Shown here: in pieces, positions 1 through 64,000 of the stretch | How the letters are laid out: every line of letters starts with the position of its first letter | Numbering within the stretch: position 1 is the stretch's first letter | Source: an uncultured Chloroflexia bacterium | GTDB lineage: Bacteria; Chloroflexota; Limnocylindria; Limnocylindrales; CSP1-4 | NCBI GenBank assembly: GCA_963752475.1 | Contig: CAVVYR010000007.1 | Span: forward strand, 352,001-416,000 | Direction: 5' to 3' | Length of the DNA stretch: 64,000 nt | Position numbers and translations under genes: made by a program | Notes under the pieces: generated by a model | What the model saw: the letters and a program-made list of their open reading frames with translations, nothing else | What the model was told of the DNA's origin: nothing | The model's database searches: none

Positions 1-368
1 GCGAACGATGCGGTCGACGGCCTGGGGTATTCGAAGTCACCGTCGACCTGCTTGATCAGGAGGTCGATGGCCTCGCAGTCGGTCGTGGACCACTGCATGC
101 GGTAGCGGCCGCTCGCGAGTGCGTAGGTGGCCTCGGGGTCGGCGTCCTGGTCGACCTGCGCCTTGGTCAGGAACTCCGAGACGGCGGCCTCTTCCTCAGA
201 TGCCTCCTCTTCCTCGGCAGGGGCTTCGGTGGCCTCCTCAACCGTCTCCTCGGTAGCCGGGGCCGTGGTGGCCTCGTCGGCGGGCTCGGGCGTGGCATCG
301 TCTCCGCCGCAGGCAGCGGCGACGAGACCGATGGCGAGGATCGATGCAGCGGCTGCGGAAAGCCTCAT
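1..368 (-). CDS. Putative lipoprotein, runs off the left edge of the window
   Basis: Hand translation: ATG at 368 after GGAGG; MRLSAAAASILAIGLVAAACGGDD (lipobox-like AAAC) then an acidic Glu/Ala/Thr-rich linker; no stop before position 1. Confidence 0.7.
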   Translation of the reverse strand, partial: MRLSAAAASILAIGLVAAACGGDDATPEPADEATTAPATEETVEEATEAPAEEEEASEEEAAVSEFLTKAQVDQDADPEATYALASGRYRMQWSTTDCEAIDLLIKQVDGDFEYPRPSTASF

Positions 369-525
369 ATCCCCCTCCAGTGCGGATGATCAGTGAGCGG
401 CAGCCTAGCACCTCTCCGCATGCGACTCAGCGCCCGCGCGGTCGCATCTGAGGTACGGCCGGCTATGGAGCTGGCTCGTCGTCTTCTGGCTCCTGTGTGG
501 GCGCCACGCTCAGCGACTCGACGAT

Positions 526-1626
526 CTAGCTGACGACGACGCCCTCTTCCTTGGTGGCCTTGTCGAGCTCGATGGCGCTCGACTCGCGGAAGTGGCAGGC
601 CACCAGCTGGTCCTTGCCATCGTTCGGCGTGGGGTCGATGAGCTGCGGCAGTTCGGTCGCGCAGATCTCCGGCTGGCCGAGGTGATCCCGGAGCCAGCAG
701 CGCGGATGGAAGTTGCAGCCTTCTGGCGGGTTGACCGGGCTGGGCACGTCACCGGTGAGGATGATGCGCTTGCGCTCGAGCGTTGGGTCGGGGAGGGGGA
801 TCGCGCTCATCAGCGCCATCGTGTACGGATGACGTGGGTCTCGGTATAGCTGCTCGCGGTTGGTCAGCTCGGCCACGCGGCCCAGGTACATCACGGCCAC
901 GCGATCGCTGATGTGCTCGACCACACCGAGGTTGTGGGCGATGAAGAGGTAGGTCAGCCCGAACTCTTCCTGGAGCGACTTGAGCAGGTTCAGCACCTGC
1001 GCCTGGATCGACACATCGAGCGCGGAGACCGGCTCATCGCAGACGATGATGTCCGGCTCCATCACCAGGGCGCGGGCGATGCCGATGCGCTGGCGCTGGC
1101 CACCGGAGAACTCGTGTGGGTAGCGGTCCGCGTGATACGGCTGCAGGCCCACGAGGTCCATCATGTCGGCGACCTTCTTGCGCCGCTCGGAGGTGGTCCC
1201 GAGGCCGTGGATGCGCAGGCCCTCGCCGATGCTGTCGCCCACGAGCTGGCGGGGATCGAGCGAGGCGAACGGGTCCTGGAACACGATCTGCATGCGCTTG
1301 CGATAGGGCTGCAGGTCCTTGCCCGAGAGGCTCGTGATGTCCACCCCGTCGAAGGTGATCCTGCCGCCAGTGGGGTCGATGAGCCGCAGCACCAGCCGCC
1401 CGATGGTCGTCTTGCCACAGCCCGACTCACCCACGAGACCGAGCGTCTCGCCCCGGCCGATGTCGAGGTCGACGCCGTCCACGGCCCGCACCTCGGCCAC
1501 CGTGCGCTGGAGCACGCCAGCCTTGATGGGAAAGGCCTTCTTCAGCCCTTCGAGGCGGATGAGTGGGTCGTCCAGCCGAGTCGTGACGCCCGGCGTCTCG
1601 GGCGTCGTGGTGGTCGTGTCGGTCAT
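526..1626 (-). CDS. oppF: Oligopeptide/dipeptide ABC transporter ATP-binding subunit (OppF/DppF-like)
   Basis: Walker [17 protein letters not shown] signature, [10 protein letters not shown]-terminal HPYT...GCNFHPRC motif. Confidence 0.93.
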
Positions 1627-2693
1627 GTGCCCGCCTCCGGCCAGGTGTCAGGGTCCGGTCGTGGTGAGCCGTCCTCGTGGTGGTACAGCCAGCAGCGCAC
1701 CAGGTGATCGCCGCCGGCCGCGAGCAGCTCGGGGTGGGCCCTCTCGGCGAGCACGTTGCCATGCTCCTCGCGGGCCGTGCAACGTGGAGCGAAACGGCAG
1801 CCATCGGGCAGCTCGATGAGGTTCGGCACCGAGCCCGGGATGGTGGCCAGCTCGTCGAGGATCTCGCCGGGCACCGGGACCGCGCCGATGAGGCCGCGGG
1901 TGTAGGGGTGCTTGGGCTCGGCGAAGAGCGTGCGCACATCGGTCTGCTCGACGATCTCGCCGGCGTACATCACCGCGGCCCGGTCGCACATCTCGGCCAC
2001 GACGCCGAGGTCGTGCGTGATGAGGATGATGGCTGTGCCGGTCTCCTTCTGGAGCACGCGCATGAGGTCCAGGATCTGGGCCTGGATGGTCACGTCCAGC
2101 GCGGTCGTGGGCTCGTCCGCGATGAGTAGCTCCGGCTCGCAGGAGAGGGCGATGGCGATCATCACGCGCTGGGCCATGCCGCCCGACATCTCGTGCGGGT
2201 AGGCCTCGTAGCGTCGCTTGGCGTCGGGGATACCGACCATGTCCATCAGCTCGAGGCTGCGAACGCGCGCGGCCTTCTCGTCCATGTCTCGGTGGATCTG
2301 AAGTGATTCCGCGATCTGTGGCCCGACCTTCATCACCGGGTTGAGCGAAGACTGCGGCTGCTGGAAGATCATGGCGATGCGGTCGCCGCGGATCTTGCGC
2401 ATCTCATCGTTCGAGATCTGCAGCAGGTCCTGCCCGCCGAAGAGGACCTCGCCGCCCTCGACCTTGCCAGGCTCGCCCACGAGTCCGAGGATCGTGAGCG
2501 ACGTCACCGACTTGCCGCAGCCCGACTCGCCCACGATGCCCAGGATCTCACCCTTGTTGACGTGGAAGTCGACGCCGGTGACGGCCTTGATGACACCAGC
2601 GCGCGTGTAGAAGGACGTGCGCAGGCCCTTGACCTCGAGCACATGCTGCTGGGTCTCGTCGCTAGTGACGGGAGTGATCACGGTATCGGTCAC
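1623..2693 (-). CDS. oppD: Oligopeptide/dipeptide ABC transporter ATP-binding subunit (OppD/DppD-like)
   Basis: [29 protein letters not shown]...GCRFAPRC; 4-nt overlaps with neighbours. Confidence 0.93.
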
Positions 2694-3709
2694 CTGTTGA
2701 GCCTCGGGTCGAGGGCGTCACGGATGCCGTCGCCGAGCAGGTTGAAGCCCAGCACCAGCACGGTCAGCATGAAGGCTGGCGACAGCACCAGCAGCGGACG
2801 CGAGAAGATCGAGTTGAAGTCGCGTCCGATCATCGCGCCCCACTCTGGCCAGGGTTCGCTCAGGCCGAGGCCGAGGAACGACAGAGCGGCCACCTCCAGC
2901 ACGGCCGTGGCGATGCCCAGCGAGCCGGCCACGATGAGAGGCGTCAGCGAGTTCGGAAGGATGCGCCGGCGCAGGATGCCGGCGCCCGACTCACCCAAGG
3001 CGCGCGAGGCCGTGACGTAGTCACTCTCACGGGTGGTGAGCACAGCCGACCGGGTCAGGCGCGCGTACAACGGGATGGACACGATGACGACAGCGGCGAC
3101 CGGCCATAGCAGGTTCCACACCCCCGGCAGCGAGAGGTCGAGGGAACGCAGTCCGGTCACGATGGCGATGGCCAGGACGAGTGCCGGGAAGGAGAGGACG
3201 ATATCCATGATGCGCATGAGGCCCATGTCCGGCCAGCCACCCGCGTAGCCAGCGATGGCCCCGATGATGGCCCCGATGAGGATGGCGATGCCGACCACGG
3301 CAGGCCCGATGGGCAGCGAGATGCGAGCTCCGTAGACGACGCGGCTGAAGATGTCACGGCTGTTGCCGTCGGTGCCGAGGTACGTCTGCGGCTGGTCTTC
3401 CGGGCATCCCCACGCCCCCAGGACGGGCAGCTCGTAGAAGGCATGGATGCAGGGCTCGGCTCGTCGCCCTGGCTCGCCGGGCCCGTTGAGGTTGTCGAAC
3501 GCGCCATACGGAGCGATGAAGTCGGCGAAGATGGCCGTGAAGGCCAGCACGCCGAGGAGGATGAGACCCACCACTGCGCTTCGTTGCGCGAGGATGTTGC
3601 GGAGCGTCTCCTTGATGCGTGCGCCGCGCGCAGAGCCGGAGGTCTGCGCGCTCTTGCCCGCGACGACATCTGCCTCGCCCTTGCGGTTACCACTCATCTG
3701 CATCTTCAT
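2690..3709 (-). CDS. oppC: Peptide ABC transporter permease (OppC/DppC-like)
   Basis: LGTDGNSRDIFSRVVYGARISL, EAA-like loop, LSFLGLG...PEWG, GFNLLGDGIRDALDP. Confidence 0.92.
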   Translation of the reverse strand: MKMQMSGNRKGEADVVAGKSAQTSGSARGARIKETLRNILAQRSAVVGLILLGVLAFTAIFADFIAPYGAFDNLNGPGEPGRRAEPCIHAFYELPVLGAWGCPEDQPQTYLGTDGNSRDIFSRVVYGARISLPIGPAVVGIAILIGAIIGAIAGYAGGWPDMGLMRIMDIVLSFPALVLAIAIVTGLRSLDLSLPGVWNLLWPVAAVVIVSIPLYARLTRSAVLTTRESDYVTASRALGESGAGILRRRILPNSLTPLIVAGSLGIATAVLEVAALSFLGLGLSEPWPEWGAMIGRDFNSIFSRPLLVLSPAFMLTVLVLGFNLLGDGIRDALDPRLNR

Positions 3710-3719
3710 CTAGCGCCTC

Positions 3720-4817
3720 TCACTTGAGTCGGATCCGCGGATCGAGGAAGGCATACGAGATGTCCACGATGAGGTTCACCGTCAGGTAGATGAGCGCGAT
3801 GATCAGGGTGAAGGCCTGGACCACGATGTAGTCGCGGCCCACGATGGAGTCGTACATCGTGCGGCCCACGCCGGTCAGGTTGAAGACGGTCTCGGTGAGC
3901 ACCGCTCCCGCGAGCAGCAGGCCCAGCTGCAGGCCGATGATCGTGACCACCGGCAGCATGGCGTTGCGGAACGCATGCTTGCGCAGGACGCTCCGGTCGC
4001 TCACGCCCTTGGCTCGGGCGGTGCGGATGTAGTCGAGGCCGAGGACCTCCAGCAGCGACGAGCGCGTGATGCGCGCGATGATGGCCAGGCTGATCGTGCC
4101 CAGCGCGATGACCGGCAGGATGAGGTGCTTGACCGCGTCGAGCCACTGCTCGAACTGGAACGTCACCAGGAAGCTGAAGGTGTACAGGCCACTGACGAAG
4201 TCCAGCATCGCGCGTGGCAGTCCACCGAGGTTCTCCAGGCCCCAGGCCTCGACGAGCGTGTCGAACTGCAGGCCCGGCGAGAGCCGGCCTGATGGTGGTA
4301 ACCCGATACGCACGCCGAATATGTCCTCGGTCAAGCCCGGCAGCCACACCGCGAAGGCGAACTGCAGCATCAGGGCCAGCACGAAGATGGGGATGGACAC
4401 GCCGAGGATGGCCACGAACATCGTGGTCACGTCGGTCTTGGAGTTTCGGCGAAGCGCTGCCAGCAGGCCCAGCAGCACGCCGCTCACGGAGGCGAAGAGG
4501 AGTGCGTAGACGGCCAGCTCGACGGTCGTGGGCAGGCGCTCGATGAGGATGTCGGTGACAGGACGCCCGTATCGGATGGACTCACCCAGATCGCCCCGGA
4601 GCAGCTGTCCGATGTAGAGGAAGAACTGGACGATGATGGGCTCGTTGAGCCCGAAGCGCTCGTTGAACGCGTCGCAGATCTCCGCGGTCGCGCGCTCACC
4701 CAGGGCCGACAGGCAGGGGTCGCCGGGGAGCAGGCGGGCGATGACGAAGACGATGAAGATGATGCCGAGCAGCGTGGGGATACTCAGCAGCAGCCGCCGG
4801 ATGATGTACTGGGTCAA
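3720..4817 (-). CDS. oppB: Peptide ABC transporter permease (OppB/DppB-like)
   Basis: YIIRRLL N-terminus, GDLGES, DYIRTARAKG, C-terminal LDPRIR. Confidence 0.92.
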   Translation of the reverse strand: MTQYIIRRLLLSIPTLLGIIFIVFVIARLLPGDPCLSALGERATAEICDAFNERFGLNEPIIVQFFLYIGQLLRGDLGESIRYGRPVTDILIERLPTTVELAVYALLFASVSGVLLGLLAALRRNSKTDVTTMFVAILGVSIPIFVLALMLQFAFAVWLPGLTEDIFGVRIGLPPSGRLSPGLQFDTLVEAWGLENLGGLPRAMLDFVSGLYTFSFLVTFQFEQWLDAVKHLILPVIALGTISLAIIARITRSSLLEVLGLDYIRTARAKGVSDRSVLRKHAFRNAMLPVVTIIGLQLGLLLAGAVLTETVFNLTGVGRTMYDSIVGRDYIVVQAFTLIIALIYLTVNLIVDISYAFLDPRIRLK

Positions 4818-4922
4818 GTCGAGCTGCTAGTGCGGATTCGGATGCTGGGCCGGGGGAGATAGTAGATGAAGGGCGCCACCTCCGCGGTGACGCCCCTCAC
4901 CCTTACGCTTCGAGGTCGAGGC

Positions 4923-6641
4923 CTATTCGGCCGGGACGTTGTTCAGGAAACCACCCCAGAGACCGGGGAAGTACGTGAAGCTGCCGTCACGTCCGATGTG
5001 GAGCGGGTTCAGCAGGTCCCACTGGACCGCGTACGAGGACACGATGTCGCTGGCGGTGAGGTCAGCGCCGTCGTGGAACTTGATGCCCTCGCGGAGGCTG
5101 CAGGTCCACTCGGTCAGGTCCTCGTTCGAGGTGCACTCGGTGGCCAGCCGCGGGTAGGCTTCGGCGCCGCCGATCTCGTAGCCGTAGAGCGACTCGTTGA
5201 TCTGCTCGCAGGCGCGCAGGGACTCGCCGTCGGTCTCGTCGGCGCAGTACAGGCCGATGGGCTCGGCGTTCTGCATCCACACGAGGACGTCGTCAGCGCC
5301 CGGGGTGATGACACGGAACTCCTCGTTGCCGAGGGGCGACGAGTGCGCACCCTCGATGTCTGCCGCCCAGGCGGTGGCGGAACCACCGGCCGCGATCGGC
5401 ACCATCGGGATGTTGGCCTTGACGGCGTTGTTGGCATCGGCATAGGCCGCAGCACGAACCTCGGCGTCCGAGTTGGTCGCGCCCACACCGAGGGCGTCCC
5501 AGATGTCCTGGAAGCCATCGCCGAACTGGGCGGAGGCGCCGGGGCCGAAGTGGAAGTCGAGGAAGTTGGTCGGATCGGGGTAGTCAGCGCCCCAACCGAG
5601 GAGGTGCAGGCCGCTCAGCGCACCGGCGTCGGCGTTGTCGATGAACGTGCCCGACTCCTGGACGTCGATGGTGGCGGTGATGCCGAGGTTCTCGGCCAGC
5701 TGATCCTGGATGTCGACAGCGACCTGCTCCGGGAAGGGCAGGTACGTGCGGTCGACGACGCGCAGCGAGATCGGGATCTCGGGCATCTCGTCCATGCCGA
5801 CCTCGGCCAGGCCCTCGGCCAGCAGCGCAGCCGCGGCCTCGGGATCGTACTCGTACCAGTCCTCGCCCTCACAGGCGAAGGGGATCGAGCACGGCGTGAA
5901 GTGGCTGGCCACATTGGAGCCGGCCGGGTAGAAGTTGTTCAGGATGCGCTCGCGGTCGATGCCCTGAGCGATGGCCTGGCGAACCTTCTGGTTGCCGAAG
6001 GGCTCGTAGGTGTTGTTCATGCCCACGTAGAAGACGTTCATGCCTTCGCGCGGGAGCACCTGGAAGTTCGGGTCCGCTTCCAGCGTCTCGATGTCGTCGA
6101 CGCTGGGGTTGTCGATACCGTCGACGGTGCCGGACTGAAGCTCGAGCAGCTTCTGGCCGGGCTCGCTGGACCAGCGCATGACCACGGTCTCGGACAGGAC
6201 GGGCTCGCCCCAGTAGTCCGGGTTGGCCTCGAGGATGATCTCGGAGCCGCGGCGCCACTCACCGAGCATGTACGGGCCGGTGCCGTTGGGCTCGGCCACG
6301 ATGGTGCCGTCGGTGCCGGCAGACGCGAGGTAGTCCGAATCCTGCGCCGCGAACGCCGAGAAGGCGACCTTCGACAGGAACGCCGGGTCCGGCGCGCAGA
6401 GGTTGAACTTGACGGTCAGATCATCGACCGCCTCGATGCTGGCAAGGCTGCCGGTGTAGGGCAGGCCTGCGAACGTGCCGGCTTCACAGTCGACAGCTTC
6501 GGTCACGGGATACGACGTCCAGCCACCCTCGGGCATCTCGCCCTGCTCCGCCTGTGCGAAGACGGGAGCTGCTGAGGTGGCCAGGAGCGCCATCGCGCCG
6601 CCAACGGCGGCCGCGGACAACCAAGTAGGTCGTCGGGTCAT
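4923..6641 (-). CDS. Family 5 peptide ABC substrate-binding protein, apparently circularly permuted
   Basis: Start moved to ATG 6641 (AAGGAG RBS, signal peptide MTRRPTWLSAAAVGGAMALLA); PNGTGPY, VRQAIAQGIDR, WGADYPDP; the usual N-terminal LREGIKFHDG-LTASDI motif is at the C-terminus. Confidence 0.88.
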   Translation of the reverse strand: MTRRPTWLSAAAVGGAMALLATSAAPVFAQAEQGEMPEGGWTSYPVTEAVDCEAGTFAGLPYTGSLASIEAVDDLTVKFNLCAPDPAFLSKVAFSAFAAQDSDYLASAGTDGTIVAEPNGTGPYMLGEWRRGSEIILEANPDYWGEPVLSETVVMRWSSEPGQKLLELQSGTVDGIDNPSVDDIETLEADPNFQVLPREGMNVFYVGMNNTYEPFGNQKVRQAIAQGIDRERILNNFYPAGSNVASHFTPCSIPFACEGEDWYEYDPEAAAALLAEGLAEVGMDEMPEIPISLRVVDRTYLPFPEQVAVDIQDQLAENLGITATIDVQESGTFIDNADAGALSGLHLLGWGADYPDPTNFLDFHFGPGASAQFGDGFQDIWDALGVGATNSDAEVRAAAYADANNAVKANIPMVPIAAGGSATAWAADIEGAHSSPLGNEEFRVITPGADDVLVWMQNAEPIGLYCADETDGESLRACEQINESLYGYEIGGAEAYPRLATECTSNEDLTEWTCSLREGIKFHDGADLTASDIVSSYAVQWDLLNPLHIGRDGSFTYFPGLWGGFLNNVPAE

Positions 6642-6857
6642 CCGGTTCTCCTTCTTTCTCTCCGCGACGGATTCGGGCGGCCGCTCTCTCACAGAGGGAC
6701 CGTTGGGTCTGGACTCCTCCTCAGCCAACCCGTGGGTGCACAGCGCGGCACAGCGCTCGCACCCTTCGCGGCGTCCGTACACCCTAGCACCGCCGCACAA
6801 CCGTCGTCCGGCATCCGGGTTTCGGTTCGAGTCGAGTATCGAGGCCCTGCGCCTTGG

Positions 6858-6890
6858 TATGCGTAGGTCTATGCGCTAAGATATGCGCAT
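6858..6890 (+). promoter_or_regulatory. Putative vapBC promoter/operator with three TATGCG direct repeats
   Basis: TATGCG at 6858, 6870, 6882 (12-nt period); TAAGAT -10-like hexamer at 6877-6882; palindrome ATGCGCAT at 6883-6890. Confidence 0.5.
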
Positions 6891-7218
6891 GGCTGTGCGC
6901 AGGAAGACGACCCGCTACCCCATCGACCGGACCTATGAGCCCGCGCCGGAGCCCCAGCGGATCCCCGTCAATCTGAGCCTCCCGGAAGATCTCGTGGCCG
7001 ATCTCGACAAGGTCGCCGGCCCACGCAAGCGCAGCGCCTTCGCGGAGGAGGCGCTGCGTCGAGCCATCAAGCGCGAGCAGTTCCGCATCGTCGCCGAGGA
7101 GGTCGCGGGCTCGCTCGATCCTGAGGACTACCCGTACTGGCAGACCTCAGAGGATGTCGTCGAGTGGGTGCGCATGATGCGAGCCGAGGAGACGTCCACG
7201 GAGCCGGACAAGACGTGA
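6883..7218 (+). CDS. vapB: Ribbon-helix-helix antitoxin (VapB-like)
   Basis: VNLSLPEDLVADLD...KRSAFAEEALRRAI RHH pattern; GTGA overlap with downstream PIN gene; true start may be ATG 6889. Confidence 0.75.
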   Translation: MRMAVRRKTTRYPIDRTYEPAPEPQRIPVNLSLPEDLVADLDKVAGPRKRSAFAEEALRRAIKREQFRIVAEEVAGSLDPEDYPYWQTSEDVVEWVRMMRAEETSTEPDKT

Positions 7219-7595
7219 GGCTGCTGCTGGACTCAGCATTCGTCATCGACCTGATGAACGGCTTGCCCGAGGCCATCGCCCGGCAGGCGCGCATGTACGA
7301 GGTCGGAGACGATCTGATGGTCAACGAGATCGTCGTGTGCGAGGTGCGCGCGGGGCTGCGTGGCGAGGGTGTGAAGCGGTTCGAGCGGCTACTCGAACCG
7401 GTCGAGTTCATCCAGCCCGGCCCCGAGACCGCACTGGTAGCAGGGAGTTGGCGCGAGGCGGCACACGGCCGCGGGCGCCGACTGAGTCTCGCTGACTCGC
7501 TCATCGCGGCTGCAGCCGACGCGGTCGATGCCGCGGTGCTGACCCGCAACGTCAAGGACTTCGCACTCACGCCGGTCCGCGTCGAGACGTACTGA
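7215..7595 (+). CDS. vapC: PIN-domain toxin (VapC-like)
   Basis: GTG 7215 gives MRLLLDSAFVID; conserved acidic PIN residues (LLD, CEV, LADSLIAA, LTRNVKDF). Confidence 0.88.
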   Translation: MRLLLDSAFVIDLMNGLPEAIARQARMYEVGDDLMVNEIVVCEVRAGLRGEGVKRFERLLEPVEFIQPGPETALVAGSWREAAHGRGRRLSLADSLIAAAADAVDAAVLTRNVKDFALTPVRVETY

Positions 7596-7637
7596 CCGGG
7601 CGCGACCGCGTGACGGACAGCGCATACACTCACGGCC

Positions 7638-8531
7638 ATGGCATCACTCCGCGTCGCGCTGGCCCAGATCGCACCACGTCTCGGTGCGCTCGACGACAAC
7701 CTCGCGCGCCATCACGAGCTCATCGCCGAGGCCGAGTCGCACGGGGCTGATCTCGTGGTCTTCCCCGAGCTGGGGCTGACCGGCTACCTGCTGCAGGACC
7801 TCAACGCCGAAGTGGCCATGCGCCGCAACGACCCGCGCATCCTCGAGCTGGCACGGGCCGCGGGCGAGATGAGCGTCGTGGTCTCGTTCGTGGAGGAGTC
7901 GTCGGACCACAAGCTCTTCATCAGCGCCGCGCTGCTCGAGAACCAGGCTGTGCGCCACGTCCACCGCAAGGTCTTCCTGCCCACCTACGGCCTCTTCGAC
8001 GAGCGACGCTTCTTCGCCCCCGGCTCGACCATCCGTGCAGCCAGTTCGGAGCGGCTGGACCTTCGGCTGGGCATCAGCGTGTGCGAGGACTTCTGGCACC
8101 TGGCCACGCCCCAGCTGCTGGCCCTCGATGGCGCGCAGCTGCTCATCAACGTCTCCTCCTCGCCGGGTCGAGATGTGGCCGCGGTCAAGGAGCACGGCTT
8201 GGGCACGGCCGAGTCGTGGCGCTCGCTCAACCGCACCTACGCCCAGCTGACGACGAGTTACGTCATCTTCGTCAACCGTGTCGGTGTCGACGAGTCGATC
8301 ACCTTCTGGGGCGGCTCCGAAGTCGTCGGCCCGGACGGCGGCAGCATCTTCCGGGCACCCACCCACGACGAGGGCCTGTACGTGACCCAGATCGACCCGG
8401 CTCAGCTGCGACGTGAGCGCATCGCCTCACCGTTGCTCCGCGATGAGCGCCCGGAGGTCGTCATCCGCCAGCTCGACCAGATCATCGGCGAGCGCCTCGA
8501 GCGCAACGCCCGCAGCGCCAAGCGACCGTGA
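7638..8531 (+). CDS. Carbon-nitrogen hydrolase, probable glutaminase subunit of NAD synthetase
   Basis: VFPELGLTGY, HRKVFLPTYGLFDERRFF, VCEDFW (E-K-C triad); overlaps nadE. Confidence 0.88.
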   Translation: MASLRVALAQIAPRLGALDDNLARHHELIAEAESHGADLVVFPELGLTGYLLQDLNAEVAMRRNDPRILELARAAGEMSVVVSFVEESSDHKLFISAALLENQAVRHVHRKVFLPTYGLFDERRFFAPGSTIRAASSERLDLRLGISVCEDFWHLATPQLLALDGAQLLINVSSSPGRDVAAVKEHGLGTAESWRSLNRTYAQLTTSYVIFVNRVGVDESITFWGGSEVVGPDGGSIFRAPTHDEGLYVTQIDPAQLRRERIASPLLRDERPEVVIRQLDQIIGERLERNARSAKRP

Positions 8532-9403
8532 CCAGGACCGATCCGGCGACGCCCGCGTTCGAACTCCCTGAGGAGCTCAGCATCGACACCGACGCCGCGC
8601 GTCGCATCATCGGTGAGTTCATCCGCGCGCAGCTGTCGCAGGCCGGCTTCGGCAAGGTCCTGCTGGGGTTGTCGGGCGGCATCGACTCGGGGCTCGTGGC
8701 CTACCTCGCCGCCGAGGCCATCGGGCCGCAGAACGTGCTCGCGATCCTGATGCCGTACAAGACGTCCTCGCCGGAGTCCCGGGGCGATGCCGAGACCATC
8801 GTCGCTGACCTGGGTCTGCCCCACGAGCTGGTCGACATCAGCCCCATCGTCGACGGCTACTTCGACGAGACGCGGCAGGACGCGGCCCCGCTGCGCCGAG
8901 GCAACTTCATGGCCCGGGCGCGCATGTGCGTGCTCTACGACCACTCGGTGACCTGGGGCGGTCTCGTCATCGGTACTGGCAACAAGACCGAGGCGCTCAT
9001 CGGCTACTCCACGCTGTGGGGTGATAGCGCCAGCGCATTCAACCCCATCGGGGACATCTACAAGTCGCAGGTGCGCCAGCTCTCGGCGGCCCTCGGTGTG
9101 CCGGAGGCCGTCATCAACAAGGCGCCTTCGGCCGACCTCTGGCCGGGCCAGACCGACGAGGACGAGGTCGGCTTCAGCTACGCCGAGGTCGATCGCATCC
9201 TGTTCCGGCTGGTGGACCGGCGCCTGAGCCTCGACGAGGTCGTGGCCGATGGCTTCGAGCGCGAGCTGGTCGAACGCGTCGACCGCATGGTCGCCGGTTC
9301 CGAGTTCAAGCGCCAGGTCCCGCCCATCGCCAAGATCGGGCCGCGCACCGCCGGCATCGACTACCTCTACCCGCGCCGCCGACCGCGCTCGGCGCGTGAC
9401 TGA
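8528..9403 (+). CDS. nadE: NAD+ synthetase
   Basis: LGLSGGIDSG PP-loop, GNFMARARM, GTGNKTE, KAPSADLWPGQTDE, SEFKR. Confidence 0.95.
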   Translation: MTRTDPATPAFELPEELSIDTDAARRIIGEFIRAQLSQAGFGKVLLGLSGGIDSGLVAYLAAEAIGPQNVLAILMPYKTSSPESRGDAETIVADLGLPHELVDISPIVDGYFDETRQDAAPLRRGNFMARARMCVLYDHSVTWGGLVIGTGNKTEALIGYSTLWGDSASAFNPIGDIYKSQVRQLSAALGVPEAVINKAPSADLWPGQTDEDEVGFSYAEVDRILFRLVDRRLSLDEVVADGFERELVERVDRMVAGSEFKRQVPPIAKIGPRTAGIDYLYPRRRPRSARD

Positions 9404-10244
9404 CGTGGTCACCGAGTGCGGCCGCGGCACGCTCTACGTCGTGGCTACGCCCATCGGCAACCTCGGCGACATCACCCTGCGTGCGCTCGAGGTGCTGCGT
9501 GCCGTCGCCGTGGTGGCCGCGGAGGACACGCGCGTGACCCGCAAGCTGTGGTCCCGCTTCGACATCGAGACGCCGCTCGTGAGCTACCACGCCCACAGCG
9601 ACGACCGCCGCACCGCGCAGCTCATCGAGCGGCTCGAAGGGGGCGAGGACGTGGCCCTCGTGACCGACGCCGGCACTCCGCTGGTCAGCGACCCCGGCGA
9701 GATCCTCGTGAGCGCTTGGGCCGAGCGTGGCGGAACGGTCGTGCCCATCCCGGGTGCCTCGGCCGTCCTGGCGGCGCTGGTGGCCAGTGCCCTCCCTGCC
9801 GCGCGCTGGGGGTTCGAGGGCTTCCTGCCGCGCAAGGGCCGGGAGCGCAAGGAGCGCATCGCCCGGATCGCGGCCGATGATCGGGCCACCGTCATCTACG
9901 AGGCCCATGGACGGACGGCGGCCACCCTGCGGGACCTCGCTGCTGCCTGCGGTGCCGAGCGCCCCGCCGCCGTTGCCCGCGAGCTGACCAAGCTCCACGA
10001 AGAGGTTCGCCGGGGCACGCTCGAGGAGCTGGCCGCCACGGCCGAGGCGTCGCCGCTCAAGGGCGAGGTCGTCATCGTCGTCGCCGGCGCCACGCCCGAG
10101 GATGTGGCGGAGGTCAGCCTCGAAGCCGGCCGTGCGCGCGTCGATCGTCTGGCGGCCGAAGGCGTCAGGCGTTCCGCGGCCGCGAAGATCGTGGCCGAGG
10201 AGACCGGCCTGCCTCGACGGGAGCTGTTCGCGACCGAGGGCTGA
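9396..10244 (+). CDS. rsmI: 16S rRNA (cytidine1402-2'-O)-methyltransferase
   Basis: LYVVATPIGNLGDIT, AAEDTR, DAGTPLVSDPG, FEGFLP, ARELTKLHEE; start assigned to GTG 9396. Confidence 0.93.
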   Translation: MTDVVTECGRGTLYVVATPIGNLGDITLRALEVLRAVAVVAAEDTRVTRKLWSRFDIETPLVSYHAHSDDRRTAQLIERLEGGEDVALVTDAGTPLVSDPGEILVSAWAERGGTVVPIPGASAVLAALVASALPAARWGFEGFLPRKGRERKERIARIAADDRATVIYEAHGRTAATLRDLAAACGAERPAAVARELTKLHEEVRRGTLEELAATAEASPLKGEVVIVVAGATPEDVAEVSLEAGRARVDRLAAEGVRRSAAAKIVAEETGLPRRELFATEG

Positions 10245-10250
10245 GATGGC

Positions 10251-10976
10251 TCAGCGGGTCGGGTCCGCGTCGACCCCTGCCAGCAAGTCCCGTCCCCGGG
10301 CCATCGCCTCCGAGACGTCGGCGTCTGGGTTCGCGCGCTCGATCCACATCCGGAACCACGGGCCCGGGTCGTCCGACCAGGTGGCCGTGGCCAGGCCGGG
10401 GAGGAGCACGCCGTCGATCGTCGTGCGCCAGTCCGAGTACCCGACCGACCACTCGACCGGCCGGCCGCCGGGGCCCTTGTGGCGCTCGGCGGTGAAGTCC
10501 GTCGGATAGCCGCTCTCGGGGTCGAAGGCCAGGCGGGCCGACACACGCTCGTGGCCATAGGGCAGGGCCACGTCCGTGGTCTCGTCATCGACCGTCGACC
10601 ACTCGACCTCTTCGCGTTCGCGCCAGGCCGCGGGGAAGAGGATCGCCTCGGCCCACATGAAGAGCGCCGCCGCCTGGTCGATCTCGGGCCCGATGTCGAG
10701 CGTGTGGCTGATGCGGCTGAAGCCGCGCCCGTCGACGTAGCCGTCCATGCCACGGATGAAGGTGAGCGGCCCGATACCCACGCGCAGGTCCGCGAGGTGG
10801 TGCTGCCCCAGCTCGTGCCACATCACAGCCTCGATGGGCAGCCAGAAGCCGCGGCCGTCTCGGCGGAAGCGCGTTCGCCCCTCGATCACCGCGCTGTTGG
10901 TCGGCTGCATGGTGCCTTCGAGTGCCTGGAGCCAGCGTTCGACCGGGCCGGGCAGTGTCTCGCTCATGGGGGGCAT
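10251..10976 (-). CDS. Conserved hypothetical protein (DUF6544-like)
   Basis: Long ORF with normal codon style; LPGPVERW N-terminus, WAEAILFP and Trp-rich C-terminus recall DUF6544 (from memory). Confidence 0.6.
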   Translation of the reverse strand: MPPMSETLPGPVERWLQALEGTMQPTNSAVIEGRTRFRRDGRGFWLPIEAVMWHELGQHHLADLRVGIGPLTFIRGMDGYVDGRGFSRISHTLDIGPEIDQAAALFMWAEAILFPAAWREREEVEWSTVDDETTDVALPYGHERVSARLAFDPESGYPTDFTAERHKGPGGRPVEWSVGYSDWRTTIDGVLLPGLATATWSDDPGPWFRMWIERANPDADVSEAMARGRDLLAGVDADPTR

Positions 10977-11006
10977 CGTCTCACCCTCGCCCGGGGTCGG
11001 TGGTCG

Positions 11007-12815
11007 CTAGCGCGCGAGGCCGTGGCCGAAGGGGTAGAGGGTGCCGCCGCCCAGCTTCGGGATCCGTACCGGGAGAGAGCCGCCCACGGGTGCGTTGCCG
11101 GTGATGGCGCGAGCGAGACCGCGCATCGAGACCGGCACATCCGAGTAGGTCGCGACCTGCGCGGGCGCTGACGGGAACCAGGCCGCGTCATAGGGTGAGC
11201 CGGCATACACGACCAGCACGCGCCCCCTTGAATCGACCAGCCGCTTCACGAGCGAGCGCTGTCGCGGAAACGCGCCGAGGTGCTCGGTGATCACGATGGT
11301 GAGATCGCCGGAGTCCGCGAGGCGCTGTGCCTTGCGGGCCTCCTTCGCACCCGGGTCGCTGCCGGTCCAGGCAGTGGTCACCTTCCGGCCGGTGTCCTCC
11401 AGCGTCCGCTCGAGCGCGCCCGCGCCTTCTGGTCGGACACCCGTCAGGGCGATGTCCCAGCTCGCTTCGAGTGGCAGCCACCGTTGGCGGTCGCGCAGCA
11501 CCGTCACGGCCGATCCGCCCACGGCTCGTGCGACCTCGACATCTTCGGGCGTGCCCAGGGCGGCCTCGACCGCATCGACATCGACGTAGGGGTCGTCGAG
11601 CAGACCCAGGCGTTCCTTCAGGCGGAGGATGCGCTCGACCGATCGATCGAGCCGCTTCTCACTGATCTCGCCGGCCTCGACGGCCCGCAGGACACCCTGG
11701 AAGGCGGTCGGCAGGTGCGGTGGGTCGGCCAGGATGTCGGCCCCGGCCTTGAGCGCCAACACCGGCGCGCGGGCATCCCCGTAGCCGTCCCGGATGGCCG
11801 CCATCGTCAGGGAGTCGGTCATGACCACGCCGTCGTAGCCCAGCTGCTCGCGCAGGACACCGGTCAGGATCGGCCGCGAGAGCGTCGCGGGGCGCCCGCC
11901 GGGATCGAGCGAAGGCACGCGCACATGGGCCGTCATGATCACGTCCGCACCAGCCTCGATGGCCGCCTCGAACGGCGGCGCGTCGAGCTCCCACCAGGTG
12001 GCCTTGCTGTGGCGGATGGTGGGCAGGCCGTCGTGGCTGTCGATGCTGGTGTCGCCGTGACCCGGGAAGTGCTTGACCGTGGCGGCGACCGCCGCATCCT
12101 CCTCGAATCCGGCGACCTGGGCCGCCGTCATCCTCGAGACGAGCGCGGGCTTGGAGCCGAGCGAGCGGACCCCGATGACGGGGTTGAGCGGGTTGTTGTT
12201 GACGTCGGCGACGGGCGCCAGCTGCTGATTGATGCCGACCGCGCGCAGGTCCTCGCCGGTGACACGGGCGGCCTCGCGCGCGAGCGTCTCGTCACGGGTC
12301 GCGCCCAGCGCCATCGCGCCCGGGAAGCGGGCTGCCGGTGGCCCCAGCCGCTCGACGACCCCGTGCTCCTGGTCGGTGCTGATGAGGACGGGCACGGTCC
12401 CGGCGTCGATGGCTGCCCGTTGGATGCCGTTCGAGAGCCGGGCGATCTGCCGCGGGTTCTGGAGGTTGCCGGCGTATTCGAAGTAGACGATGGCTCCGAC
12501 CGGGAACCGCTCGAACAGCTCGCGCGCGTCCGCGACGCCGAGGTGCGCCTCGTTGTTGCCGACCGCTCCCGGGGCCGGGGACTTCGCCCGGAAGCCATAG
12601 ACGCGGCTCATGAACAGCTGCCCCACCTTCTGTCGGCGGGACATGCCGGCCATGATCTCGGCCACGCGGTCGGTCTCGCCGGCGTCTTGGAGCACAGGGA
12701 TGGGCTCTGCCGAAGCTGGGGGTTCCGGACTCGGGGCCTGGGCAGCGGCGCCCGGGGTCGGGAGCATGACCAGCAGGGCCATCAACGCCACGATCACAGG
12801 GGTTCGGCGTGTCAT
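11007..12815 (-). CDS. nagZ: Secreted GH3 beta-N-acetylhexosaminidase (NagZ-like with C-terminal domain)
   Basis: Signal peptide MTRRTPVIVALMALL; STDQEHG, APVADVN, KHFPGHGDTSIDSH, TDSLTM. Confidence 0.88.
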   Translation of the reverse strand: MTRRTPVIVALMALLVMLPTPGAAAQAPSPEPPASAEPIPVLQDAGETDRVAEIMAGMSRRQKVGQLFMSRVYGFRAKSPAPGAVGNNEAHLGVADARELFERFPVGAIVYFEYAGNLQNPRQIARLSNGIQRAAIDAGTVPVLISTDQEHGVVERLGPPAARFPGAMALGATRDETLAREAARVTGEDLRAVGINQQLAPVADVNNNPLNPVIGVRSLGSKPALVSRMTAAQVAGFEEDAAVAATVKHFPGHGDTSIDSHDGLPTIRHSKATWWELDAPPFEAAIEAGADVIMTAHVRVPSLDPGGRPATLSRPILTGVLREQLGYDGVVMTDSLTMAAIRDGYGDARAPVLALKAGADILADPPHLPTAFQGVLRAVEAGEISEKRLDRSVERILRLKERLGLLDDPYVDVDAVEAALGTPEDVEVARAVGGSAVTVLRDRQRWLPLEASWDIALTGVRPEGAGALERTLEDTGRKVTTAWTGSDPGAKEARKAQRLADSGDLTIVITEHLGAFPRQRSLVKRLVDSRGRVLVVYAGSPYDAAWFPSAPAQVATYSDVPVSMRGLARAITGNAPVGGSLPVRIPKLGGGTLYPFGHGLAR

Positions 12816-12859
12816 CGGACCGCCCATTCTGGCACCGCTCGGCGTTCTATCCTCTGCCC

Positions 12860-12943
12860 AAGTCTCGAACCGTCTTCAGCGGGGCCAGGGTCTTCGACGG
12901 GACCGGAGCTGATCCCCATCCCGCGGACGTCGTCATCGAGGGC
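12860..12943 (+). pseudogene. 5' remnant of an amidohydrolase-family gene
   Basis: Reads (K)SRTVFSGARVFDGTGADPHPADVVIEG, a typical amidohydrolase N-terminus; AAG sits where ATG is expected, 6 nt after TATCCT; similarity stops at the tandem repeat. Confidence 0.6.
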
Positions 12944-13177
12944 CCCGCGCTCGTAGCCAGTCGTCGCCCCCACCGACGCTCGCCCGCGGCCGTAGTCACT
13001 CGTCGCCCCCATCGACGCGAGCCCGCGCTCGTAGCCGCTCGTCGCCCCCACCGACGCGAGCCCGCGCTTGTAGCCGCTCGTCGCCCCCATCGACGCTAGC
13101 CCGCGCTTGTAGCCACTCGTCGCCCCCACCGACGCTAGCCCGTGCTTGTAGCCACTCGTCGCCCCCACCGACGCTAT
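12944..13177. repeat. Tandem repeat, 6 x 39 bp
   Basis: Units start at 12944, 12983, 13022, 13061, 13100, 13139; consensus CCCGCGCTYGTAGCCRCTCGTCGCCCCCAYCGACGCTAG; no spacers. Confidence 0.95.
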
Positions 13178-13443
13178 GGAGCCACTCGGCGGGTTTCGAT
13201 GGTCATGTGTCGCTCGAACCGACGCTAGCCCCACGAATCGGTCGAGCAGGGCGCCATCCGCGATGCTGGGCGCTCGCCGGTATGCCCCGCCACGCTCAGC
13301 GCAGGTGCCCCTGGTTCGACTCCGACGGGATCCGCTGACTACGAGTGTGACTTGCGTCGACTGGAGCGACGGATGTCCACATCGACAGGCGGGGTACCCA
13401 CCCCGGGGGTCACCGGGCCAGGGGAGTGGACTCCACCCAAGGC

Positions 13444-14451
13444 CTAGTCTGCTTCGCGGATCTGCGAGCGCGCGGGCACCGGCTCGGCCGACTCGCCAGG
13501 CAGGAAGACCCGGTCGAACCACTCTCGGACCGCCGGCGGCGTGTGGACCACGATGTAGTAGGCGACGTAGGCGTAGGCCGCGCCGGCGATGCAGTCGTGC
13601 AGCCAGTGGTCGCCGGTGTAGACGACCGAAAGGGCCACCACGGCTGCGTAGCCGGCCACGATCCAGGCCACGCGCCCGAACGCGCGCCGCAGCACCAGGA
13701 AGGCCAGGAATGGGTAGGCCACGTGGAGCGACGGCCAAGCGGCCACATCGTTGGGACCGGCCGCGTAGAAGATGTTCTCGTAGACGTTGTTGCCGTCGAG
13801 GCCCATCGCGGCGCCGAGGTCGGCGAACGTCTCCGGCTTCAGATAGGCGATGACCGGCAGGCCGTCGGGACCGTTCAGCAGGCCCTCGTTGGCCGCGTAC
13901 CAGGGCGGGGCGGCCGGCATGAGCAGGTACGTCGTGAAGGCGGCCATGCTGAGCACGATGAGCGCGGCCATGTAGTCGTGGAACTGCTCACGGCGCCACT
14001 TCCACAGGAGTACGCCAGTGGCGATCGGGATGAGGAAGTGGAACATATAGACCGCGGTCGAAAGCAGGGCCACCCAGTCGAAGCCGGCGAGCGGGCGGAT
14101 CGCATCCTGGAGCACCTGCGTGGGCAGAGCTCCCAGTCCGAGCATGCGTTCGGCCTCGATGAGCGACGCCATCTGCAGCGGGAAGCCGGCGTCGTCGGCC
14201 AGGCCGCGCATCAGCTCGTACGCCAGGAGCAGGGCCACGATGGGCGTCCAGTCGGAGAGCCAGGTGCGTCCGCGCAGCATCAAGACACCACCCAGCGCGA
14301 CGGCCACGACGACGACGTCGGGGGTGATGGCGGCGGAGTTCTTGAAGATCAGGGCCCCGATGAGGAGCGCATAGCACGCCAGCCCCAACAGCAGCAGCCG
14401 CTCATTGCGCAGCCGCAATTCTCCCGATCTCGTCATGTCCAGGTCGGTCAC
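13444..14451 (-). CDS. PAP2-superfamily membrane protein (AUR1/inositol phosphorylceramide synthase-like)
   Basis: Multiple TM segments; PAAPPWY, AAWPSLHVA and YTGDHWLHD motifs. Confidence 0.82.
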   Translation of the reverse strand: MTDLDMTRSGELRLRNERLLLLGLACYALLIGALIFKNSAAITPDVVVVAVALGGVLMLRGRTWLSDWTPIVALLLAYELMRGLADDAGFPLQMASLIEAERMLGLGALPTQVLQDAIRPLAGFDWVALLSTAVYMFHFLIPIATGVLLWKWRREQFHDYMAALIVLSMAAFTTYLLMPAAPPWYAANEGLLNGPDGLPVIAYLKPETFADLGAAMGLDGNNVYENIFYAAGPNDVAAWPSLHVAYPFLAFLVLRRAFGRVAWIVAGYAAVVALSVVYTGDHWLHDCIAGAAYAYVAYYIVVHTPPAVREWFDRVFLPGESAEPVPARSQIREAD

Positions 14452-14697
14452 ACGGCGTCCCTTGTCAAGGGTCTTCCGAACCGGAAGTCGGATCGTTCCG
14501 ATGAATCGTACCCTGAGGTGGTGCGTGGGGACAAGGGGTGCCGAGCCAGGTGAAGCGGGGATGCAAACCGGACGAAGGCTGAGCTAAGGGGCGCTCGCTA
14601 CTGTGCCCACATCCACCGCCGAGGACCCGCCGAAGCCGAACCCGCCGGTTCTGTAGATGGCCGGACGCTGTGTGCATTCGTCCGGCAAGGAGGTCCT

Positions 14698-15165
14698 ATG
14701 AACCGTGTCCTGTTGACCGGACGGTTGACGCGCGATCCCGAGATGCGCTCGCTGCCGAGTGGCAAGACCGTCACCAACTTCTCGGTAGCCACCAACGAGT
14801 ACCGCAAGGGAGAGGAGTACACCGAGTACCACTCCGTGGTCACGTGGGAGCGCCTCGCGGAGATCTGCGGCCAGTTCTTGGGCAAGGGCCAGATGGTGTC
14901 GCTCGAAGGGCGGCTCCAAACGCGTCGCTGGGAGGATGACCACAAGATCAAGCACTACCGCACCGAGATCGTGGCCAACACCGTGGAGATGCTCTCGGGC
15001 CGTCGCAAGAAGGACTATGCGGCGGAGTCCGCGGCCCAGGCGCTCGAGACCCAGGCGGAGGTCATGGGCCTCGACCCGGTCGGACCCGACGACTACATCG
15101 AGGCCGAGGACGTCGATGACTCCGACACCGTCGAGCCAGCAGAGCCCGAGGCCGTCGCTGCCTGA
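14698..15165 (+). CDS. ssb: Single-stranded DNA-binding protein
   Basis: MNRVLLTGRLTRDPEMR, LGKGQMVSLEGRLQTRRW OB fold; AAGGAGG RBS. Confidence 0.93.
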   Translation: MNRVLLTGRLTRDPEMRSLPSGKTVTNFSVATNEYRKGEEYTEYHSVVTWERLAEICGQFLGKGQMVSLEGRLQTRRWEDDHKIKHYRTEIVANTVEMLSGRRKKDYAAESAAQALETQAEVMGLDPVGPDDYIEAEDVDDSDTVEPAEPEAVAA

Positions 15166-15183
15166 CGCTCATCCCTGACCGAG

Positions 15184-15217
15184 CGGCCGGCGCCGTCCTC
15201 CCCTCCGGCGCCGGCCG
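15184..15217 (+). terminator. GC-rich hairpin after ssb
   Basis: CGGCCGGCGCCG-loop-CGGCGCCGGCCG; no clear U-tract. Confidence 0.5.
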
Positions 15218-15312
15218 TCCCGGCTTGCCATGCGTCCTAGACTGTCCGAGCGCGAGGCGGACAAGGACACGTCGCTTCGTGACCCACACCGGGGGGCACG
15301 AGGGAGAGAACC

Positions 15313-15681
15313 ATGCGCATCGCCGCCACCCTGCCAGCTTCCGACATCGAGCGTGCGAAGGACTGGTACGCCAGGATCTTCCAGATCGAACCGATCGAAC
15401 AGACCGAGGACGGTTCCTACTGGTTCGAGCTCGACGGTATCCGGTTCCTCGTCTACGCCTCACGGTTCGCCGGGACCAACCAGGCCACGGCTGCCGGCAT
15501 CGAGGTCGAGGACGTCGCGGCTGCTGTCGCCGAGTTCAGCTCTCGGGGCGCGAAGTTCCAGGACTACGACTTCGGCGATGACTTCCGTACGGTCGACCAC
15601 ATCCTCACCACGCCGACGGGAACGAAGCTGGCCTGGATGCAGGATTCGGAAGGCAACATCCTCGGCCTCTCCACGAGCTAG
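15313..15681 (+). CDS. VOC/glyoxalase family protein
   Basis: ATLPASDIERAKDWY and AWMQDSEGNILGL motifs; GGAG RBS. Confidence 0.85.
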   Translation: MRIAATLPASDIERAKDWYARIFQIEPIEQTEDGSYWFELDGIRFLVYASRFAGTNQATAAGIEVEDVAAAVAEFSSRGAKFQDYDFGDDFRTVDHILTTPTGTKLAWMQDSEGNILGLSTS

Positions 15682-15870
15682 CGACATCGTCGAGACCATC
15701 ACCAGCGGGCGCGAGGTACGAGCGTGCGCGTGTCCGTTCGATGGAAGTGGGATTCGACCCTTGGCGAGTATCCTTGTGTCGGCGGCACAGCCGCGAACGA
15801 CACGAGCATCGAGCGGACGATCCCCAGGGTCCGTCGATCACGATACTGGGGGTCCCGCGAAGGAGGGGTC

Positions 15871-16215
15871 ATGTTTCGTTTCATCATCGGCCTGGTCAGT
15901 GGTGTGGCCATCGGTGCCGCCGCCGCCAGCGTGAGTCAGGGCCAGTCCGGCCAGGACCTGCGCGCTGAGTTCGACCGCATCCGCAACGACCTGCAGGAGC
16001 GCAACTTCGACGCCCTCGGCGCCCATCTCGAGGAGCGCTTCAAGGAACTGCAGGTCAACCTCGAAGAGCGCTTCGCCGAGGTCCAGCAAGCTGCCGCCGA
16101 GAAGGCGGAAGAGTCTGCCGCGGCTGCGGAAGACGTCGCCGACGAACTCGTCGAGAAGGCTGACGAAGCAGTCGAGGAAGCCGAGGACGCCGCGGAGGAG
16201 GCCAAGGAGGCCTAG
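15871..16215 (+). CDS. YtxH-like small protein with N-terminal membrane anchor
   Basis: AGGAGG RBS then MFRFIIGLVSGVAIGAAAA..SGQDLR, followed by an acidic coiled-coil. Confidence 0.65.
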   Translation: MFRFIIGLVSGVAIGAAAASVSQGQSGQDLRAEFDRIRNDLQERNFDALGAHLEERFKELQVNLEERFAEVQQAAAEKAEESAAAAEDVADELVEKADEAVEEAEDAAEEAKEA

Positions 16216-16250
16216 CCTTTGGGCGCAACGCTCCCGCAACCACGACACAA

Positions 16251-16284
16251 GACGGCCGTGACCCCTCGCAGGGACACGGCCGTC
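16251..16284 (+). terminator. Hairpin after the YtxH-like gene
   Basis: GACGGCCGTG...CACGGCCGTC 10-bp stem with inner CCCT/AGGG. Confidence 0.55.
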
Positions 16285-16447
16285 TATCATCTGTCGGTAA
16301 TCGCGCCGCGGGCCGCAGTCCGCCGCAAGGGAGAGGAGTCATCACCAGCATCGGAGTGGCCGTCCGGACCGGACGGCCATCGGCACCTGTCAACGTCCCC
16401 GCGGGGAACCAGGGGGCTGGTGTACCCATAGCGCGAGGGACCGCCTG

Positions 16448-17743
16448 ATGCCCGCCAGCGTGATCGTCGGCCTCCAATGGGGCGACGAGGGCAAGGGCAA
16501 GGCCGTCGACCTGCTCTCGGAGTCGGTCTCGATGGTCGTTCGCTTCCAGGGTGGGGATAACGCCGGCCACACGGTCATCGTGGGTGACGAGGTCTTCAAG
16601 CTGCACCTCGTACCGTCGGGTGTCCTGCATCCGCACATCACACCGGTCATCGGCAACGGCGTGGTGGTCAACCCCCGGACGCTCATCACCGAGATGGACA
16701 TGCTCGCCCAGCGCGGCATCGATGTCTCGCGTATCCGCGTGAGCCGCGCGGCGCACGTGATCATGCCGTATCACATCGCCCTCGACGAAGCCATCGAGGC
16801 CCATCTCTCGGGCAACGAGATCGGCACCACCCGGCGAGGCATCGGCCCCACGTACGCGGACCGCGCCTCACGCGCCGGCGTGCGCATGGAGGACCTGCTC
16901 GACCCGGATGCGCTGAAGCGGCGCCTGTCCCTGGTCCTGCCCGAGCGCAACGCCATCCTGCACGAGTCCTACGGCCAGCACGGATTCGAGATGGACGAGC
17001 TTCTCGCGCAAGCCGCGAGCTGGGCCGAACGGCTGGGTCCACATATCGTCGATACCACGAACCTCGTGCAGGACGCTCTTGCGAAGGGCGAGCACGTCAT
17101 CCTCGAGGGCGCCCAGGGCACGCTCCTGGACCTCGACCACGGCACCTATCCGTTCGTGACCTCGAGCAACCCCATCGCCGGTGGCGCCACCACTGGCGGC
17201 GGCGTCGGCCCGCTCCAGATCGACCACATCCTCGGCATCATCAAGGCCTATTCCACGCGCGTCGGTGCGGGCCCGTTCCCCACCGAGCTCGATGACGAAG
17301 CCGGCCGCTACCTGCTCGAGAAGGGTCACGAGTTCGGTACCACTACCGGCCGGCAGCGACGCTGCGGCTGGCTCGATGCGGTGCCGTTGCGCTACTCGGT
17401 CGCCGTCAACTCGGTCAGCGACCTGATGGTCAACAAGCTCGACATCCTCAGCGGCCTCGAAGAGCTGCGCATCGCCACGAGCTACGTGGTCAAGGGCGAG
17501 GAGCGTCGCTGGCCGCTCTCATTGGCCGATCTGGAGCACGCCGAACCGGTCTACGAGGTGCTCCCGGGCTGGGAGGAAGACATCTCCGGCGCGCGCTCGA
17601 TAGAGGAACTGCCGGCCAACGCGGTGGCCTTCGTCGATGCCATCGAGCAGGCCGCGGGCGCGCCGGTGGCCATCGTCAGCGTCGGGCCCGAGCGGACCCA
17701 GACGATCCACCGCCAGCCCTTCCACCAGCGACCGCGAGCGTAG
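16448..17743 (+). CDS. purA: Adenylosuccinate synthetase
   Basis: QWGDEGKGK, GGDNAGHT, IGTTRRGIGPTY, EGAQGTLLDLDHGTYPFVTSS, EFGTTTGR. Confidence 0.98.
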   Translation: MPASVIVGLQWGDEGKGKAVDLLSESVSMVVRFQGGDNAGHTVIVGDEVFKLHLVPSGVLHPHITPVIGNGVVVNPRTLITEMDMLAQRGIDVSRIRVSRAAHVIMPYHIALDEAIEAHLSGNEIGTTRRGIGPTYADRASRAGVRMEDLLDPDALKRRLSLVLPERNAILHESYGQHGFEMDELLAQAASWAERLGPHIVDTTNLVQDALAKGEHVILEGAQGTLLDLDHGTYPFVTSSNPIAGGATTGGGVGPLQIDHILGIIKAYSTRVGAGPFPTELDDEAGRYLLEKGHEFGTTTGRQRRCGWLDAVPLRYSVAVNSVSDLMVNKLDILSGLEELRIATSYVVKGEERRWPLSLADLEHAEPVYEVLPGWEEDISGARSIEELPANAVAFVDAIEQAAGAPVAIVSVGPERTQTIHRQPFHQRPRA

Positions 17744-17745
17744 TC

Positions 17746-19047
17746 ATGATCGGGCGCTACACGACCCCCGAGATGGGGGCGCTGTGGTCGGATGCGGCTC
17801 GCTTCGAGCACATGCTGCAGGTGGAGATCGCCGTACTCGGGGCGCTCGCTGAGGAAGGCCAGGTGCCACCGGAAGCCGTGGCCGCGGTCGAGGCGCGTGC
17901 GGTCGTCGATATCGACCGCATCAACGAGATCGAGGCCACCACCGACCACGATGTCGTGGCCTTCGTCACGCAGGTCGCCGAGACCGTCGGTGAGGAGGGC
18001 CGCTGGATCCACTTCGGCCTGACCAGCAGCGACGTCGTCGACACCGCGCTCGCGCTGCAGTGTCGGGCCGCCGCCGACCTCATCCTGGCCGCGCTCGACG
18101 AGACCATCGCCGTGGTCGTGACCAAGGCGCGCGAGCATGCCGAGACGCTGCAGATGGGCCGCACCCATGGCGTCCACGCGGAGCCGCTGACGTTCGGGCT
18201 GAAGCTCACCACCTGGGCCTTCGAGCTCGACCGGGCGCGCACCCGTCTGCGTGCCGCCGCCGATGACCTCGCCACAGGCAAGATCTCCGGTCCGGTCGGG
18301 ACGTACTCACAGCTGCCGCCGTCGATCGAGGCCAGGGCGCTCGGCCGATTGGGCCTCAAGGCGGACGACGCCTCCACCCAGATCGTGCAGCGCGACCGGC
18401 ACGCGGCCTTCCTCGCGGCCATCGCCGTCACCGGCGGCTCCATCGAGCGATTCGCGGTCGAGATCCGCAACCTCCAGCACACCGAGCTGGCTGAGGTCGG
18501 CGAGCCCTTCAAGCGTGGCCAGACCGGCTCCTCGGCCATGCCCCACAAGCGCAATCCGATCCTCTCGGAACGTCTCACGGGCATGTCCCGCCTGCTCCGC
18601 GGCTATGCCGTCGCGGGCATGGAGGACCAAGCCCTATGGCACGAGCGCGACATCAGCCACTCATCGGTCGAGCGCGTGGCGCTGCCGGGTGCGACGACGC
18701 TGCTGCACTACATGCTCGGTCGTTTCCGCCGGCTCGTGGACGGACTCGTCGTGCGGCCGGAGCGCATGGCCCAGAACATCGAGCGCGGCCTGGGCCTGCA
18801 CTGCTCCTCGCGCGTGCTCACGTCGCTCGTCGATGCCGGTCTCGCCCGCACTGAGGCCTACCCGATCGTGCAGCGCAACGCTCTGCGCGCCTTCGATGAG
18901 CGGGTCAGCTTTCGCGAGCTCATCGAGGCCGACCCCGATGTCACCGCCACCCTCACACCCGAAGCCATCGAGCACTGCTTCGACGACCGCGCTTGGCTGA
19001 GCCACGTGCAGGGCGTCATCGCACGACTGGAGCGCCTGGACCCATGA
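17746..19047 (+). CDS. purB: Adenylosuccinate lyase
   Basis: HDVVAF, HFGLTSSDVVDT, GRTHGVHAEP, GSSAMPHKRNP. Confidence 0.97.
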   Translation: MIGRYTTPEMGALWSDAARFEHMLQVEIAVLGALAEEGQVPPEAVAAVEARAVVDIDRINEIEATTDHDVVAFVTQVAETVGEEGRWIHFGLTSSDVVDTALALQCRAAADLILAALDETIAVVVTKAREHAETLQMGRTHGVHAEPLTFGLKLTTWAFELDRARTRLRAAADDLATGKISGPVGTYSQLPPSIEARALGRLGLKADDASTQIVQRDRHAAFLAAIAVTGGSIERFAVEIRNLQHTELAEVGEPFKRGQTGSSAMPHKRNPILSERLTGMSRLLRGYAVAGMEDQALWHERDISHSSVERVALPGATTLLHYMLGRFRRLVDGLVVRPERMAQNIERGLGLHCSSRVLTSLVDAGLARTEAYPIVQRNALRAFDERVSFRELIEADPDVTATLTPEAIEHCFDDRAWLSHVQGVIARLERLDP

Positions 19048-20609
19048 CCGACACGCCCCGACCACGAGCGCTGCTTTCGGTCTCCGACAAGACCGGCCTC
19101 GTCGAGCTGGCCCGCGGACTGGCCGAGCGCGGCTTCGCGCTGGTGTCCACCGGCGGTACCGCGCGCACCATCCGCGATGCCGGCGTGGCGGTCACCGATG
19201 TGGCCGAGGTCACCGGCGCGCCGGAGATGCTCGACGGGCGCGTCAAGACGCTGCACCCGCGCATCCACGGCGGGGTGCTGGCCAACCTCAACGACCCCTC
19301 GCACCGTGAGCAGCTGGCCGATCAGGGCATCGAGCCGTTCTCGGTCGTGGTCGTGAACCTCTACCAGTTCGAGCAGGCCGCGGCCGCGGGGAACCTGTCG
19401 GATGACGAGCTCATCGAGGAGATCGACATCGGCGGACCTACGCTGGTGCGCGCGGGTGCCAAGAACCACGCCAACGTGGCCATCGTCACCGACCCGGCCG
19501 ACTACGACGCGATCCTCGCCGAGATCGACGAGCACGGGCAGGTCCCGCTACGTACGCGGCAGCTGCTCGCACTGAAGGCCTACCGACGGACCGCGGCCTA
19601 CGACGCAGCCATCGTCTCGGAGCTGGCGACGCGCTGGACGCCCGAGGACGCGACCCCCGAGGTCGTACCGCTGGCGCTCAAGCGATCGCTGGAGCTGCGC
19701 TATGGCGAGAATCCACATCAGCAGGCTGCGCTCTACTCGGTCGTCGGTGCCGATCCCGCGGTCGGGCCCTTCGTGGCCGGGGCAGAGCCGCTGCAGGGCA
19801 AGCCGCTGAGCTACAACAATCTGCTCGATGCCTCGGCTGCGGCGGCGATGGCTCGCGACCTCGTTGGCCAGGCGGTCGTCATCGTCAAGCACGGCAACCC
19901 CTGTGGCGCGGCCGAGGCCGACGACCTCCTGACCGCCTGGGACCGAGCGCTCGAAGCCGATCCGGTCAGCGCCTTCGGCGGCGTGGTCGGTGTCCGCGGC
20001 ATCGTCGACGAGACCCTCGCGGAACGCCTGACGAGCCTGTTCCTCGAGGTCGTCGTGGCCGAGGGCTTCGACGCTGGCGCTCGCAAGGTGCTCGCCGCCA
20101 AGCCCGACCTGCGGCTGCTCGAGGATCCCACCATCGCGCAGCCTACGACCGTGGCCCTCGAGGCTCGCGCGGCCGGTGGCGGCGTGCTGCTCATGACCTC
20201 GGACGTCGAGCCCGATGATGCGTCGACCTGGCGCACGGTCACCAAGCGAAAACCCAGCGAGTCCGAGATGGCCGACCTGGCCTTCGGCTGGCGCATCGCC
20301 CGGCACGTGAAGTCCAATGCCATCGTGCTCGCTCGTGGCGGCGCCATCGTCGGCGTCGGTGCCGGTCAGATGAATCGCGTCCAGAGCGCCCGGCTCGCGG
20401 TGGAGCAGGCAGGAGAGAAAGCGCGCGGCGCCGTCTGTGCCAGCGACGCCTTCTTCCCGTTCCCCGATGGTGTCGAGACCTGTCTCGCGGCGGGCGTCAC
20501 CGCGGTGGTGGAGCCCGGCGGTGCACGCAAGGATGACGACGTCATCGCCGCCGTCGACGCCGCCGGCGCCGCCATGGTCTTCACCGGCCGACGCCACTTC
20601 AAGCACTAG
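19044..20609 (+). CDS. purH: Bifunctional AICAR transformylase/IMP cyclohydrolase
   Basis: ATG 19044 overlaps purB stop; ALLSVSDKTG, GRVKTLHP, LRYGENPHQ, ASDAFFPF, RHFKH. Confidence 0.97.
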   Translation: MTDTPRPRALLSVSDKTGLVELARGLAERGFALVSTGGTARTIRDAGVAVTDVAEVTGAPEMLDGRVKTLHPRIHGGVLANLNDPSHREQLADQGIEPFSVVVVNLYQFEQAAAAGNLSDDELIEEIDIGGPTLVRAGAKNHANVAIVTDPADYDAILAEIDEHGQVPLRTRQLLALKAYRRTAAYDAAIVSELATRWTPEDATPEVVPLALKRSLELRYGENPHQQAALYSVVGADPAVGPFVAGAEPLQGKPLSYNNLLDASAAAAMARDLVGQAVVIVKHGNPCGAAEADDLLTAWDRALEADPVSAFGGVVGVRGIVDETLAERLTSLFLEVVVAEGFDAGARKVLAAKPDLRLLEDPTIAQPTTVALEARAAGGGVLLMTSDVEPDDASTWRTVTKRKPSESEMADLAFGWRIARHVKSNAIVLARGGAIVGVGAGQMNRVQSARLAVEQAGEKARGAVCASDAFFPFPDGVETCLAAGVTAVVEPGGARKDDDVIAAVDAAGAAMVFTGRRHFKH

Positions 20610-20645
20610 GCCGGGCCGCTAGGCCCAGCCATGCCATCCCACGCT

Positions 20646-20771
20646 GGCTGAACTCGACCACTCGACGCGCCGACTGCATGATTCCAGCTCCGTCGAGACT
20701 CAGGTTGACGATCCGAGCCTCGCCACGGCTGAGATGCGACAGCCCGCCGGCCGTAGCGGTCGAGTTCAGCC
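20646..20771. repeat. Intergenic inverted repeat / long hairpin
   Basis: GGCTGAACTCGACC (20646-20659) and GGTCGAGTTCAGCC (20758-20771) are a perfect 14-bp pair; inner GTCG/CGAC and CTCAG/CTGAG stems. Confidence 0.7.
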
Positions 20772-20878
20772 CCGGCCGGATGATCCACCTGCCCATGGCC
20801 ATGCACCAGCCGGACATAGAAGAACACCGGCCGGAGGCACCGCGACGGTGTCGCCGACCGGCGTCCTGGGGATCCGAA

Positions 20879-21052
20879 CTAGCGCTTGGCTTCCTTGGCG
20901 CGATTGCGCTGCTGGGCCGCGCGGTCGACGTCCTTGCTGCGCACGCGGGCCACGTCGCTGGCCAGCGTGGGGTTGATCATCATGTGGCCTTCGACGTCAT
21001 CGTCGTCGGCCGGGCGGTTCTGAGGGCTCTCCTTGCCCTTGTTCTCAGTCAT
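20879..21052 (-). CDS. 57-aa peptide with DDDDVEGH motif
   Basis: GGAG RBS, ATG 21052, GC-rich third positions; MTENKGKESPQNRPADDDDVEGHMMINPTLASDVARVRSKDVDRAAQQRNRAKEAKR; hairpin downstream at about 20827-20861. Confidence 0.7.
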   Translation of the reverse strand: MTENKGKESPQNRPADDDDVEGHMMINPTLASDVARVRSKDVDRAAQQRNRAKEAKR

Positions 21053-21240
21053 GTTTGTCGCTCCATCTCTTGACCGGTTCGGCGACTTGGACGCTGTCGT
21101 CGAAGCGTGACTGTAGCGTGCCCGTCGAGGCCCGGCCACACCCTCGGACTCGCGACACTGCGCTTGTCAAATGGCCGACACCCGGCATCCGACGTCGACT
21201 CGGCTTGACGTGGCGGATGTCGCCCCGCCATGGTTGCGAC

Positions 21241-21932
21241 GTGGACCAGCAGTTGATCATCACCAGCCTGCGTGACTCGTACCTCTTCGAGCGTGCCGAC
21301 GATGACGCTCTCACGGCCATCGCGCGCCACATGCGGCGGCGCCGCTTCCGGCGCAACGAGACCATCATGCATCAGGGTGATCCCGGCGACGCCCTTCACG
21401 TCGTGAGCTCGGGCGCGGTCAAGATCGTGCTGCCCAGCCTCGAGGGTGAGGAGGCCATCATCGCCACCCTGCGCAGCGGTGACTTCTTCGGCGAGCTGGC
21501 GCTGCTCGACGGGGCTCCGCGCTCGGCCACGGCCGTGGCCTTGGAAACGACCGAGACGCTGACGCTCCCGCGTGAGGCCTTCCTCGAGATGCTCGATCGC
21601 GACAAGTCTCTGCGGGAGTCGTTGCTGTCCGGCCTCGCGCGAGAGATCCGGCGCGTCACCGGACACGTGGAGGAGCTCCACTTCCTCGACCTCGCCGGAC
21701 GGCTGGCCAGCCGCCTGGCGCGGCTGGCGCGTGAGGCCGAGCCCGAGGCCAACGAGGTCCGCCTCGACTGGCCCTATACGCAGTCGGACCTGGCCTCGAT
21801 GATCGGCGGTACCCGGCAGTCCGTTAACAAGCTGCTGTCCGACCTCGTCGACTCGCGACCTCGTGATCATCGAGAAGGACACGCTCATCATCCCCGACGT
21901 CGCAGGCACTGGAGCTCGAGGCCGAGCGGTGA
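21241..21932 (+). CDS. Crp/Fnr family cNMP-binding transcriptional regulator (two apparent +1 frameshifts near the 3' end)
   Basis: HQGDPGD, FFGELALLDGAPRSATA pocket, HTH TQSDLASMIGGTRQSVNK; removing one base near 21853 and one near 21903 restores DRDLVIIEKDTLIIPDVEALELEAER-stop overlapping the next GTG. Confidence 0.88.
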
Positions 21933-22714
21933 CCGAGGCGACCGACGCCGCCCTGCAGGTCCTCCTCCGCGCCGCCCGCGAGACGGCCACCGCGCGGCGC
22001 ATCGGCGGTGACACCGAGACTGCGTTGCTGCAGTCGGTGGTGGATGCGGCCGCGACCATCTTCGATGCCGAAGCGTCGTCGATCGCGCTCTTCGAACCCG
22101 ATCCTGACCGGCTCGTCTTCCGCGTCGCGGGCGGCGAACAGGGCGACGGCGTCGTCGGCATCTCGGTCGCGCCGACGCACGGCATCGTGGGCTACGTCTT
22201 CTCGACCGGCGAGCCCATCGCGCTCACCGACGTCGGCTCGGACCCGCGCTTCGACAAGGGCACGGCAGAGAAGACCGGCTACATGCCGCGCAGCATCGCC
22301 GCCGTGCCGCTCATCGATGCCGGAGCCACGGTCGGCGTGTTGCAGGTGCTCGACAAGCACTCCGAGGAGTCGTTCTCACTGCGCGACATGGACCTGCTGG
22401 GTGTCTTCGCCCGGCAGGCAGCGGCAGCCATCGAAGCCGCGCGCGTGGGCCGTGACTCCGAGCGGCTGCTGCGCAACGCGCTGGTGGCCATCGGTGGTGA
22501 GGCGCTCGACACGGAGGCGCTGGATGCGCTCATGGCCGCTGCGGCCGAGGAGCTCGACCGTGACGACGAGGCACCGTTCTGGCGGCTGGTGGACCAGGTG
22601 GCGCAGCTGCGCGACACCAACGACGTCGATCTCGAGTTGGTGGAAGAGATCCTCGAGGTCGTGTCCCGGCATCGCTCGCACCGCCTCGGTCGCTACGGTC
22701 GCCGGCCCCGGTGA
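21929..22714 (+). CDS. Stand-alone GAF domain protein
   Basis: AEASSIALF, GIVGYVFSTGEP, DVGSDPRF, RSIAAVPL, VGVLQVLDK, FSLRDMDLL; helical acidic C-terminus with no output domain. Confidence 0.88.
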   Translation: MTEATDAALQVLLRAARETATARRIGGDTETALLQSVVDAAATIFDAEASSIALFEPDPDRLVFRVAGGEQGDGVVGISVAPTHGIVGYVFSTGEPIALTDVGSDPRFDKGTAEKTGYMPRSIAAVPLIDAGATVGVLQVLDKHSEESFSLRDMDLLGVFARQAAAAIEAARVGRDSERLLRNALVAIGGEALDTEALDALMAAAAEELDRDDEAPFWRLVDQVAQLRDTNDVDLELVEEILEVVSRHRSHRLGRYGRRPR

Positions 22715-23538
22715 GCGAGGCCTCGACGCTACGGCCGGCCTGGTCTGAGCCGTTCGTCGGCGAGGCCGTGGCCGAGCTGGCGCGAGCAGCGCGCCTCGAC
22801 CGCATCGACCGCGAGTGGGCGTTCGAGGGCGCGACCGGCAAGGGTGTGACGGTGGCCATCATCGACAGCGGCATCGAGGCCGATCACCCGGCGGTCTCGG
22901 GCCGCGTGCGCCGACAGGTGGCGGTCGAGCTGCAGGACGGCGACCCGGTCGTGGTCGATGACGAGTGCGGCGATCTCTTCGGCCACGGCACCGCCTGTGG
23001 CGGGCTCATCACGGACCTCGCGCCCGACGTCGAGCTGGTCTCGGTGCGTGTCCTCGGCTCCGACCTGCGGGGCAGGGGAGCGGCGTTCCTCGGGGGGCTC
23101 GAGTGGGCCATCGAGCATGAGGTGGATGTGGTCAACCTCTCGCTCTCCTCCAAGAGCGAGGTCCTCTTCGCCGACTTCCATGAGGTCGTCGACCGGGCCT
23201 ACTTCGCCGGAGTGACGCTCGTGAGCGCGGCCAACAACGCACCCGGTGCCTCGTACCCCTCGCTCTTCTCGTCGGTCGTCTCGGTCGCGGCTCACGAGGA
23301 GCCCGACCGCTGGCGCTGGTACTACAACCCGCGTCCGCCCGTGGAGTTCGGGGCCTGGGGCGTGAACGTGCCCATCGCCTGGAAGGACGGCGGCTCGTCG
23401 GTGGCCACGGGCAACTCCTTCGCGGCACCGCAGATCGCCGCGCTCGCGGCCCTGCTGCGCTCGAAGCACCCGGGCCTCACCCCCTTCGAGGTCAAGGCCG
23501 TCCTCGCCGCCACAGCAGACCTGTCAGCACCCGATTGA
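22711..23538 (+). CDS. Minimal S8 (subtilisin-like) serine peptidase, no signal peptide
   Basis: Triad motifs VAIIDSG, GHGTACG, GNSFAAP; oxyanion region SAANN; 275 aa; GTGA overlap with GAF gene. Confidence 0.9.
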   Translation: MSEASTLRPAWSEPFVGEAVAELARAARLDRIDREWAFEGATGKGVTVAIIDSGIEADHPAVSGRVRRQVAVELQDGDPVVVDDECGDLFGHGTACGGLITDLAPDVELVSVRVLGSDLRGRGAAFLGGLEWAIEHEVDVVNLSLSSKSEVLFADFHEVVDRAYFAGVTLVSAANNAPGASYPSLFSSVVSVAAHEEPDRWRWYYNPRPPVEFGAWGVNVPIAWKDGGSSVATGNSFAAPQIAALAALLRSKHPGLTPFEVKAVLAATADLSAPD

Positions 23539-23617
23539 CCCAGCCGTTGTCGGCTGTCTGACAGTCCTCGCGGGCGTCTCCGCCTACCTTGATGGCACGC
23601 AGCGCGAGGTCATGGAC

Positions 23618-23827
23618 ATGGGCGACATGCTTCAGCACCCGGAGTTCTACACCCAGGAGATCGAGCGGCACCAGCTCGAGTCCCGACGATGGGCCGAGGC
23701 GGGCATGCTGGGCCGGCTTGCCAGCAGCGTCCGCGAGCAGTCGCAGGAGCAACCGCGGCGCTCCGGCTTCATCGCCCTGGCCACGCCGGTGGCGCTGGTG
23801 CTGGGCATGCTCGCGATCATCATCTAG
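23618..23827 (+). CDS. Small protein, cassette copy 1 (C-terminal TM helix)
   Basis: MGDMLQHPEFY...RRWAE...GFIALATPVALVLGMLAIII; GAGGT RBS; paralog at 28611. Confidence 0.7.
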   Translation: MGDMLQHPEFYTQEIERHQLESRRWAEAGMLGRLASSVREQSQEQPRRSGFIALATPVALVLGMLAIII

Positions 23828-23837
23828 GCCCACTCCC

Positions 23838-23874
23838 AGCGGCGGGGTCCTGGACGCAGGCGGATCCCGCCGCT
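23838..23874 (+). terminator. Hairpin after small-protein copy 1
   Basis: AGCGGCGGGGTCC...GGATCCCGCCGCT stem. Confidence 0.6.
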
Positions 23875-23928
23875 TCCCCATGTCCGATAGGCCGCCTGTG
23901 CCTTGGTGCGTCGCGTACCATGCCGCGA

Positions 23929-26900
23929 ATGACGTGCCACGCGTGCGGCCGTGCGCTCCCCCACGACGCCCGCTTCTGTTCCGGCTGCGGAGCGGCGATC
24001 GTGCGTGCCTGTGCCGCCTGCGGGACGGAGCTGGAGGCCGACGCGCGCTTCTGCCGCCGCTGTGGTCAGCCCACCGAGGCGGTGGCCGGCGAACCTGCGG
24101 CGACAGACTCCGCCTCTCGGGAGGCGACTACCCCGGCAGCCTCCGAGGCGCGGGAGACGGCTCGCGAACGCAAGATCGCCACGCTGCTCTTCGCCGACCT
24201 TGTCGGCTTCACCGCCATGAACGAAGCCCACGATCCCGAGCTCGTCTCGTCCGTCGTGTCCGCGACCTTCGAGCGGCTGGCCGAGGAAGTGCGCCGCTAC
24301 GAAGGCACGGTCGAGAAGTTCGCCGGCGACGCCATGCTGGCGGTCTTCGGTGTACCCACCACACACGAGGACGACCCCGAACGAGCGGTCCGAGCGGCCC
24401 TCGAGATGCAGACGGCGCTCTCGACCATGGCACAGACCGCGTCCGGCCCGGAGCTGCGGCTGCGCATCGGGATCGCCACGGGTGAGGTGCTCGCCGACCG
24501 TTCGCGCGCCTCGGCCGAGCGTGACCTCTTCGTCACCGGCGATGCCGTCAACACCGCCTCCCGCCTGCAGACAGCGGCCGAGCCGGGCACCGTCGTGGTC
24601 GGCCCCTCGACCTACGCTGCCACGCGCGAGGCCATCGACTACGAGGAGCTACCGCCGGTCACGCTCAAGGGCAAGGGGCTGCCGGTGGCCATCTGGCGCG
24701 CGGACTCGGTCAAGGCCGGCCGCGGTGGCCGTCGCGGCCGGCTGGGGCTGCAGTCGCCGCTGGTGGGTCGCGACGGGGAGCTGTCGCTGCTGAAGGAGAC
24801 CGTGCGCCGCACCGTAGACGAGGGTCGGCCGCATCTCGTGACCGTCATGGGCAGCGCCGGCGTGGGCAAGAGCCGCATCGCGTGGGAGCTGGAGAAGTAC
24901 CTCGACGGCCTGCCTGACATCTACCACTGGCGCAAGGGCCGTTGCCTGGCCTACTCCGGTCTCAGCTTCGGACCCATCGCGGACGTAGCCAAGGCCGACG
25001 CCCGCATCGCCGACGACGACCCGCCGCCGGTCGCTCGCAAGAAGCTTGTCGGCCGCCTCGCCGAGCTCGGGCCCGTGGCGGACGACGAGGAGGTACGTCG
25101 AGCGCTCGAGGCGGTGCTGGCCATCGGTGACGGGGACGAGCGACCCCGGGACGAGCTCTTCGAGGCCTGGCGCCGCTATCTCGGCGCTGTGGCCGCGGTG
25201 GCACCACTGCTACTGGTCATCGAAGACATCCACTGGGCCGACGAGGGCGCGCTTGCCTTCATCGAGTTCCTGGCCCGCTGGGGTGAAGGCCCTATCGTCA
25301 TCGTCTGCCTCGCACGCCACGAGCTGCTCGAGAAGCGCGGCACCTGGGGAGGGGGTCTGCCCAACGCGTCCGCCATCGTGCTCGAGCCACTCGGCGCCGA
25401 AGCCAGTAGCGCCCTCGTGGGCGGACTGCTGGACGGCGACCTACCCGATGAGCTGGGCGCTCGCCTCGTGGAGCTGGCGGAGGGCAACCCGCTCTTCGTG
25501 GAGGAGATCGTGCGCATGCTCGTGGACCGCGGCGTGCTGCGCTTCTCCGAGGGCCACTGGGAGGTGGCCGGCGCGGTCGATCAGCTGGAGATCCCCGACT
25601 CGGTGCAGGCCGTGCTGGCTGCCCGCCTCGACACCCTGCCGCCGGAGGAGAAGCGGGTGGCGCAGGACGCGGCGGTCGTGGGCCGCATCTTCTGGGACGT
25701 CATCGTGGCCCACCTGTCGGGCAGCGAGCGCCACCCCACACACGAGCTTATCCGCCGCCTGCGCGTCAAGGACCTGGTGGTGCAGCGCAGCCCCTCGTCG
25801 TTGGCCGACGCCGCTGAGTTCGGCTTCCGCCACGTGCTCATCCGCGACGTGGCCTACGACTCGCTGCCCAAGCGCGACCGCTCCCGGCTCCACCGTGACA
25901 TCGCGCTGTGGGCCGAGTCGGAGCTGGCCGATCGCGTCGATGAGTTCAGCGAGCTCATCGCCAGCCACCTCGCAGCCGCGTTGGCCTACGACGAGGAGTT
26001 CACCGAGGATTCGGCCGAGCTGCGCGCCATCCGCGAGACGACCTACGCCGCTGCCAAGCGCGCGGCTCAGCGGGCGCACGCCATGAGCCAGTTCGATGCC
26101 TCGGACCGCTGGTTGCGGCTTGCGCTCGACTTGGGCTGGAAGATCGAAGCCCCCGCCCGGGAGATGGCTGAACTCACGGTCAAGTTTGCCGATGTCGCCT
26201 GGCAGACGGCCGATCCGGCCGAGGCCGAGCAGGCACTGACACGAGCCATCGACGTCTGGCGTCCCGCCATGGGCGACAGCGACGGTGACCGGCAGGTCAT
26301 GGCTAGGCTTCGGGACCTGCGAGGCAACGCACTCTTCGGGCAGGGTAACGTCGAGCCTGCGCGAGAGGAGCTTCGCGATGCCATCGCCGAGCTCGAGCCA
26401 GGGCTGCCGTCGAAGGCACGGGCACTGCTGCTCAATCGCCTCGGCTGGACCTACTGGCGCGCCGGGCCTACCGCGGACGCCATCCCCATCATCGAGCGGG
26501 CGATCTCCGAAGCGGAGGCCAGCGACGCGGATGACGTTCTTCGCTGGGCCAAGCACGATCTGGGGGTGACCCTCGCCATCCTTGGTCGTGAGAACGAGGG
26601 CGTGGCCCTGCTGGAGGAGTCGCTCGAGCTGGCGCGCACTTCCGGCGACCGCGAGTTGCTGCTCCGTTGCTACGTCAACGTGCCCGCGACGCGTGAGGCG
26701 CGCGGTGATCGGCTCGAGCCGCTCGCTGAGATGTCCCTCGAGGGCCTGCAACTGGCCCGACGGTTGGCGGCGAGCCAATACATCACCTGGCTCGGGAGCA
26801 ACCGAGCTGACCATCTCGCGGATCTGGGACGCGTGGCGGAGGCCGTGGAGCATCTGAGCGAGGCTATCGCGCACGCGGAGGCCATCTCCTTCATGCACCT

Positions 26901-27525
26901 CGGTGCCCACCGCTGTGGTCGGGCAGCGTACCGGCTGTTGCTCGGCGATCGGGAAGGTGCAGCCACGGACATCGAGGCCGCAGAGCAAATCGGCATCTCC
27001 TCAGAGGCGCAGGTCGCTTGGGGCTATCCCTTCGTCGTGGCCATGAATGGCTGGGACGAGGACCCTCGGGAGGCGGCTAGCGGGCTGCTCGCGTGGGCCA
27101 CGGAGCACGTCGACGGCCAGGCCAGCACCTACTTGCTCGTGGTCGAGCTCGCCCGCATGGCTCTGCGGCTGGACGATAGGGCGACCCTCGATGCCGCGGC
27201 GCGGTTGACCGAACTGCACACCGAGTTCCGGTCCATCCCGCCGCAGCTGGCCAGGGGCGCCTGGGTCCAGGGGCTGGTGGACGGCGACTCAGGGGCGGTG
27301 GCGAACGCGGCCGCCGAGCTCGAGGGACTTGGCTTGAAGCTCCAGGCATCGGAGGCCTGGGCAGATGCGGCGTTGCTGGCCGCGCGCGCCGGGGTCGAGT
27401 CCGAGGCCGCTTCCCGGGCCACCGAGCTCGTCGACGAGATGGGCATCCGCCCCTGGCTCGGCCCGCTGCCGGAGACGCGCTGGCTGGAGCCGGCGAAAGA
27501 CGAGAGCGGGGCCTCGGTCGTCTAG
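23929..27525 (+). CDS. Double zinc ribbon - class III adenylate/guanylate cyclase - STAND/AAA ATPase - TPR-like protein (paralog 1)
   Basis: 4 x CxxC; FADLVGFT, EKFAGDA, VTGDAVNTASRLQ; Walker A GSAGVGKS, Walker B LVIEDIHWAD, GNPLF; helical C-terminus; start ATG 23929 (alternative 23920). Confidence 0.92.
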   Translation: MTCHACGRALPHDARFCSGCGAAIVRACAACGTELEADARFCRRCGQPTEAVAGEPAATDSASREATTPAASEARETARERKIATLLFADLVGFTAMNEAHDPELVSSVVSATFERLAEEVRRYEGTVEKFAGDAMLAVFGVPTTHEDDPERAVRAALEMQTALSTMAQTASGPELRLRIGIATGEVLADRSRASAERDLFVTGDAVNTASRLQTAAEPGTVVVGPSTYAATREAIDYEELPPVTLKGKGLPVAIWRADSVKAGRGGRRGRLGLQSPLVGRDGELSLLKETVRRTVDEGRPHLVTVMGSAGVGKSRIAWELEKYLDGLPDIYHWRKGRCLAYSGLSFGPIADVAKADARIADDDPPPVARKKLVGRLAELGPVADDEEVRRALEAVLAIGDGDERPRDELFEAWRRYLGAVAAVAPLLLVIEDIHWADEGALAFIEFLARWGEGPIVIVCLARHELLEKRGTWGGGLPNASAIVLEPLGAEASSALVGGLLDGDLPDELGARLVELAEGNPLFVEEIVRMLVDRGVLRFSEGHWEVAGAVDQLEIPDSVQAVLAARLDTLPPEEKRVAQDAAVVGRIFWDVIVAHLSGSERHPTHELIRRLRVKDLVVQRSPSSLADAAEFGFRHVLIRDVAYDSLPKRDRSRLHRDIALWAESELADRVDEFSELIASHLAAALAYDEEFTEDSAELRAIRETTYAAAKRAAQRAHAMSQFDASDRWLRLALDLGWKIEAPAREMAELTVKFADVAWQTADPAEAEQALTRAIDVWRPAMGDSDGDRQVMARLRDLRGNALFGQGNVEPAREELRDAIAELEPGLPSKARALLLNRLGWTYWRAGPTADAIPIIERAISEAEASDADDVLRWAKHDLGVTLAILGRENEGVALLEESLELARTSGDRELLLRCYVNVPATREARGDRLEPLAEMSLEGLQLARRLAASQYITWLGSNRADHLADLGRVAEAVEHLSEAIAHAEAISFMHLGAHRCGRAAYRLLLGDREGAATDIEAAEQIGISSEAQVAWGYPFVVAMNGWDEDPREAASGLLAWATEHVDGQASTYLLVVELARMALRLDDRATLDAAARLTELHTEFRSIPPQLARGAWVQGLVDGDSGAVANAAAELEGLGLKLQASEAWADAALLAARAGVESEAASRATELVDEMGIRPWLGPLPETRWLEPAKDESGASVV

Positions 27526-27545
27526 CCGGGCGCTACTCTCGGAGC

Positions 27546-28538
27546 ATGGCCTCCAACCTCTACTTCGCCGACTGCCACAACGACCTGCTGCTGGGCGTGA
27601 CCTGCCAGCGCGATCTTGGGAACGACGACCTCTTCGGTGACTTCTGGCTGCCGCAGCTGCGCGCCGGGAACGTGCGTCTGGTGGTGCTGCCGGTCTACAC
27701 CGAGGACTGGTTCACCGGCGAGGCCGCTCTTCGACGAGCGCTGACCACGGTCGAGACTGCTCGCCAGATGGCCCAGCGCCATGGCGAGGAGGTGGCTCTG
27801 GTCGCGACCGCCGGCGAGCTCCGAGCCGCCCTCGACAACGGTCGCATCGCGCTCGTCCTGGCCTTCGAGGGTATGGAACCCGTGGGTGCCGACCTCGACC
27901 TCCTCGACACCTTCTGGCACCTCGGCGTGCGCATGGCCTCGCTGACCTGGAACCGCCGCACGCCCTTCGCCGATGGTCTCGGCGAGCGACGCACCGGTGC
28001 GGGCCTGACCAACCTCGGCGAGAAGGCAGTCGAACGCATGGAGCGCCTGGGCATGATCGTCGATGTCAGCCACCTCTCCGACCCTGGCTTCGACGACGTC
28101 GCGAGGGTGGCGACGCGGCCGTTCGTGGCCAGCCACTCGTCCTGCCGCGACGTCTTCGACCACCCCCGCAACCTGCGTGACGACCAGCTGCGCACCATCG
28201 CCGAGTCCGGTGGCTTCGTGGCCATGAACGCGATGAGCGATTTCGTGGGCGAGGGTTCGACGGTCGACACGTTCCTCGATCACGTCGAACACGCGCTGCG
28301 CCTCATCGGCGCTGAGCATGTGGGCCTGGGCCTCGACTTCCTGGCCGACACGGAAGCGCACTCGCTGCCCGCCTCGGCCCAGCCCGAGCCCGGCTTCTTC
28401 ATCGACGGACTGGAACGACCGGCCGACCTGCCAGCCCTCGGTGCGCGGCTCGAGCAGCGCATCGGTCAGGATGCGGCCCGACAGGTCGCGAGCGGCACGT
28501 TGATCGGATCGCTCGAGCGCCTGCTGCCCGCGGACTGA
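27546..28538 (+). CDS. Membrane dipeptidase family (M19)
   Basis: DCHNDL, LAFEG, LTWN, DVSHLS, ASHS, HPRNLRDDQL, HVGLGLDF. Confidence 0.9.
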   Translation: MASNLYFADCHNDLLLGVTCQRDLGNDDLFGDFWLPQLRAGNVRLVVLPVYTEDWFTGEAALRRALTTVETARQMAQRHGEEVALVATAGELRAALDNGRIALVLAFEGMEPVGADLDLLDTFWHLGVRMASLTWNRRTPFADGLGERRTGAGLTNLGEKAVERMERLGMIVDVSHLSDPGFDDVARVATRPFVASHSSCRDVFDHPRNLRDDQLRTIAESGGFVAMNAMSDFVGEGSTVDTFLDHVEHALRLIGAEHVGLGLDFLADTEAHSLPASAQPEPGFFIDGLERPADLPALGARLEQRIGQDAARQVASGTLIGSLERLLPAD

Positions 28539-28610
28539 ACTGTCGCCTGCTTGACAGACATCGCGCGCAGAGCGTCGTACGGTGATGTCACGCAGCGCGA
28601 GGTCAACGTC

Positions 28611-28850
28611 ATGAGTGGAATGCTCCAGCACAACGACGAGTACCGCGAGCGCGCCCAGAGCCGTCAGGCAGAAGCTCGTCGGTGGGCCGAGGTCGATCAT
28701 CTCTCCCGGCTCTCCAAGGCGAATCGTCCCAAGCGGCTCACGCGCCCGCACCACTATCACCACCATCACTCGATGCGTACAAGGTTGCGTGCCCTGCGCA
28801 TGCACCTGCACGCGATGCACTCACCGTTCCACCTGCGACCGCATCACTGA
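28611..28850 (+). CDS. Small protein, cassette copy 2 (His-rich basic C-terminus)
   Basis: MSGMLQHNDEY...RRWAE...HHYHHHHSM...LRPHH; leader nearly identical to copy 1. Confidence 0.7.
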   Translation: MSGMLQHNDEYRERAQSRQAEARRWAEVDHLSRLSKANRPKRLTRPHHYHHHHSMRTRLRALRMHLHAMHSPFHLRPHH

Positions 28851-28889
28851 GCACTGCGCTCCGGTGCGATGCCCTGGGTCCGATCCGCT

Positions 28890-28925
28890 AGCGGCGGGGT
28901 CCTGACGAACCGGACCCCGCCGTTT
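28890..28925 (+). terminator. Hairpin after small-protein copy 2
   Basis: AGCGGCGGGGTCC...GGACCCCGCCGTTT. Confidence 0.6.
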
Positions 28926-28974
28926 CGCGTGCATCAGTCGCCGTGCTCGCGCCTCAGGTAGCATCGGGTCACCC

Positions 28975-30614
28975 ATGACCGACCGACGCCGTTTCTACCT
29001 GACCACCGCCATCGCCTACGCCAACAACAAGCCGGGCCTGCACACCCTCTACGAGGTCGTAGGTGCCGACGTCATCGCCCGCTGGCATCGCATGATCGGC
29101 GACGAGACCCAATTCCTCACCGGCACCGACGAGTACTCGGTGAACATCGCTACCACCGCCGCCGAGCAGGGCCTCTCGCCCAAGGCGTTCGTCGACGGCA
29201 ACGTGGCCCTCTTCCAGGCTGCTGAGGACGCGCTGGGCATCAGCCCCGACCGCTTCATCCGCACGACGGACCCCGACCACACCGACGCCGCACACGAGAT
29301 GATCCGCCGCGCCTATGAGGTCGGAGACATCTACCTCGGCAAGTACGAGGGTTGGTACTGCCCCAACGAGGGCTTTCGCGCCAACAGCGACCTTGTCGAG
29401 GACGAGTCGGGCACGCACTGCCCCAACCACCCCGACGTCGAGCTGCAGTGGCTCAGCGAGAACAACTGGTTCTTCCGGCTCAGCGCCTACCAGGAACGCC
29501 TCGAGCAGTACTACGCCGATCATCCCGACTGGGTCGAGCCCGAATACCGCAAGAACGAGATGCTCGGCTTCATCCGCCAGGGCCTGGAGGACTTCAGCGT
29601 CAGCCGCGAAGGCGCCAGCTGGGGCATCCCGTTCCCGCTCATGCCCGACGGCTCCAGTGCCCAGCGCGACGACGGCACGTGGGATCCCGCGGCCGGCACC
29701 GTCTACGTCTGGTACGACGCGGTCATCAACTACATCACCGGTGCCGGCTTCCCGGGCGATATGGAGATGTTCGAGAAGTGGTGGCCCGTCGACCTGCACG
29801 TCATCGGCAAGGACATCAACCGTTTCCACACCATCTTCTGGCCGGCCATGCTCATGAGCGCCGGCCTGCCGCTGCCGCGCAAGGTCTGGGTCCACGGCTG
29901 GTTGCTGACCCAGGGCGAGCGCATGAGTAAGAGCCGCGGGAACTTCCTCGATCCCAACGACGTCGTAGCGACACTGGGGCGCGACGGCACGCGCTACACC
30001 GTGCTGTCCGAAGTCGCCTTCGACAAGGACAGCGACGTATCGTGGGACTCCTTCGTTCGTCGCTACAACGCCGATCTGGCCAACGACTTCGGCAACCTCC
30101 TCAATCGCTCGCTGTCGATGACCATGCGCTACCGGGGAGGGGAGCGCTCTGCGCCCACCGACGGGCGATCTCGCCGCAACCTGGAGCACCACCTTCGCCA
30201 CCTACGGCGAGAAGCTCGAGGCCTGCCTGCTGCACGAGGCGCTCGAGACGCTCTGGAGCTTCGTCGGTGAGGCCAACAAGTTCGTCGAGGCCGAACAGCC
30301 GTGGACGCTGGCCAAGGCCGCCAAGAACGGCGACACCGAGGCCGATGAGCAGCTGACAGGTGTGCTCGGCGACCTGCTCGAGGCCTGCCGCGTCATCGCC
30401 TTCGCGGCCGCACCCTTCATGCCAGCGGCAGCCGCGCGAGCCGCCTCCCAGCTGGGCGTGGGCTACGACTACGACGACGACGGCAACGGCGGCCCGGCCC
30501 TGCAGGAGCTCGCGTCCTGGGGCGCGCTTGAGCCCGGCGGTAGCATCGGTGCGGCAGAGCCCCTGTTCCCGCGACTCGAGACCGACGAGGCGGAGGGGGA
30601 GGCGCGGGGCGTAG
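28975..30614 (+). CDS. metG: Methionyl-tRNA synthetase (apparent +1 frameshifts near 30164 and 30605)
   Basis: FYLTTAIAYAN, FLTGTDE, YVWYDA, HVIGKDI, RMSKSRGN, DLANDFGNL; anticodon domain ANKFVEAEQPW and LFPRLE continue in the +1 frame. Confidence 0.92.
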
Positions 30615-30625
30615 AGGAGGCTCCC

Positions 30626-30987
30626 ATGGCCATCGGCGAGATCACCCACATCGAGCTCCCCAGCGACGACCCCGAGCGCGCCCAGACCTTCTACTCCGAG
30701 CTGTTCGGCTGGCCCATGCGGCAGGTCGAGGGGATGCCGGACTACACCATGTTCCAGAGCGGGCCGGGCGAATTCGGCGGAGCCATCGGGAAGCGCGGCG
30801 TGAGCGCCCCCGACCGCTGCGCCTCTACGTCGAGGTCGAGTCGCTCGATGTGAGCGTGGCCAAGGTCATGGAGCTCGGTGGCAGCGTCGCCGTCGAGATC
30901 ACCGACGTGCCCGGGCAGGGCCGCTACGCCGCGGTGATCGATACCGAGGGCAACGAGATCGGCCTGTGGGAGGCCGCGCCTGCCTGA
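30626..30987 (+). CDS. VOC family protein (apparent -1 frameshift near 30817)
   Basis: AGGAGG RBS; ITHIELPSDDPERAQTFYSELFGW, then in another frame LYVEVESLD...IDTEGNEIGLWE-stop. Confidence 0.8.
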
Positions 30988-31822
30988 GCTGAACCCGGCC
31001 GGGCTACGCCTGGTCGACTCCCACGCCCATATCCAGACGCAGGCCTTCGAAGAGGACGGCGACGAGGTCCTCGCCGCCGCGATCGCTGCCGGGGTCGAGC
31101 GCATCCTCGTGCCCGGCTTCGACATCCCCACCACCCACCAGGGGCTCGAGTTCGGGCGACGCCACGGTCTCAAGACGACCGTCGGCATCCACCCGCACAT
31201 CGCCTCCACCGTCGACGACGCGATGTGGGAACAGGTGCGCGAGCTGGCGGCACGCTCGACGACGTCGTGGGCATCGGCGAGACCGGCCTCGACTACGACC
31301 GCGGCTTCAGCCCGCGTGAGGACCAGCTGCGCAACCTGCGAGCGGCATATCACGCTGGCCTACGAGACCGGCGAGTCGCTGACCCTGCACTGCCGCTCCA
31401 AGCCCGGTGAGCGTGACGCACAGGACGACCTCATCCGTCTCCTGCGTGATGGTGGCGCGGGCAGCGCTGAGTGGCAAGAACGCTTCGGCGACCGACCGCC
31501 GGGTGTGCTCCACTCGTACAGCGGGCCGGTGGACTACGCGGAGGCGGCGCTGGAGATGGGCTTCCTCATCGCCTTCGGTGGGCTCGTCTTCCGTCGCGGC
31601 GAGGAGCCCAGCGCAGACGTCGCCCGGATCACCCCGCTCGACCGGATCCTGACCGAGACCGACTCGCCCTACCTCAAGCCGAGGAAGGTCAAGGGCAGCC
31701 GCAACCAGCCGCTCAACGTGGCGGTCACGGCCAACTGGCTCTTCGACCTGCGAGACGACGATCGCGACGCGTTCGGTCAGGCTCTCGTCGACAACTTCGA
31801 CCGCTTCGTCGGGGTCGGCTGA
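30980..31822 (+). CDS. tatD: TatD family DNase (two compensating frameshifts near 31250 and 31339; start uncertain)
   Basis: LVDSHAH, VGIHPH, GIGETGLDY (alternate frame), LHCR, LHSYSG, ETDSPYL. Confidence 0.85.
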   Translation: MPELNPAGLRLVDSHAHIQTQAFEEDGDEVLAAAIAAGVERILVPGFDIPTTHQGLEFGRRHGLKTTVGIHPHIASTVDDAMWEQVRELAARSTTSWASARPASTTTAASARVRTSCATCERHITLAYETGESLTLHCRSKPGERDAQDDLIRLLRDGGAGSAEWQERFGDRPPGVLHSYSGPVDYAEAALEMGFLIAFGGLVFRRGEEPSADVARITPLDRILTETDSPYLKPRKVKGSRNQPLNVAVTANWLFDLRDDDRDAFGQALVDNFDRFVGVG

Positions 31823-31832
31823 CCGGATCTCC

Positions 31833-32855
31833 TCAGATACCCGATCCCGGACAGTCGATGTAGATCTCGAGGAAACGGGCATCGCTGCCGTTCACCGCGG
31901 ACTTCCACACCGGCACGCTCGGCTGACTGGGCGAAGCCACGCCCGGATCGGCCTTGATCACATCCGGCATCCCATCGACACGGTCCGCGATCTCGGCAAA
32001 GGCGCTGCCCCCGGCGCCCTCCCAGTAGGTGTCACCCTGGAGGTCGGAGGTGTACCAGGTGTGGCGCCCGGCCGCGGTGTGCATCTCCGCCGAGGCCGGC
32101 TGGCAGTGGTCGGCGTAGGTGACCAGATGGGTCTCCTTGTTCCAGTCGGCGAAGTCCGCAGCCACCTTGGGGTCCCACTTGGTGGGGTACCGGTCCATGA
32201 CGATGGTGTCGCCGACGCTGGGGATACCGTCGAGGTCGGAATCGACGAGCTTGCTGATGAGCACGTCACCGACGCCGAAGGCCTTGTTCCCGTCCAGGTC
32301 GGCGTAGGCCACGATGAGGTCCTTGGGTACTGGCTCCACCGGCACCACCGGCGGCTCGCAGCGGGCCTTTGGACCCGTGCCCACACCCTGGATGCAGCGG
32401 TCGATACCGACCCCGCCGTGGAGGCGGTCGTTGCCGCCCTGGCCGAAGAGCACATCTGGTCCCGGGCCGCCCGCGAGAAGGTCGCCGTGCAGCCCGCCCA
32501 TGAGTCGGTCGACCCCACCGCCGCCGAAGAGGCGGTCGGCACCGGCCTGTCCGGCGATGCGGTCGTGGCCGGCCTGGCCCGCGACGCGGTCGTTGCCCGG
32601 GCCGGCGCAGATGATGTCGTTGCCACCACGGCCGACGATGATGTCGGCCCCGCCCTTGGCCACGATGACGTCACGCTTGGCCGTGCCCTTGAGGACGTCG
32701 GCCTTGTCGGTGCCCACGATGGTGGCTCTGTGGCCCATGCACTTGGGCTTCTTGGCCGCGGCAGCGGGTGCGGCGATGGCGGCGATCGCGAGTGCCGCGG
32801 CCAGGGCCGCACTGACGAGGATGGTGGATGTCCGCTGACCGCTGCGCGCCATCAT
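31833..32855 (-). CDS. Secreted protein with hemolysin-type Ca-binding (GGxGxD) repeats
   Basis: Signal peptide; CMGHRATIVGT..DVL.GT..RDVI; repeated GRGGND, GPGND, GQAGAD, GGGGVD, GGPGPD. Confidence 0.82.
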   Translation of the reverse strand: MMARSGQRTSTILVSAALAAALAIAAIAAPAAAAKKPKCMGHRATIVGTDKADVLKGTAKRDVIVAKGGADIIVGRGGNDIICAGPGNDRVAGQAGHDRIAGQAGADRLFGGGGVDRLMGGLHGDLLAGGPGPDVLFGQGGNDRLHGGVGIDRCIQGVGTGPKARCEPPVVPVEPVPKDLIVAYADLDGNKAFGVGDVLISKLVDSDLDGIPSVGDTIVMDRYPTKWDPKVAADFADWNKETHLVTYADHCQPASAEMHTAAGRHTWYTSDLQGDTYWEGAGGSAFAEIADRVDGMPDVIKADPGVASPSQPSVPVWKSAVNGSDARFLEIYIDCPGSGI

Positions 32856-32987
32856 GAGCGACCCCCTACGTGCCGGATCACCCAGTGCCATCGGGAACGG
32901 CCGGCGCGACCACTCTGGAGGCGATCCTGGCTTCCGATTATGCGCCACGCGGCAAAGGGAGCACCGCTCGACCTCGTTTGACGAGAG

Positions 32988-33608
32988 GTGAATGATTCTC
33001 TTGTTCGCGATCGTCTAGTGGTCGTGATGGGAGGCATCGAAGTGCTGGGCAACCAGCTCCGGGACTCGACCGTGGAAGGGGTACGCGACGCGACGTCTCA
33101 GGACGCCGCGCGCGAGGCCGCCTTCCATCGTCTGGTCGATGAGCATCTCGATCGGGCCTACCGACTGGCTGCCGTCGTGCTGCATGACAGGACCGAGGCG
33201 CAGGATGCCGTCCATGATGCGTTCCTGACCGCTTGGCGCAAGTACGACTCACTGCGCGATGCGTCCCGCTTCGAGGCCTGGTTCGATCGCATCGTGGTCA
33301 ATACCTGCCGCGACCGGATGCGCCATGCCCGCCGGCTCCAAGTCCGTGACATCTCGATCGGACCCGACGTCCCGGGTGTCGACACGACCGGATCGATCCC
33401 CGACGAGCTCATCATCCAGCGCGCGTTGCGGCAGCTGGGACCCGACGATCGCATCGTGCTCGCCCTGCGCTTCTACCGCGACATGAAGGTGGACGACATC
33501 GCCACGGCCATGGGCATCCGGCCGCGCGCGGCGACCTCGCGCCTGCATCGGGCGCTCGAGCGGCTGCGCCACATCCTCGATGAAGACCAGACGGAGGCCA
33601 CGAGATGA
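32988..33608 (+). CDS. ECF (sigma-70 group 4) sigma factor; true start may be downstream
   Basis: EAQDAVHDAFLTAW, FEAWFDRIVVNTCRD (region 2); LALRFY...IATAMG...SRLHRA (region 4). Confidence 0.9.
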   Translation: MNDSLVRDRLVVVMGGIEVLGNQLRDSTVEGVRDATSQDAAREAAFHRLVDEHLDRAYRLAAVVLHDRTEAQDAVHDAFLTAWRKYDSLRDASRFEAWFDRIVVNTCRDRMRHARRLQVRDISIGPDVPGVDTTGSIPDELIIQRALRQLGPDDRIVLALRFYRDMKVDDIATAMGIRPRAATSRLHRALERLRHILDEDQTEATR

Positions 33609-34343
33609 ACGAGCGCGGCCTCGAGACCCGGCTTCGCGACACCTATCGCACCGAAGCCGCACAGGCAGACCCGGGTGCGCTCGTCGAGCGCGTGCATTCC
33701 ATCCCCGCCATGGCTGAGCCGGAGCGCCGGCGCTGGTGGCATCGCTTTCGGTCCGACGCGACGCGACACGTCGGGCCCGGCGGGACACAGATAAGAGGAG
33801 CAGGAAACATGTTGACTGCAACACGCATCGCCGCGGTGGTCGCCGCCATCGCCTTGGGTTCCACATTCCTGGCGGTCCAGGTCGGGGTGCCGGATGACGG
33901 CGCACCGGCACCCGGGGCGTCTTCCGGTGAGGCCTGGGTCACGGTGACCGGGACGCAGAGCCTCGGCGGTGCCAGCGGAGGATCGGTGGTCGGGCGCAAC
34001 ACGCGACATGAGCGACCCTCGTCTCGAAGGCGAGGTCCGCATCACCTACGAAGAGGGTATGTCCTCGGTCGACGATTCCGGGCTCAACTCCACGCTCTGG
34101 AGCTTGGTCACGATCACGAACGACGACGGCTCCTGGCATGGGCCATCGATAGGGTTCGTCGACGAGAGCGGAGTGCATCACCACTTCGGCTGGTACGAGG
34201 GCGCCGGCGACTACGAAGGGCTGGTCTTCCTCGAGCAGCTGACTGAGGAACTGGCCAGTGCCGGCATGGACCTCGATATCGCCGGGCTTGTCTACGAGGG
34301 TGAGCTTCCGCCGTTGGTCCTCCCGGCACCGGCCACCGACTGA
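33605..34343 (+). CDS. Putative membrane anti-sigma factor (apparent +1 frameshift near 34004)
   Basis: ATGA overlap with the sigma gene; LETRLRDTY N-domain, TM helix, then MSDPRLEGEV beta-rich domain in the shifted frame. Confidence 0.65.
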
Positions 34344-34411
34344 CGATCCAGATCTCATCGACTCCTCCTGGTCGGGCCTCGGTGGCGCCTGAGCCGCCGG
34401 GGCTCCTCCCG

Positions 34412-35171
34412 TCAGTCGTGTCGGCTGACCAGGGCCTTCGTCAGCTCGGTGCCATCGGCGGTGCTGATGCGGCAGGCCACCTGCGTGTCGCTGACACGCC
34501 AGCTACTGACTTCGATGGGGGTACCGGGCAGCGCCGGCAGTACGTAGCCGATGCGATAGCAGTCCGCCCTCTCGAGCCGTTGGTCCTCGGGCAGCCGGCC
34601 GATCCCGTCTTCGATCATGTCCACGTAGGCGGCATTGTTCATGTGCCGCATCGGGTCCACGTCCAGCGGGCGGACGCGGGTCGAGAGCTTCGCCGGTTCG
34701 ACCTCAGGCTCGGGCAGCGTGATCCTGTCGCGCGCGAACTGGGTGTCGACCGAGAAGTAGTGAGCGATCTCCTCGGGCACCTTGGCGGGCCGGCCTTCGA
34801 CGGTCAGGAGCACCCAGTCGGTATCGACCGTGGCCATCAGGCCGTCGCCCCCACGTCCATCCTCCGAGCCGATACGCCGAACCTCAGTGTGCCGCCGCGC
34901 CCACACGTGCCGCCAGCCGATGACCTGCGTGCTGATCGAGAGCACGTCGCCGTAGGTGATCGGCTGCATCAGCGAGACATGCACGTTTCGCACGAGCCAG
35001 TTCATGCCTCGGGTCCCGTACCAGGCCGCGGTCGAAACCGGCCTCGGTGCTGTGCCGCCAGGCCATGTCCTGGGCGTAGCGCAGCAGGCCCGATGGGCGC
35101 AGCCATCCATCCGCGTCGGCCTCGTCGAAGCGAACGCGGTACTCATGCTCGATGCGGAGCCTGGGTTCCAT
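34412..35171 (-). CDS. Acyl-ACP thioesterase (apparent +1 frameshift near 35025)
   Basis: MEPRLRIEHEYRVRFDEAD...LLRYAQDMAWRHS in one frame; WLVR...DVDPMRHMNNAAY in the next. Confidence 0.85.
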
Positions 35172-35258
35172 GCCTCGAGTGTATGGCGGATCGCGCCGAT
35201 GCCACGTTGTCGGCGATTCGACAGCCACGCGCGGTGCCGTTCCCGTACGATGCCGTCC

Positions 35259-38200
35259 GTGGATTGCCGGTCCTGTGGCACGGCTCTGACCGCAGGCGCG
35301 CGTTTCTGTGCGTCCTGTGGTGCGCCCGTGTCTGCCGGATGTGGCGGCTGCGGTGCCGAGCTGCCGCAGGGCGCGCGCTTCTGCCCGGCCTGTGGCGCCG
35401 CCGCCGACGAGGTAGCACCACCCTCCGATGAGGTCCGCACGGTGACCATCAGCGGCACTCGCGATCCTGGCCGTGAGCGCAAGCTGGCCACGCTCCTCTT
35501 CGCCGACATCGTCGACTTCACCGCGCTCAACGAGGCACAGGACCCCGAGCTCGTCTCCGGGCTCGTAGGCGCCACCTTCGAGCGCCTCGCACGCGAGGTC
35601 GAACGCTACGAGGGCACCATCGAGAAGTTCGCCGGCGATGCCATCCTCGCGGTCTTCGGCGTGCCCGCCACCCACGAGGACGACCCCGAGCGTGCCGTCC
35701 GAGCCGCGCTCGAGATGCAGTCGGTGGCGCAGACCATGGCCTCGGACGCGCGCGGGGGGCCGGCCCTCAAGCTACGCATCGGCGTCGAGACCGGTGAAGT
35801 CCTCGTCGACCGCGCACGCGCTGCTTCCGAGCGCGACCTGTTCGTCACGGGCGACGCGGTCAACGTGGCGTCCCGGCTACAGGACGTGGCCCAGCCGGGC
35901 ACCGTCGTGGTCGGCCCATCGACGTATGCCGCCACCCGCGAATCGGTCGACTTCGACGAGCTGGAGCCGCAGGAGCTCAAGGGCAAGAAGTGCTCGGTCG
36001 CGGCCTGGCGCGCGGTCTCGGTCAGGTCCGGCCGCGGTGGTCGGCACACGCGCTTGGGCATGGAGTCGCCGATGGTCGGTCGGGCCAGTGAGCTGACGCT
36101 GCTGAAGGAGACCGTGCGCCGGACCATCGAGGATGGCCGACCACATCTCGTGACCGTCATCGGCGGCGCCGGCGTGGGCAAGAGCCGGCTCGCCTGGGAG
36201 CTGGAGAAGTACCTCGATGGCCTGCCCGAGCGCTACGTCTGGCGCAAGGGCCGCTGTGTGGCCTATTCGAGCGCCAGCTTTGGGCCCATCGCCGAGGTCG
36301 CCAAGACCGACGCCCGCATCCTCGATGACGACCCACCGACGGTGGCCCGAGGCAAGCTGGCCACCCGCCTGCGCGAGCTCGACCTCGGTGCCGACGAAGT
36401 TGCGGTGCGCGATGCACTCGAGGCCGTGCTGGCCATCGGCGACGATCGCGAGCGGGCCCGGGAGGTGCTGTTCGAAGCCTGGCGTCGCTACTTCGCCGCC
36501 ATCTCCCGCGTGGCGCCGCTCGTGCTCGTCGTGGAGGACCTGCATTGGGCCGACGAGGGCGTCCTCGGTTTCCTCGACTTCCTCGCTCGCTGGGGTGAGG
36601 GCCCCATGGTCATCCTCGGACTCGCCCGTCACGAGCTGCTCGAATCGCACGCCAGCTGGGGCGGGGGACTGCGCAACGCCTCCACCATCGAGCTCGAACC
36701 ACTTGCTCGTGACGAGGCCTCGGCGCTGATGGAAGGGCTCCTCGATGGAGGTGTGCCGCCGGTGCTGGGCGAGCGCATCACCGCGCTGACCGAAGGCAAT
36801 CCGCTGTTCGCTGAGGAGATGGTGCGAATGCTCGTGGACCGCGGGACGCTGCGCTTCAACGATGGCCGTTGGCAGCTCGCGCGGCCGGTCGATGAGGTCG
36901 AGATCCCGAGCTCCGTGCAGGCCGTGCTGGCCGCCCGGCTCGATGCACTGCCGGAGAACGAGAAGCGGGTGGCGCAGGACGCCGCGGTCATCGGCCGGGT
37001 CTTCTGGGATCAGCTGGTGGCGCACATCGCGCGCGACGACGTCGACAAGACCAGCGAGCGCATCCGCCGCCTCCGCGTCAAGGACCTCGTCGTGCCGCGC
37101 GAGCCGTCGTCGATGACCGGGGCGGCCGAGTTCGGTTTCCGTCACGTGCTCATCCGCGACGTGGCCTACGAGTCGCTGCCCAAACGTGACCGTGCCGCAC
37201 TCCATCGCGAGATCGGCGAGTGGGCCGAGCGCGAGCTGGCAGACCGGCTCGATGAGTTCGCCGAGCTCGTCGCCAGCCACTTCGCCGCGGCCGTGGCCTA
37301 CGAGGAGGAGTTCGACCTCGTGGGTGGACCGCGACTGCAGGGACTTCGAGTCCAGGCCCGAGACGCGGCCATCCGCGCCGCCCGCCGCGCCTGGTCCATG
37401 AGCCAGTCGGGTGAAGCCAGTCGCTGGCTGCGCCTGGCCATGGAGCTGGCCTGGAAGACCGATCTGCCGGCGCGCCAGGTCGCGGCACTGGCGCTCGAAT
37501 ACGACGAGATCGCCTTCATGGTCGGCGGTGAGACCGAACAGGTCACCATCGCGCGGCGCGCGCTCGAGGCCATGGAGGCGCTGCCGGACCTGGCAGCGGA
37601 CGACCGGGACACGATCTCGCTGCTGCGCAACATGAAGGGCGCCTCGCAGTTCCACGCCGGCGATGTCGATGGCTCCAGACAGACGCTGCGGAAGGCGCTC
37701 GAGGCCCTGGGCGAGGGCCCGCCCACGAGCGTGCGGGCGCACCTCAAGGCCACTCTCGGCTGGACCTACTGGCGGGCCGGACCGGTGGATGAGGCCGTGC
37801 CCCTGTTGGAGGAAGCCGTGGCCGAAGCCGAGGCGGTCGACGACGCCCAGACCTTGCGCTGGGCCAGCCACGACTTGGGCGTGGCGCTGGGCATGCTCGG
37901 CGACCACGATGCCGCGGTCACCCGGGTGGAAGAATCGATGCGGCTGGCTCGGGAGGCCGGCGACCTGAACCTCGTCATGCGCTGCTACATCAACCTGCCG
38001 GCGATGTGCTCGGCTCGGGGCGATGACATCCGGCCGTTGGTCGAGATGGCCATCGATGGCATCGGCCACGCCCGTCGAGCTGCGGCCGGCAGCGTCGTCT
38101 GTTGGCTGGCCGGCAATGTCTCCGGCTTCCTGCGGGAGCTGGGCCGTCTCGACGAGGCCCTTGACTACGCCGACGAAGCCGTGGTCACGACCGAGGCCCA

Positions 38201-38840
38201 CGTGCCCGGGAACCTGGCCATGACTCTGTCAGACCGGGCCTCCCTGCATCGCCTTCGTGGCGAGTTGCCAGCGGCGCGCAGGGACGAGTCGCGGGTCGCG
38301 GAGCTCGATCTGGCGGTCGAGCCGCAAGTCAAGGCGCACCATCTCTTCGCCCGCGTCGCGGAACGGTGGGCGAGCGATCCGAAGGGCGCGCTGGGCATGC
38401 TGGCGGACTCCATATCGGCCGAGCCGGATTCGATCGATGAGCACGGCAAGATCGCCCTCTGGTACGCCCGTGGCAGCCTCCGTCTCGGTGATGATGACGG
38501 TGTGGCCTGGGCGGTCTCGATCGCGGAGGCCTTCAGTGACCGGTCCACGTCTAGCCAGCTCGCCCAACGTGACTGGATCGCTGGGCTCTCCGACGGCTCC
38601 AGGGGGCGCACCGTGGAGGCCGCCGCACAGGGACTCGAGGAGTTGGGGCTGCTCACCGCGGCCGCCGATGCGTGGGCAGATGCCGCGCTCCTGGCCGCCA
38701 GGGCCGGCCGCAAGTCGGCCGCGCTGGATCACGCCCTGGCCATCACCGAGCGCATCGGCATGCACCCGTTGCTGGGTCCGTTGCCCGAGACGCGCTGGTT
38801 GGAGCCCGCCGCCGCGACCGCCACCTCGACGCGCGAGTAG
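35259..38840 (+). CDS. Double zinc ribbon - class III cyclase - STAND/AAA ATPase - TPR-like protein (paralog 2)
   Basis: 4 x CxxC; [28 protein letters not shown]; [23 protein letters not shown]; start GTG 35259 (alternative ATG 35250). Confidence 0.92.
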
Positions 38841-38858
38841 CCCATCCCACGCTCCGGC

Positions 38859-38888
38859 TTGACATAGTGGGTCGGTCTGACATACAGT
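38859..38888 (+). promoter_or_regulatory. Sigma-70/A promoter of groESL
   Basis: TTGACA (38859-38864), 18-nt spacer, TACAGT (38883-38888). Confidence 0.75.
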
Positions 38889-38889
38889 T

Positions 38890-38916
38890 CTGGCACTCTC
38901 CACTCGAGAGTGCTAA
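38890..38916 (+). promoter_or_regulatory. CIRCE element (HrcA operator)
   Basis: CTGGCACTC-N9-GAGTGCTAA versus consensus TTAGCACTC-N9-GAGTGCTAA, upstream of groES. Confidence 0.92.
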
Positions 38917-39007
38917 TCAGTAAGCGATGCGGGCCGACCGGGCGCTCGGGACACCGGAAGCCAGCCCCCCGCCGCGAGAGAACACACAACACCAGGAGGG
39001 AATCGCG

Positions 39008-39310
39008 TTGGCGACTGCCACCAAGCTCCGCCCCCTCGGCGACCGCGTCGTCGTCCAGCCCATGGCCCGCGAGGAGATGACCTCCAGCGGCATCGTCCTG
39101 CCGGACACCGCCAACAAGGAGAAGCCGCAGGAAGGCGAGATCATCGCCGCCGGCCCCGGTCGTCTCGAAGATGGCGAACGTGAGCCGATGGACGTCAAGG
39201 TGGGGGACAAGGTCCTCTACGCCAAGTACGCCGGTACCGAGTTCAAGATCGGCGACGAAGAGCTGCTGATCATCAGCCAGAAGGACATCCTCGCCGTCGT
39301 CGAGGGCTAG
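39008..39310 (+). CDS. groES: Co-chaperonin GroES
   Basis: AGGAGG RBS, TTG start; [35 protein letters not shown]. Confidence 0.97.
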
Positions 39311-39329
39311 GCCGCACACACGCACGTAA

Positions 39330-41006
<1,677 letters not shown>

Positions 41007-41055
41007 TCGATAGCCGCTGGCCAGTCGTCGGCCAGCCTTCATACCCAACGCCGGG

Positions 41056-41084
41056 GAGCCCGGGCCATGAGGCCTGGGCTCTTC
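41056..41084 (+). terminator. Hairpin after groEL
   Basis: GAGCCCGGGCC-ATGA-GGCCTGGGCTC followed by TT. Confidence 0.65.
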
Positions 41085-41161
41085 AATTCCGGGCCTGACG
41101 CTGGGAGGTCAGTCAGCGAGCCGCCTTCGTGGTCGAAGGACCGCGGCTCGGTGTCGACGGG

Positions 41162-41794
41162 TCATCGCTTCCTGAGCACGAGCCTCACGCTCACGTTGTC
41201 GAAGAAGACATCGCAGTCGGTTCCCGCTGTGCCCGTGCCCTTGAGGGTGACCCGGAGCGAGCGCGTGCCCGACGGTACGGCCGCGAAGCGCTTGAGCTTG
41301 CGCATCTTGCCGCTGGTGTCAGTGACGGCCTTCGTCGCCGCCTGGCCGATCACGCGACCGGCTCGGTCGAAGTACCAGATGATCATCCGGCCCGAGTCCC
41401 CGTCGCTGCTGTTGGAGCCGATGCGCACGGTGAGCCTCAAGTTCAGACGCCCACGGTCGATGAGCCGGTTGCGCCCGTTGATCGGGATCTTCTGGTGGGC
41501 CATCGAACCCGCCGTATCGCGGCCGCAGTAGAAGAGGTTCCGTTCGCCGAAGCTGGCCCGAGATTCGGCCCGGCTCGGTAATCCGGGGCTGCCGTACCTC
41601 ACGGCCGTCATGGTGGAGGTGGTCCTCCAGCCTGGGATGCGGACGACCTTGCCGCTCCCGGCCCGCGCCTGTTCTGCGCCCGAGTCCCACGAGATGTTGG
41701 AGTTGAGCGGAGTCCTGGCCGCCCCGTCCACTGCCTCTGCGCCGAGCGCCAGACAGAGCATGGCCGCTACCGCGGCGACCCACAGCCTATGCAT
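41162..41794 (-). CDS. Secreted hypothetical protein (beta-sandwich-like)
   Basis: Signal peptide MHRLWVAAVAAMLCLALG; AAGGGG RBS; ends VPSGTRSLRVTL...FDNVSVRL. Confidence 0.65.
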   Translation of the reverse strand: MHRLWVAAVAAMLCLALGAEAVDGAARTPLNSNISWDSGAEQARAGSGKVVRIPGWRTTSTMTAVRYGSPGLPSRAESRASFGERNLFYCGRDTAGSMAHQKIPINGRNRLIDRGRLNLRLTVRIGSNSSDGDSGRMIIWYFDRAGRVIGQAATKAVTDTSGKMRKLKRFAAVPSGTRSLRVTLKGTGTAGTDCDVFFDNVSVRLVLRKR

Positions 41795-41813
41795 GGCATC
41801 CCCCTTGCATGCG

Positions 41814-41890
41814 CGGGCCGGGTTCGCCAGTGGCTCGGCGCGGTCCAGGCGGCCATGGTTGCGGACCGGGCGTCATCACCTCCCGTTATC
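41814..41890 (-). ncRNA. c-di-GMP-II-like riboswitch, copy 1
   Basis: Minus strand CGGGAGGUGAUGA-CGGUCC-loop UGGCCGCCU-GGACCG-GAGCCACUGGCGAACCCGGCCCG matches the kink-turn, pseudoknot and P1 layout of c-di-GMP-II. Confidence 0.72.
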
Positions 41891-41973
41891 TACAATTCTC
41901 TCGCGGCCGTCCATCAAGGTCGCGTGAGCGGCTCACGGGTCACCGTGTGTGGCTGGGTCGGTGTCTCCGAGCG

Positions 41974-42717
41974 CTAGCGTGGGCAGGCCGGCGACGGGCG
42001 GCTGCCCGGCTGGCTGATCGTGCGCGTGAGTACGCTCGGACGTGCACGTCCGTCATCGGTAGCCCATCGCGCCAGTCTCGCGATGTTGCGATCGCGGCCG
42101 AGGACGGCGACATAGACGGTCGGGGTCTTGAGCGTCCGCCCGGCGACCTTCAGTTGCCGGCAGCGTGTGGCCGGTTCGAGGAAGCGGAGGTTCGCCCGGC
42201 GGTCGGCATTCCGGTAGCAGACTTCGCTCGTGGGCATCCCGCCGATCCAGTACGAGACCCCGGGTCTTCCGGTTGCGCATCGGCGACCCTTGGTCACGCC
42301 GGCATCCTTGCGTCGCTTCTCGAAGACCCGATCGGCCGGTCCGCCGTCGAGGAGGTAGTAGGCCATATCCCGGACCACCCGAGCGGCAGGACGACACTGG
42401 ACCGCAGCGACGGTGCCGGGCGGGAGAGCCGAACGCCTGGGGACGCACGTTCGACGGATCCTCTTGGGGATCATCCGGAGCAGCATCTTCTCGGACGGGC
42501 GGAACGAGGCAGCTGGGATGAGGGCAGAGCCGTGGAAGGCCACGGCCATGTCACTGGCGCCGGTGACGCGCGCTCCTTCCGTATCAGATGTCTCGGCGGC
42601 ACCAAGCGCCGGCGACGCCGCGACCGGTGCCGCGACCATCACGACGGCGACCGCGATCGCAGTCACCCAAGAGGTCCGTTCGCTAGATCTCATCGTCAGC
42701 CTCTCCGTCTTCATCAT
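41974..42717 (-). CDS. Secreted hypothetical protein, basic and Cys-containing
   Basis: Hydrophobic signal WVTAIAVAVVMVAAPVAA; several Cys; no family recognised. Confidence 0.6.
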   Translation of the reverse strand: MMKTERLTMRSSERTSWVTAIAVAVVMVAAPVAASPALGAAETSDTEGARVTGASDMAVAFHGSALIPAASFRPSEKMLLRMIPKRIRRTCVPRRSALPPGTVAAVQCRPAARVVRDMAYYLLDGGPADRVFEKRRKDAGVTKGRRCATGRPGVSYWIGGMPTSEVCYRNADRRANLRFLEPATRCRQLKVAGRTLKTPTVYVAVLGRDRNIARLARWATDDGRARPSVLTRTISQPGSRPSPACPR

Positions 42718-42855
42718 GAGGTTACGCCGCAGGCGTCCAACCGTATCGACCTACTCATCCACCCGACCCAGGGTGGCGTTGTGACGACGCCGCGAGGCCT
42801 GCGGTGACAGAGCCAGAGACCCGCCCTTGGTCGAACGGGCCTCTCGCGAACGTCG

Positions 42856-43302
42856 CTACGGGTGGGCCGAGACCTTGGCCTCGGCGAGCGTCTTGAAGTC
42901 AGCGATCGAGTTGCGGTGGTTCCGCTCGATCCAGCCCTTGCTTACGAAGTCCTTGATGAATCCCGGCACCCTGCCCGGGATCTCGAAGTCGGAGTCGATG
43001 GTGAACTTGGTCGCATCTCCATCAGGCTCGAACCGGAAGTACGCGTCCATCGGGCCGTCGTCGGTGTGCTCGTGGATGAGCCGCCGCGGCTCGACCTCGA
43101 CGATCTCCTGGGTCGTCTTCAGCTCGGAGCCCATGAGCCGCACGATCGAGGTGTACGACGTCCCGACCTTGTCCACCGGCCCGCTGAAGTCCGAGAACTC
43201 GCCTCGCGGCATCCAGTCGTGCCAGCGCGATGTGTCGCAGTAGAACTCCCAGACCTGCTCGACGGGTGCCTCGATCCGGACCTCCTGATGCATGTGCTGC
43301 AT
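42856..43302 (-). CDS. SRPBCC (polyketide cyclase/dehydrase-like) family protein
   Basis: IEAPVEQVWEF...WHDWMP, VGTSY, IVEVEPRR, C-terminal helix; AGGGAG RBS. Confidence 0.85.
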   Translation of the reverse strand: MQHMHQEVRIEAPVEQVWEFYCDTSRWHDWMPRGEFSDFSGPVDKVGTSYTSIVRLMGSELKTTQEIVEVEPRRLIHEHTDDGPMDAYFRFEPDGDATKFTIDSDFEIPGRVPGFIKDFVSKGWIERNHRNSIADFKTLAEAKVSAHP

Positions 43303-43321
43303 CTTCTACTCCCTTTGCTCG

Positions 43322-43396
43322 GCGGGCCGGGTTCGCCAGTGGCTCGGAGCGGCTCAGGCGGCCAACGTACGCGAGTCGCGCCTCATCGCCTCCCGC
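43322..43396 (-). ncRNA. c-di-GMP-II-like riboswitch, copy 2
   Basis: Minus strand GCGGGAGGCGAUGA...UGGCCGCCUG...GAGCCACUGGCGAACCCGGCCCGC; core identical to copy 1 with a different stem sequence. Confidence 0.72.
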
Positions 43397-43447
43397 TATC
43401 CATGATTCTCTCGCGGGCGTCCACCACTTCCGTTGGTCCGGCTGCGT

Positions 43448-44266
43448 CTACCGCTTCGGATGCAGATGGTGGGCGAGGAACGCGTCCCACAGAGCGCGCG
43501 GCTCATCGAGCGCGCAGATGTCCATGTGCCCCGCCGGAAGCTCTGCGTAGGTATGCTCGACCGCCGCTTCGGATAGCGCGGCGACGAGGTTCCGGGCCAT
43601 CTCGACGGGAACGCCCTCGTCGTGGGTCCCGTGGACGACGAGAAAGGGCACGGTCTGATCGTCGACCTGATGAGCGGGCGAAGCCTGACGCCAGACCTGC
43701 GGAAGCTCCTCGACCGTCCCGCCGAGCCAAGCGCCGACCGTGCGCCGCAGCCCGGCATCCGGATACGGGACCAGGAGGTCGGTGTCGCCGGACATGGTCA
43801 CGACGCAGTCCACCCGACTCGAGATACCGGTCGGTCTCGCATCCGAGTCGGTCGGTGAGTCGGTGACACCCAGGAGGCTGGCGAGGTGCCCGCCGGATGA
43901 GTGGCCCATGGCGCAGACCCGAGCAGGGTCGACCCCGAGCTCGGCAGCGTGGGCGCGGACCCAGCGGACCGCACGGCGGGCATCCTCCAACTGCGTCGGC
44001 CATGGGTTCTCACCGGTCGCCTCGTCGAACAACCGGTAGCCGGCCATGAAGGTCACGTAGCCCTGCTCAGCCAGCGGCTCGGCCCAGTCCATGTCCTGGA
44101 GCGGCGTCCCGCCGGTCGGGCCACCGCCGTGGAACAGGACGACCGCCGGTCGCGGTTCGGAGTGAGTCACCGGCTCGACCACGTGGATCACCTGCCTGAG
44201 ACGATCGTCCTCTCCGTAGGCGAAGCCTCTTTCCGACATCGGTGCGGTCACGTACCTGCCCCCCAC
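43448..44266 (-). CDS. Alpha/beta hydrolase (esterase/lipase; start uncertain)
   Basis: FHGGG oxyanion motif, GHSSGG nucleophile, HGTHDEGVP, AGH. Confidence 0.88.
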   Translation of the reverse strand: MGGRYVTAPMSERGFAYGEDDRLRQVIHVVEPVTHSEPRPAVVLFHGGGPTGGTPLQDMDWAEPLAEQGYVTFMAGYRLFDEATGENPWPTQLEDARRAVRWVRAHAAELGVDPARVCAMGHSSGGHLASLLGVTDSPTDSDARPTGISSRVDCVVTMSGDTDLLVPYPDAGLRRTVGAWLGGTVEELPQVWRQASPAHQVDDQTVPFLVVHGTHDEGVPVEMARNLVAALSEAAVEHTYAELPAGHMDICALDEPRALWDAFLAHHLHPKR

Positions 44267-44371
44267 GGAGTCGTGTCATGGTCATGAGACACGAGCATTG
44301 TCTCGCGGGCAGCAAGCGCCGACGGCTGCGCCGTGGGCAGTTTCTGTGCGCCCGGGGTAGGCTCCGTTCCG

Positions 44372-45757
44372 ATGAGCCGAGTCGTCATCCCCGAGCGCCC
44401 CAGCGCCCGGCGGGCCATCAGCCTTGCCCTGTCCCTGGGCCTGCTGGCGTCCGCCGTCACCACCTCCGTCGCAGCGCAGGACCTGCCGCTGTGCGACAGC
44501 GGACGTGTGAGCGAGTGCGTCCTGCCTGCCTGGTCCGGATCGCCCGTGGGTGACGTCCCCAGCCTGTTCGGCGAGGTCGACGGCGTGAGCTGGATCGAGG
44601 ATGACCGGGGCGATGCACCGGAGGACGGGCTCGACATCCTCGGTGTGGGCGTCGGGCGCGTGTCGATCGACGAGCCGGCTGATGTCCGCGGCGCGGACGG
44701 GCTGCTCAAACAGGGCAAGGCCAAGAAGGCCGTGCCATCGGGCGAGGGCATCCTCGTGCGCGTGCTGCTCGACAAGGCGCCCAGCGACGTGGCCGGCGGT
44801 CATGCCAGCGTCCACCTCGCGACCGACGTCGACGGTTCGCGCAGCAACAACGTTCCGGCCGGTATCGCCCGGCCGGACTACCCCTTCGCCGGTACCGAGA
44901 ACGTCTACTCGCTGACGTGGGCCTCGACCACGGGCAAGACGAAGCTGCACGCGAGCGACCTGGCCAAGGCCTGGTACAAGGACAGCACGCCCTTCGCCGC
45001 CAGCTGGGCCGAGACGACCGTGCTCGACTTCCTGTTGGCGCCCAAGTCGTTCGGCGACGACTTCCGCGTCATCACGCACGCTGACGGCGAACAGGGTGGC
45101 TACGACACCGTGAGCTGGGGTCCGGCCGATGTGCCGACCGATGGCACCGTCGGGCTCGTCCCCGTCTGTCACGAGGCCTCGATCTCGGCCGAACCGTTCA
45201 TCATCGGTCGCCTCAAGGAGGGCGGCCAGACCGTGCGTGATGTGGAGGCTCAGGCATCGTGGCGCGGCGGCGCGAGGATCCCGGTGGTCCAAGACATCCG
45301 GCCAGCCCTCGAGGCCTTCATCACCGCCAACGACGAGGACGGAGACGGGCGCGTCGGAGTCCGAACCTGGGTCAACCTCTTCGAGGACGGCATCGTGCTG
45401 CGTCAGCGGCCGGACCTGGAGATCGCCCTTGATGGCGACGAGGTCATCATGGCGCTCGAGCTCGGCCTGACGCGACGCGGCTACAACGTCCTGCGTGACT
45501 TCGAGCCAGCATCGACGGGCGACGACCGGCTCGACGACTGGATCGAGCGCGCCACCGATGCCCTGCGTGTGACCATGCCACCGTTCCGCCTGAACAAGAA
45601 GAGTGGGCTGCTCGTGGGGGAGGGCATCGGTTCCTGCGTCCCCTGGATCGCGATGCCGGTGGAGCCGGAGCCCGAGCCACAGCCGACGTCGGAGGCCTCC
45701 AGCCTGCCCGAGGACTCGATCGCCCCGACCGAGGATGGTGCTGCACTCAGCTCCTGA
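44372..45757 (+). CDS. Secreted hypothetical protein
   Basis: RRAISLALSLGLLASAVTTSVAAQ signal; long ORF with normal codon style. Confidence 0.7.
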   Translation: MSRVVIPERPSARRAISLALSLGLLASAVTTSVAAQDLPLCDSGRVSECVLPAWSGSPVGDVPSLFGEVDGVSWIEDDRGDAPEDGLDILGVGVGRVSIDEPADVRGADGLLKQGKAKKAVPSGEGILVRVLLDKAPSDVAGGHASVHLATDVDGSRSNNVPAGIARPDYPFAGTENVYSLTWASTTGKTKLHASDLAKAWYKDSTPFAASWAETTVLDFLLAPKSFGDDFRVITHADGEQGGYDTVSWGPADVPTDGTVGLVPVCHEASISAEPFIIGRLKEGGQTVRDVEAQASWRGGARIPVVQDIRPALEAFITANDEDGDGRVGVRTWVNLFEDGIVLRQRPDLEIALDGDEVIMALELGLTRRGYNVLRDFEPASTGDDRLDDWIERATDALRVTMPPFRLNKKSGLLVGEGIGSCVPWIAMPVEPEPEPQPTSEASSLPEDSIAPTEDGAALSS

Positions 45758-45789
45758 GCGCAGCCCGAACACTCTCTAGACTGTCCCGA

Positions 45790-46416
45790 ATGACCAGCGG
45801 TTGGATCCACCTCATCACGGGCTGCATGTTCAGCGGCAAGACCGACGAGATGCTGCGCCTCATCCGGCGCGCGGAGATCGCCGGGCGACGCGTGCTGCTG
45901 GTCCGACCCGCGGTCGATGACCGAACCACGGCAGGTGCCGTCGAGTCACGGTCGGGTGTGACCTGGCGAGCGGAGTCGGTCGCCGATAGCAGTGAGATCC
46001 CGCCGCTCGTGAGCTCCGAGCGCGCGTCGGTCGTGGCCATCGACGAGGCGCAGTTCTTCGACGAGGGCCTGCCCGAGATCGCGGAGCTGCTGGCCGCGGA
46101 GGGGCGTTCGGTACTCGTGAGTGGCCTCGACCAGGATTTCCTGGGCCGGCCCTTCAACTCGATGCCCACGCTGCTGGCCTTGGCCGACCAGGTCACCAAG
46201 CTCACCGCCATCTGCACCGTCTGTGGCGCCGAAGCGACCCGCACCCAGCGCATGGTCGGCGGTCGGCCGGCTGCGGCCGATGACCCGCTCATCGTGGTGG
46301 GTGGCATGAACGACGACCGCTACGAGGCTCGCTGCCGGTCACACCACGTCATCGGCACCGCTCGAGGCGCGACATCGTCCCCCATCTGGGAGAACCTCCC
46401 CACCGCCTACGAGTAG
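45790..46416 (+). CDS. tdk: Thymidine kinase
   Basis: GCMFSGKT, IDEAQFF, GLDQDF, AICTVCG, YEARCRSH. Confidence 0.95.
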   Translation: MTSGWIHLITGCMFSGKTDEMLRLIRRAEIAGRRVLLVRPAVDDRTTAGAVESRSGVTWRAESVADSSEIPPLVSSERASVVAIDEAQFFDEGLPEIAELLAAEGRSVLVSGLDQDFLGRPFNSMPTLLALADQVTKLTAICTVCGAEATRTQRMVGGRPAAADDPLIVVGGMNDDRYEARCRSHHVIGTARGATSSPIWENLPTAYE

Positions 46417-46597
46417 CCGCCGAGTCGTATCAGGGGTTCGCCGACGAGACGAACCACACCGCATCGGTCCCGAACGCACCCCCCCGGACAGTCGGTGCCC
46501 CCAATGGGCTAGGACCGTTGGGCGAGTGGTAACCGGGGCTGACGAACGGCAGAGTATGTCCACGACGGCGGACCACCGCCTGACCGGAGGTACAGAC

Positions 46598-47050
46598 ATG
46601 AAGAACCGCTCTAGCGGGATCGCAATCCTGGCGTTCAGCTCGGTGCTGATCGGCATCTACTGCCAGTTCGCGGCTGTCGCACTCATCCTCACCGGCTCCG
46701 TCTTCAGTGCCAGTGGATCGGTGTACGCGGGATTCGCGCTCATCATCGGCTCGCTGTTCTTCGGCTTGACCTTCGCCGCCTACTTCCTGGCCTATGGCTT
46801 CTGGACCCGCAAGGACTGGTCCTGGGCCGGTGGCATCGCCCTCGTCATCACGCTCGTCGTCGCGAGCATGGCGCTCTCGGTCCTCTCGACCAACTTCACC
46901 TCGACGGTCCTGCCGCTGGCAGCCGCTGTCGCCGGCGTCTGGTACCTCAACCGCGCCGAGATCAAGGCGGAGCTGACGGGCACCGAGGTGGCGAACCAGC
47001 GCACCGTCAACGTCGCGGACACCTTCGAGGCCGCCGAACCCGCCCACTAG
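46598..47050 (+). CDS. Four-TM membrane protein
   Basis: GGAGG RBS; four hydrophobic segments; YGFWTRKDWSW. Confidence 0.7.
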   Translation: MKNRSSGIAILAFSSVLIGIYCQFAAVALILTGSVFSASGSVYAGFALIIGSLFFGLTFAAYFLAYGFWTRKDWSWAGGIALVITLVVASMALSVLSTNFTSTVLPLAAAVAGVWYLNRAEIKAELTGTEVANQRTVNVADTFEAAEPAH

Positions 47051-47097
47051 GGCGCTCGCCGGGCCCTCACTCCGGGCGGGCCCGAACAGACGCAACG

Positions 47098-47126
47098 AAC
47101 GGCCGTGGCCCCGTGCCACGGCCGTT
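47098..47126 (+). terminator. Intrinsic terminator-like hairpin
   Basis: AACGGCCGTGGC-CCCGT-GCCACGGCCGTT perfect 12-bp stem. Confidence 0.7.
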
Positions 47127-47164
47127 TCTGATGCCTTCCGCCGACGGCCCTAGAATCGGGCTCC

Positions 47165-49951
47165 GTGCCCAAGCCCAACGACCCCCAAGCCCCCACCACC
47201 GACGGCTTCTTCGCGCCCCACGAGCTTGCGCCGCCGCCCGTCGACGATGCTGCTCCACCTCCGTCGGCCCCGCCGCCCGCTGACGGACTCGACATCGACA
47301 TCGACGCCGCTGGGGCCGCCCCCAGGGCAGCTGCTCCGGCCCCCGAACCCGGCGACGACGCCGAGTGGTTCTCGATGGTCGCCGCCACCGCCGGCGAATC
47401 GGCTCCAGCCCGAACGACTCCATCGTCCGAGGACGCGACGAAGCGCGAGGCCGAAGCCAGGAAGCTGGCCAAGTCCATCGTCAAGCGCCTGAACCCCGAG
47501 CAGGCCCGCGCGGTGTCCACGACCGACGGCCCGCTGCTCATCCTGGCAGGTGCCGGCTCGGGCAAGACCCGCGTGCTGGCCCACCGCATCGCCTACCTCG
47601 TCGGCGTCGAGGGCGTGAAGCCATGGCAGATCCTGGCCGTGACCTTCACCAACAAGGCCGCGGCCGAGATGCGTGAGCGCATCCTCGCGCTCGTCGGCGA
47701 CGACGGGGCCAAGGTCGCGATGGGTACGTTCCATGCGCTGTGTGCCCGCGTCCTGCGCCGCGACGGTGCGGCCATCGGCATCGACCCCCGCTTCGCCATC
47801 TACGACACCGATGACCAGACCGGTATCGTCAAGGCCGTCCTCCGAGACCTCGAGCTGCAGGGCACCGGTGAGCTTCGCCCGGCGGCCGTGCTCAGCGCCA
47901 TCAGCCGCTGGAAGAACGACATGGTCACGCCCGCCGAGGCCGACGACGAGGCCCGCGGCTACCTCGAGAGCCAGTACGCCACGGCCTACGCCCGCTACTC
48001 CCGGCGACTCAAGGCTGCCAACGCGCTCGATTTCGACGATCTGCTCATCGAGGCCGTGCGGCTGTTCGAGGAAGCACCGGCGGTGCTGGCCCACTACCAG
48101 CAGCGCTGGCGCTACCTCCACATCGACGAGTACCAGGACACGAACCGGGCCCAATACCTGTGGGTCAAGTCCCTCGCGCGGGAGCACCGCAACCTCGCGG
48201 TCGTGGGCGACGACGACCAGTCGATCTACAGCTGGCGTGGCGCCGACCTGCGCAACATCCTCGACTTCGAGGCCGACTACCCCGAAGCCACGGTGGTGAA
48301 GCTGGAGCAGAACTATCGTTCCACCCAGCTCATCCTCGACGCCGCTCATGCGGTCGTGGAGCGCAACGAGGACCGCAAGGACAAGAAGCTCTGGACCGAC
48401 AACCCGCGCGGCCAGCTCATCGAGCGCTTCGAGGCCGACCGTGAGGACGAGGAGGCCGAGTGGGTCGCGCGCCAGGTCGAGGCGCTCGCGGCAGGGCGGG
48501 GGAGTGCCGGCTCGATCCTCGCGCGGAGGGCCGACGACGGCGACGACGAGGAGTACCGCCTCCAGGACATCGCGGTCATGTATCGCACCAACGCCCAGAG
48601 CCGCGCCATCGAGGAAGCGTTCCTGCGATACGGCCTGCGCTACCAGCTCGTCGGCGGCACACGCTTCTACCAGCGGCGCGAGATCAAGGACGCGTTGGCC
48701 TATCTGCGCTGCCTGCGCAACGACCACGACGTGGCCGCCTTCGAGCGCGTCATCAACGTGCCGCCACGAGGCATCGGCCAGAAGTCGCTCGAACGCTTGC
48801 GAACGCTGGCGGAGGACCGTGACTCGGACTACTGGGGCGCACTGGGGGCCGTGGTCGAGGGTGCTGCTGAGTTGAACAGCCGCGCCCGCAACGCGTTCAC
48901 CGGCTTCCACACGATCATCACGAAGCTGCGCGCGCGCGTGGGCCTGCTGCCGCTGCCTGAGCTGCTCGACACGGTACTGGAGGAGAGTGGCTACCGGGCC
49001 ATGCTCATGGACGGCTCGCAGGATGGCGAGGACCGCTGGGGCAACCTCATCGAGCTGCGCGAGGTGGTGGACCGCTACGGTGATCTCGATCCCATCGACG
49101 CGCTCGACCGACTGCTCGAGGAGACGGCCCTGGTGGCGGACCAGGATGCCTACACCGGCGATGCCGACAAGGTCACGCTCATCACGCTGCACGCGGCCAA
49201 GGGCCTCGAGTTCGACGTCGTCTTCATCTCCGGGCTCGAGGAAGGCGTCTTCCCCCACGCCCGAGCGCTCGACGATCCGCGTCAGATGGAGGAGGAGCGC
49301 CGGCTCGCCTACGTCGGGCTCACCCGTGCCCGCAAGCGGCTCTACCTCACCCACGCCGCACAGCGCGCGACTTGGGGTCGGTCGGGTTTCAGCGTGCCAA
49401 GTCGTTTCCTCATCGAGATCCCCGAGGGCCTGATGCACGGCCCGCGCCTGGTCTCGCGTGACGAGGACGATGACCAGCGGCCCTATGACGAACGCATGGA
49501 GGGCTACGACCTTGGGGCGGTCATCGGGCGTCGTGCGGGCGAGTCTCGCCTCGTCGGTCGTGCGCCGGTGGGACCCAAGGGCGGCAAGCGGCTGCCGCCG
49601 GGTGGCGGCTACACGCCCACGCCCGGAGCACCGCGGGCTGGCCAGACCTTCCGCGCCTCGCGGGACCTCGCCGCTCGGCGCGAGGCCTACTACGGCCGGC
49701 CGCCCGAGGATGAGACCGTCGACGAGCCGGCAGCGCCAGCGGCCGACGAATGGCGCCTGCCGCCGGAGACCCAGGTTCCGGGCGAGCATCGCTACAAGGA
49801 CGGCCAGAAGGTCCGCCACCAGATCTTCGGTGAGGGCCAGGTCGTATCGTCGAAGCTGACGCGCGACGACGAAGAAGTCACGGTCGCCTTCCCCAAGCAG
49901 GGCATCAAGAAACTGATGGCCAGCCTTGCTAACCTTGAGGTGTCAGGCTGA
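47165..49951 (+). CDS. pcrA: ATP-dependent DNA helicase PcrA/UvrD
   Basis: LNPEQ, AGAGSGKT, TFTNKAA, DEYQDTN, GDDDQSIY, QNYRS, HAAKGLEF, EERRLAYVGLTRA, C-terminal Tudor-like VRHQIFGEG. Confidence 0.95.
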   Translation: MPKPNDPQAPTTDGFFAPHELAPPPVDDAAPPPSAPPPADGLDIDIDAAGAAPRAAAPAPEPGDDAEWFSMVAATAGESAPARTTPSSEDATKREAEARKLAKSIVKRLNPEQARAVSTTDGPLLILAGAGSGKTRVLAHRIAYLVGVEGVKPWQILAVTFTNKAAAEMRERILALVGDDGAKVAMGTFHALCARVLRRDGAAIGIDPRFAIYDTDDQTGIVKAVLRDLELQGTGELRPAAVLSAISRWKNDMVTPAEADDEARGYLESQYATAYARYSRRLKAANALDFDDLLIEAVRLFEEAPAVLAHYQQRWRYLHIDEYQDTNRAQYLWVKSLAREHRNLAVVGDDDQSIYSWRGADLRNILDFEADYPEATVVKLEQNYRSTQLILDAAHAVVERNEDRKDKKLWTDNPRGQLIERFEADREDEEAEWVARQVEALAAGRGSAGSILARRADDGDDEEYRLQDIAVMYRTNAQSRAIEEAFLRYGLRYQLVGGTRFYQRREIKDALAYLRCLRNDHDVAAFERVINVPPRGIGQKSLERLRTLAEDRDSDYWGALGAVVEGAAELNSRARNAFTGFHTIITKLRARVGLLPLPELLDTVLEESGYRAMLMDGSQDGEDRWGNLIELREVVDRYGDLDPIDALDRLLEETALVADQDAYTGDADKVTLITLHAAKGLEFDVVFISGLEEGVFPHARALDDPRQMEEERRLAYVGLTRARKRLYLTHAAQRATWGRSGFSVPSRFLIEIPEGLMHGPRLVSRDEDDDQRPYDERMEGYDLGAVIGRRAGESRLVGRAPVGPKGGKRLPPGGGYTPTPGAPRAGQTFRASRDLAARREAYYGRPPEDETVDEPAAPAADEWRLPPETQVPGEHRYKDGQKVRHQIFGEGQVVSSKLTRDDEEVTVAFPKQGIKKLMASLANLEVSG

Positions 49952-49992
49952 CTTGACAGCGGCTGGCCGGATCCACGAGCCGGGGAGAGATC

Positions 49993-50940
49993 ATGACCGA
50001 CGTCGAGCAGCTGCTCGTCTGTAGCGACCTGCGCAAGGCCTTCGGCGAACGCACAGCCGTCGACGGCGTCAGCTTCCACATCGGGCGTGGCGAGACCTAC
50101 GGCCTGCTCGGGCCCAACGGCGCGGGCAAGACCACCAGCATCTCCATGATCTGCGGCTTGCTGGAGCGCGATGGCGGGACGGTCACCGTGGCCGGGCGGT
50201 CGCTTGATGTGTCGGCTGTGGATGCCAAGTCGGCCATCGGCTACGTGCCCCAGGACCTGGCCATCTATCCCGACCTCTCGGCCCGCGAGAACCTGCGCTT
50301 CTTCGGCAAGCTGCAGCGGCTGTCGGGCAAGGCGCTCGATGAGCGCGTGGACGCGGTGCTCGAGCTGACCGGCCTGGCCGAGCGTGCCGACGACAAGACC
50401 GACGACTACTCGGGCGGCATGAAGCGCAGGCTCAACATCGGCATCGGCCTGCTGCACGAGCCTCAGCTGCTGGTCCTCGACGAGCCCACCGTGGGCGTCG
50501 ACCCCCAGAGCCGCAACGCCATCCTCGAAGCCGTCGACGGGCTACGCGCCGAAGGCATGTCCATCCTCTACACCACGCACTACATGGAAGAGGCCGAGCG
50601 TCTCTGCGACCGCATCGCCATCATCGACGAGGGCGTGATCCTGGCCGAGGGCACCCGGCGTCAGCTGGTCGATCTGGTCGGACAGCTCGACCGCGTCAGC
50701 CTGACGGTGACCGGCGACCTACCGGCAGCGACCCAGGCGCTCACGGGTATCGAGCGCGTGCAGGCCGCGACATCGAGCGAAGGCGCCATCGAGATCACCG
50801 CGGAGGGCGCACGCACCTTGCTGCCGGAGATCATCCGCGTGGCGGCCAACGCGGGCGTCGAGATCAAGTCGGTGGAGGTCGTCGAACCGGATCTGGAGGC
50901 TGTCTTCCTGCACCTCACCGGCAAGGCCCTCAGGGACTAG
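49993..50940 (+). CDS. ABC-2 type exporter ATP-binding protein
   Basis: GPNGAGKT, YSGGMKRR, LDEPTVGVDPQSR. Confidence 0.92.
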   Translation: MTDVEQLLVCSDLRKAFGERTAVDGVSFHIGRGETYGLLGPNGAGKTTSISMICGLLERDGGTVTVAGRSLDVSAVDAKSAIGYVPQDLAIYPDLSARENLRFFGKLQRLSGKALDERVDAVLELTGLAERADDKTDDYSGGMKRRLNIGIGLLHEPQLLVLDEPTVGVDPQSRNAILEAVDGLRAEGMSILYTTHYMEEAERLCDRIAIIDEGVILAEGTRRQLVDLVGQLDRVSLTVTGDLPAATQALTGIERVQAATSSEGAIEITAEGARTLLPEIIRVAANAGVEIKSVEVVEPDLEAVFLHLTGKALRD

Positions 50941-50949
50941 GCCACGTCC

Positions 50950-52127
50950 GTGCGCGCTGCCCTCGACATCGCCCTCAAGGACCTCAAGCAGAAGGTCCGT
51001 GACCGCTCCGCGCTGCTCATCAGCATCGTCGCCCCGTTCGTGCTGGCGGCGTTGTTCTCGATGATCCTCGGCGGCCTCGACGAGGACTTCAACGCCAGCT
51101 GGGGCTACGTCGACCTCGATGGCGGCGAGATCGCCGCGGCCTTCGAGGAGGGACCACTCGGTGGCATGGAGGCCGCCGGCATCGTGGATGTCAGTCGCTA
51201 CTCCGATGCCGAGGGTGCGCGGGCAGCCATCGAGGCCGGCGAGATCGATACGGCCATCGTCGTACCGGAAGGCTTCAGTGAGGCCACCATGGCGGGCGCC
51301 GGCAGCACGGTCGAGCTGCTCGCCGACGCCGATGCCGTCATCAGCAGCCAGGTCGCCCGCTCGGTCCTCTCGGGCTTCGCCAGCCAGATCGACGCCGTCG
51401 GGCTCTCGGTAGCGACGGCGCTCATCGCCGAGGGCAGCCTGCCCGACGCCGAGACGACCGCCGCCTTGACCGAGCTCGCGACCGCCACCACCGACCCCAT
51501 CACCATCGTCGACCTCGCGGTGGCTGACCGTACGGCTGGATGGGCCACCTACTACGCCGCCGCGATGGCCATCCTCTTCGTCTTCCTCGCGGCCCAGTTC
51601 GGCATCGTCAGCATCCATGCCGAGCGGCGCACCAAGACGCTCGCACGCATGCTCGCCTCACCCGTGGCGTGGTGGTCCATCCTGGCCGGCAAGATCATCG
51701 TCTCGATGGTGCTCGCACTCGTCTCGATGGGTGTGATCATCATCGGCACCAGCCTGCTGCTCGGAGCCGAGTGGGGCGATCCCGTGGCGCTTGTCGTGCT
51801 GGTGCTGGCGTCGGCGTTGGCCGCGACCGGCATCTCGCTGCTCACCGTGGCCTTCACCCGGAACGAGGAGCAGGCCGGCTCGGCCATCGCCATCGTCTCG
51901 CTCACGCTGGCTGTGCTCGGAGGTGCGTTCTTCCCGGCGAACCAGGGTCCCGAGCTGCTGTCCGTGCTCAGTCAGCTGACGCCTCACGCATGGTTCCTGA
52001 CGGCTATCGATGACATCTCCACCGGCGGCGACATCACCTCATCGGTCAGCTCGGTCGCGGTGCTCGCGACCATCGGCCTGGTGACCGGCGGGTTGGGCCT
52101 GCTCCGCGCCAAGCGGATGGTGTTCGC

Positions 52128-52131
<4 letters not shown>
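50950..52131 (+). CDS. ABC-2 type exporter permease
   Basis: N-terminal TM, large extracellular loop, ERRTKTLARMLASP, C-terminal TMs. Confidence 0.88.
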
Positions 52132-55402
<3,271 letters not shown>

Positions 55403-55430
55403 GCCCACGCAGGCTCGGTATCCTTGGCCC

Positions 55431-55736
55431 GTGGCCACACTCTCCCGTCGCGACGTCGAACACGTCGCTCACCTCGCACGCCTCGGGTTGACCGAAGAGG
55501 AAGTGACCGAGTTGGAAGGCCAGCTCAACCACATCCTCGAGCAGTTCGCCGTGCTCTCCGAGCTCGACACCGAGGCCATCCCGCCGACCGCCCGCGTCAT
55601 CGAGTTGGAGAACGTCCTCCGCGACGATGCTGTGCGTCCGGGATTCGAGCGCGAGACCGCGCTGGCCAATGCGCCCGAGCGGACCGACGAGCACTTCGTG
55701 GTGCCGGCCGTGCTCGACACCGAGAGCGACGGCTAG
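55431..55736 (+). CDS. gatC: Asp/Glu-tRNA amidotransferase subunit C
   Basis: [20 protein letters not shown]...FVVPAV; GTG start 55431. Confidence 0.93.
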
Positions 55737-55739
55737 CCG

Positions 55740-57308
55740 GTGACCAGCGATCGGGCGCTGACGCGCCTGCATGCCCACGAGATGGTCGACCGCCTGCGGG
55801 CCGGAGACGTCAGCAGCGTCGAGTTGCTCGAAGCCCATCTCGCGTCCATCGCTGCGACCGATACGGCGATCCATGCCTGGCTCGCCGTCGACGACGGACC
55901 GGCCCGGTCAGCGGCCGAGGCTGCCGATGGGCGGCTCGCTGCCGCGCGTGCCGAGGGTCCGGAGGCGCTCGCGACGCTCCCGCCGCTGCTGGGTGTCCCG
56001 GTCGGTCTCAAGGATCTCGTCCTCGCCCGCGGTCGCCAGGCGACGGCCGGCAGCCGCATCCTCGAGGGCTTTGCCTCGCCCTATGACGCACACATCGTGG
56101 AGCGGCTCGATGCGGCCGGCGCCGTCATCGTGGGCAAGACCAACATGGACGAGTTCGCCATGGGTTCGTCCACCGAGCACTCCGGCTATGGACCGACAGC
56201 CAACCCGTGGGACCTCGCGCGCGTGCCCGGTGGGTCGTCCGGCGGCTCTGCCGCCGCGGTCGCCGCCTTCCACGTGCCCGTGGCCATCGGCACCGATACC
56301 GGTGGCTCCATCCGCCAGCCAGCCTCGCTGACCGGCACCGTCGGCATCAAGCCCACGTACGGACGCGTCAGCCGCTACGGCATCATCGCCTTCGCTTCGT
56401 CGCTCGACCAGGTCGGGCCCTTCGGGCGCGACGTGCGTGACGCGGCCCTGTTGCTGGGCGCGGTCGCCGGTCACGACGAGCGCGACTCCACGTCCGCGCC
56501 GCTCGAGGTGCCTGATTTCGCGGGGGCCCTGCCAGCCGGCGGCGACGAGGCCGCGGCCGGCTTGCACGGTGTGCGCCTGGGTCTGCCCCGCCAGTACTTC
56601 GTCGAGGGCATGGAGCCGGGCGTCGAGTCTCGCGTGCGTGAGGCGGTCGCGGCACTCGAGGGTGCCGGTGCTGAGATCGTCGAAGTCGAGATGCCGCACA
56701 CCGACTACGGCCTCGCGACCTACTACATCGTGGCTCCGGCCGAGGCTTCGGCCAACCTCGCCCGGTACGACGGCATCCGCTTCGGTCATGCCGTTCGGGA
56801 CGGCGACGTCATCGCCAACTACAAGTCGACGCGCGACACCGGCTTCGGGCCGGAGGTCAAGCGCCGGCTGATGCTGGGCACCTACGCGCTCTCGGCCGGC
56901 TACCGAGATGCCTACTACATCAAGGCCCAGAAGGTGCGCACGCTCATCAAGGGCGACTTCGATACTGCCTTCGAACAGGTCGATGCACTCGTCGCGCCGG
57001 TGAGCCCGTCGGTCGCATTCCCTCTCGGCGAGCGGCTCGACGACCCCGTGGCCATGTACCTGATGGATGCCTGCACGCTGCCGGTCAGCGTCGCCGGGCT
57101 GCCCGGACTCTCGGTCCCTGCCGGCCTTTCCGAGGGCCTGCCCGTCGGGCTACAGCTCATCGGCAAGGCCTGGGACGAGGCCCGACTGCTACAGCTCGGG
57201 CGCGCCTATGAAGCCATCACCGCGACGGCCGATTGGCGCAGGCTCGAACCCGCGGCCCTCGATCGGGCTGCCGATCCGTCCATGGGGGCACCCACGCGCG
57301 GCGCCTAG
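55740..57308 (+). CDS. gatA: Asp/Glu-tRNA amidotransferase subunit A
   Basis: [52 protein letters not shown]. Confidence 0.96.
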
Positions 57309-57314
57309 GCTCGA

Positions 57315-58355
57315 CTAGACGGTCTTGGGGCCGTCGTCGTCCGCCCTGGGCTCCGGCTCAGGCTCCGCTTCAGGCTCAGGCTCAGGCTCCGCTTCGGGCT
57401 CCGGCTCAGGCTCCGGCTCAGGCTCCGCTTCGGGCTCCGGCTCAGGCTCAGGCTCCGCTTCGGGCTCCGGCTCAGGCTCAGGCTCGACCACGAGTGCCGG
57501 CTCGGTGACCGGCGTCGGCGCGCTCACAGGCTCAGCCTCGGGTTCGGGCAAGCCCGGTTCGACCTCAGGCTCCGGCTGCAGCGCCGCGGGTTCAGGCTCG
57601 GGCTCCGCCGAAATCGGTTCAGCCTCAGGCACAGGCTCCGGCGTAACGGGCTTGGGTGCCGCAGCCACGGCGGGCGCAGGCTCCGGCGTCGGCTCGGCCA
57701 CAGGCGGCGCAGGCGTCGGGGCGACCGGCTGCTGCTCATCAGGCTCATCGACGATCTTGCCGTCGGCGCGCATAGAGGCTTCGTTGGTGCCGCCCTTGAC
57801 CACGAAGCCCTCGGCGAGCTCGGTCAGGGGGTTGCCGGTCCGGATGGCTTCCTTGGCGTCCATCACGGCCTTCTTGAACTGCAGTCCGTCGAGCAGCTGG
57901 CGATACTCCTCGTTGGCTGTGTCCGAGGCCGTATAGAGGACCAGGTCGGCATAGCCGAAGAAGCGTCCCAACGTCGATTCCGTGAGCGCGACGTCGGTGA
58001 TCTGCTCGATCGATGAGTCGATCGATGTCCTCCGCAGCACGCCCTCCATGCGCAGGGCGCGCCGGTTGGTGAGCACGTAGTGACGGCTGTCCCAGCGGAT
58101 GAGGTCGACGGGCAGCCACACGATGGTGACCAGGAAGAGGATGACCACGACCCACCGGATGAGATCGTTGATGAAGCTGAAGAACTGGTCGTCGTTGAAC
58201 TCGAAGATGCTGTTCAGCGCCAGCAGGCCAAGGCCGATGAGCCCGACGACGATCGGGCGCAAGGCGAAGCGGACGGCCGCCATCCAGTGCTGGCGGGTGT
58301 CGATGAGCACGACCTCAGTCGTACCGAGGAGATCCTTCAAGTGCGATGAGGCCAC
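57315..58355 (-). CDS. Bacterial PH-domain membrane protein with Pro/Glu-rich tail
   Basis: RQHW, two TMs, [17 protein letters not shown]; GGAGG RBS and GTG 58355. Confidence 0.8.
57347..57485 (-). repeat. Coding low-complexity repeat, (EP)n with EA interruptions
   Basis: Tandem GGCTCA/GGCTCC hexamers encoding [10 protein letters not shown]. Confidence 0.9.
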
Positions 58356-58479
58356 AGCGCCTTCATCCTCCAAGTTGCTAGGCGAGGGTTGATGCGCGTA
58401 GTGTCCCACACGCCGTCGCGCGGCGGGCCTCGCCTATACTCTCATCCACCCATCTGCTACCGCTCGACCAGAGGCCGAG

Positions 58480-59658
58480 ATGACCATCGAACCGACGACT
58501 CGTTCGCGTCTGTCCCAGCGCGTCAAGGACGTGCCGCCCAGCGGCATCCGCAAGTTCTTCGACGTGCTGGCATCGATGCCGGACGTGATCAGCCTGGGCG
58601 TCGGTGAGCCAGACTTCGACACGCCCCGCGTCGTCGTCGAGGCGGGCGTGGAGGCACTGCGCTCCGGGCGCACGCACTACACCAGCAACTACGGCACGCT
58701 CGAGCTGCGTGAGGCCCTGAGCAGCCACCTGCAGCGCCGGTACGAGGTGGCCTACGACCCGGCCACCGAGATGGTCATCACCGTCGGCGCCTCGGAGGCG
58801 TTGGCGGTCACGTTGGCGGCGCTCATCGATCCTGGAGACGAGGTCGTGGTCGCGGAGCCCACGTACGTGGCCTACGTGCCGGACATCATCTTCAGCGGTG
58901 GCCAGCCGGTCTTCGTGCCCTGCAGCCCGAGCGATGGCTGGCAGCTGGATCCCGACGCGGTCGAGGCCGCCATCACGCCACGCACCAAGGCCATCTTCCT
59001 GGGCTTCCCCAACAACCCCACCGGAGCCGTCCTCGACCCCGATCGCATCCGGGCCATCGCGGAGGTAGCGGAGCGTCACGACCTCCTCGTCATCAGCGAC
59101 GAGATCTATGACCGGCTCGTCTATGGCGGTCATCAGCACGAGGCCTTCAGTGCGCTGCCGGGCATGCGTGATCGGACGGTCCTGCTCGGCGGCTTCTCCA
59201 AGTCATACGCCATGACCGGCTGGCGCGTGGGCTACGCGTGTGCGCCCGCGGACCTGCTCGACGGCATCGTCAAGATCCACCAGTACATCATCATGTCGGC
59301 GCCGACGGTGGCCCAGGACGCGGCTCTCGCGGGCCTGCAGAAGGCGGATGCGGATGTCGCGCGCATGGTCGCCGAGTACGATCGGCGCCGGCGGCTATTC
59401 GTCGACGGCCTGAACCGCATCGGGCTGGCCACGGTCGAGCCCCGCGGCGCGTTCTACGCCTTCCCGGACATCGGCGCCACCGGCCTCTCGAGCGCGGAGT
59501 TCGCGGAGCGACTGCTGCGCGAGCAGGAGGTCGCGATCATCCCCGGAGACGCCTTCGGCGCCAGCGGTGAAGGCTACGTGCGAGCGTCGATCGCGACCTC
59601 GTACGGGAAGCTGGAGGAAGCCCTCGTCCGTATCGAGCGCTTCGTCGGTAGCCTCTGA
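58480..59658 (+). CDS. Class I/II PLP-dependent aminotransferase
   Basis: SLGVGEPDF, PNNPTG, SDEIY, GFSKSYAMTGWRVG; stop overlaps gatB start. Confidence 0.93.
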   Translation: MTIEPTTRSRLSQRVKDVPPSGIRKFFDVLASMPDVISLGVGEPDFDTPRVVVEAGVEALRSGRTHYTSNYGTLELREALSSHLQRRYEVAYDPATEMVITVGASEALAVTLAALIDPGDEVVVAEPTYVAYVPDIIFSGGQPVFVPCSPSDGWQLDPDAVEAAITPRTKAIFLGFPNNPTGAVLDPDRIRAIAEVAERHDLLVISDEIYDRLVYGGHQHEAFSALPGMRDRTVLLGGFSKSYAMTGWRVGYACAPADLLDGIVKIHQYIIMSAPTVAQDAALAGLQKADADVARMVAEYDRRRRLFVDGLNRIGLATVEPRGAFYAFPDIGATGLSSAEFAERLLREQEVAIIPGDAFGASGEGYVRASIATSYGKLEEALVRIERFVGSL

Positions 59659-61136
59659 TGGGGGCGACAGCAGCGGTCGCCGCCGACGCCACCTACGAGC
59701 CGGTCATCGGCATCGAGATCCACGTCGAGCTCAAGACCGCCTCGAAGATGTTCTGCGGCTGTTCGGGCGACATCTCTGATGCCCCACCCAACGAGCTGAC
59801 CTGTCCGGTGTGTCTGGCCATGCCCGGAGCGCTGCCGGTCATCAACCGCGAGGCGGTGCGACACGTGCTCGCGGTCGGCATCGCCATCGGTGCGACCACG
59901 CCCGACGTCACCCGCTGGGATCGCAAGAACTACTTCTACCCGGACCTGCCCAAGGGCTACCAGATCAGCCAGTACGAGCTGCCGCTGGCGGCGCGCGGCT
60001 CGCTCACGGTGGAGACATCGCACGGGCCCGAGACGGTCGGCATCACGCGCGCGCACCTCGAAGAGGACACCGCCCGCTCCCAGCACACGCGCCTCGGCGA
60101 CCGCCCCGTCAGCCTGCTCGATTTCGACCGCTCCGGCGTGCCCCTGCTCGAGATCGTGACCGACCCCGTCATCCACGATGCCGAGACCGCGCGTCGATAC
60201 GCGGAGGAGCTGCGCCTGCTGCTGGTGACCATCGGCGCTTCGGACGCGGCCATGGAGAGCGGCCAGATGCGCGTGGAGGCCAATGTCTCGTTGCGGCCTG
60301 TTGGCACGGAGCCCTTCGGCACGCGCGTCGAGGTCAAGAACATGAACTCGTTCCGCTCGGTCGAGCGCGCTATCGACTTCGAGATCGCTCGCCAGGAGGC
60401 AGCGCTGCGGGCGGGTGAACCGCTCATCCAGGAGACCCGCGGCTGGGATGACGACCGAGGCGTGACGTATCACATGCGCACCAAGGAGACCTCGGACGAC
60501 TACCGTTACTTCCCTGATCCCGACCTGCCGCCGCTGCACGTCGACGCGGCCTGGCTCGAGGAGATCGCCGCCGGGCTGCCCGAGCTGCCCGCGGCTCGCC
60601 GCGCGCGCTACGAGGAGGAGTTGGGCCTCTCCGCCTACGACGCTGACGTGCTCGTGGCCGATGCCGGCGCCAGCGCGGTCTTCGAGGCTGCGCGTGCGGC
60701 CGACCCGACGCTGCCGCCGAAGAAGCTTTCCAATTGGGTCAGCGGCGAGTACCTGCGGCTGGCCAAGGGCGAGGAGGAGGGCGTCGATGTCGGTCGCATC
60801 GACGGTCAGCAGCTGGCCGCGCTCGTGCGCCTCGTCGAGGATGGCCAGATCAGCGGCACCAACGCCAAGGAGGTCCTGCTGCGGGTCGGTCGCGACGGTC
60901 GACCAGTGGCCGACATCGTGGCCCAGTCGGGCTTCAAGCAGATCAGCGACACCGGTGCGCTGCAGGCGGCCGTCGACGAGGTCATCGCCGACAACCCCGC
61001 AGCCGTAGCCGATATCCGCGCTGGTGAGAAGAAGGCCATCGGATTCCTCACCGGTCAGATCATGAAGAAGACGCGAGGTCAGGCCAACGCCGGCGTCGTG
61101 CAGCAGCTCATCCGCGAGAGCCTGGAGGTCGAGTAG
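59658..61136 (+). CDS. gatB: Asp/Glu-tRNA amidotransferase subunit B
   Basis: IGIEIHVEL, RKNYFYPDLPKGYQISQ, HLEED, EVKNMNSF, DYRYFPDPDL. Confidence 0.97.
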   Translation: MGATAAVAADATYEPVIGIEIHVELKTASKMFCGCSGDISDAPPNELTCPVCLAMPGALPVINREAVRHVLAVGIAIGATTPDVTRWDRKNYFYPDLPKGYQISQYELPLAARGSLTVETSHGPETVGITRAHLEEDTARSQHTRLGDRPVSLLDFDRSGVPLLEIVTDPVIHDAETARRYAEELRLLLVTIGASDAAMESGQMRVEANVSLRPVGTEPFGTRVEVKNMNSFRSVERAIDFEIARQEAALRAGEPLIQETRGWDDDRGVTYHMRTKETSDDYRYFPDPDLPPLHVDAAWLEEIAAGLPELPAARRARYEEELGLSAYDADVLVADAGASAVFEAARAADPTLPPKKLSNWVSGEYLRLAKGEEEGVDVGRIDGQQLAALVRLVEDGQISGTNAKEVLLRVGRDGRPVADIVAQSGFKQISDTGALQAAVDEVIADNPAAVADIRAGEKKAIGFLTGQIMKKTRGQANAGVVQQLIRESLEVE

Positions 61137-61141
61137 GGGAG

Positions 61142-61423
61142 ATGGAAGCACTCAGCCTCGTGCTCATCGCCGGCGGCATCGTGGCCATCATCGTGGCCGC
61201 GTCGCAGATGCGTGGTCCGCTCGCTACGGTCCGCCGGCTCGACGAGACCCAGGCCAACATCGATCGCTACGAGTCCTGGCGCGGCAAGCAGACCGGTCCG
61301 CAGGCCGATGGACCGACCGGCGCCGATGTCATGCGCGCGCAGATGCGCCAGCGCCTGATCGTCTGGGGTGTCGTCGCGGGTGCGGGCGTGGTCTCGATCT
61401 TCGTGGGGCTGATCGCCGCCTAG
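61142..61423 (+). CDS. Small two-TM membrane protein
   Basis: 93 aa, hydrophobic N- and C-termini, central RYESWRG. Confidence 0.65.
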   Translation: MEALSLVLIAGGIVAIIVAASQMRGPLATVRRLDETQANIDRYESWRGKQTGPQADGPTGADVMRAQMRQRLIVWGVVAGAGVVSIFVGLIAA

Positions 61424-61454
61424 GCTCGCCTCGGCTCGAGGCGGAGAGTCGACG

Positions 61455-62687
61455 TCAATCGGCCGCGACTTCCTCGACGGCGGCGGTGAAGGGCTCGTCG
61501 GGGTCGTTGATGAAGACGCCGCAGCCGTCCGGACAGGCCTCCACCTGACCGGTCTGGATGGCGAGCTCCGCCTCCGCGTAGAAGTCGTTGGTGTCGACGC
61601 GCTTGGTCGAGGACAGGCGCCACTCATCGGTGATACCAACGCCGCCACCCTGGAGGTCGAAGGTCGTGACCGACGGGTTGCTGCCCTGCGAGAAGAAGAA
61701 CATCGCTTCCTCGACGGCCCGAGCCACGTCCGTGGTGATGGAAGCCATCACGCACTCATCGTCGAGATCAGGACGGGCGGCAGTGATGTCCATGCCGGTG
61801 CCGATGACCTTGACGCCGGCTTCGCAGGCCGCCTCGACCATGCCCATCGTCGCGCCGCGACCCACCGGCAACAGCACCGTCGGCTGGTGCACGTCGAGGA
61901 AGGCCTCGGCGAACGTCTTGGCGCTGGCCTCGTCGCTGAATCCGCCGACCTCGTCCTCGGAGATGTAGCCGAGCTCGATCTCGATCTCCGGCTCGACGCT
62001 GCGGGCGCCGTTCACGAACCCGGTGATGTAGCGGTCGCATGCTATGCAGTCGAAGCTGCCGGTGATGATGCCCAGCGAGCCTCCGCGGCTTTCGCGTGCA
62101 GCCACGACACCGGCGAGGTAGGCGGCTTCCTCTACCGCGAACTCGATGGCCGCATAGTTCCCGGGCATCGTGCCCTCGGCGCCGAGGCATTGACGCGTGA
62201 GGTCAGGCTGGCCGTTCTCGTCGAGACAGGGCAACGGCTGGTCGAGGTCGACGATGGTGGTTTCGGGATTGGCGCGGGCGATGCCCACGTTGGCCTTCCA
62301 GTCGCCGCCGGAGATGATCATGAGCCGAGGATTGAGCTCGCCCGCGAGATCGAGGGCCGCCTGGGTGATCGCGTCGGTCTCCGCGAAGGGGTCCGATGAG
62401 ATGAAACCGCCGGGCGCCGCCCCCTTCTTGGAGTCCTTCTTGGGCTGCTCGGGGGCGCTCGTCTTGCCGCCGAGCTGGTCCTGGTAGCCGCGCGCCGCGC
62501 GAAGGACGAGAGCATTGAGGTCGGCGTCATCGAGGGCACTAGTAAGGACGGCGGTCAGCAGGCTCGGACCCGCTTCGTTCGGGAAGCGCGTGTCGATCCC
62601 CGGCGTCTGGCCCACGACCACGCTGGAGGCAGCCAGCGTCAGGGCCGTCGCGGCGGTGATGGCTCGGAGCACGGGGTAGGCGCGCAT
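61455..62687 (-). CDS. BMP family ABC transporter substrate-binding protein
   Basis: Signal MRAYPVLRAITAA; FAVEEAAYLAGVVAA, GFVNGARSV, KVIG; ATG 62687. Confidence 0.82.
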   Translation of the reverse strand: MRAYPVLRAITAATALTLAASSVVVGQTPGIDTRFPNEAGPSLLTAVLTSALDDADLNALVLRAARGYQDQLGGKTSAPEQPKKDSKKGAAPGGFISSDPFAETDAITQAALDLAGELNPRLMIISGGDWKANVGIARANPETTIVDLDQPLPCLDENGQPDLTRQCLGAEGTMPGNYAAIEFAVEEAAYLAGVVAARESRGGSLGIITGSFDCIACDRYITGFVNGARSVEPEIEIELGYISEDEVGGFSDEASAKTFAEAFLDVHQPTVLLPVGRGATMGMVEAACEAGVKVIGTGMDITAARPDLDDECVMASITTDVARAVEEAMFFFSQGSNPSVTTFDLQGGGVGITDEWRLSSTKRVDTNDFYAEAELAIQTGQVEACPDGCGVFINDPDEPFTAAVEEVAAD

Positions 62688-62880
62688 GGGATCCCTTTCT
62701 CGGCAGGCTCGTCGACGACGACTGCATGGTACGAGCGATGGGCGCTCTGTGCTGCAGGACCATCGGGGCGGCCGCCTGTCGGACCTTCGTGCGGTCCGGT
62801 GGGGTCTGGTACGGTCCGGCGGCGCGTCGCGGCTGTTGCGGTCGGACGCGGCTGGGCCCGAACACCTTGCCTGGGTGTAG

Positions 62881-63360
62881 CTACTCGTGGATGTACCGGT
62901 GCAGCACGGCCGTGCAGCGATCCATGACCACGTCGAGCCCACCCGCGTGTGCGATGCGGACCGCCTCGGCTGAGATCACGCCCTGCTGCAGCCACAGCGC
63001 ACCGCTGTCGGTGGCCACAGCGGAACGGGCGATGGCCGGCGTGTACTCGGGGCGGCGGAAGACATCCACGATGTCGAACGGCCCCGTCGCGGCCACTGCC
63101 ATCTCGAGCGACGGATATGCGGCCGATCCGTGGACCTCGCTGATCTTGGGGTTGACCGGCACACACTCGTAGCCCTGGTCGAGCAGGTAGCGCAGGACCG
63201 AGTTCGAGGCCCGCCACGGCAGCGCCGAGGCGCCCACGACCGCGATGCGTCGAGCGTCCCGCAGCAGCTCGATTGCCTCCGCATCGCTCAGCAGCGGCAG
63301 CGCGTCGTTCGGTGGCTCGTCGAACAACTCGATGGCGCGGCGTTCGGGTTCCATGACCAT
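62881..63360 (-). CDS. CoA-binding protein (YccU-like)
   Basis: IAVVGAS, PVNP, DIVDVFR, LWLQQG, VVMDRC. Confidence 0.9.
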   Translation of the reverse strand: MVMEPERRAIELFDEPPNDALPLLSDAEAIELLRDARRIAVVGASALPWRASNSVLRYLLDQGYECVPVNPKISEVHGSAAYPSLEMAVAATGPFDIVDVFRRPEYTPAIARSAVATDSGALWLQQGVISAEAVRIAHAGGLDVVMDRCTAVLHRYIHE

Positions 63361-63417
63361 CAGGCTAGCGCCGCACCCAGATCAGCGTCGTGACCGACAT
63401 CGCACACGTTGCCGTCG

Positions 63418-64000
63418 CTACGAAGCGCTCTCTCGTTCGTACGGTTTGCCCACCGCCGCGGGGGCCACGCTCCGGCCGACGGCGCCGGCGAGGATGACGA
63501 TGGTCACGAGGTACGGCAAGGCCGCCCAGAACTGGTTGGGCACCGCGGTCAGGATGTCGCCCAGCTCACCCGTCGGCGGGATCGTGCGCAGCGCGATGCT
63601 GAGCGAGCTCGCGCCGGCGAAGAGCAGGGCAGCGCCGAACGCGCCCAGCGGCATCCAGCGCCCGAAGATGAGGGCGGCGAGGGCGATGAAGCCGCGCCCC
63701 GCGGTCATGTTCGCCTGGAAGGAGTTGCCGAAATCGAGCGTGAACCAGGCGCCCGCGAGTCCCGCGAAGATGCCGCCAAGGATGACGTTGCGATAGCGCA
63801 GCTTGATGACATCGATGCCCACCGTCTCGGCTGCCTTGGGGTGTTCACCCACCGACCGGGTACGGAGACCCCAGCGGGACCGGAAGAGCAGGATCTGCAG
63901 CACGATCGCGAGGATGATCACGCTCATCGTGATCGGCCCGTGGTTCAGGAACATGTTGAAGATCCAACCCACGAAGGGCAGATCGGTCAGGAATTCGGGC
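63418..64000 (-). CDS. Nucleoside/BMP-type ABC transporter permease, 5' end beyond the window
   Basis: GLRTRSVGEHPKAAETVGI, AGRGFIALAALIFGRW, LPYLVT, PAAVGKPY. Confidence 0.9.
   Translation of the reverse strand, partial: PEFLTDLPFVGWIFNMFLNHGPITMSVIILAIVLQILLFRSRWGLRTRSVGEHPKAAETVGIDVIKLRYRNVILGGIFAGLAGAWFTLDFGNSFQANMTAGRGFIALAALIFGRWMPLGAFGAALLFAGASSLSIALRTIPPTGELGDILTAVPNQFWAALPYLVTIVILAGAVGRSVAPAAVGKPYERESAS

Follow-up and report, generated by a model that had tools for sequence, protein, structure and literature searches.

A candidate peptide-release module of an S8 protease, a GAF partner and DVEGH-type peptides, with putative cyclic-nucleotide wiring, in Chloroflexota and Streptomyces-like bacteria

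LanP-type S8 proteases are leader peptidases, and the cyanobactin proteins PatA and PatG act on PatE, a multi-cassette precursor. Class III cyclase, cyclic-nucleotide (cNMP)-binding, STAND and protease domains are found in Pycsar, Avs and signal-gated protease immunity, and the canonical CRP/GlxR box is TGTGA-N6-TCACA. According to passages of PMC7876137, QhpE, the subtilisin-like leader peptidase of quinohemoprotein amine dehydrogenase, is a short cytoplasmic S8 protease; its substrate is a peptide that a radical SAM enzyme processes and from which QhpE removes the leader. Passages of PMC8341899 describe most class III/IV lanthipeptide clusters as devoid of a peptidase gene, and give the Sx2Sx2-5C core and the ILELQ leader. 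The locus analyzed here lies in a 64,000-nucleotide stretch of DNA, referred to as the window, from an uncultured Chloroflexia bacterium (assembly GCA_963752475.1, contig CAVVYR010000007.1). Its features are listed in Table 1.

Table 1 Features of the locus in window coordinates.
Feature	Position	Strand	Remarks
pepA, DVEGH peptide, 57 aa	20879..21052	-	acidic leader followed by D-V-E-G-H and a basic, helical tail; candidate substrate of S8
Palindromic Crp-type box TGTC-N8-GACA	21165..21180	.	between pepA and crp
Crp/GlxR-like regulator	21241..21932	+	RQSVNK recognition helix; one extra base at 21851 and another at 21901
Stand-alone GAF protein, PDE/CyaB-type	21929..22714	+	C-terminal extension; NKFDE motif is D-K-F-D-M
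Short S8 subtilisin	22711..23538	+	D52/H92/S236 triad, N176 oxyanion residue
Second Crp-type box	23548..23563	+	-10-like TACCTT 21 nt further on; class II-like spacing (inferred)
Small protein, 69-71 aa	23612..23827	+	hydrophobic C-terminal tail; no DVEGH motif
Zinc-ribbon / class III cyclase / STAND ATPase / TPR protein	23920..27525	+	start 23920 or 23929
Third Crp-type box	28541..28556	+	-10-like TACGGT 21 nt further on
Second small protein	28611..28850	+	N-terminal half paralogous to the 23612-23827 protein; His-rich tail
Fourth Crp-type box	35208..35223	+	directly 5' of the second cyclase-STAND paralog
Second cyclase-STAND-TPR paralog	35250..38840	+	thioesterase-adjacent position, as in relatives L001 and L040

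The genes of the locus are real, and the layout given in a preliminary description of the window holds: a 57-aa DDDDVEGH peptide is encoded divergently, crp, the GAF gene and the S8 gene are coupled by GTGA overlaps at 21929-21932 and 22711-22714, and the domains are as named (cNMP_binding and HTH_Crp_2 in Crp, a stand-alone GAF, Peptidase_S8, and DZR, cyclase, AAA_16 and TPR in the large protein). All 5 aligned relatives lack the two extra bases that shift the crp frame, as does a nearly identical contig from run X1, which is possibly the source sample; the frameshifts are therefore probably assembly errors. The small protein at 23612-23827 has no Pfam/NCBIfam family match and nothing above 0.81 in the ESM Atlas. 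Scans for sigma-70 promoter and terminator consensus sequences (20500-29000) and for Rfam families (20000-36000) gave no match, and RNA run X5, composed mostly of relatives less than 90% alike, gave no expression evidence for the window's strain.

The protease matches PF00082 with 94 bits, conserves D52, H92, N176 and S236 as expected of a subtilisin, and shows no evident signal peptide or pro-domain. Its predicted model (pLDDT 85.6) superimposes on subtilisin BPN' with a TM of ~0.7. The catalytic triad and the unusual pocket residues (S146, S181, H195 and GNSF) are common to all three locus groups. A Gemmatirosa S8 (L057) was dropped as a module member for its different context. Within the 5 kb flanks retrieved, a GAF gene lies no more than 1.5 kb from S8 in 33/33 Chloroflexota loci, 16/17 loci of another group and 39/39 Streptomyces-like loci. 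The window's GAF belongs to the PDE/CyaB sequence clade, with CyaB2 and the PDE2A/5/10 GAFs among its best solved relatives. In its NKFDE motif the K, F and D are kept, the N is invariantly D and the E invariantly M, and the PDE2A pocket helix VDDSTGFRT is replaced by AAERTGYVP; judged from the sequence, the pocket is non-canonical. Passages of PMC11977230 report that single alanine changes in the NKFDE motif of PDE2 GAF-B abolish cGMP binding. The S8:GAF fold scored 0.59, against 0.00 for the best control, with contacts that agree between runs to at least 75% and a partner pLDDT of at least 64. In a benchmark the fold mark was reached by 116/157 solved and 2/215 mismatched pairs, and scores of 0.60 or less comprised only 18 solved pairs together with both mismatches. 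The predicted fold thus lends weak support to contact between the two proteins. A GAF-S8 contact is somewhat favored, and cNMP gating of S8 through GAF falls slightly short of even likelihood.

The peptide pepA has 72 database homologues (65-96% identity), and D19, E21, G22, H23 and R44 are invariant in 17 aligned rows. It has no Pfam/NCBIfam family match, the ESM Atlas returned unnamed Chloroflexota clusters only, and the pepA HMM had no match in three further genomes. Homology of its tail to the small membrane-tailed proteins was not accepted (best 8 bits). DVEGH peptides exist as single-motif or tandem-repeat forms, and the motif is also found inside membrane-anchored proteins. The host genome (G000, 89% complete) has one single-motif peptide only; the repeat protein, the membrane-anchored DVEGH protein and an MFS::cNMP orthologue were not found there by tblastn or HMM. 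The annotated neighbors of pepA include no modifying enzyme such as would be clustered with a RiPP precursor.

In a draw of 221 genomes of the class, S8 is present in 94, as a single copy in each, and the Crp-GAF-S8 arrangement is conserved. The repeat peptide occurs in 53 genomes and pepA in 22; their union, 59 genomes, falls entirely among the S8-positive ones, with 0/127 S8-less genomes containing either. No peptide match at E <= 1e-6 was obtained in 35/94 S8-positive genomes, where short, divergent genes may escape. Recurrence in other genomes, by which the preliminary description proposed to be judged, is therefore strong for peptide, Crp, GAF and S8, with counts that overstate the association because the relatives are not independent. 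A motif scan of 20 Actinomycetota regions found none in 10, two of which proved to hold DVEGQ variants in a subsequent box scan.

The nearest solved relatives of the Crp protein are GlxR and CRP-Mt (E 2e-34). The FGE...RSA pocket named earlier is present and, together with the HTH, conforms to the G-E...R-S/T pattern of cAMP receptors, whereas the recognition helix, RQSVN in all 17 rows, departs from the R-E-x-x-x-R/K helix of CRP/GlxR receptors. The best matches to the canonical CRP box mostly had 3-4 mismatches, the same as controls, and a non-canonical box, TGTC-N8-GACA, was adopted instead; it lies 5' of the peptide genes and of the small membrane-tailed gene. It precedes 20/20 repeat genes (exact match; 0.1 expected) and, with no more than 1 mismatch allowed, 24/25 pepA genes (3.7 expected), compared with 0/16 tatD, 0/13 groES and 0/39 GAF genes. 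Of the small membrane-tailed gene, 6/6 copies examined have the box in front of them. A -10-like hexamer stands 43-45 nt past the box in 16/20 repeat genes. Boxes upstream of metG (exact in 8/30) and of MFS genes (10/16 at 1 mismatch) probably reflect intergenic space shared with divergent peptide genes. The box also precedes DVEG[HQ] peptides in Actinomycetota loci, where Crp likewise has RQSVN. It is not universal, since no match of at least 14 bits was found in L192-L195, L058 or L044, and L056 had one unrelated weak match. With a matrix trained without the window, the box between pepA and crp is the top match of the genome (24.8 bits). Genome-wide, 7 matches of at least 17 bits were observed against ~16 expected from a Markov control, without enrichment, and the case for the box hence rests on position and conservation. 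Binding of the box by Crp appears very probable.

In a Streptomyces-like family S8 is present in 74/201 genomes. The 39 loci analyzed have a GAF in all cases and a cyclase in 35 within 5 kb of S8; a cyclase-STAND gene lies within 5 kb of the S8-GAF pair in 33/39, mostly with stop-start coupling, and an RTGA overlap joins STAND to S8 in 29/34. Because Crp is found within 5 kb in 0/39 loci while cyclase and GAF are kept, the GAF is the candidate local cNMP reader. The pair sits in RiPP clusters with modifying enzymes, and the precursors carry [DE]-V-x-[AG]-H; the strict motif occurs in 31/40 fetched loci versus 6/80 control tiles. The aroma-sacti peptide family is present in 66/201 genomes, 65 of which are S8-positive; helical-leader EVVAH peptides of L123, L124 and L129 do not match its model, NF045560. 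LanKC enzymes beside motif peptides score 592, 648 and 681 bits, above the NCBIfam cut-off of 575. The adjacent precursors place the motif in one of two ways: it separates a VxSLQ leader from a Ser/Cys core (DVEGH|VFSVLSVAC, EVQAH|ISTSSVHIC), or it ends 1-3 residues ahead of a VLDLQ leader. Multi-core precursors repeat it before each core. It also occurs in 13/25 SARP-type regulators, versus 0/14 paralogs from S8-less genomes, just before a C-terminal segment that is presumably NB-ARC MHD-like. These RiPP precursors give real comparative support to the earlier proposal that S8 acts on the peptide. Cleavage at the motif is likely, and a cut after the His is the preferred position.

The gene set, its co-occurrence, the motif and the box with its fixed spacing are shown by sequence comparison. 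Narrowly favored as their explanation is a portable module for peptide release that is wired to cyclic nucleotides, present in the window in its minimal form, in which S8 cuts the motif under a GAF gate. A cytoplasmic S8, probably GAF-bound, would recognize [DE]-[VT]-x-[GA]-H, with a cut most likely just after the His, and so free the basic tail of pepA in the window, the repeated short cores in relatives, and the cores or leaders of RiPPs in the Streptomyces-like group. The Crp of Chloroflexota, whose recognition helix is altered, would activate the peptide genes by way of TGTC-N8-GACA boxes, with cyclase-STAND-TPR proteins as the likely cNMP source and GAF as the likely cNMP gate of S8. A more speculative and quite unlikely extension is a cytoplasmic peptide-signalling loop spanning two phyla: a STAND-TPR cyclase would sense released peptide and make cNMP, which would turn on S8 through GAF and the precursor genes through Crp. 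S8 would then free more peptide and, in Streptomyces-like bacteria, clip SARP-type regulators as well. If true, one protease would time both the expression and the maturation of many RiPP classes.

For the nucleotide source the odds are even that the window's cyclase-STAND is a chance neighbor of S8 and another cyclase of the genome the real source, an alternative compatible with the rest of the proposal. The protein has the class III adenylyl cyclase residues reported before (two metal Asp, transition-state Asn/Arg and specificity Lys), but the "class IIIb Thr" was misassigned: the Thr then chosen adjoins a Gly, and in an ungapped alignment the Thr of CyaB YTIIG falls on the Phe of FVTG. Of 82 cyclase rows, 77 have L/M/R/F/I/V at this second purine-specificity position and 5 have T. 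With that residue missing and the GAF NKFDE motif altered, cAMP as the signal is not established. The gene starts 92-101 nt past the small gene, is not operon-coupled in the window, and was not found in this placement in the closest relatives having enough flank. It is 56% identical to the paralog 11 kb downstream, and the tree places it among paralogs from Limnocylindria (100/98) and apart from the cyclases that are S8-coupled in Streptomyces; phylogenetically it is a lineage-specific, recent paralog. Five cyclase-STAND copies are present in the host genome, and no cyclase-STAND gene is adjacent to S8 in L001-L005, L015, L029, L040, G014, G005 or G022. Against chance, a cyclase-STAND lies within 5 kb of S8 in 5/33 relatives versus a rough background of 1.6%, these copies come from several cyclase clades, and the paralog of the window's gene carries a box. 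The cyclase-STAND link of the preliminary description is thus tight in the Streptomyces-like family and loose in the window's own lineage, and a role of the window's copy as dedicated cNMP source is doubtful. An ungated S8 is unlikely as well. Here the protease would cut the motif regardless of nucleotide, and GAF would help it fold, inhibit it or serve as an adaptor that binds peptides. The roles of cNMP would be limited to transcription, via Crp, and export, via the MFS::cNMP transporter. The invariant departures in the GAF motif and pocket helix fit such a role, as does an S8 without a pro-domain, for which a partner could stand in, and MFS::cNMP lies within 5 kb in 14/33 Chloroflexota loci. 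Yet cyclase-STAND, S8 and GAF stay coupled in Streptomyces-like loci that have no Crp nearby, and the GAF is of the PDE/CyaB clade.

It is improbable that the motif is instead a docking, inhibitory or metal-binding element, in peptides that regulate S8 or GAF or act as decoys for them. Cu/Ni could be bound by ends reading E-G-H or G-H, the motif is shared by membrane-anchored proteins and SARP-type regulators, and the host peptide has a single motif with no modifying enzymes nearby; however, RiPP precursors of several classes have the motif where leader and core meet and ahead of each core that is repeated, and some Actinomycetota repeats replace the His by Gln, contrary to metal binding. The immunity framing of the preliminary description is not supported. 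A very improbable reading is anti-phage signalling, with an NLR-like STAND that responds to infection by making cNMP and thereby turns on a toxic protease. STAND-TPR and class III cyclase domains do occur in defence systems, and PADLOC gave matches to PycC, PycTIR and a subtilase model, at the domain level only. On the other side, S8 is single-copy in every positive genome, the locus sits between purH and metG in many relatives, the peptides form a regulon under a transcription factor, the Streptomyces-like context is a RiPP cluster, and the IteS match reaches 15 bits against a cut-off of 900.

The sequences point to a switch, not described so far, by which a signal would set free a wide variety of bacterial peptides. 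If this is right, a leader-peptidase subfamily and its recognition motif would be named for RiPP clusters in about one third of the Streptomyces-like family, among them those of class III lanthipeptides, for which the question of leader removal is described as incompletely answered. With the motif, unannotated precursors could be found and mature products predicted. The module would also be an instance of second-messenger control of peptide maturation, which could account for clusters that stay silent and suggest how to activate them. Abundant uncultured soil Chloroflexota would have a small Crp regulon made of peptides.

No paper describing this module was found in the main texts of the open-access literature, while supplementary precursor tables could hold the motif. 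The immunity systems share their domain types with the module, from which they differ in its housekeeping genomic context and peptide regulon; matches to the Pycsar/PADLOC systems were confined to stretches of the cyclase, cNMP-binding and S8 domains, without full-length matches in system order. As in the GlxR and CRP-Mt cAMP regulons, the box is palindromic with a 16-bp core, but the recognition helix is RQSVNK instead of RETVNK, the box is TGTC-N8-GACA and the regulon is a small one of peptides. Proteins of the aroma-sacti cluster domain family, ending in EVQAH/DVEGH and a short core, are present in Streptomyces-like loci; the window's peptide does not match this domain, and no text tying it to S8-GAF-cyclase was found. 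The mycosin model TIGR03921 is matched at 118.5 bits (cut-off 279), and the S8 alignment has neither signal peptide nor membrane anchor. An S8 protease and precursors with a recognition sequence repeated before each core recall PatA/PatG, in contrast to which TIGR03895 is matched at 20.1 bits (cut-off 421), cyanobactin enzymes are absent, the motif is another one and signalling genes are attached. QhpE is matched at 107.2 bits over nearly the whole model (NF049966), below the cut-off of 165 and without qhpABCD or qhp operon context, and the module differs from it by a GAF partner, a Crp regulon, a cyclase-STAND and many substrates with one motif. Finally, class III lanthipeptide leader removal (AplP/AlpP, FlaP) presents the same unmet step, for which the candidate here is a clustered S8 with a junction motif rather than a Zn aminopeptidase or POP.

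The short subtilisin (S8), the stand-alone GAF protein, Crp and the divergent DVEGH peptide (pepA) belong to a module that is real, conserved and apparently undescribed. No description of it was found in the main texts of the open-access literature; single Streptomyces clusters have possibly been described already. The coupling read in the preliminary description is present as a GTGA overlap at both the crp-GAF and the GAF-S8 junction. Two surplus bases in crp (21851 and 21901) are missing in all five aligned relatives and in a 162-nt contig of sequencing run X1, possibly the source sample, and are likely an assembly error. The assembly is indel-prone, as judged from the metG frame break and a further surplus base at 20836 that is missing in runs X1 and X2. 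No counterpart of the M19 dipeptidase was found in 55 related loci, and it was therefore left out of the module.

Features of the locus in the order of the window
Feature	Position	Remark
purB-purH		ahead of pepA
pepA, 57-aa peptide	20879-21052	divergent from crp
crp	21241-21932	
GAF	21929-22714	
S8	22711-23538	
small protein	23612-23827	
zinc-ribbon/cyclase/STAND/TPR gene (cyclase-STAND)	23920-27525	
M19 dipeptidase	27546-28538	between cyclase-STAND and third box
second small protein		between M19 dipeptidase and metG
metG	28975-30853	product stops at 431 aa; coding resumes in a different frame

The closest S8 relatives are Limnocylindria-type Chloroflexota records. In 33 genome loci that have 5 kb of flank on each side (53 loci examined, L044 and one without an S8 match being excluded), GAF adjoins S8 throughout, and an HTH-bearing Crp lies within 5 kb of S8 in 32, an MFS::cNMP gene in 14 and a cyclase-STAND in 5. 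pepA has 72 homologues (65-96% identity) and family-profile searches found no family for it. Relatives carry tandem-repeat proteins between crp and GAF, built of 3-8 copies of D-D-D-[VTA]-E-G-H plus a short core, as well as fusions of the repeat to pepA, and membrane-anchored proteins bearing 2-3 DVEGH motifs. None of the three was found in a search of the genome holding the window (G000), and the window is thus a minimal form of the module. S8 is present, always as a single copy, in 94 of 221 genomes drawn from the class, the repeat protein in 53 and pepA in 22; all 59 genomes with either peptide are S8-positive, versus 0/127 S8-negative genomes, although related genomes in these counts are not independent. 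Without the unpublished G526, G561 and G651, 91 genomes are S8-positive and 56 peptide-positive.

Crp resembles GlxR; its pocket is intact and its RQSVN helix invariant. A search of the locus upstream regions did not find the canonical CRP box but, in its place, the non-canonical TGTC-N8-GACA. Within 300 nt upstream, the exact box precedes 20/20 repeat genes and, with at most one mismatch, 24/25 pepA genes, 12/12 membrane-anchored motif genes and 18/18 small-protein genes, compared with none of the control genes (tatD 0/16, groES 0/13, GAF 0/39, purM 0/7). metG is also preceded by an exact box (8/30). A -10-like hexamer follows 43-45 nt past the box in 16/20 repeat genes and 44 or 49 nt past it in 17/23 pepA genes. 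In the window this spacing is 21 nt for each of the small-protein genes and 22 nt for the second cyclase-STAND, at 35250, which we take to be class II CRP geometry. With a matrix trained without the window, four window sites are among the five best matches of the genome, the fifth lying ahead of an unlinked 64-aa signal-peptide-like gene that retains the box in 5/5 orthologues; the genome-wide total of matches is no higher than in a Markov control. A Glu-to-Gln change in the Crp helix, at the CRP residue reading the base changed in the box, fits the altered box.

Proteins of ~200 aa at L008, L010, L019, L023, L030, L032, L036, L041, L046, L048, L051 and L052 contain 1-3 DVEGH motifs ahead of a hydrophobic helix plus a low-complexity tail; the box is upstream in 12/12 and no family was matched. 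A candidate secreted peptide belonging to the regulon is encoded at C7:102699-102893 of G000 (L243:1502), with orthologues at L244-L247. The encoded proteins (63-65 aa) have an N-terminus resembling a signal peptide, end in an R/K-R-G/S-G-G tail and matched no Pfam family; the gene is unlinked to the module and box-preceded in 5/5 copies. G000 also has a second, distant Crp-family gene (C29:227899-227315, 26% identity), with an exact palindrome ~2 kb away at C29:225505.

The conserved cyclase residues D, K, D, N and R are all retained, as previously proposed. The second specificity residue is Phe, so the class IIIb Thr reported earlier was wrong. G000 has five cyclase-STAND copies; the one after S8 shares 56% identity with that at 35250. 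In a tree of 82 rows, some with long branches, the window protein clusters with Limnocylindria thioesterase-adjacent copies (100/98), separate from the Streptomyces ones, and the closest relatives with sufficient flank have no cyclase-STAND after S8. Its position next to S8 is therefore recent. Elsewhere, cyclase-STANDs from several clades adjoin S8, and the paralog at 35250 carries the box; hence the link between the family and S8 looks real, which does not imply a role for this one copy.

S8 retains D52, H92, N176 and S236, and its model has a subtilisin fold (pLDDT 85.6, TM ~0.7); no signal peptide or pro-domain was seen. The unusual pocket residues S146, S181, H195 and GNSF are common to the alignments of three groups (~130 from Chloroflexota/metagenomes, 14 from Actinomycetota, 47 Streptomyces-like), which form one S8 subfamily. 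GAF groups with PDE/CyaB GAFs and has D-K-F-D-M at the NKFDE position. PMC11977230 describes NKFDE as a mark of cNMP-binding GAFs in which alanine changes abolish binding. The S8:GAF co-fold scored 0.59 (no interface given) versus 0.00 for the best control, hinting at physical contact; the benchmark mark was reached by 116/157 solved and 2/215 mismatched pairs, and of these, 18 solved and both mismatched pairs scored 0.60 or less.

A plasmid search located Miltoncostaea and Streptomyces copies of the module, and S8 occurs in 26/401 genomes of the phylum of G041 (unpublished G131 and G163 counted). DVEG[HQ] peptides at several Actinomycetota loci are likewise preceded by TGTC-N8-GACA. Actinomycetota repeat peptides at L185, L186 and L188 have D-x-E-G-Q in place of -H and the box upstream. 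Box-preceded proteins of 70-190 aa beside GAF-S8 at L123, L124 and L129 have a helical leader with a final EV[VG]AH; they look aroma-sacti-like by eye and did not match NF045560. The Miltoncostaea locus L056 (NZ_CP064357) combines a seven-fold ETEAH repeat protein with a kinase-annotated cyclase/STAND gene, ECF sigma, S8, GAF, an NHLP-like small protein, an MBL hydrolase and MFS::cNMP.

In the Streptomyces-like family (that of G234), 74/201 genomes have S8, and the G338 locus is near-identical to the Streptomyces plasmid locus. Among the loci analysed (40 of 82 S8 places), GAF adjoins S8 in 39/39, cyclase and STAND lie within 5 kb in 33/39 and HTH-Crp in 0/39; RTGA overlaps join STAND to S8 in 29/34 and S8 to the following gene in 27/40. 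They are surrounded by radical SAM, heme-oxygenase-like, SPASM, LanKC, glycosyltransferase, POP and P450 genes. Scanning with the strict motif [DE]-V-x-[GA]-H was positive in 31/40 loci (one seemingly spurious) versus 6/80 G000 tiles, an imperfect control, and several precursors contain the exact DVEGH. The aroma-sacti family is present in 66/201 genomes, 65 of them S8-positive. Arrays of 3-5 short motif-bearing precursor genes with variable cores (L205, L214, L218, L235, L237) are candidates for new RiPP families. EV[TSR]AH occurs 25-40 residues from the C-terminus in 13/25 BTAD/SARP ATPase regulators (L058, L195, L206, L213, L216, L219, L220, L226, L228, L229, L232, L233, L235, L236) and in 0/14 paralogous regulators of five S8-less genomes, and may be a single inherited feature.

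Beside LanKC genes passing the NCBIfam cut-off, the motif either separates a VxSLQ leader from a Ser/Cys core, as at L236 and L237, or stands 1-3 residues upstream of a VLDLQ-type leader, as at L193, L220-L222, L229 and L234. PMC8341899 gives an Sx2Sx2-5C core and an ILELQ leader, and the majority of such clusters as being without a peptidase. In multi-core precursors (L213, L227, L228, L058), the motif is ahead of every core. Since one motif recurs in unrelated RiPP classes adjoining one protease subfamily, it is most simply read as a protease site; the cut would fall directly after His, with which both leader layouts agree.

Such a motif-specific cytoplasmic subtilisin, paired with GAF, would be wired to cyclic-nucleotide genes. 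In Chloroflexota the module would serve unmodified peptides, in Streptomyces-like bacteria RiPP clusters; that it instead functions in defence is unlikely. Although S8 scores below the profile cut-offs for QhpE (107, cut-off 165), mycosin (118, cut-off 279) and PatA (20, cut-off 421), its mode of action would be similar to that of the QhpE/PatA-type leader peptidases.
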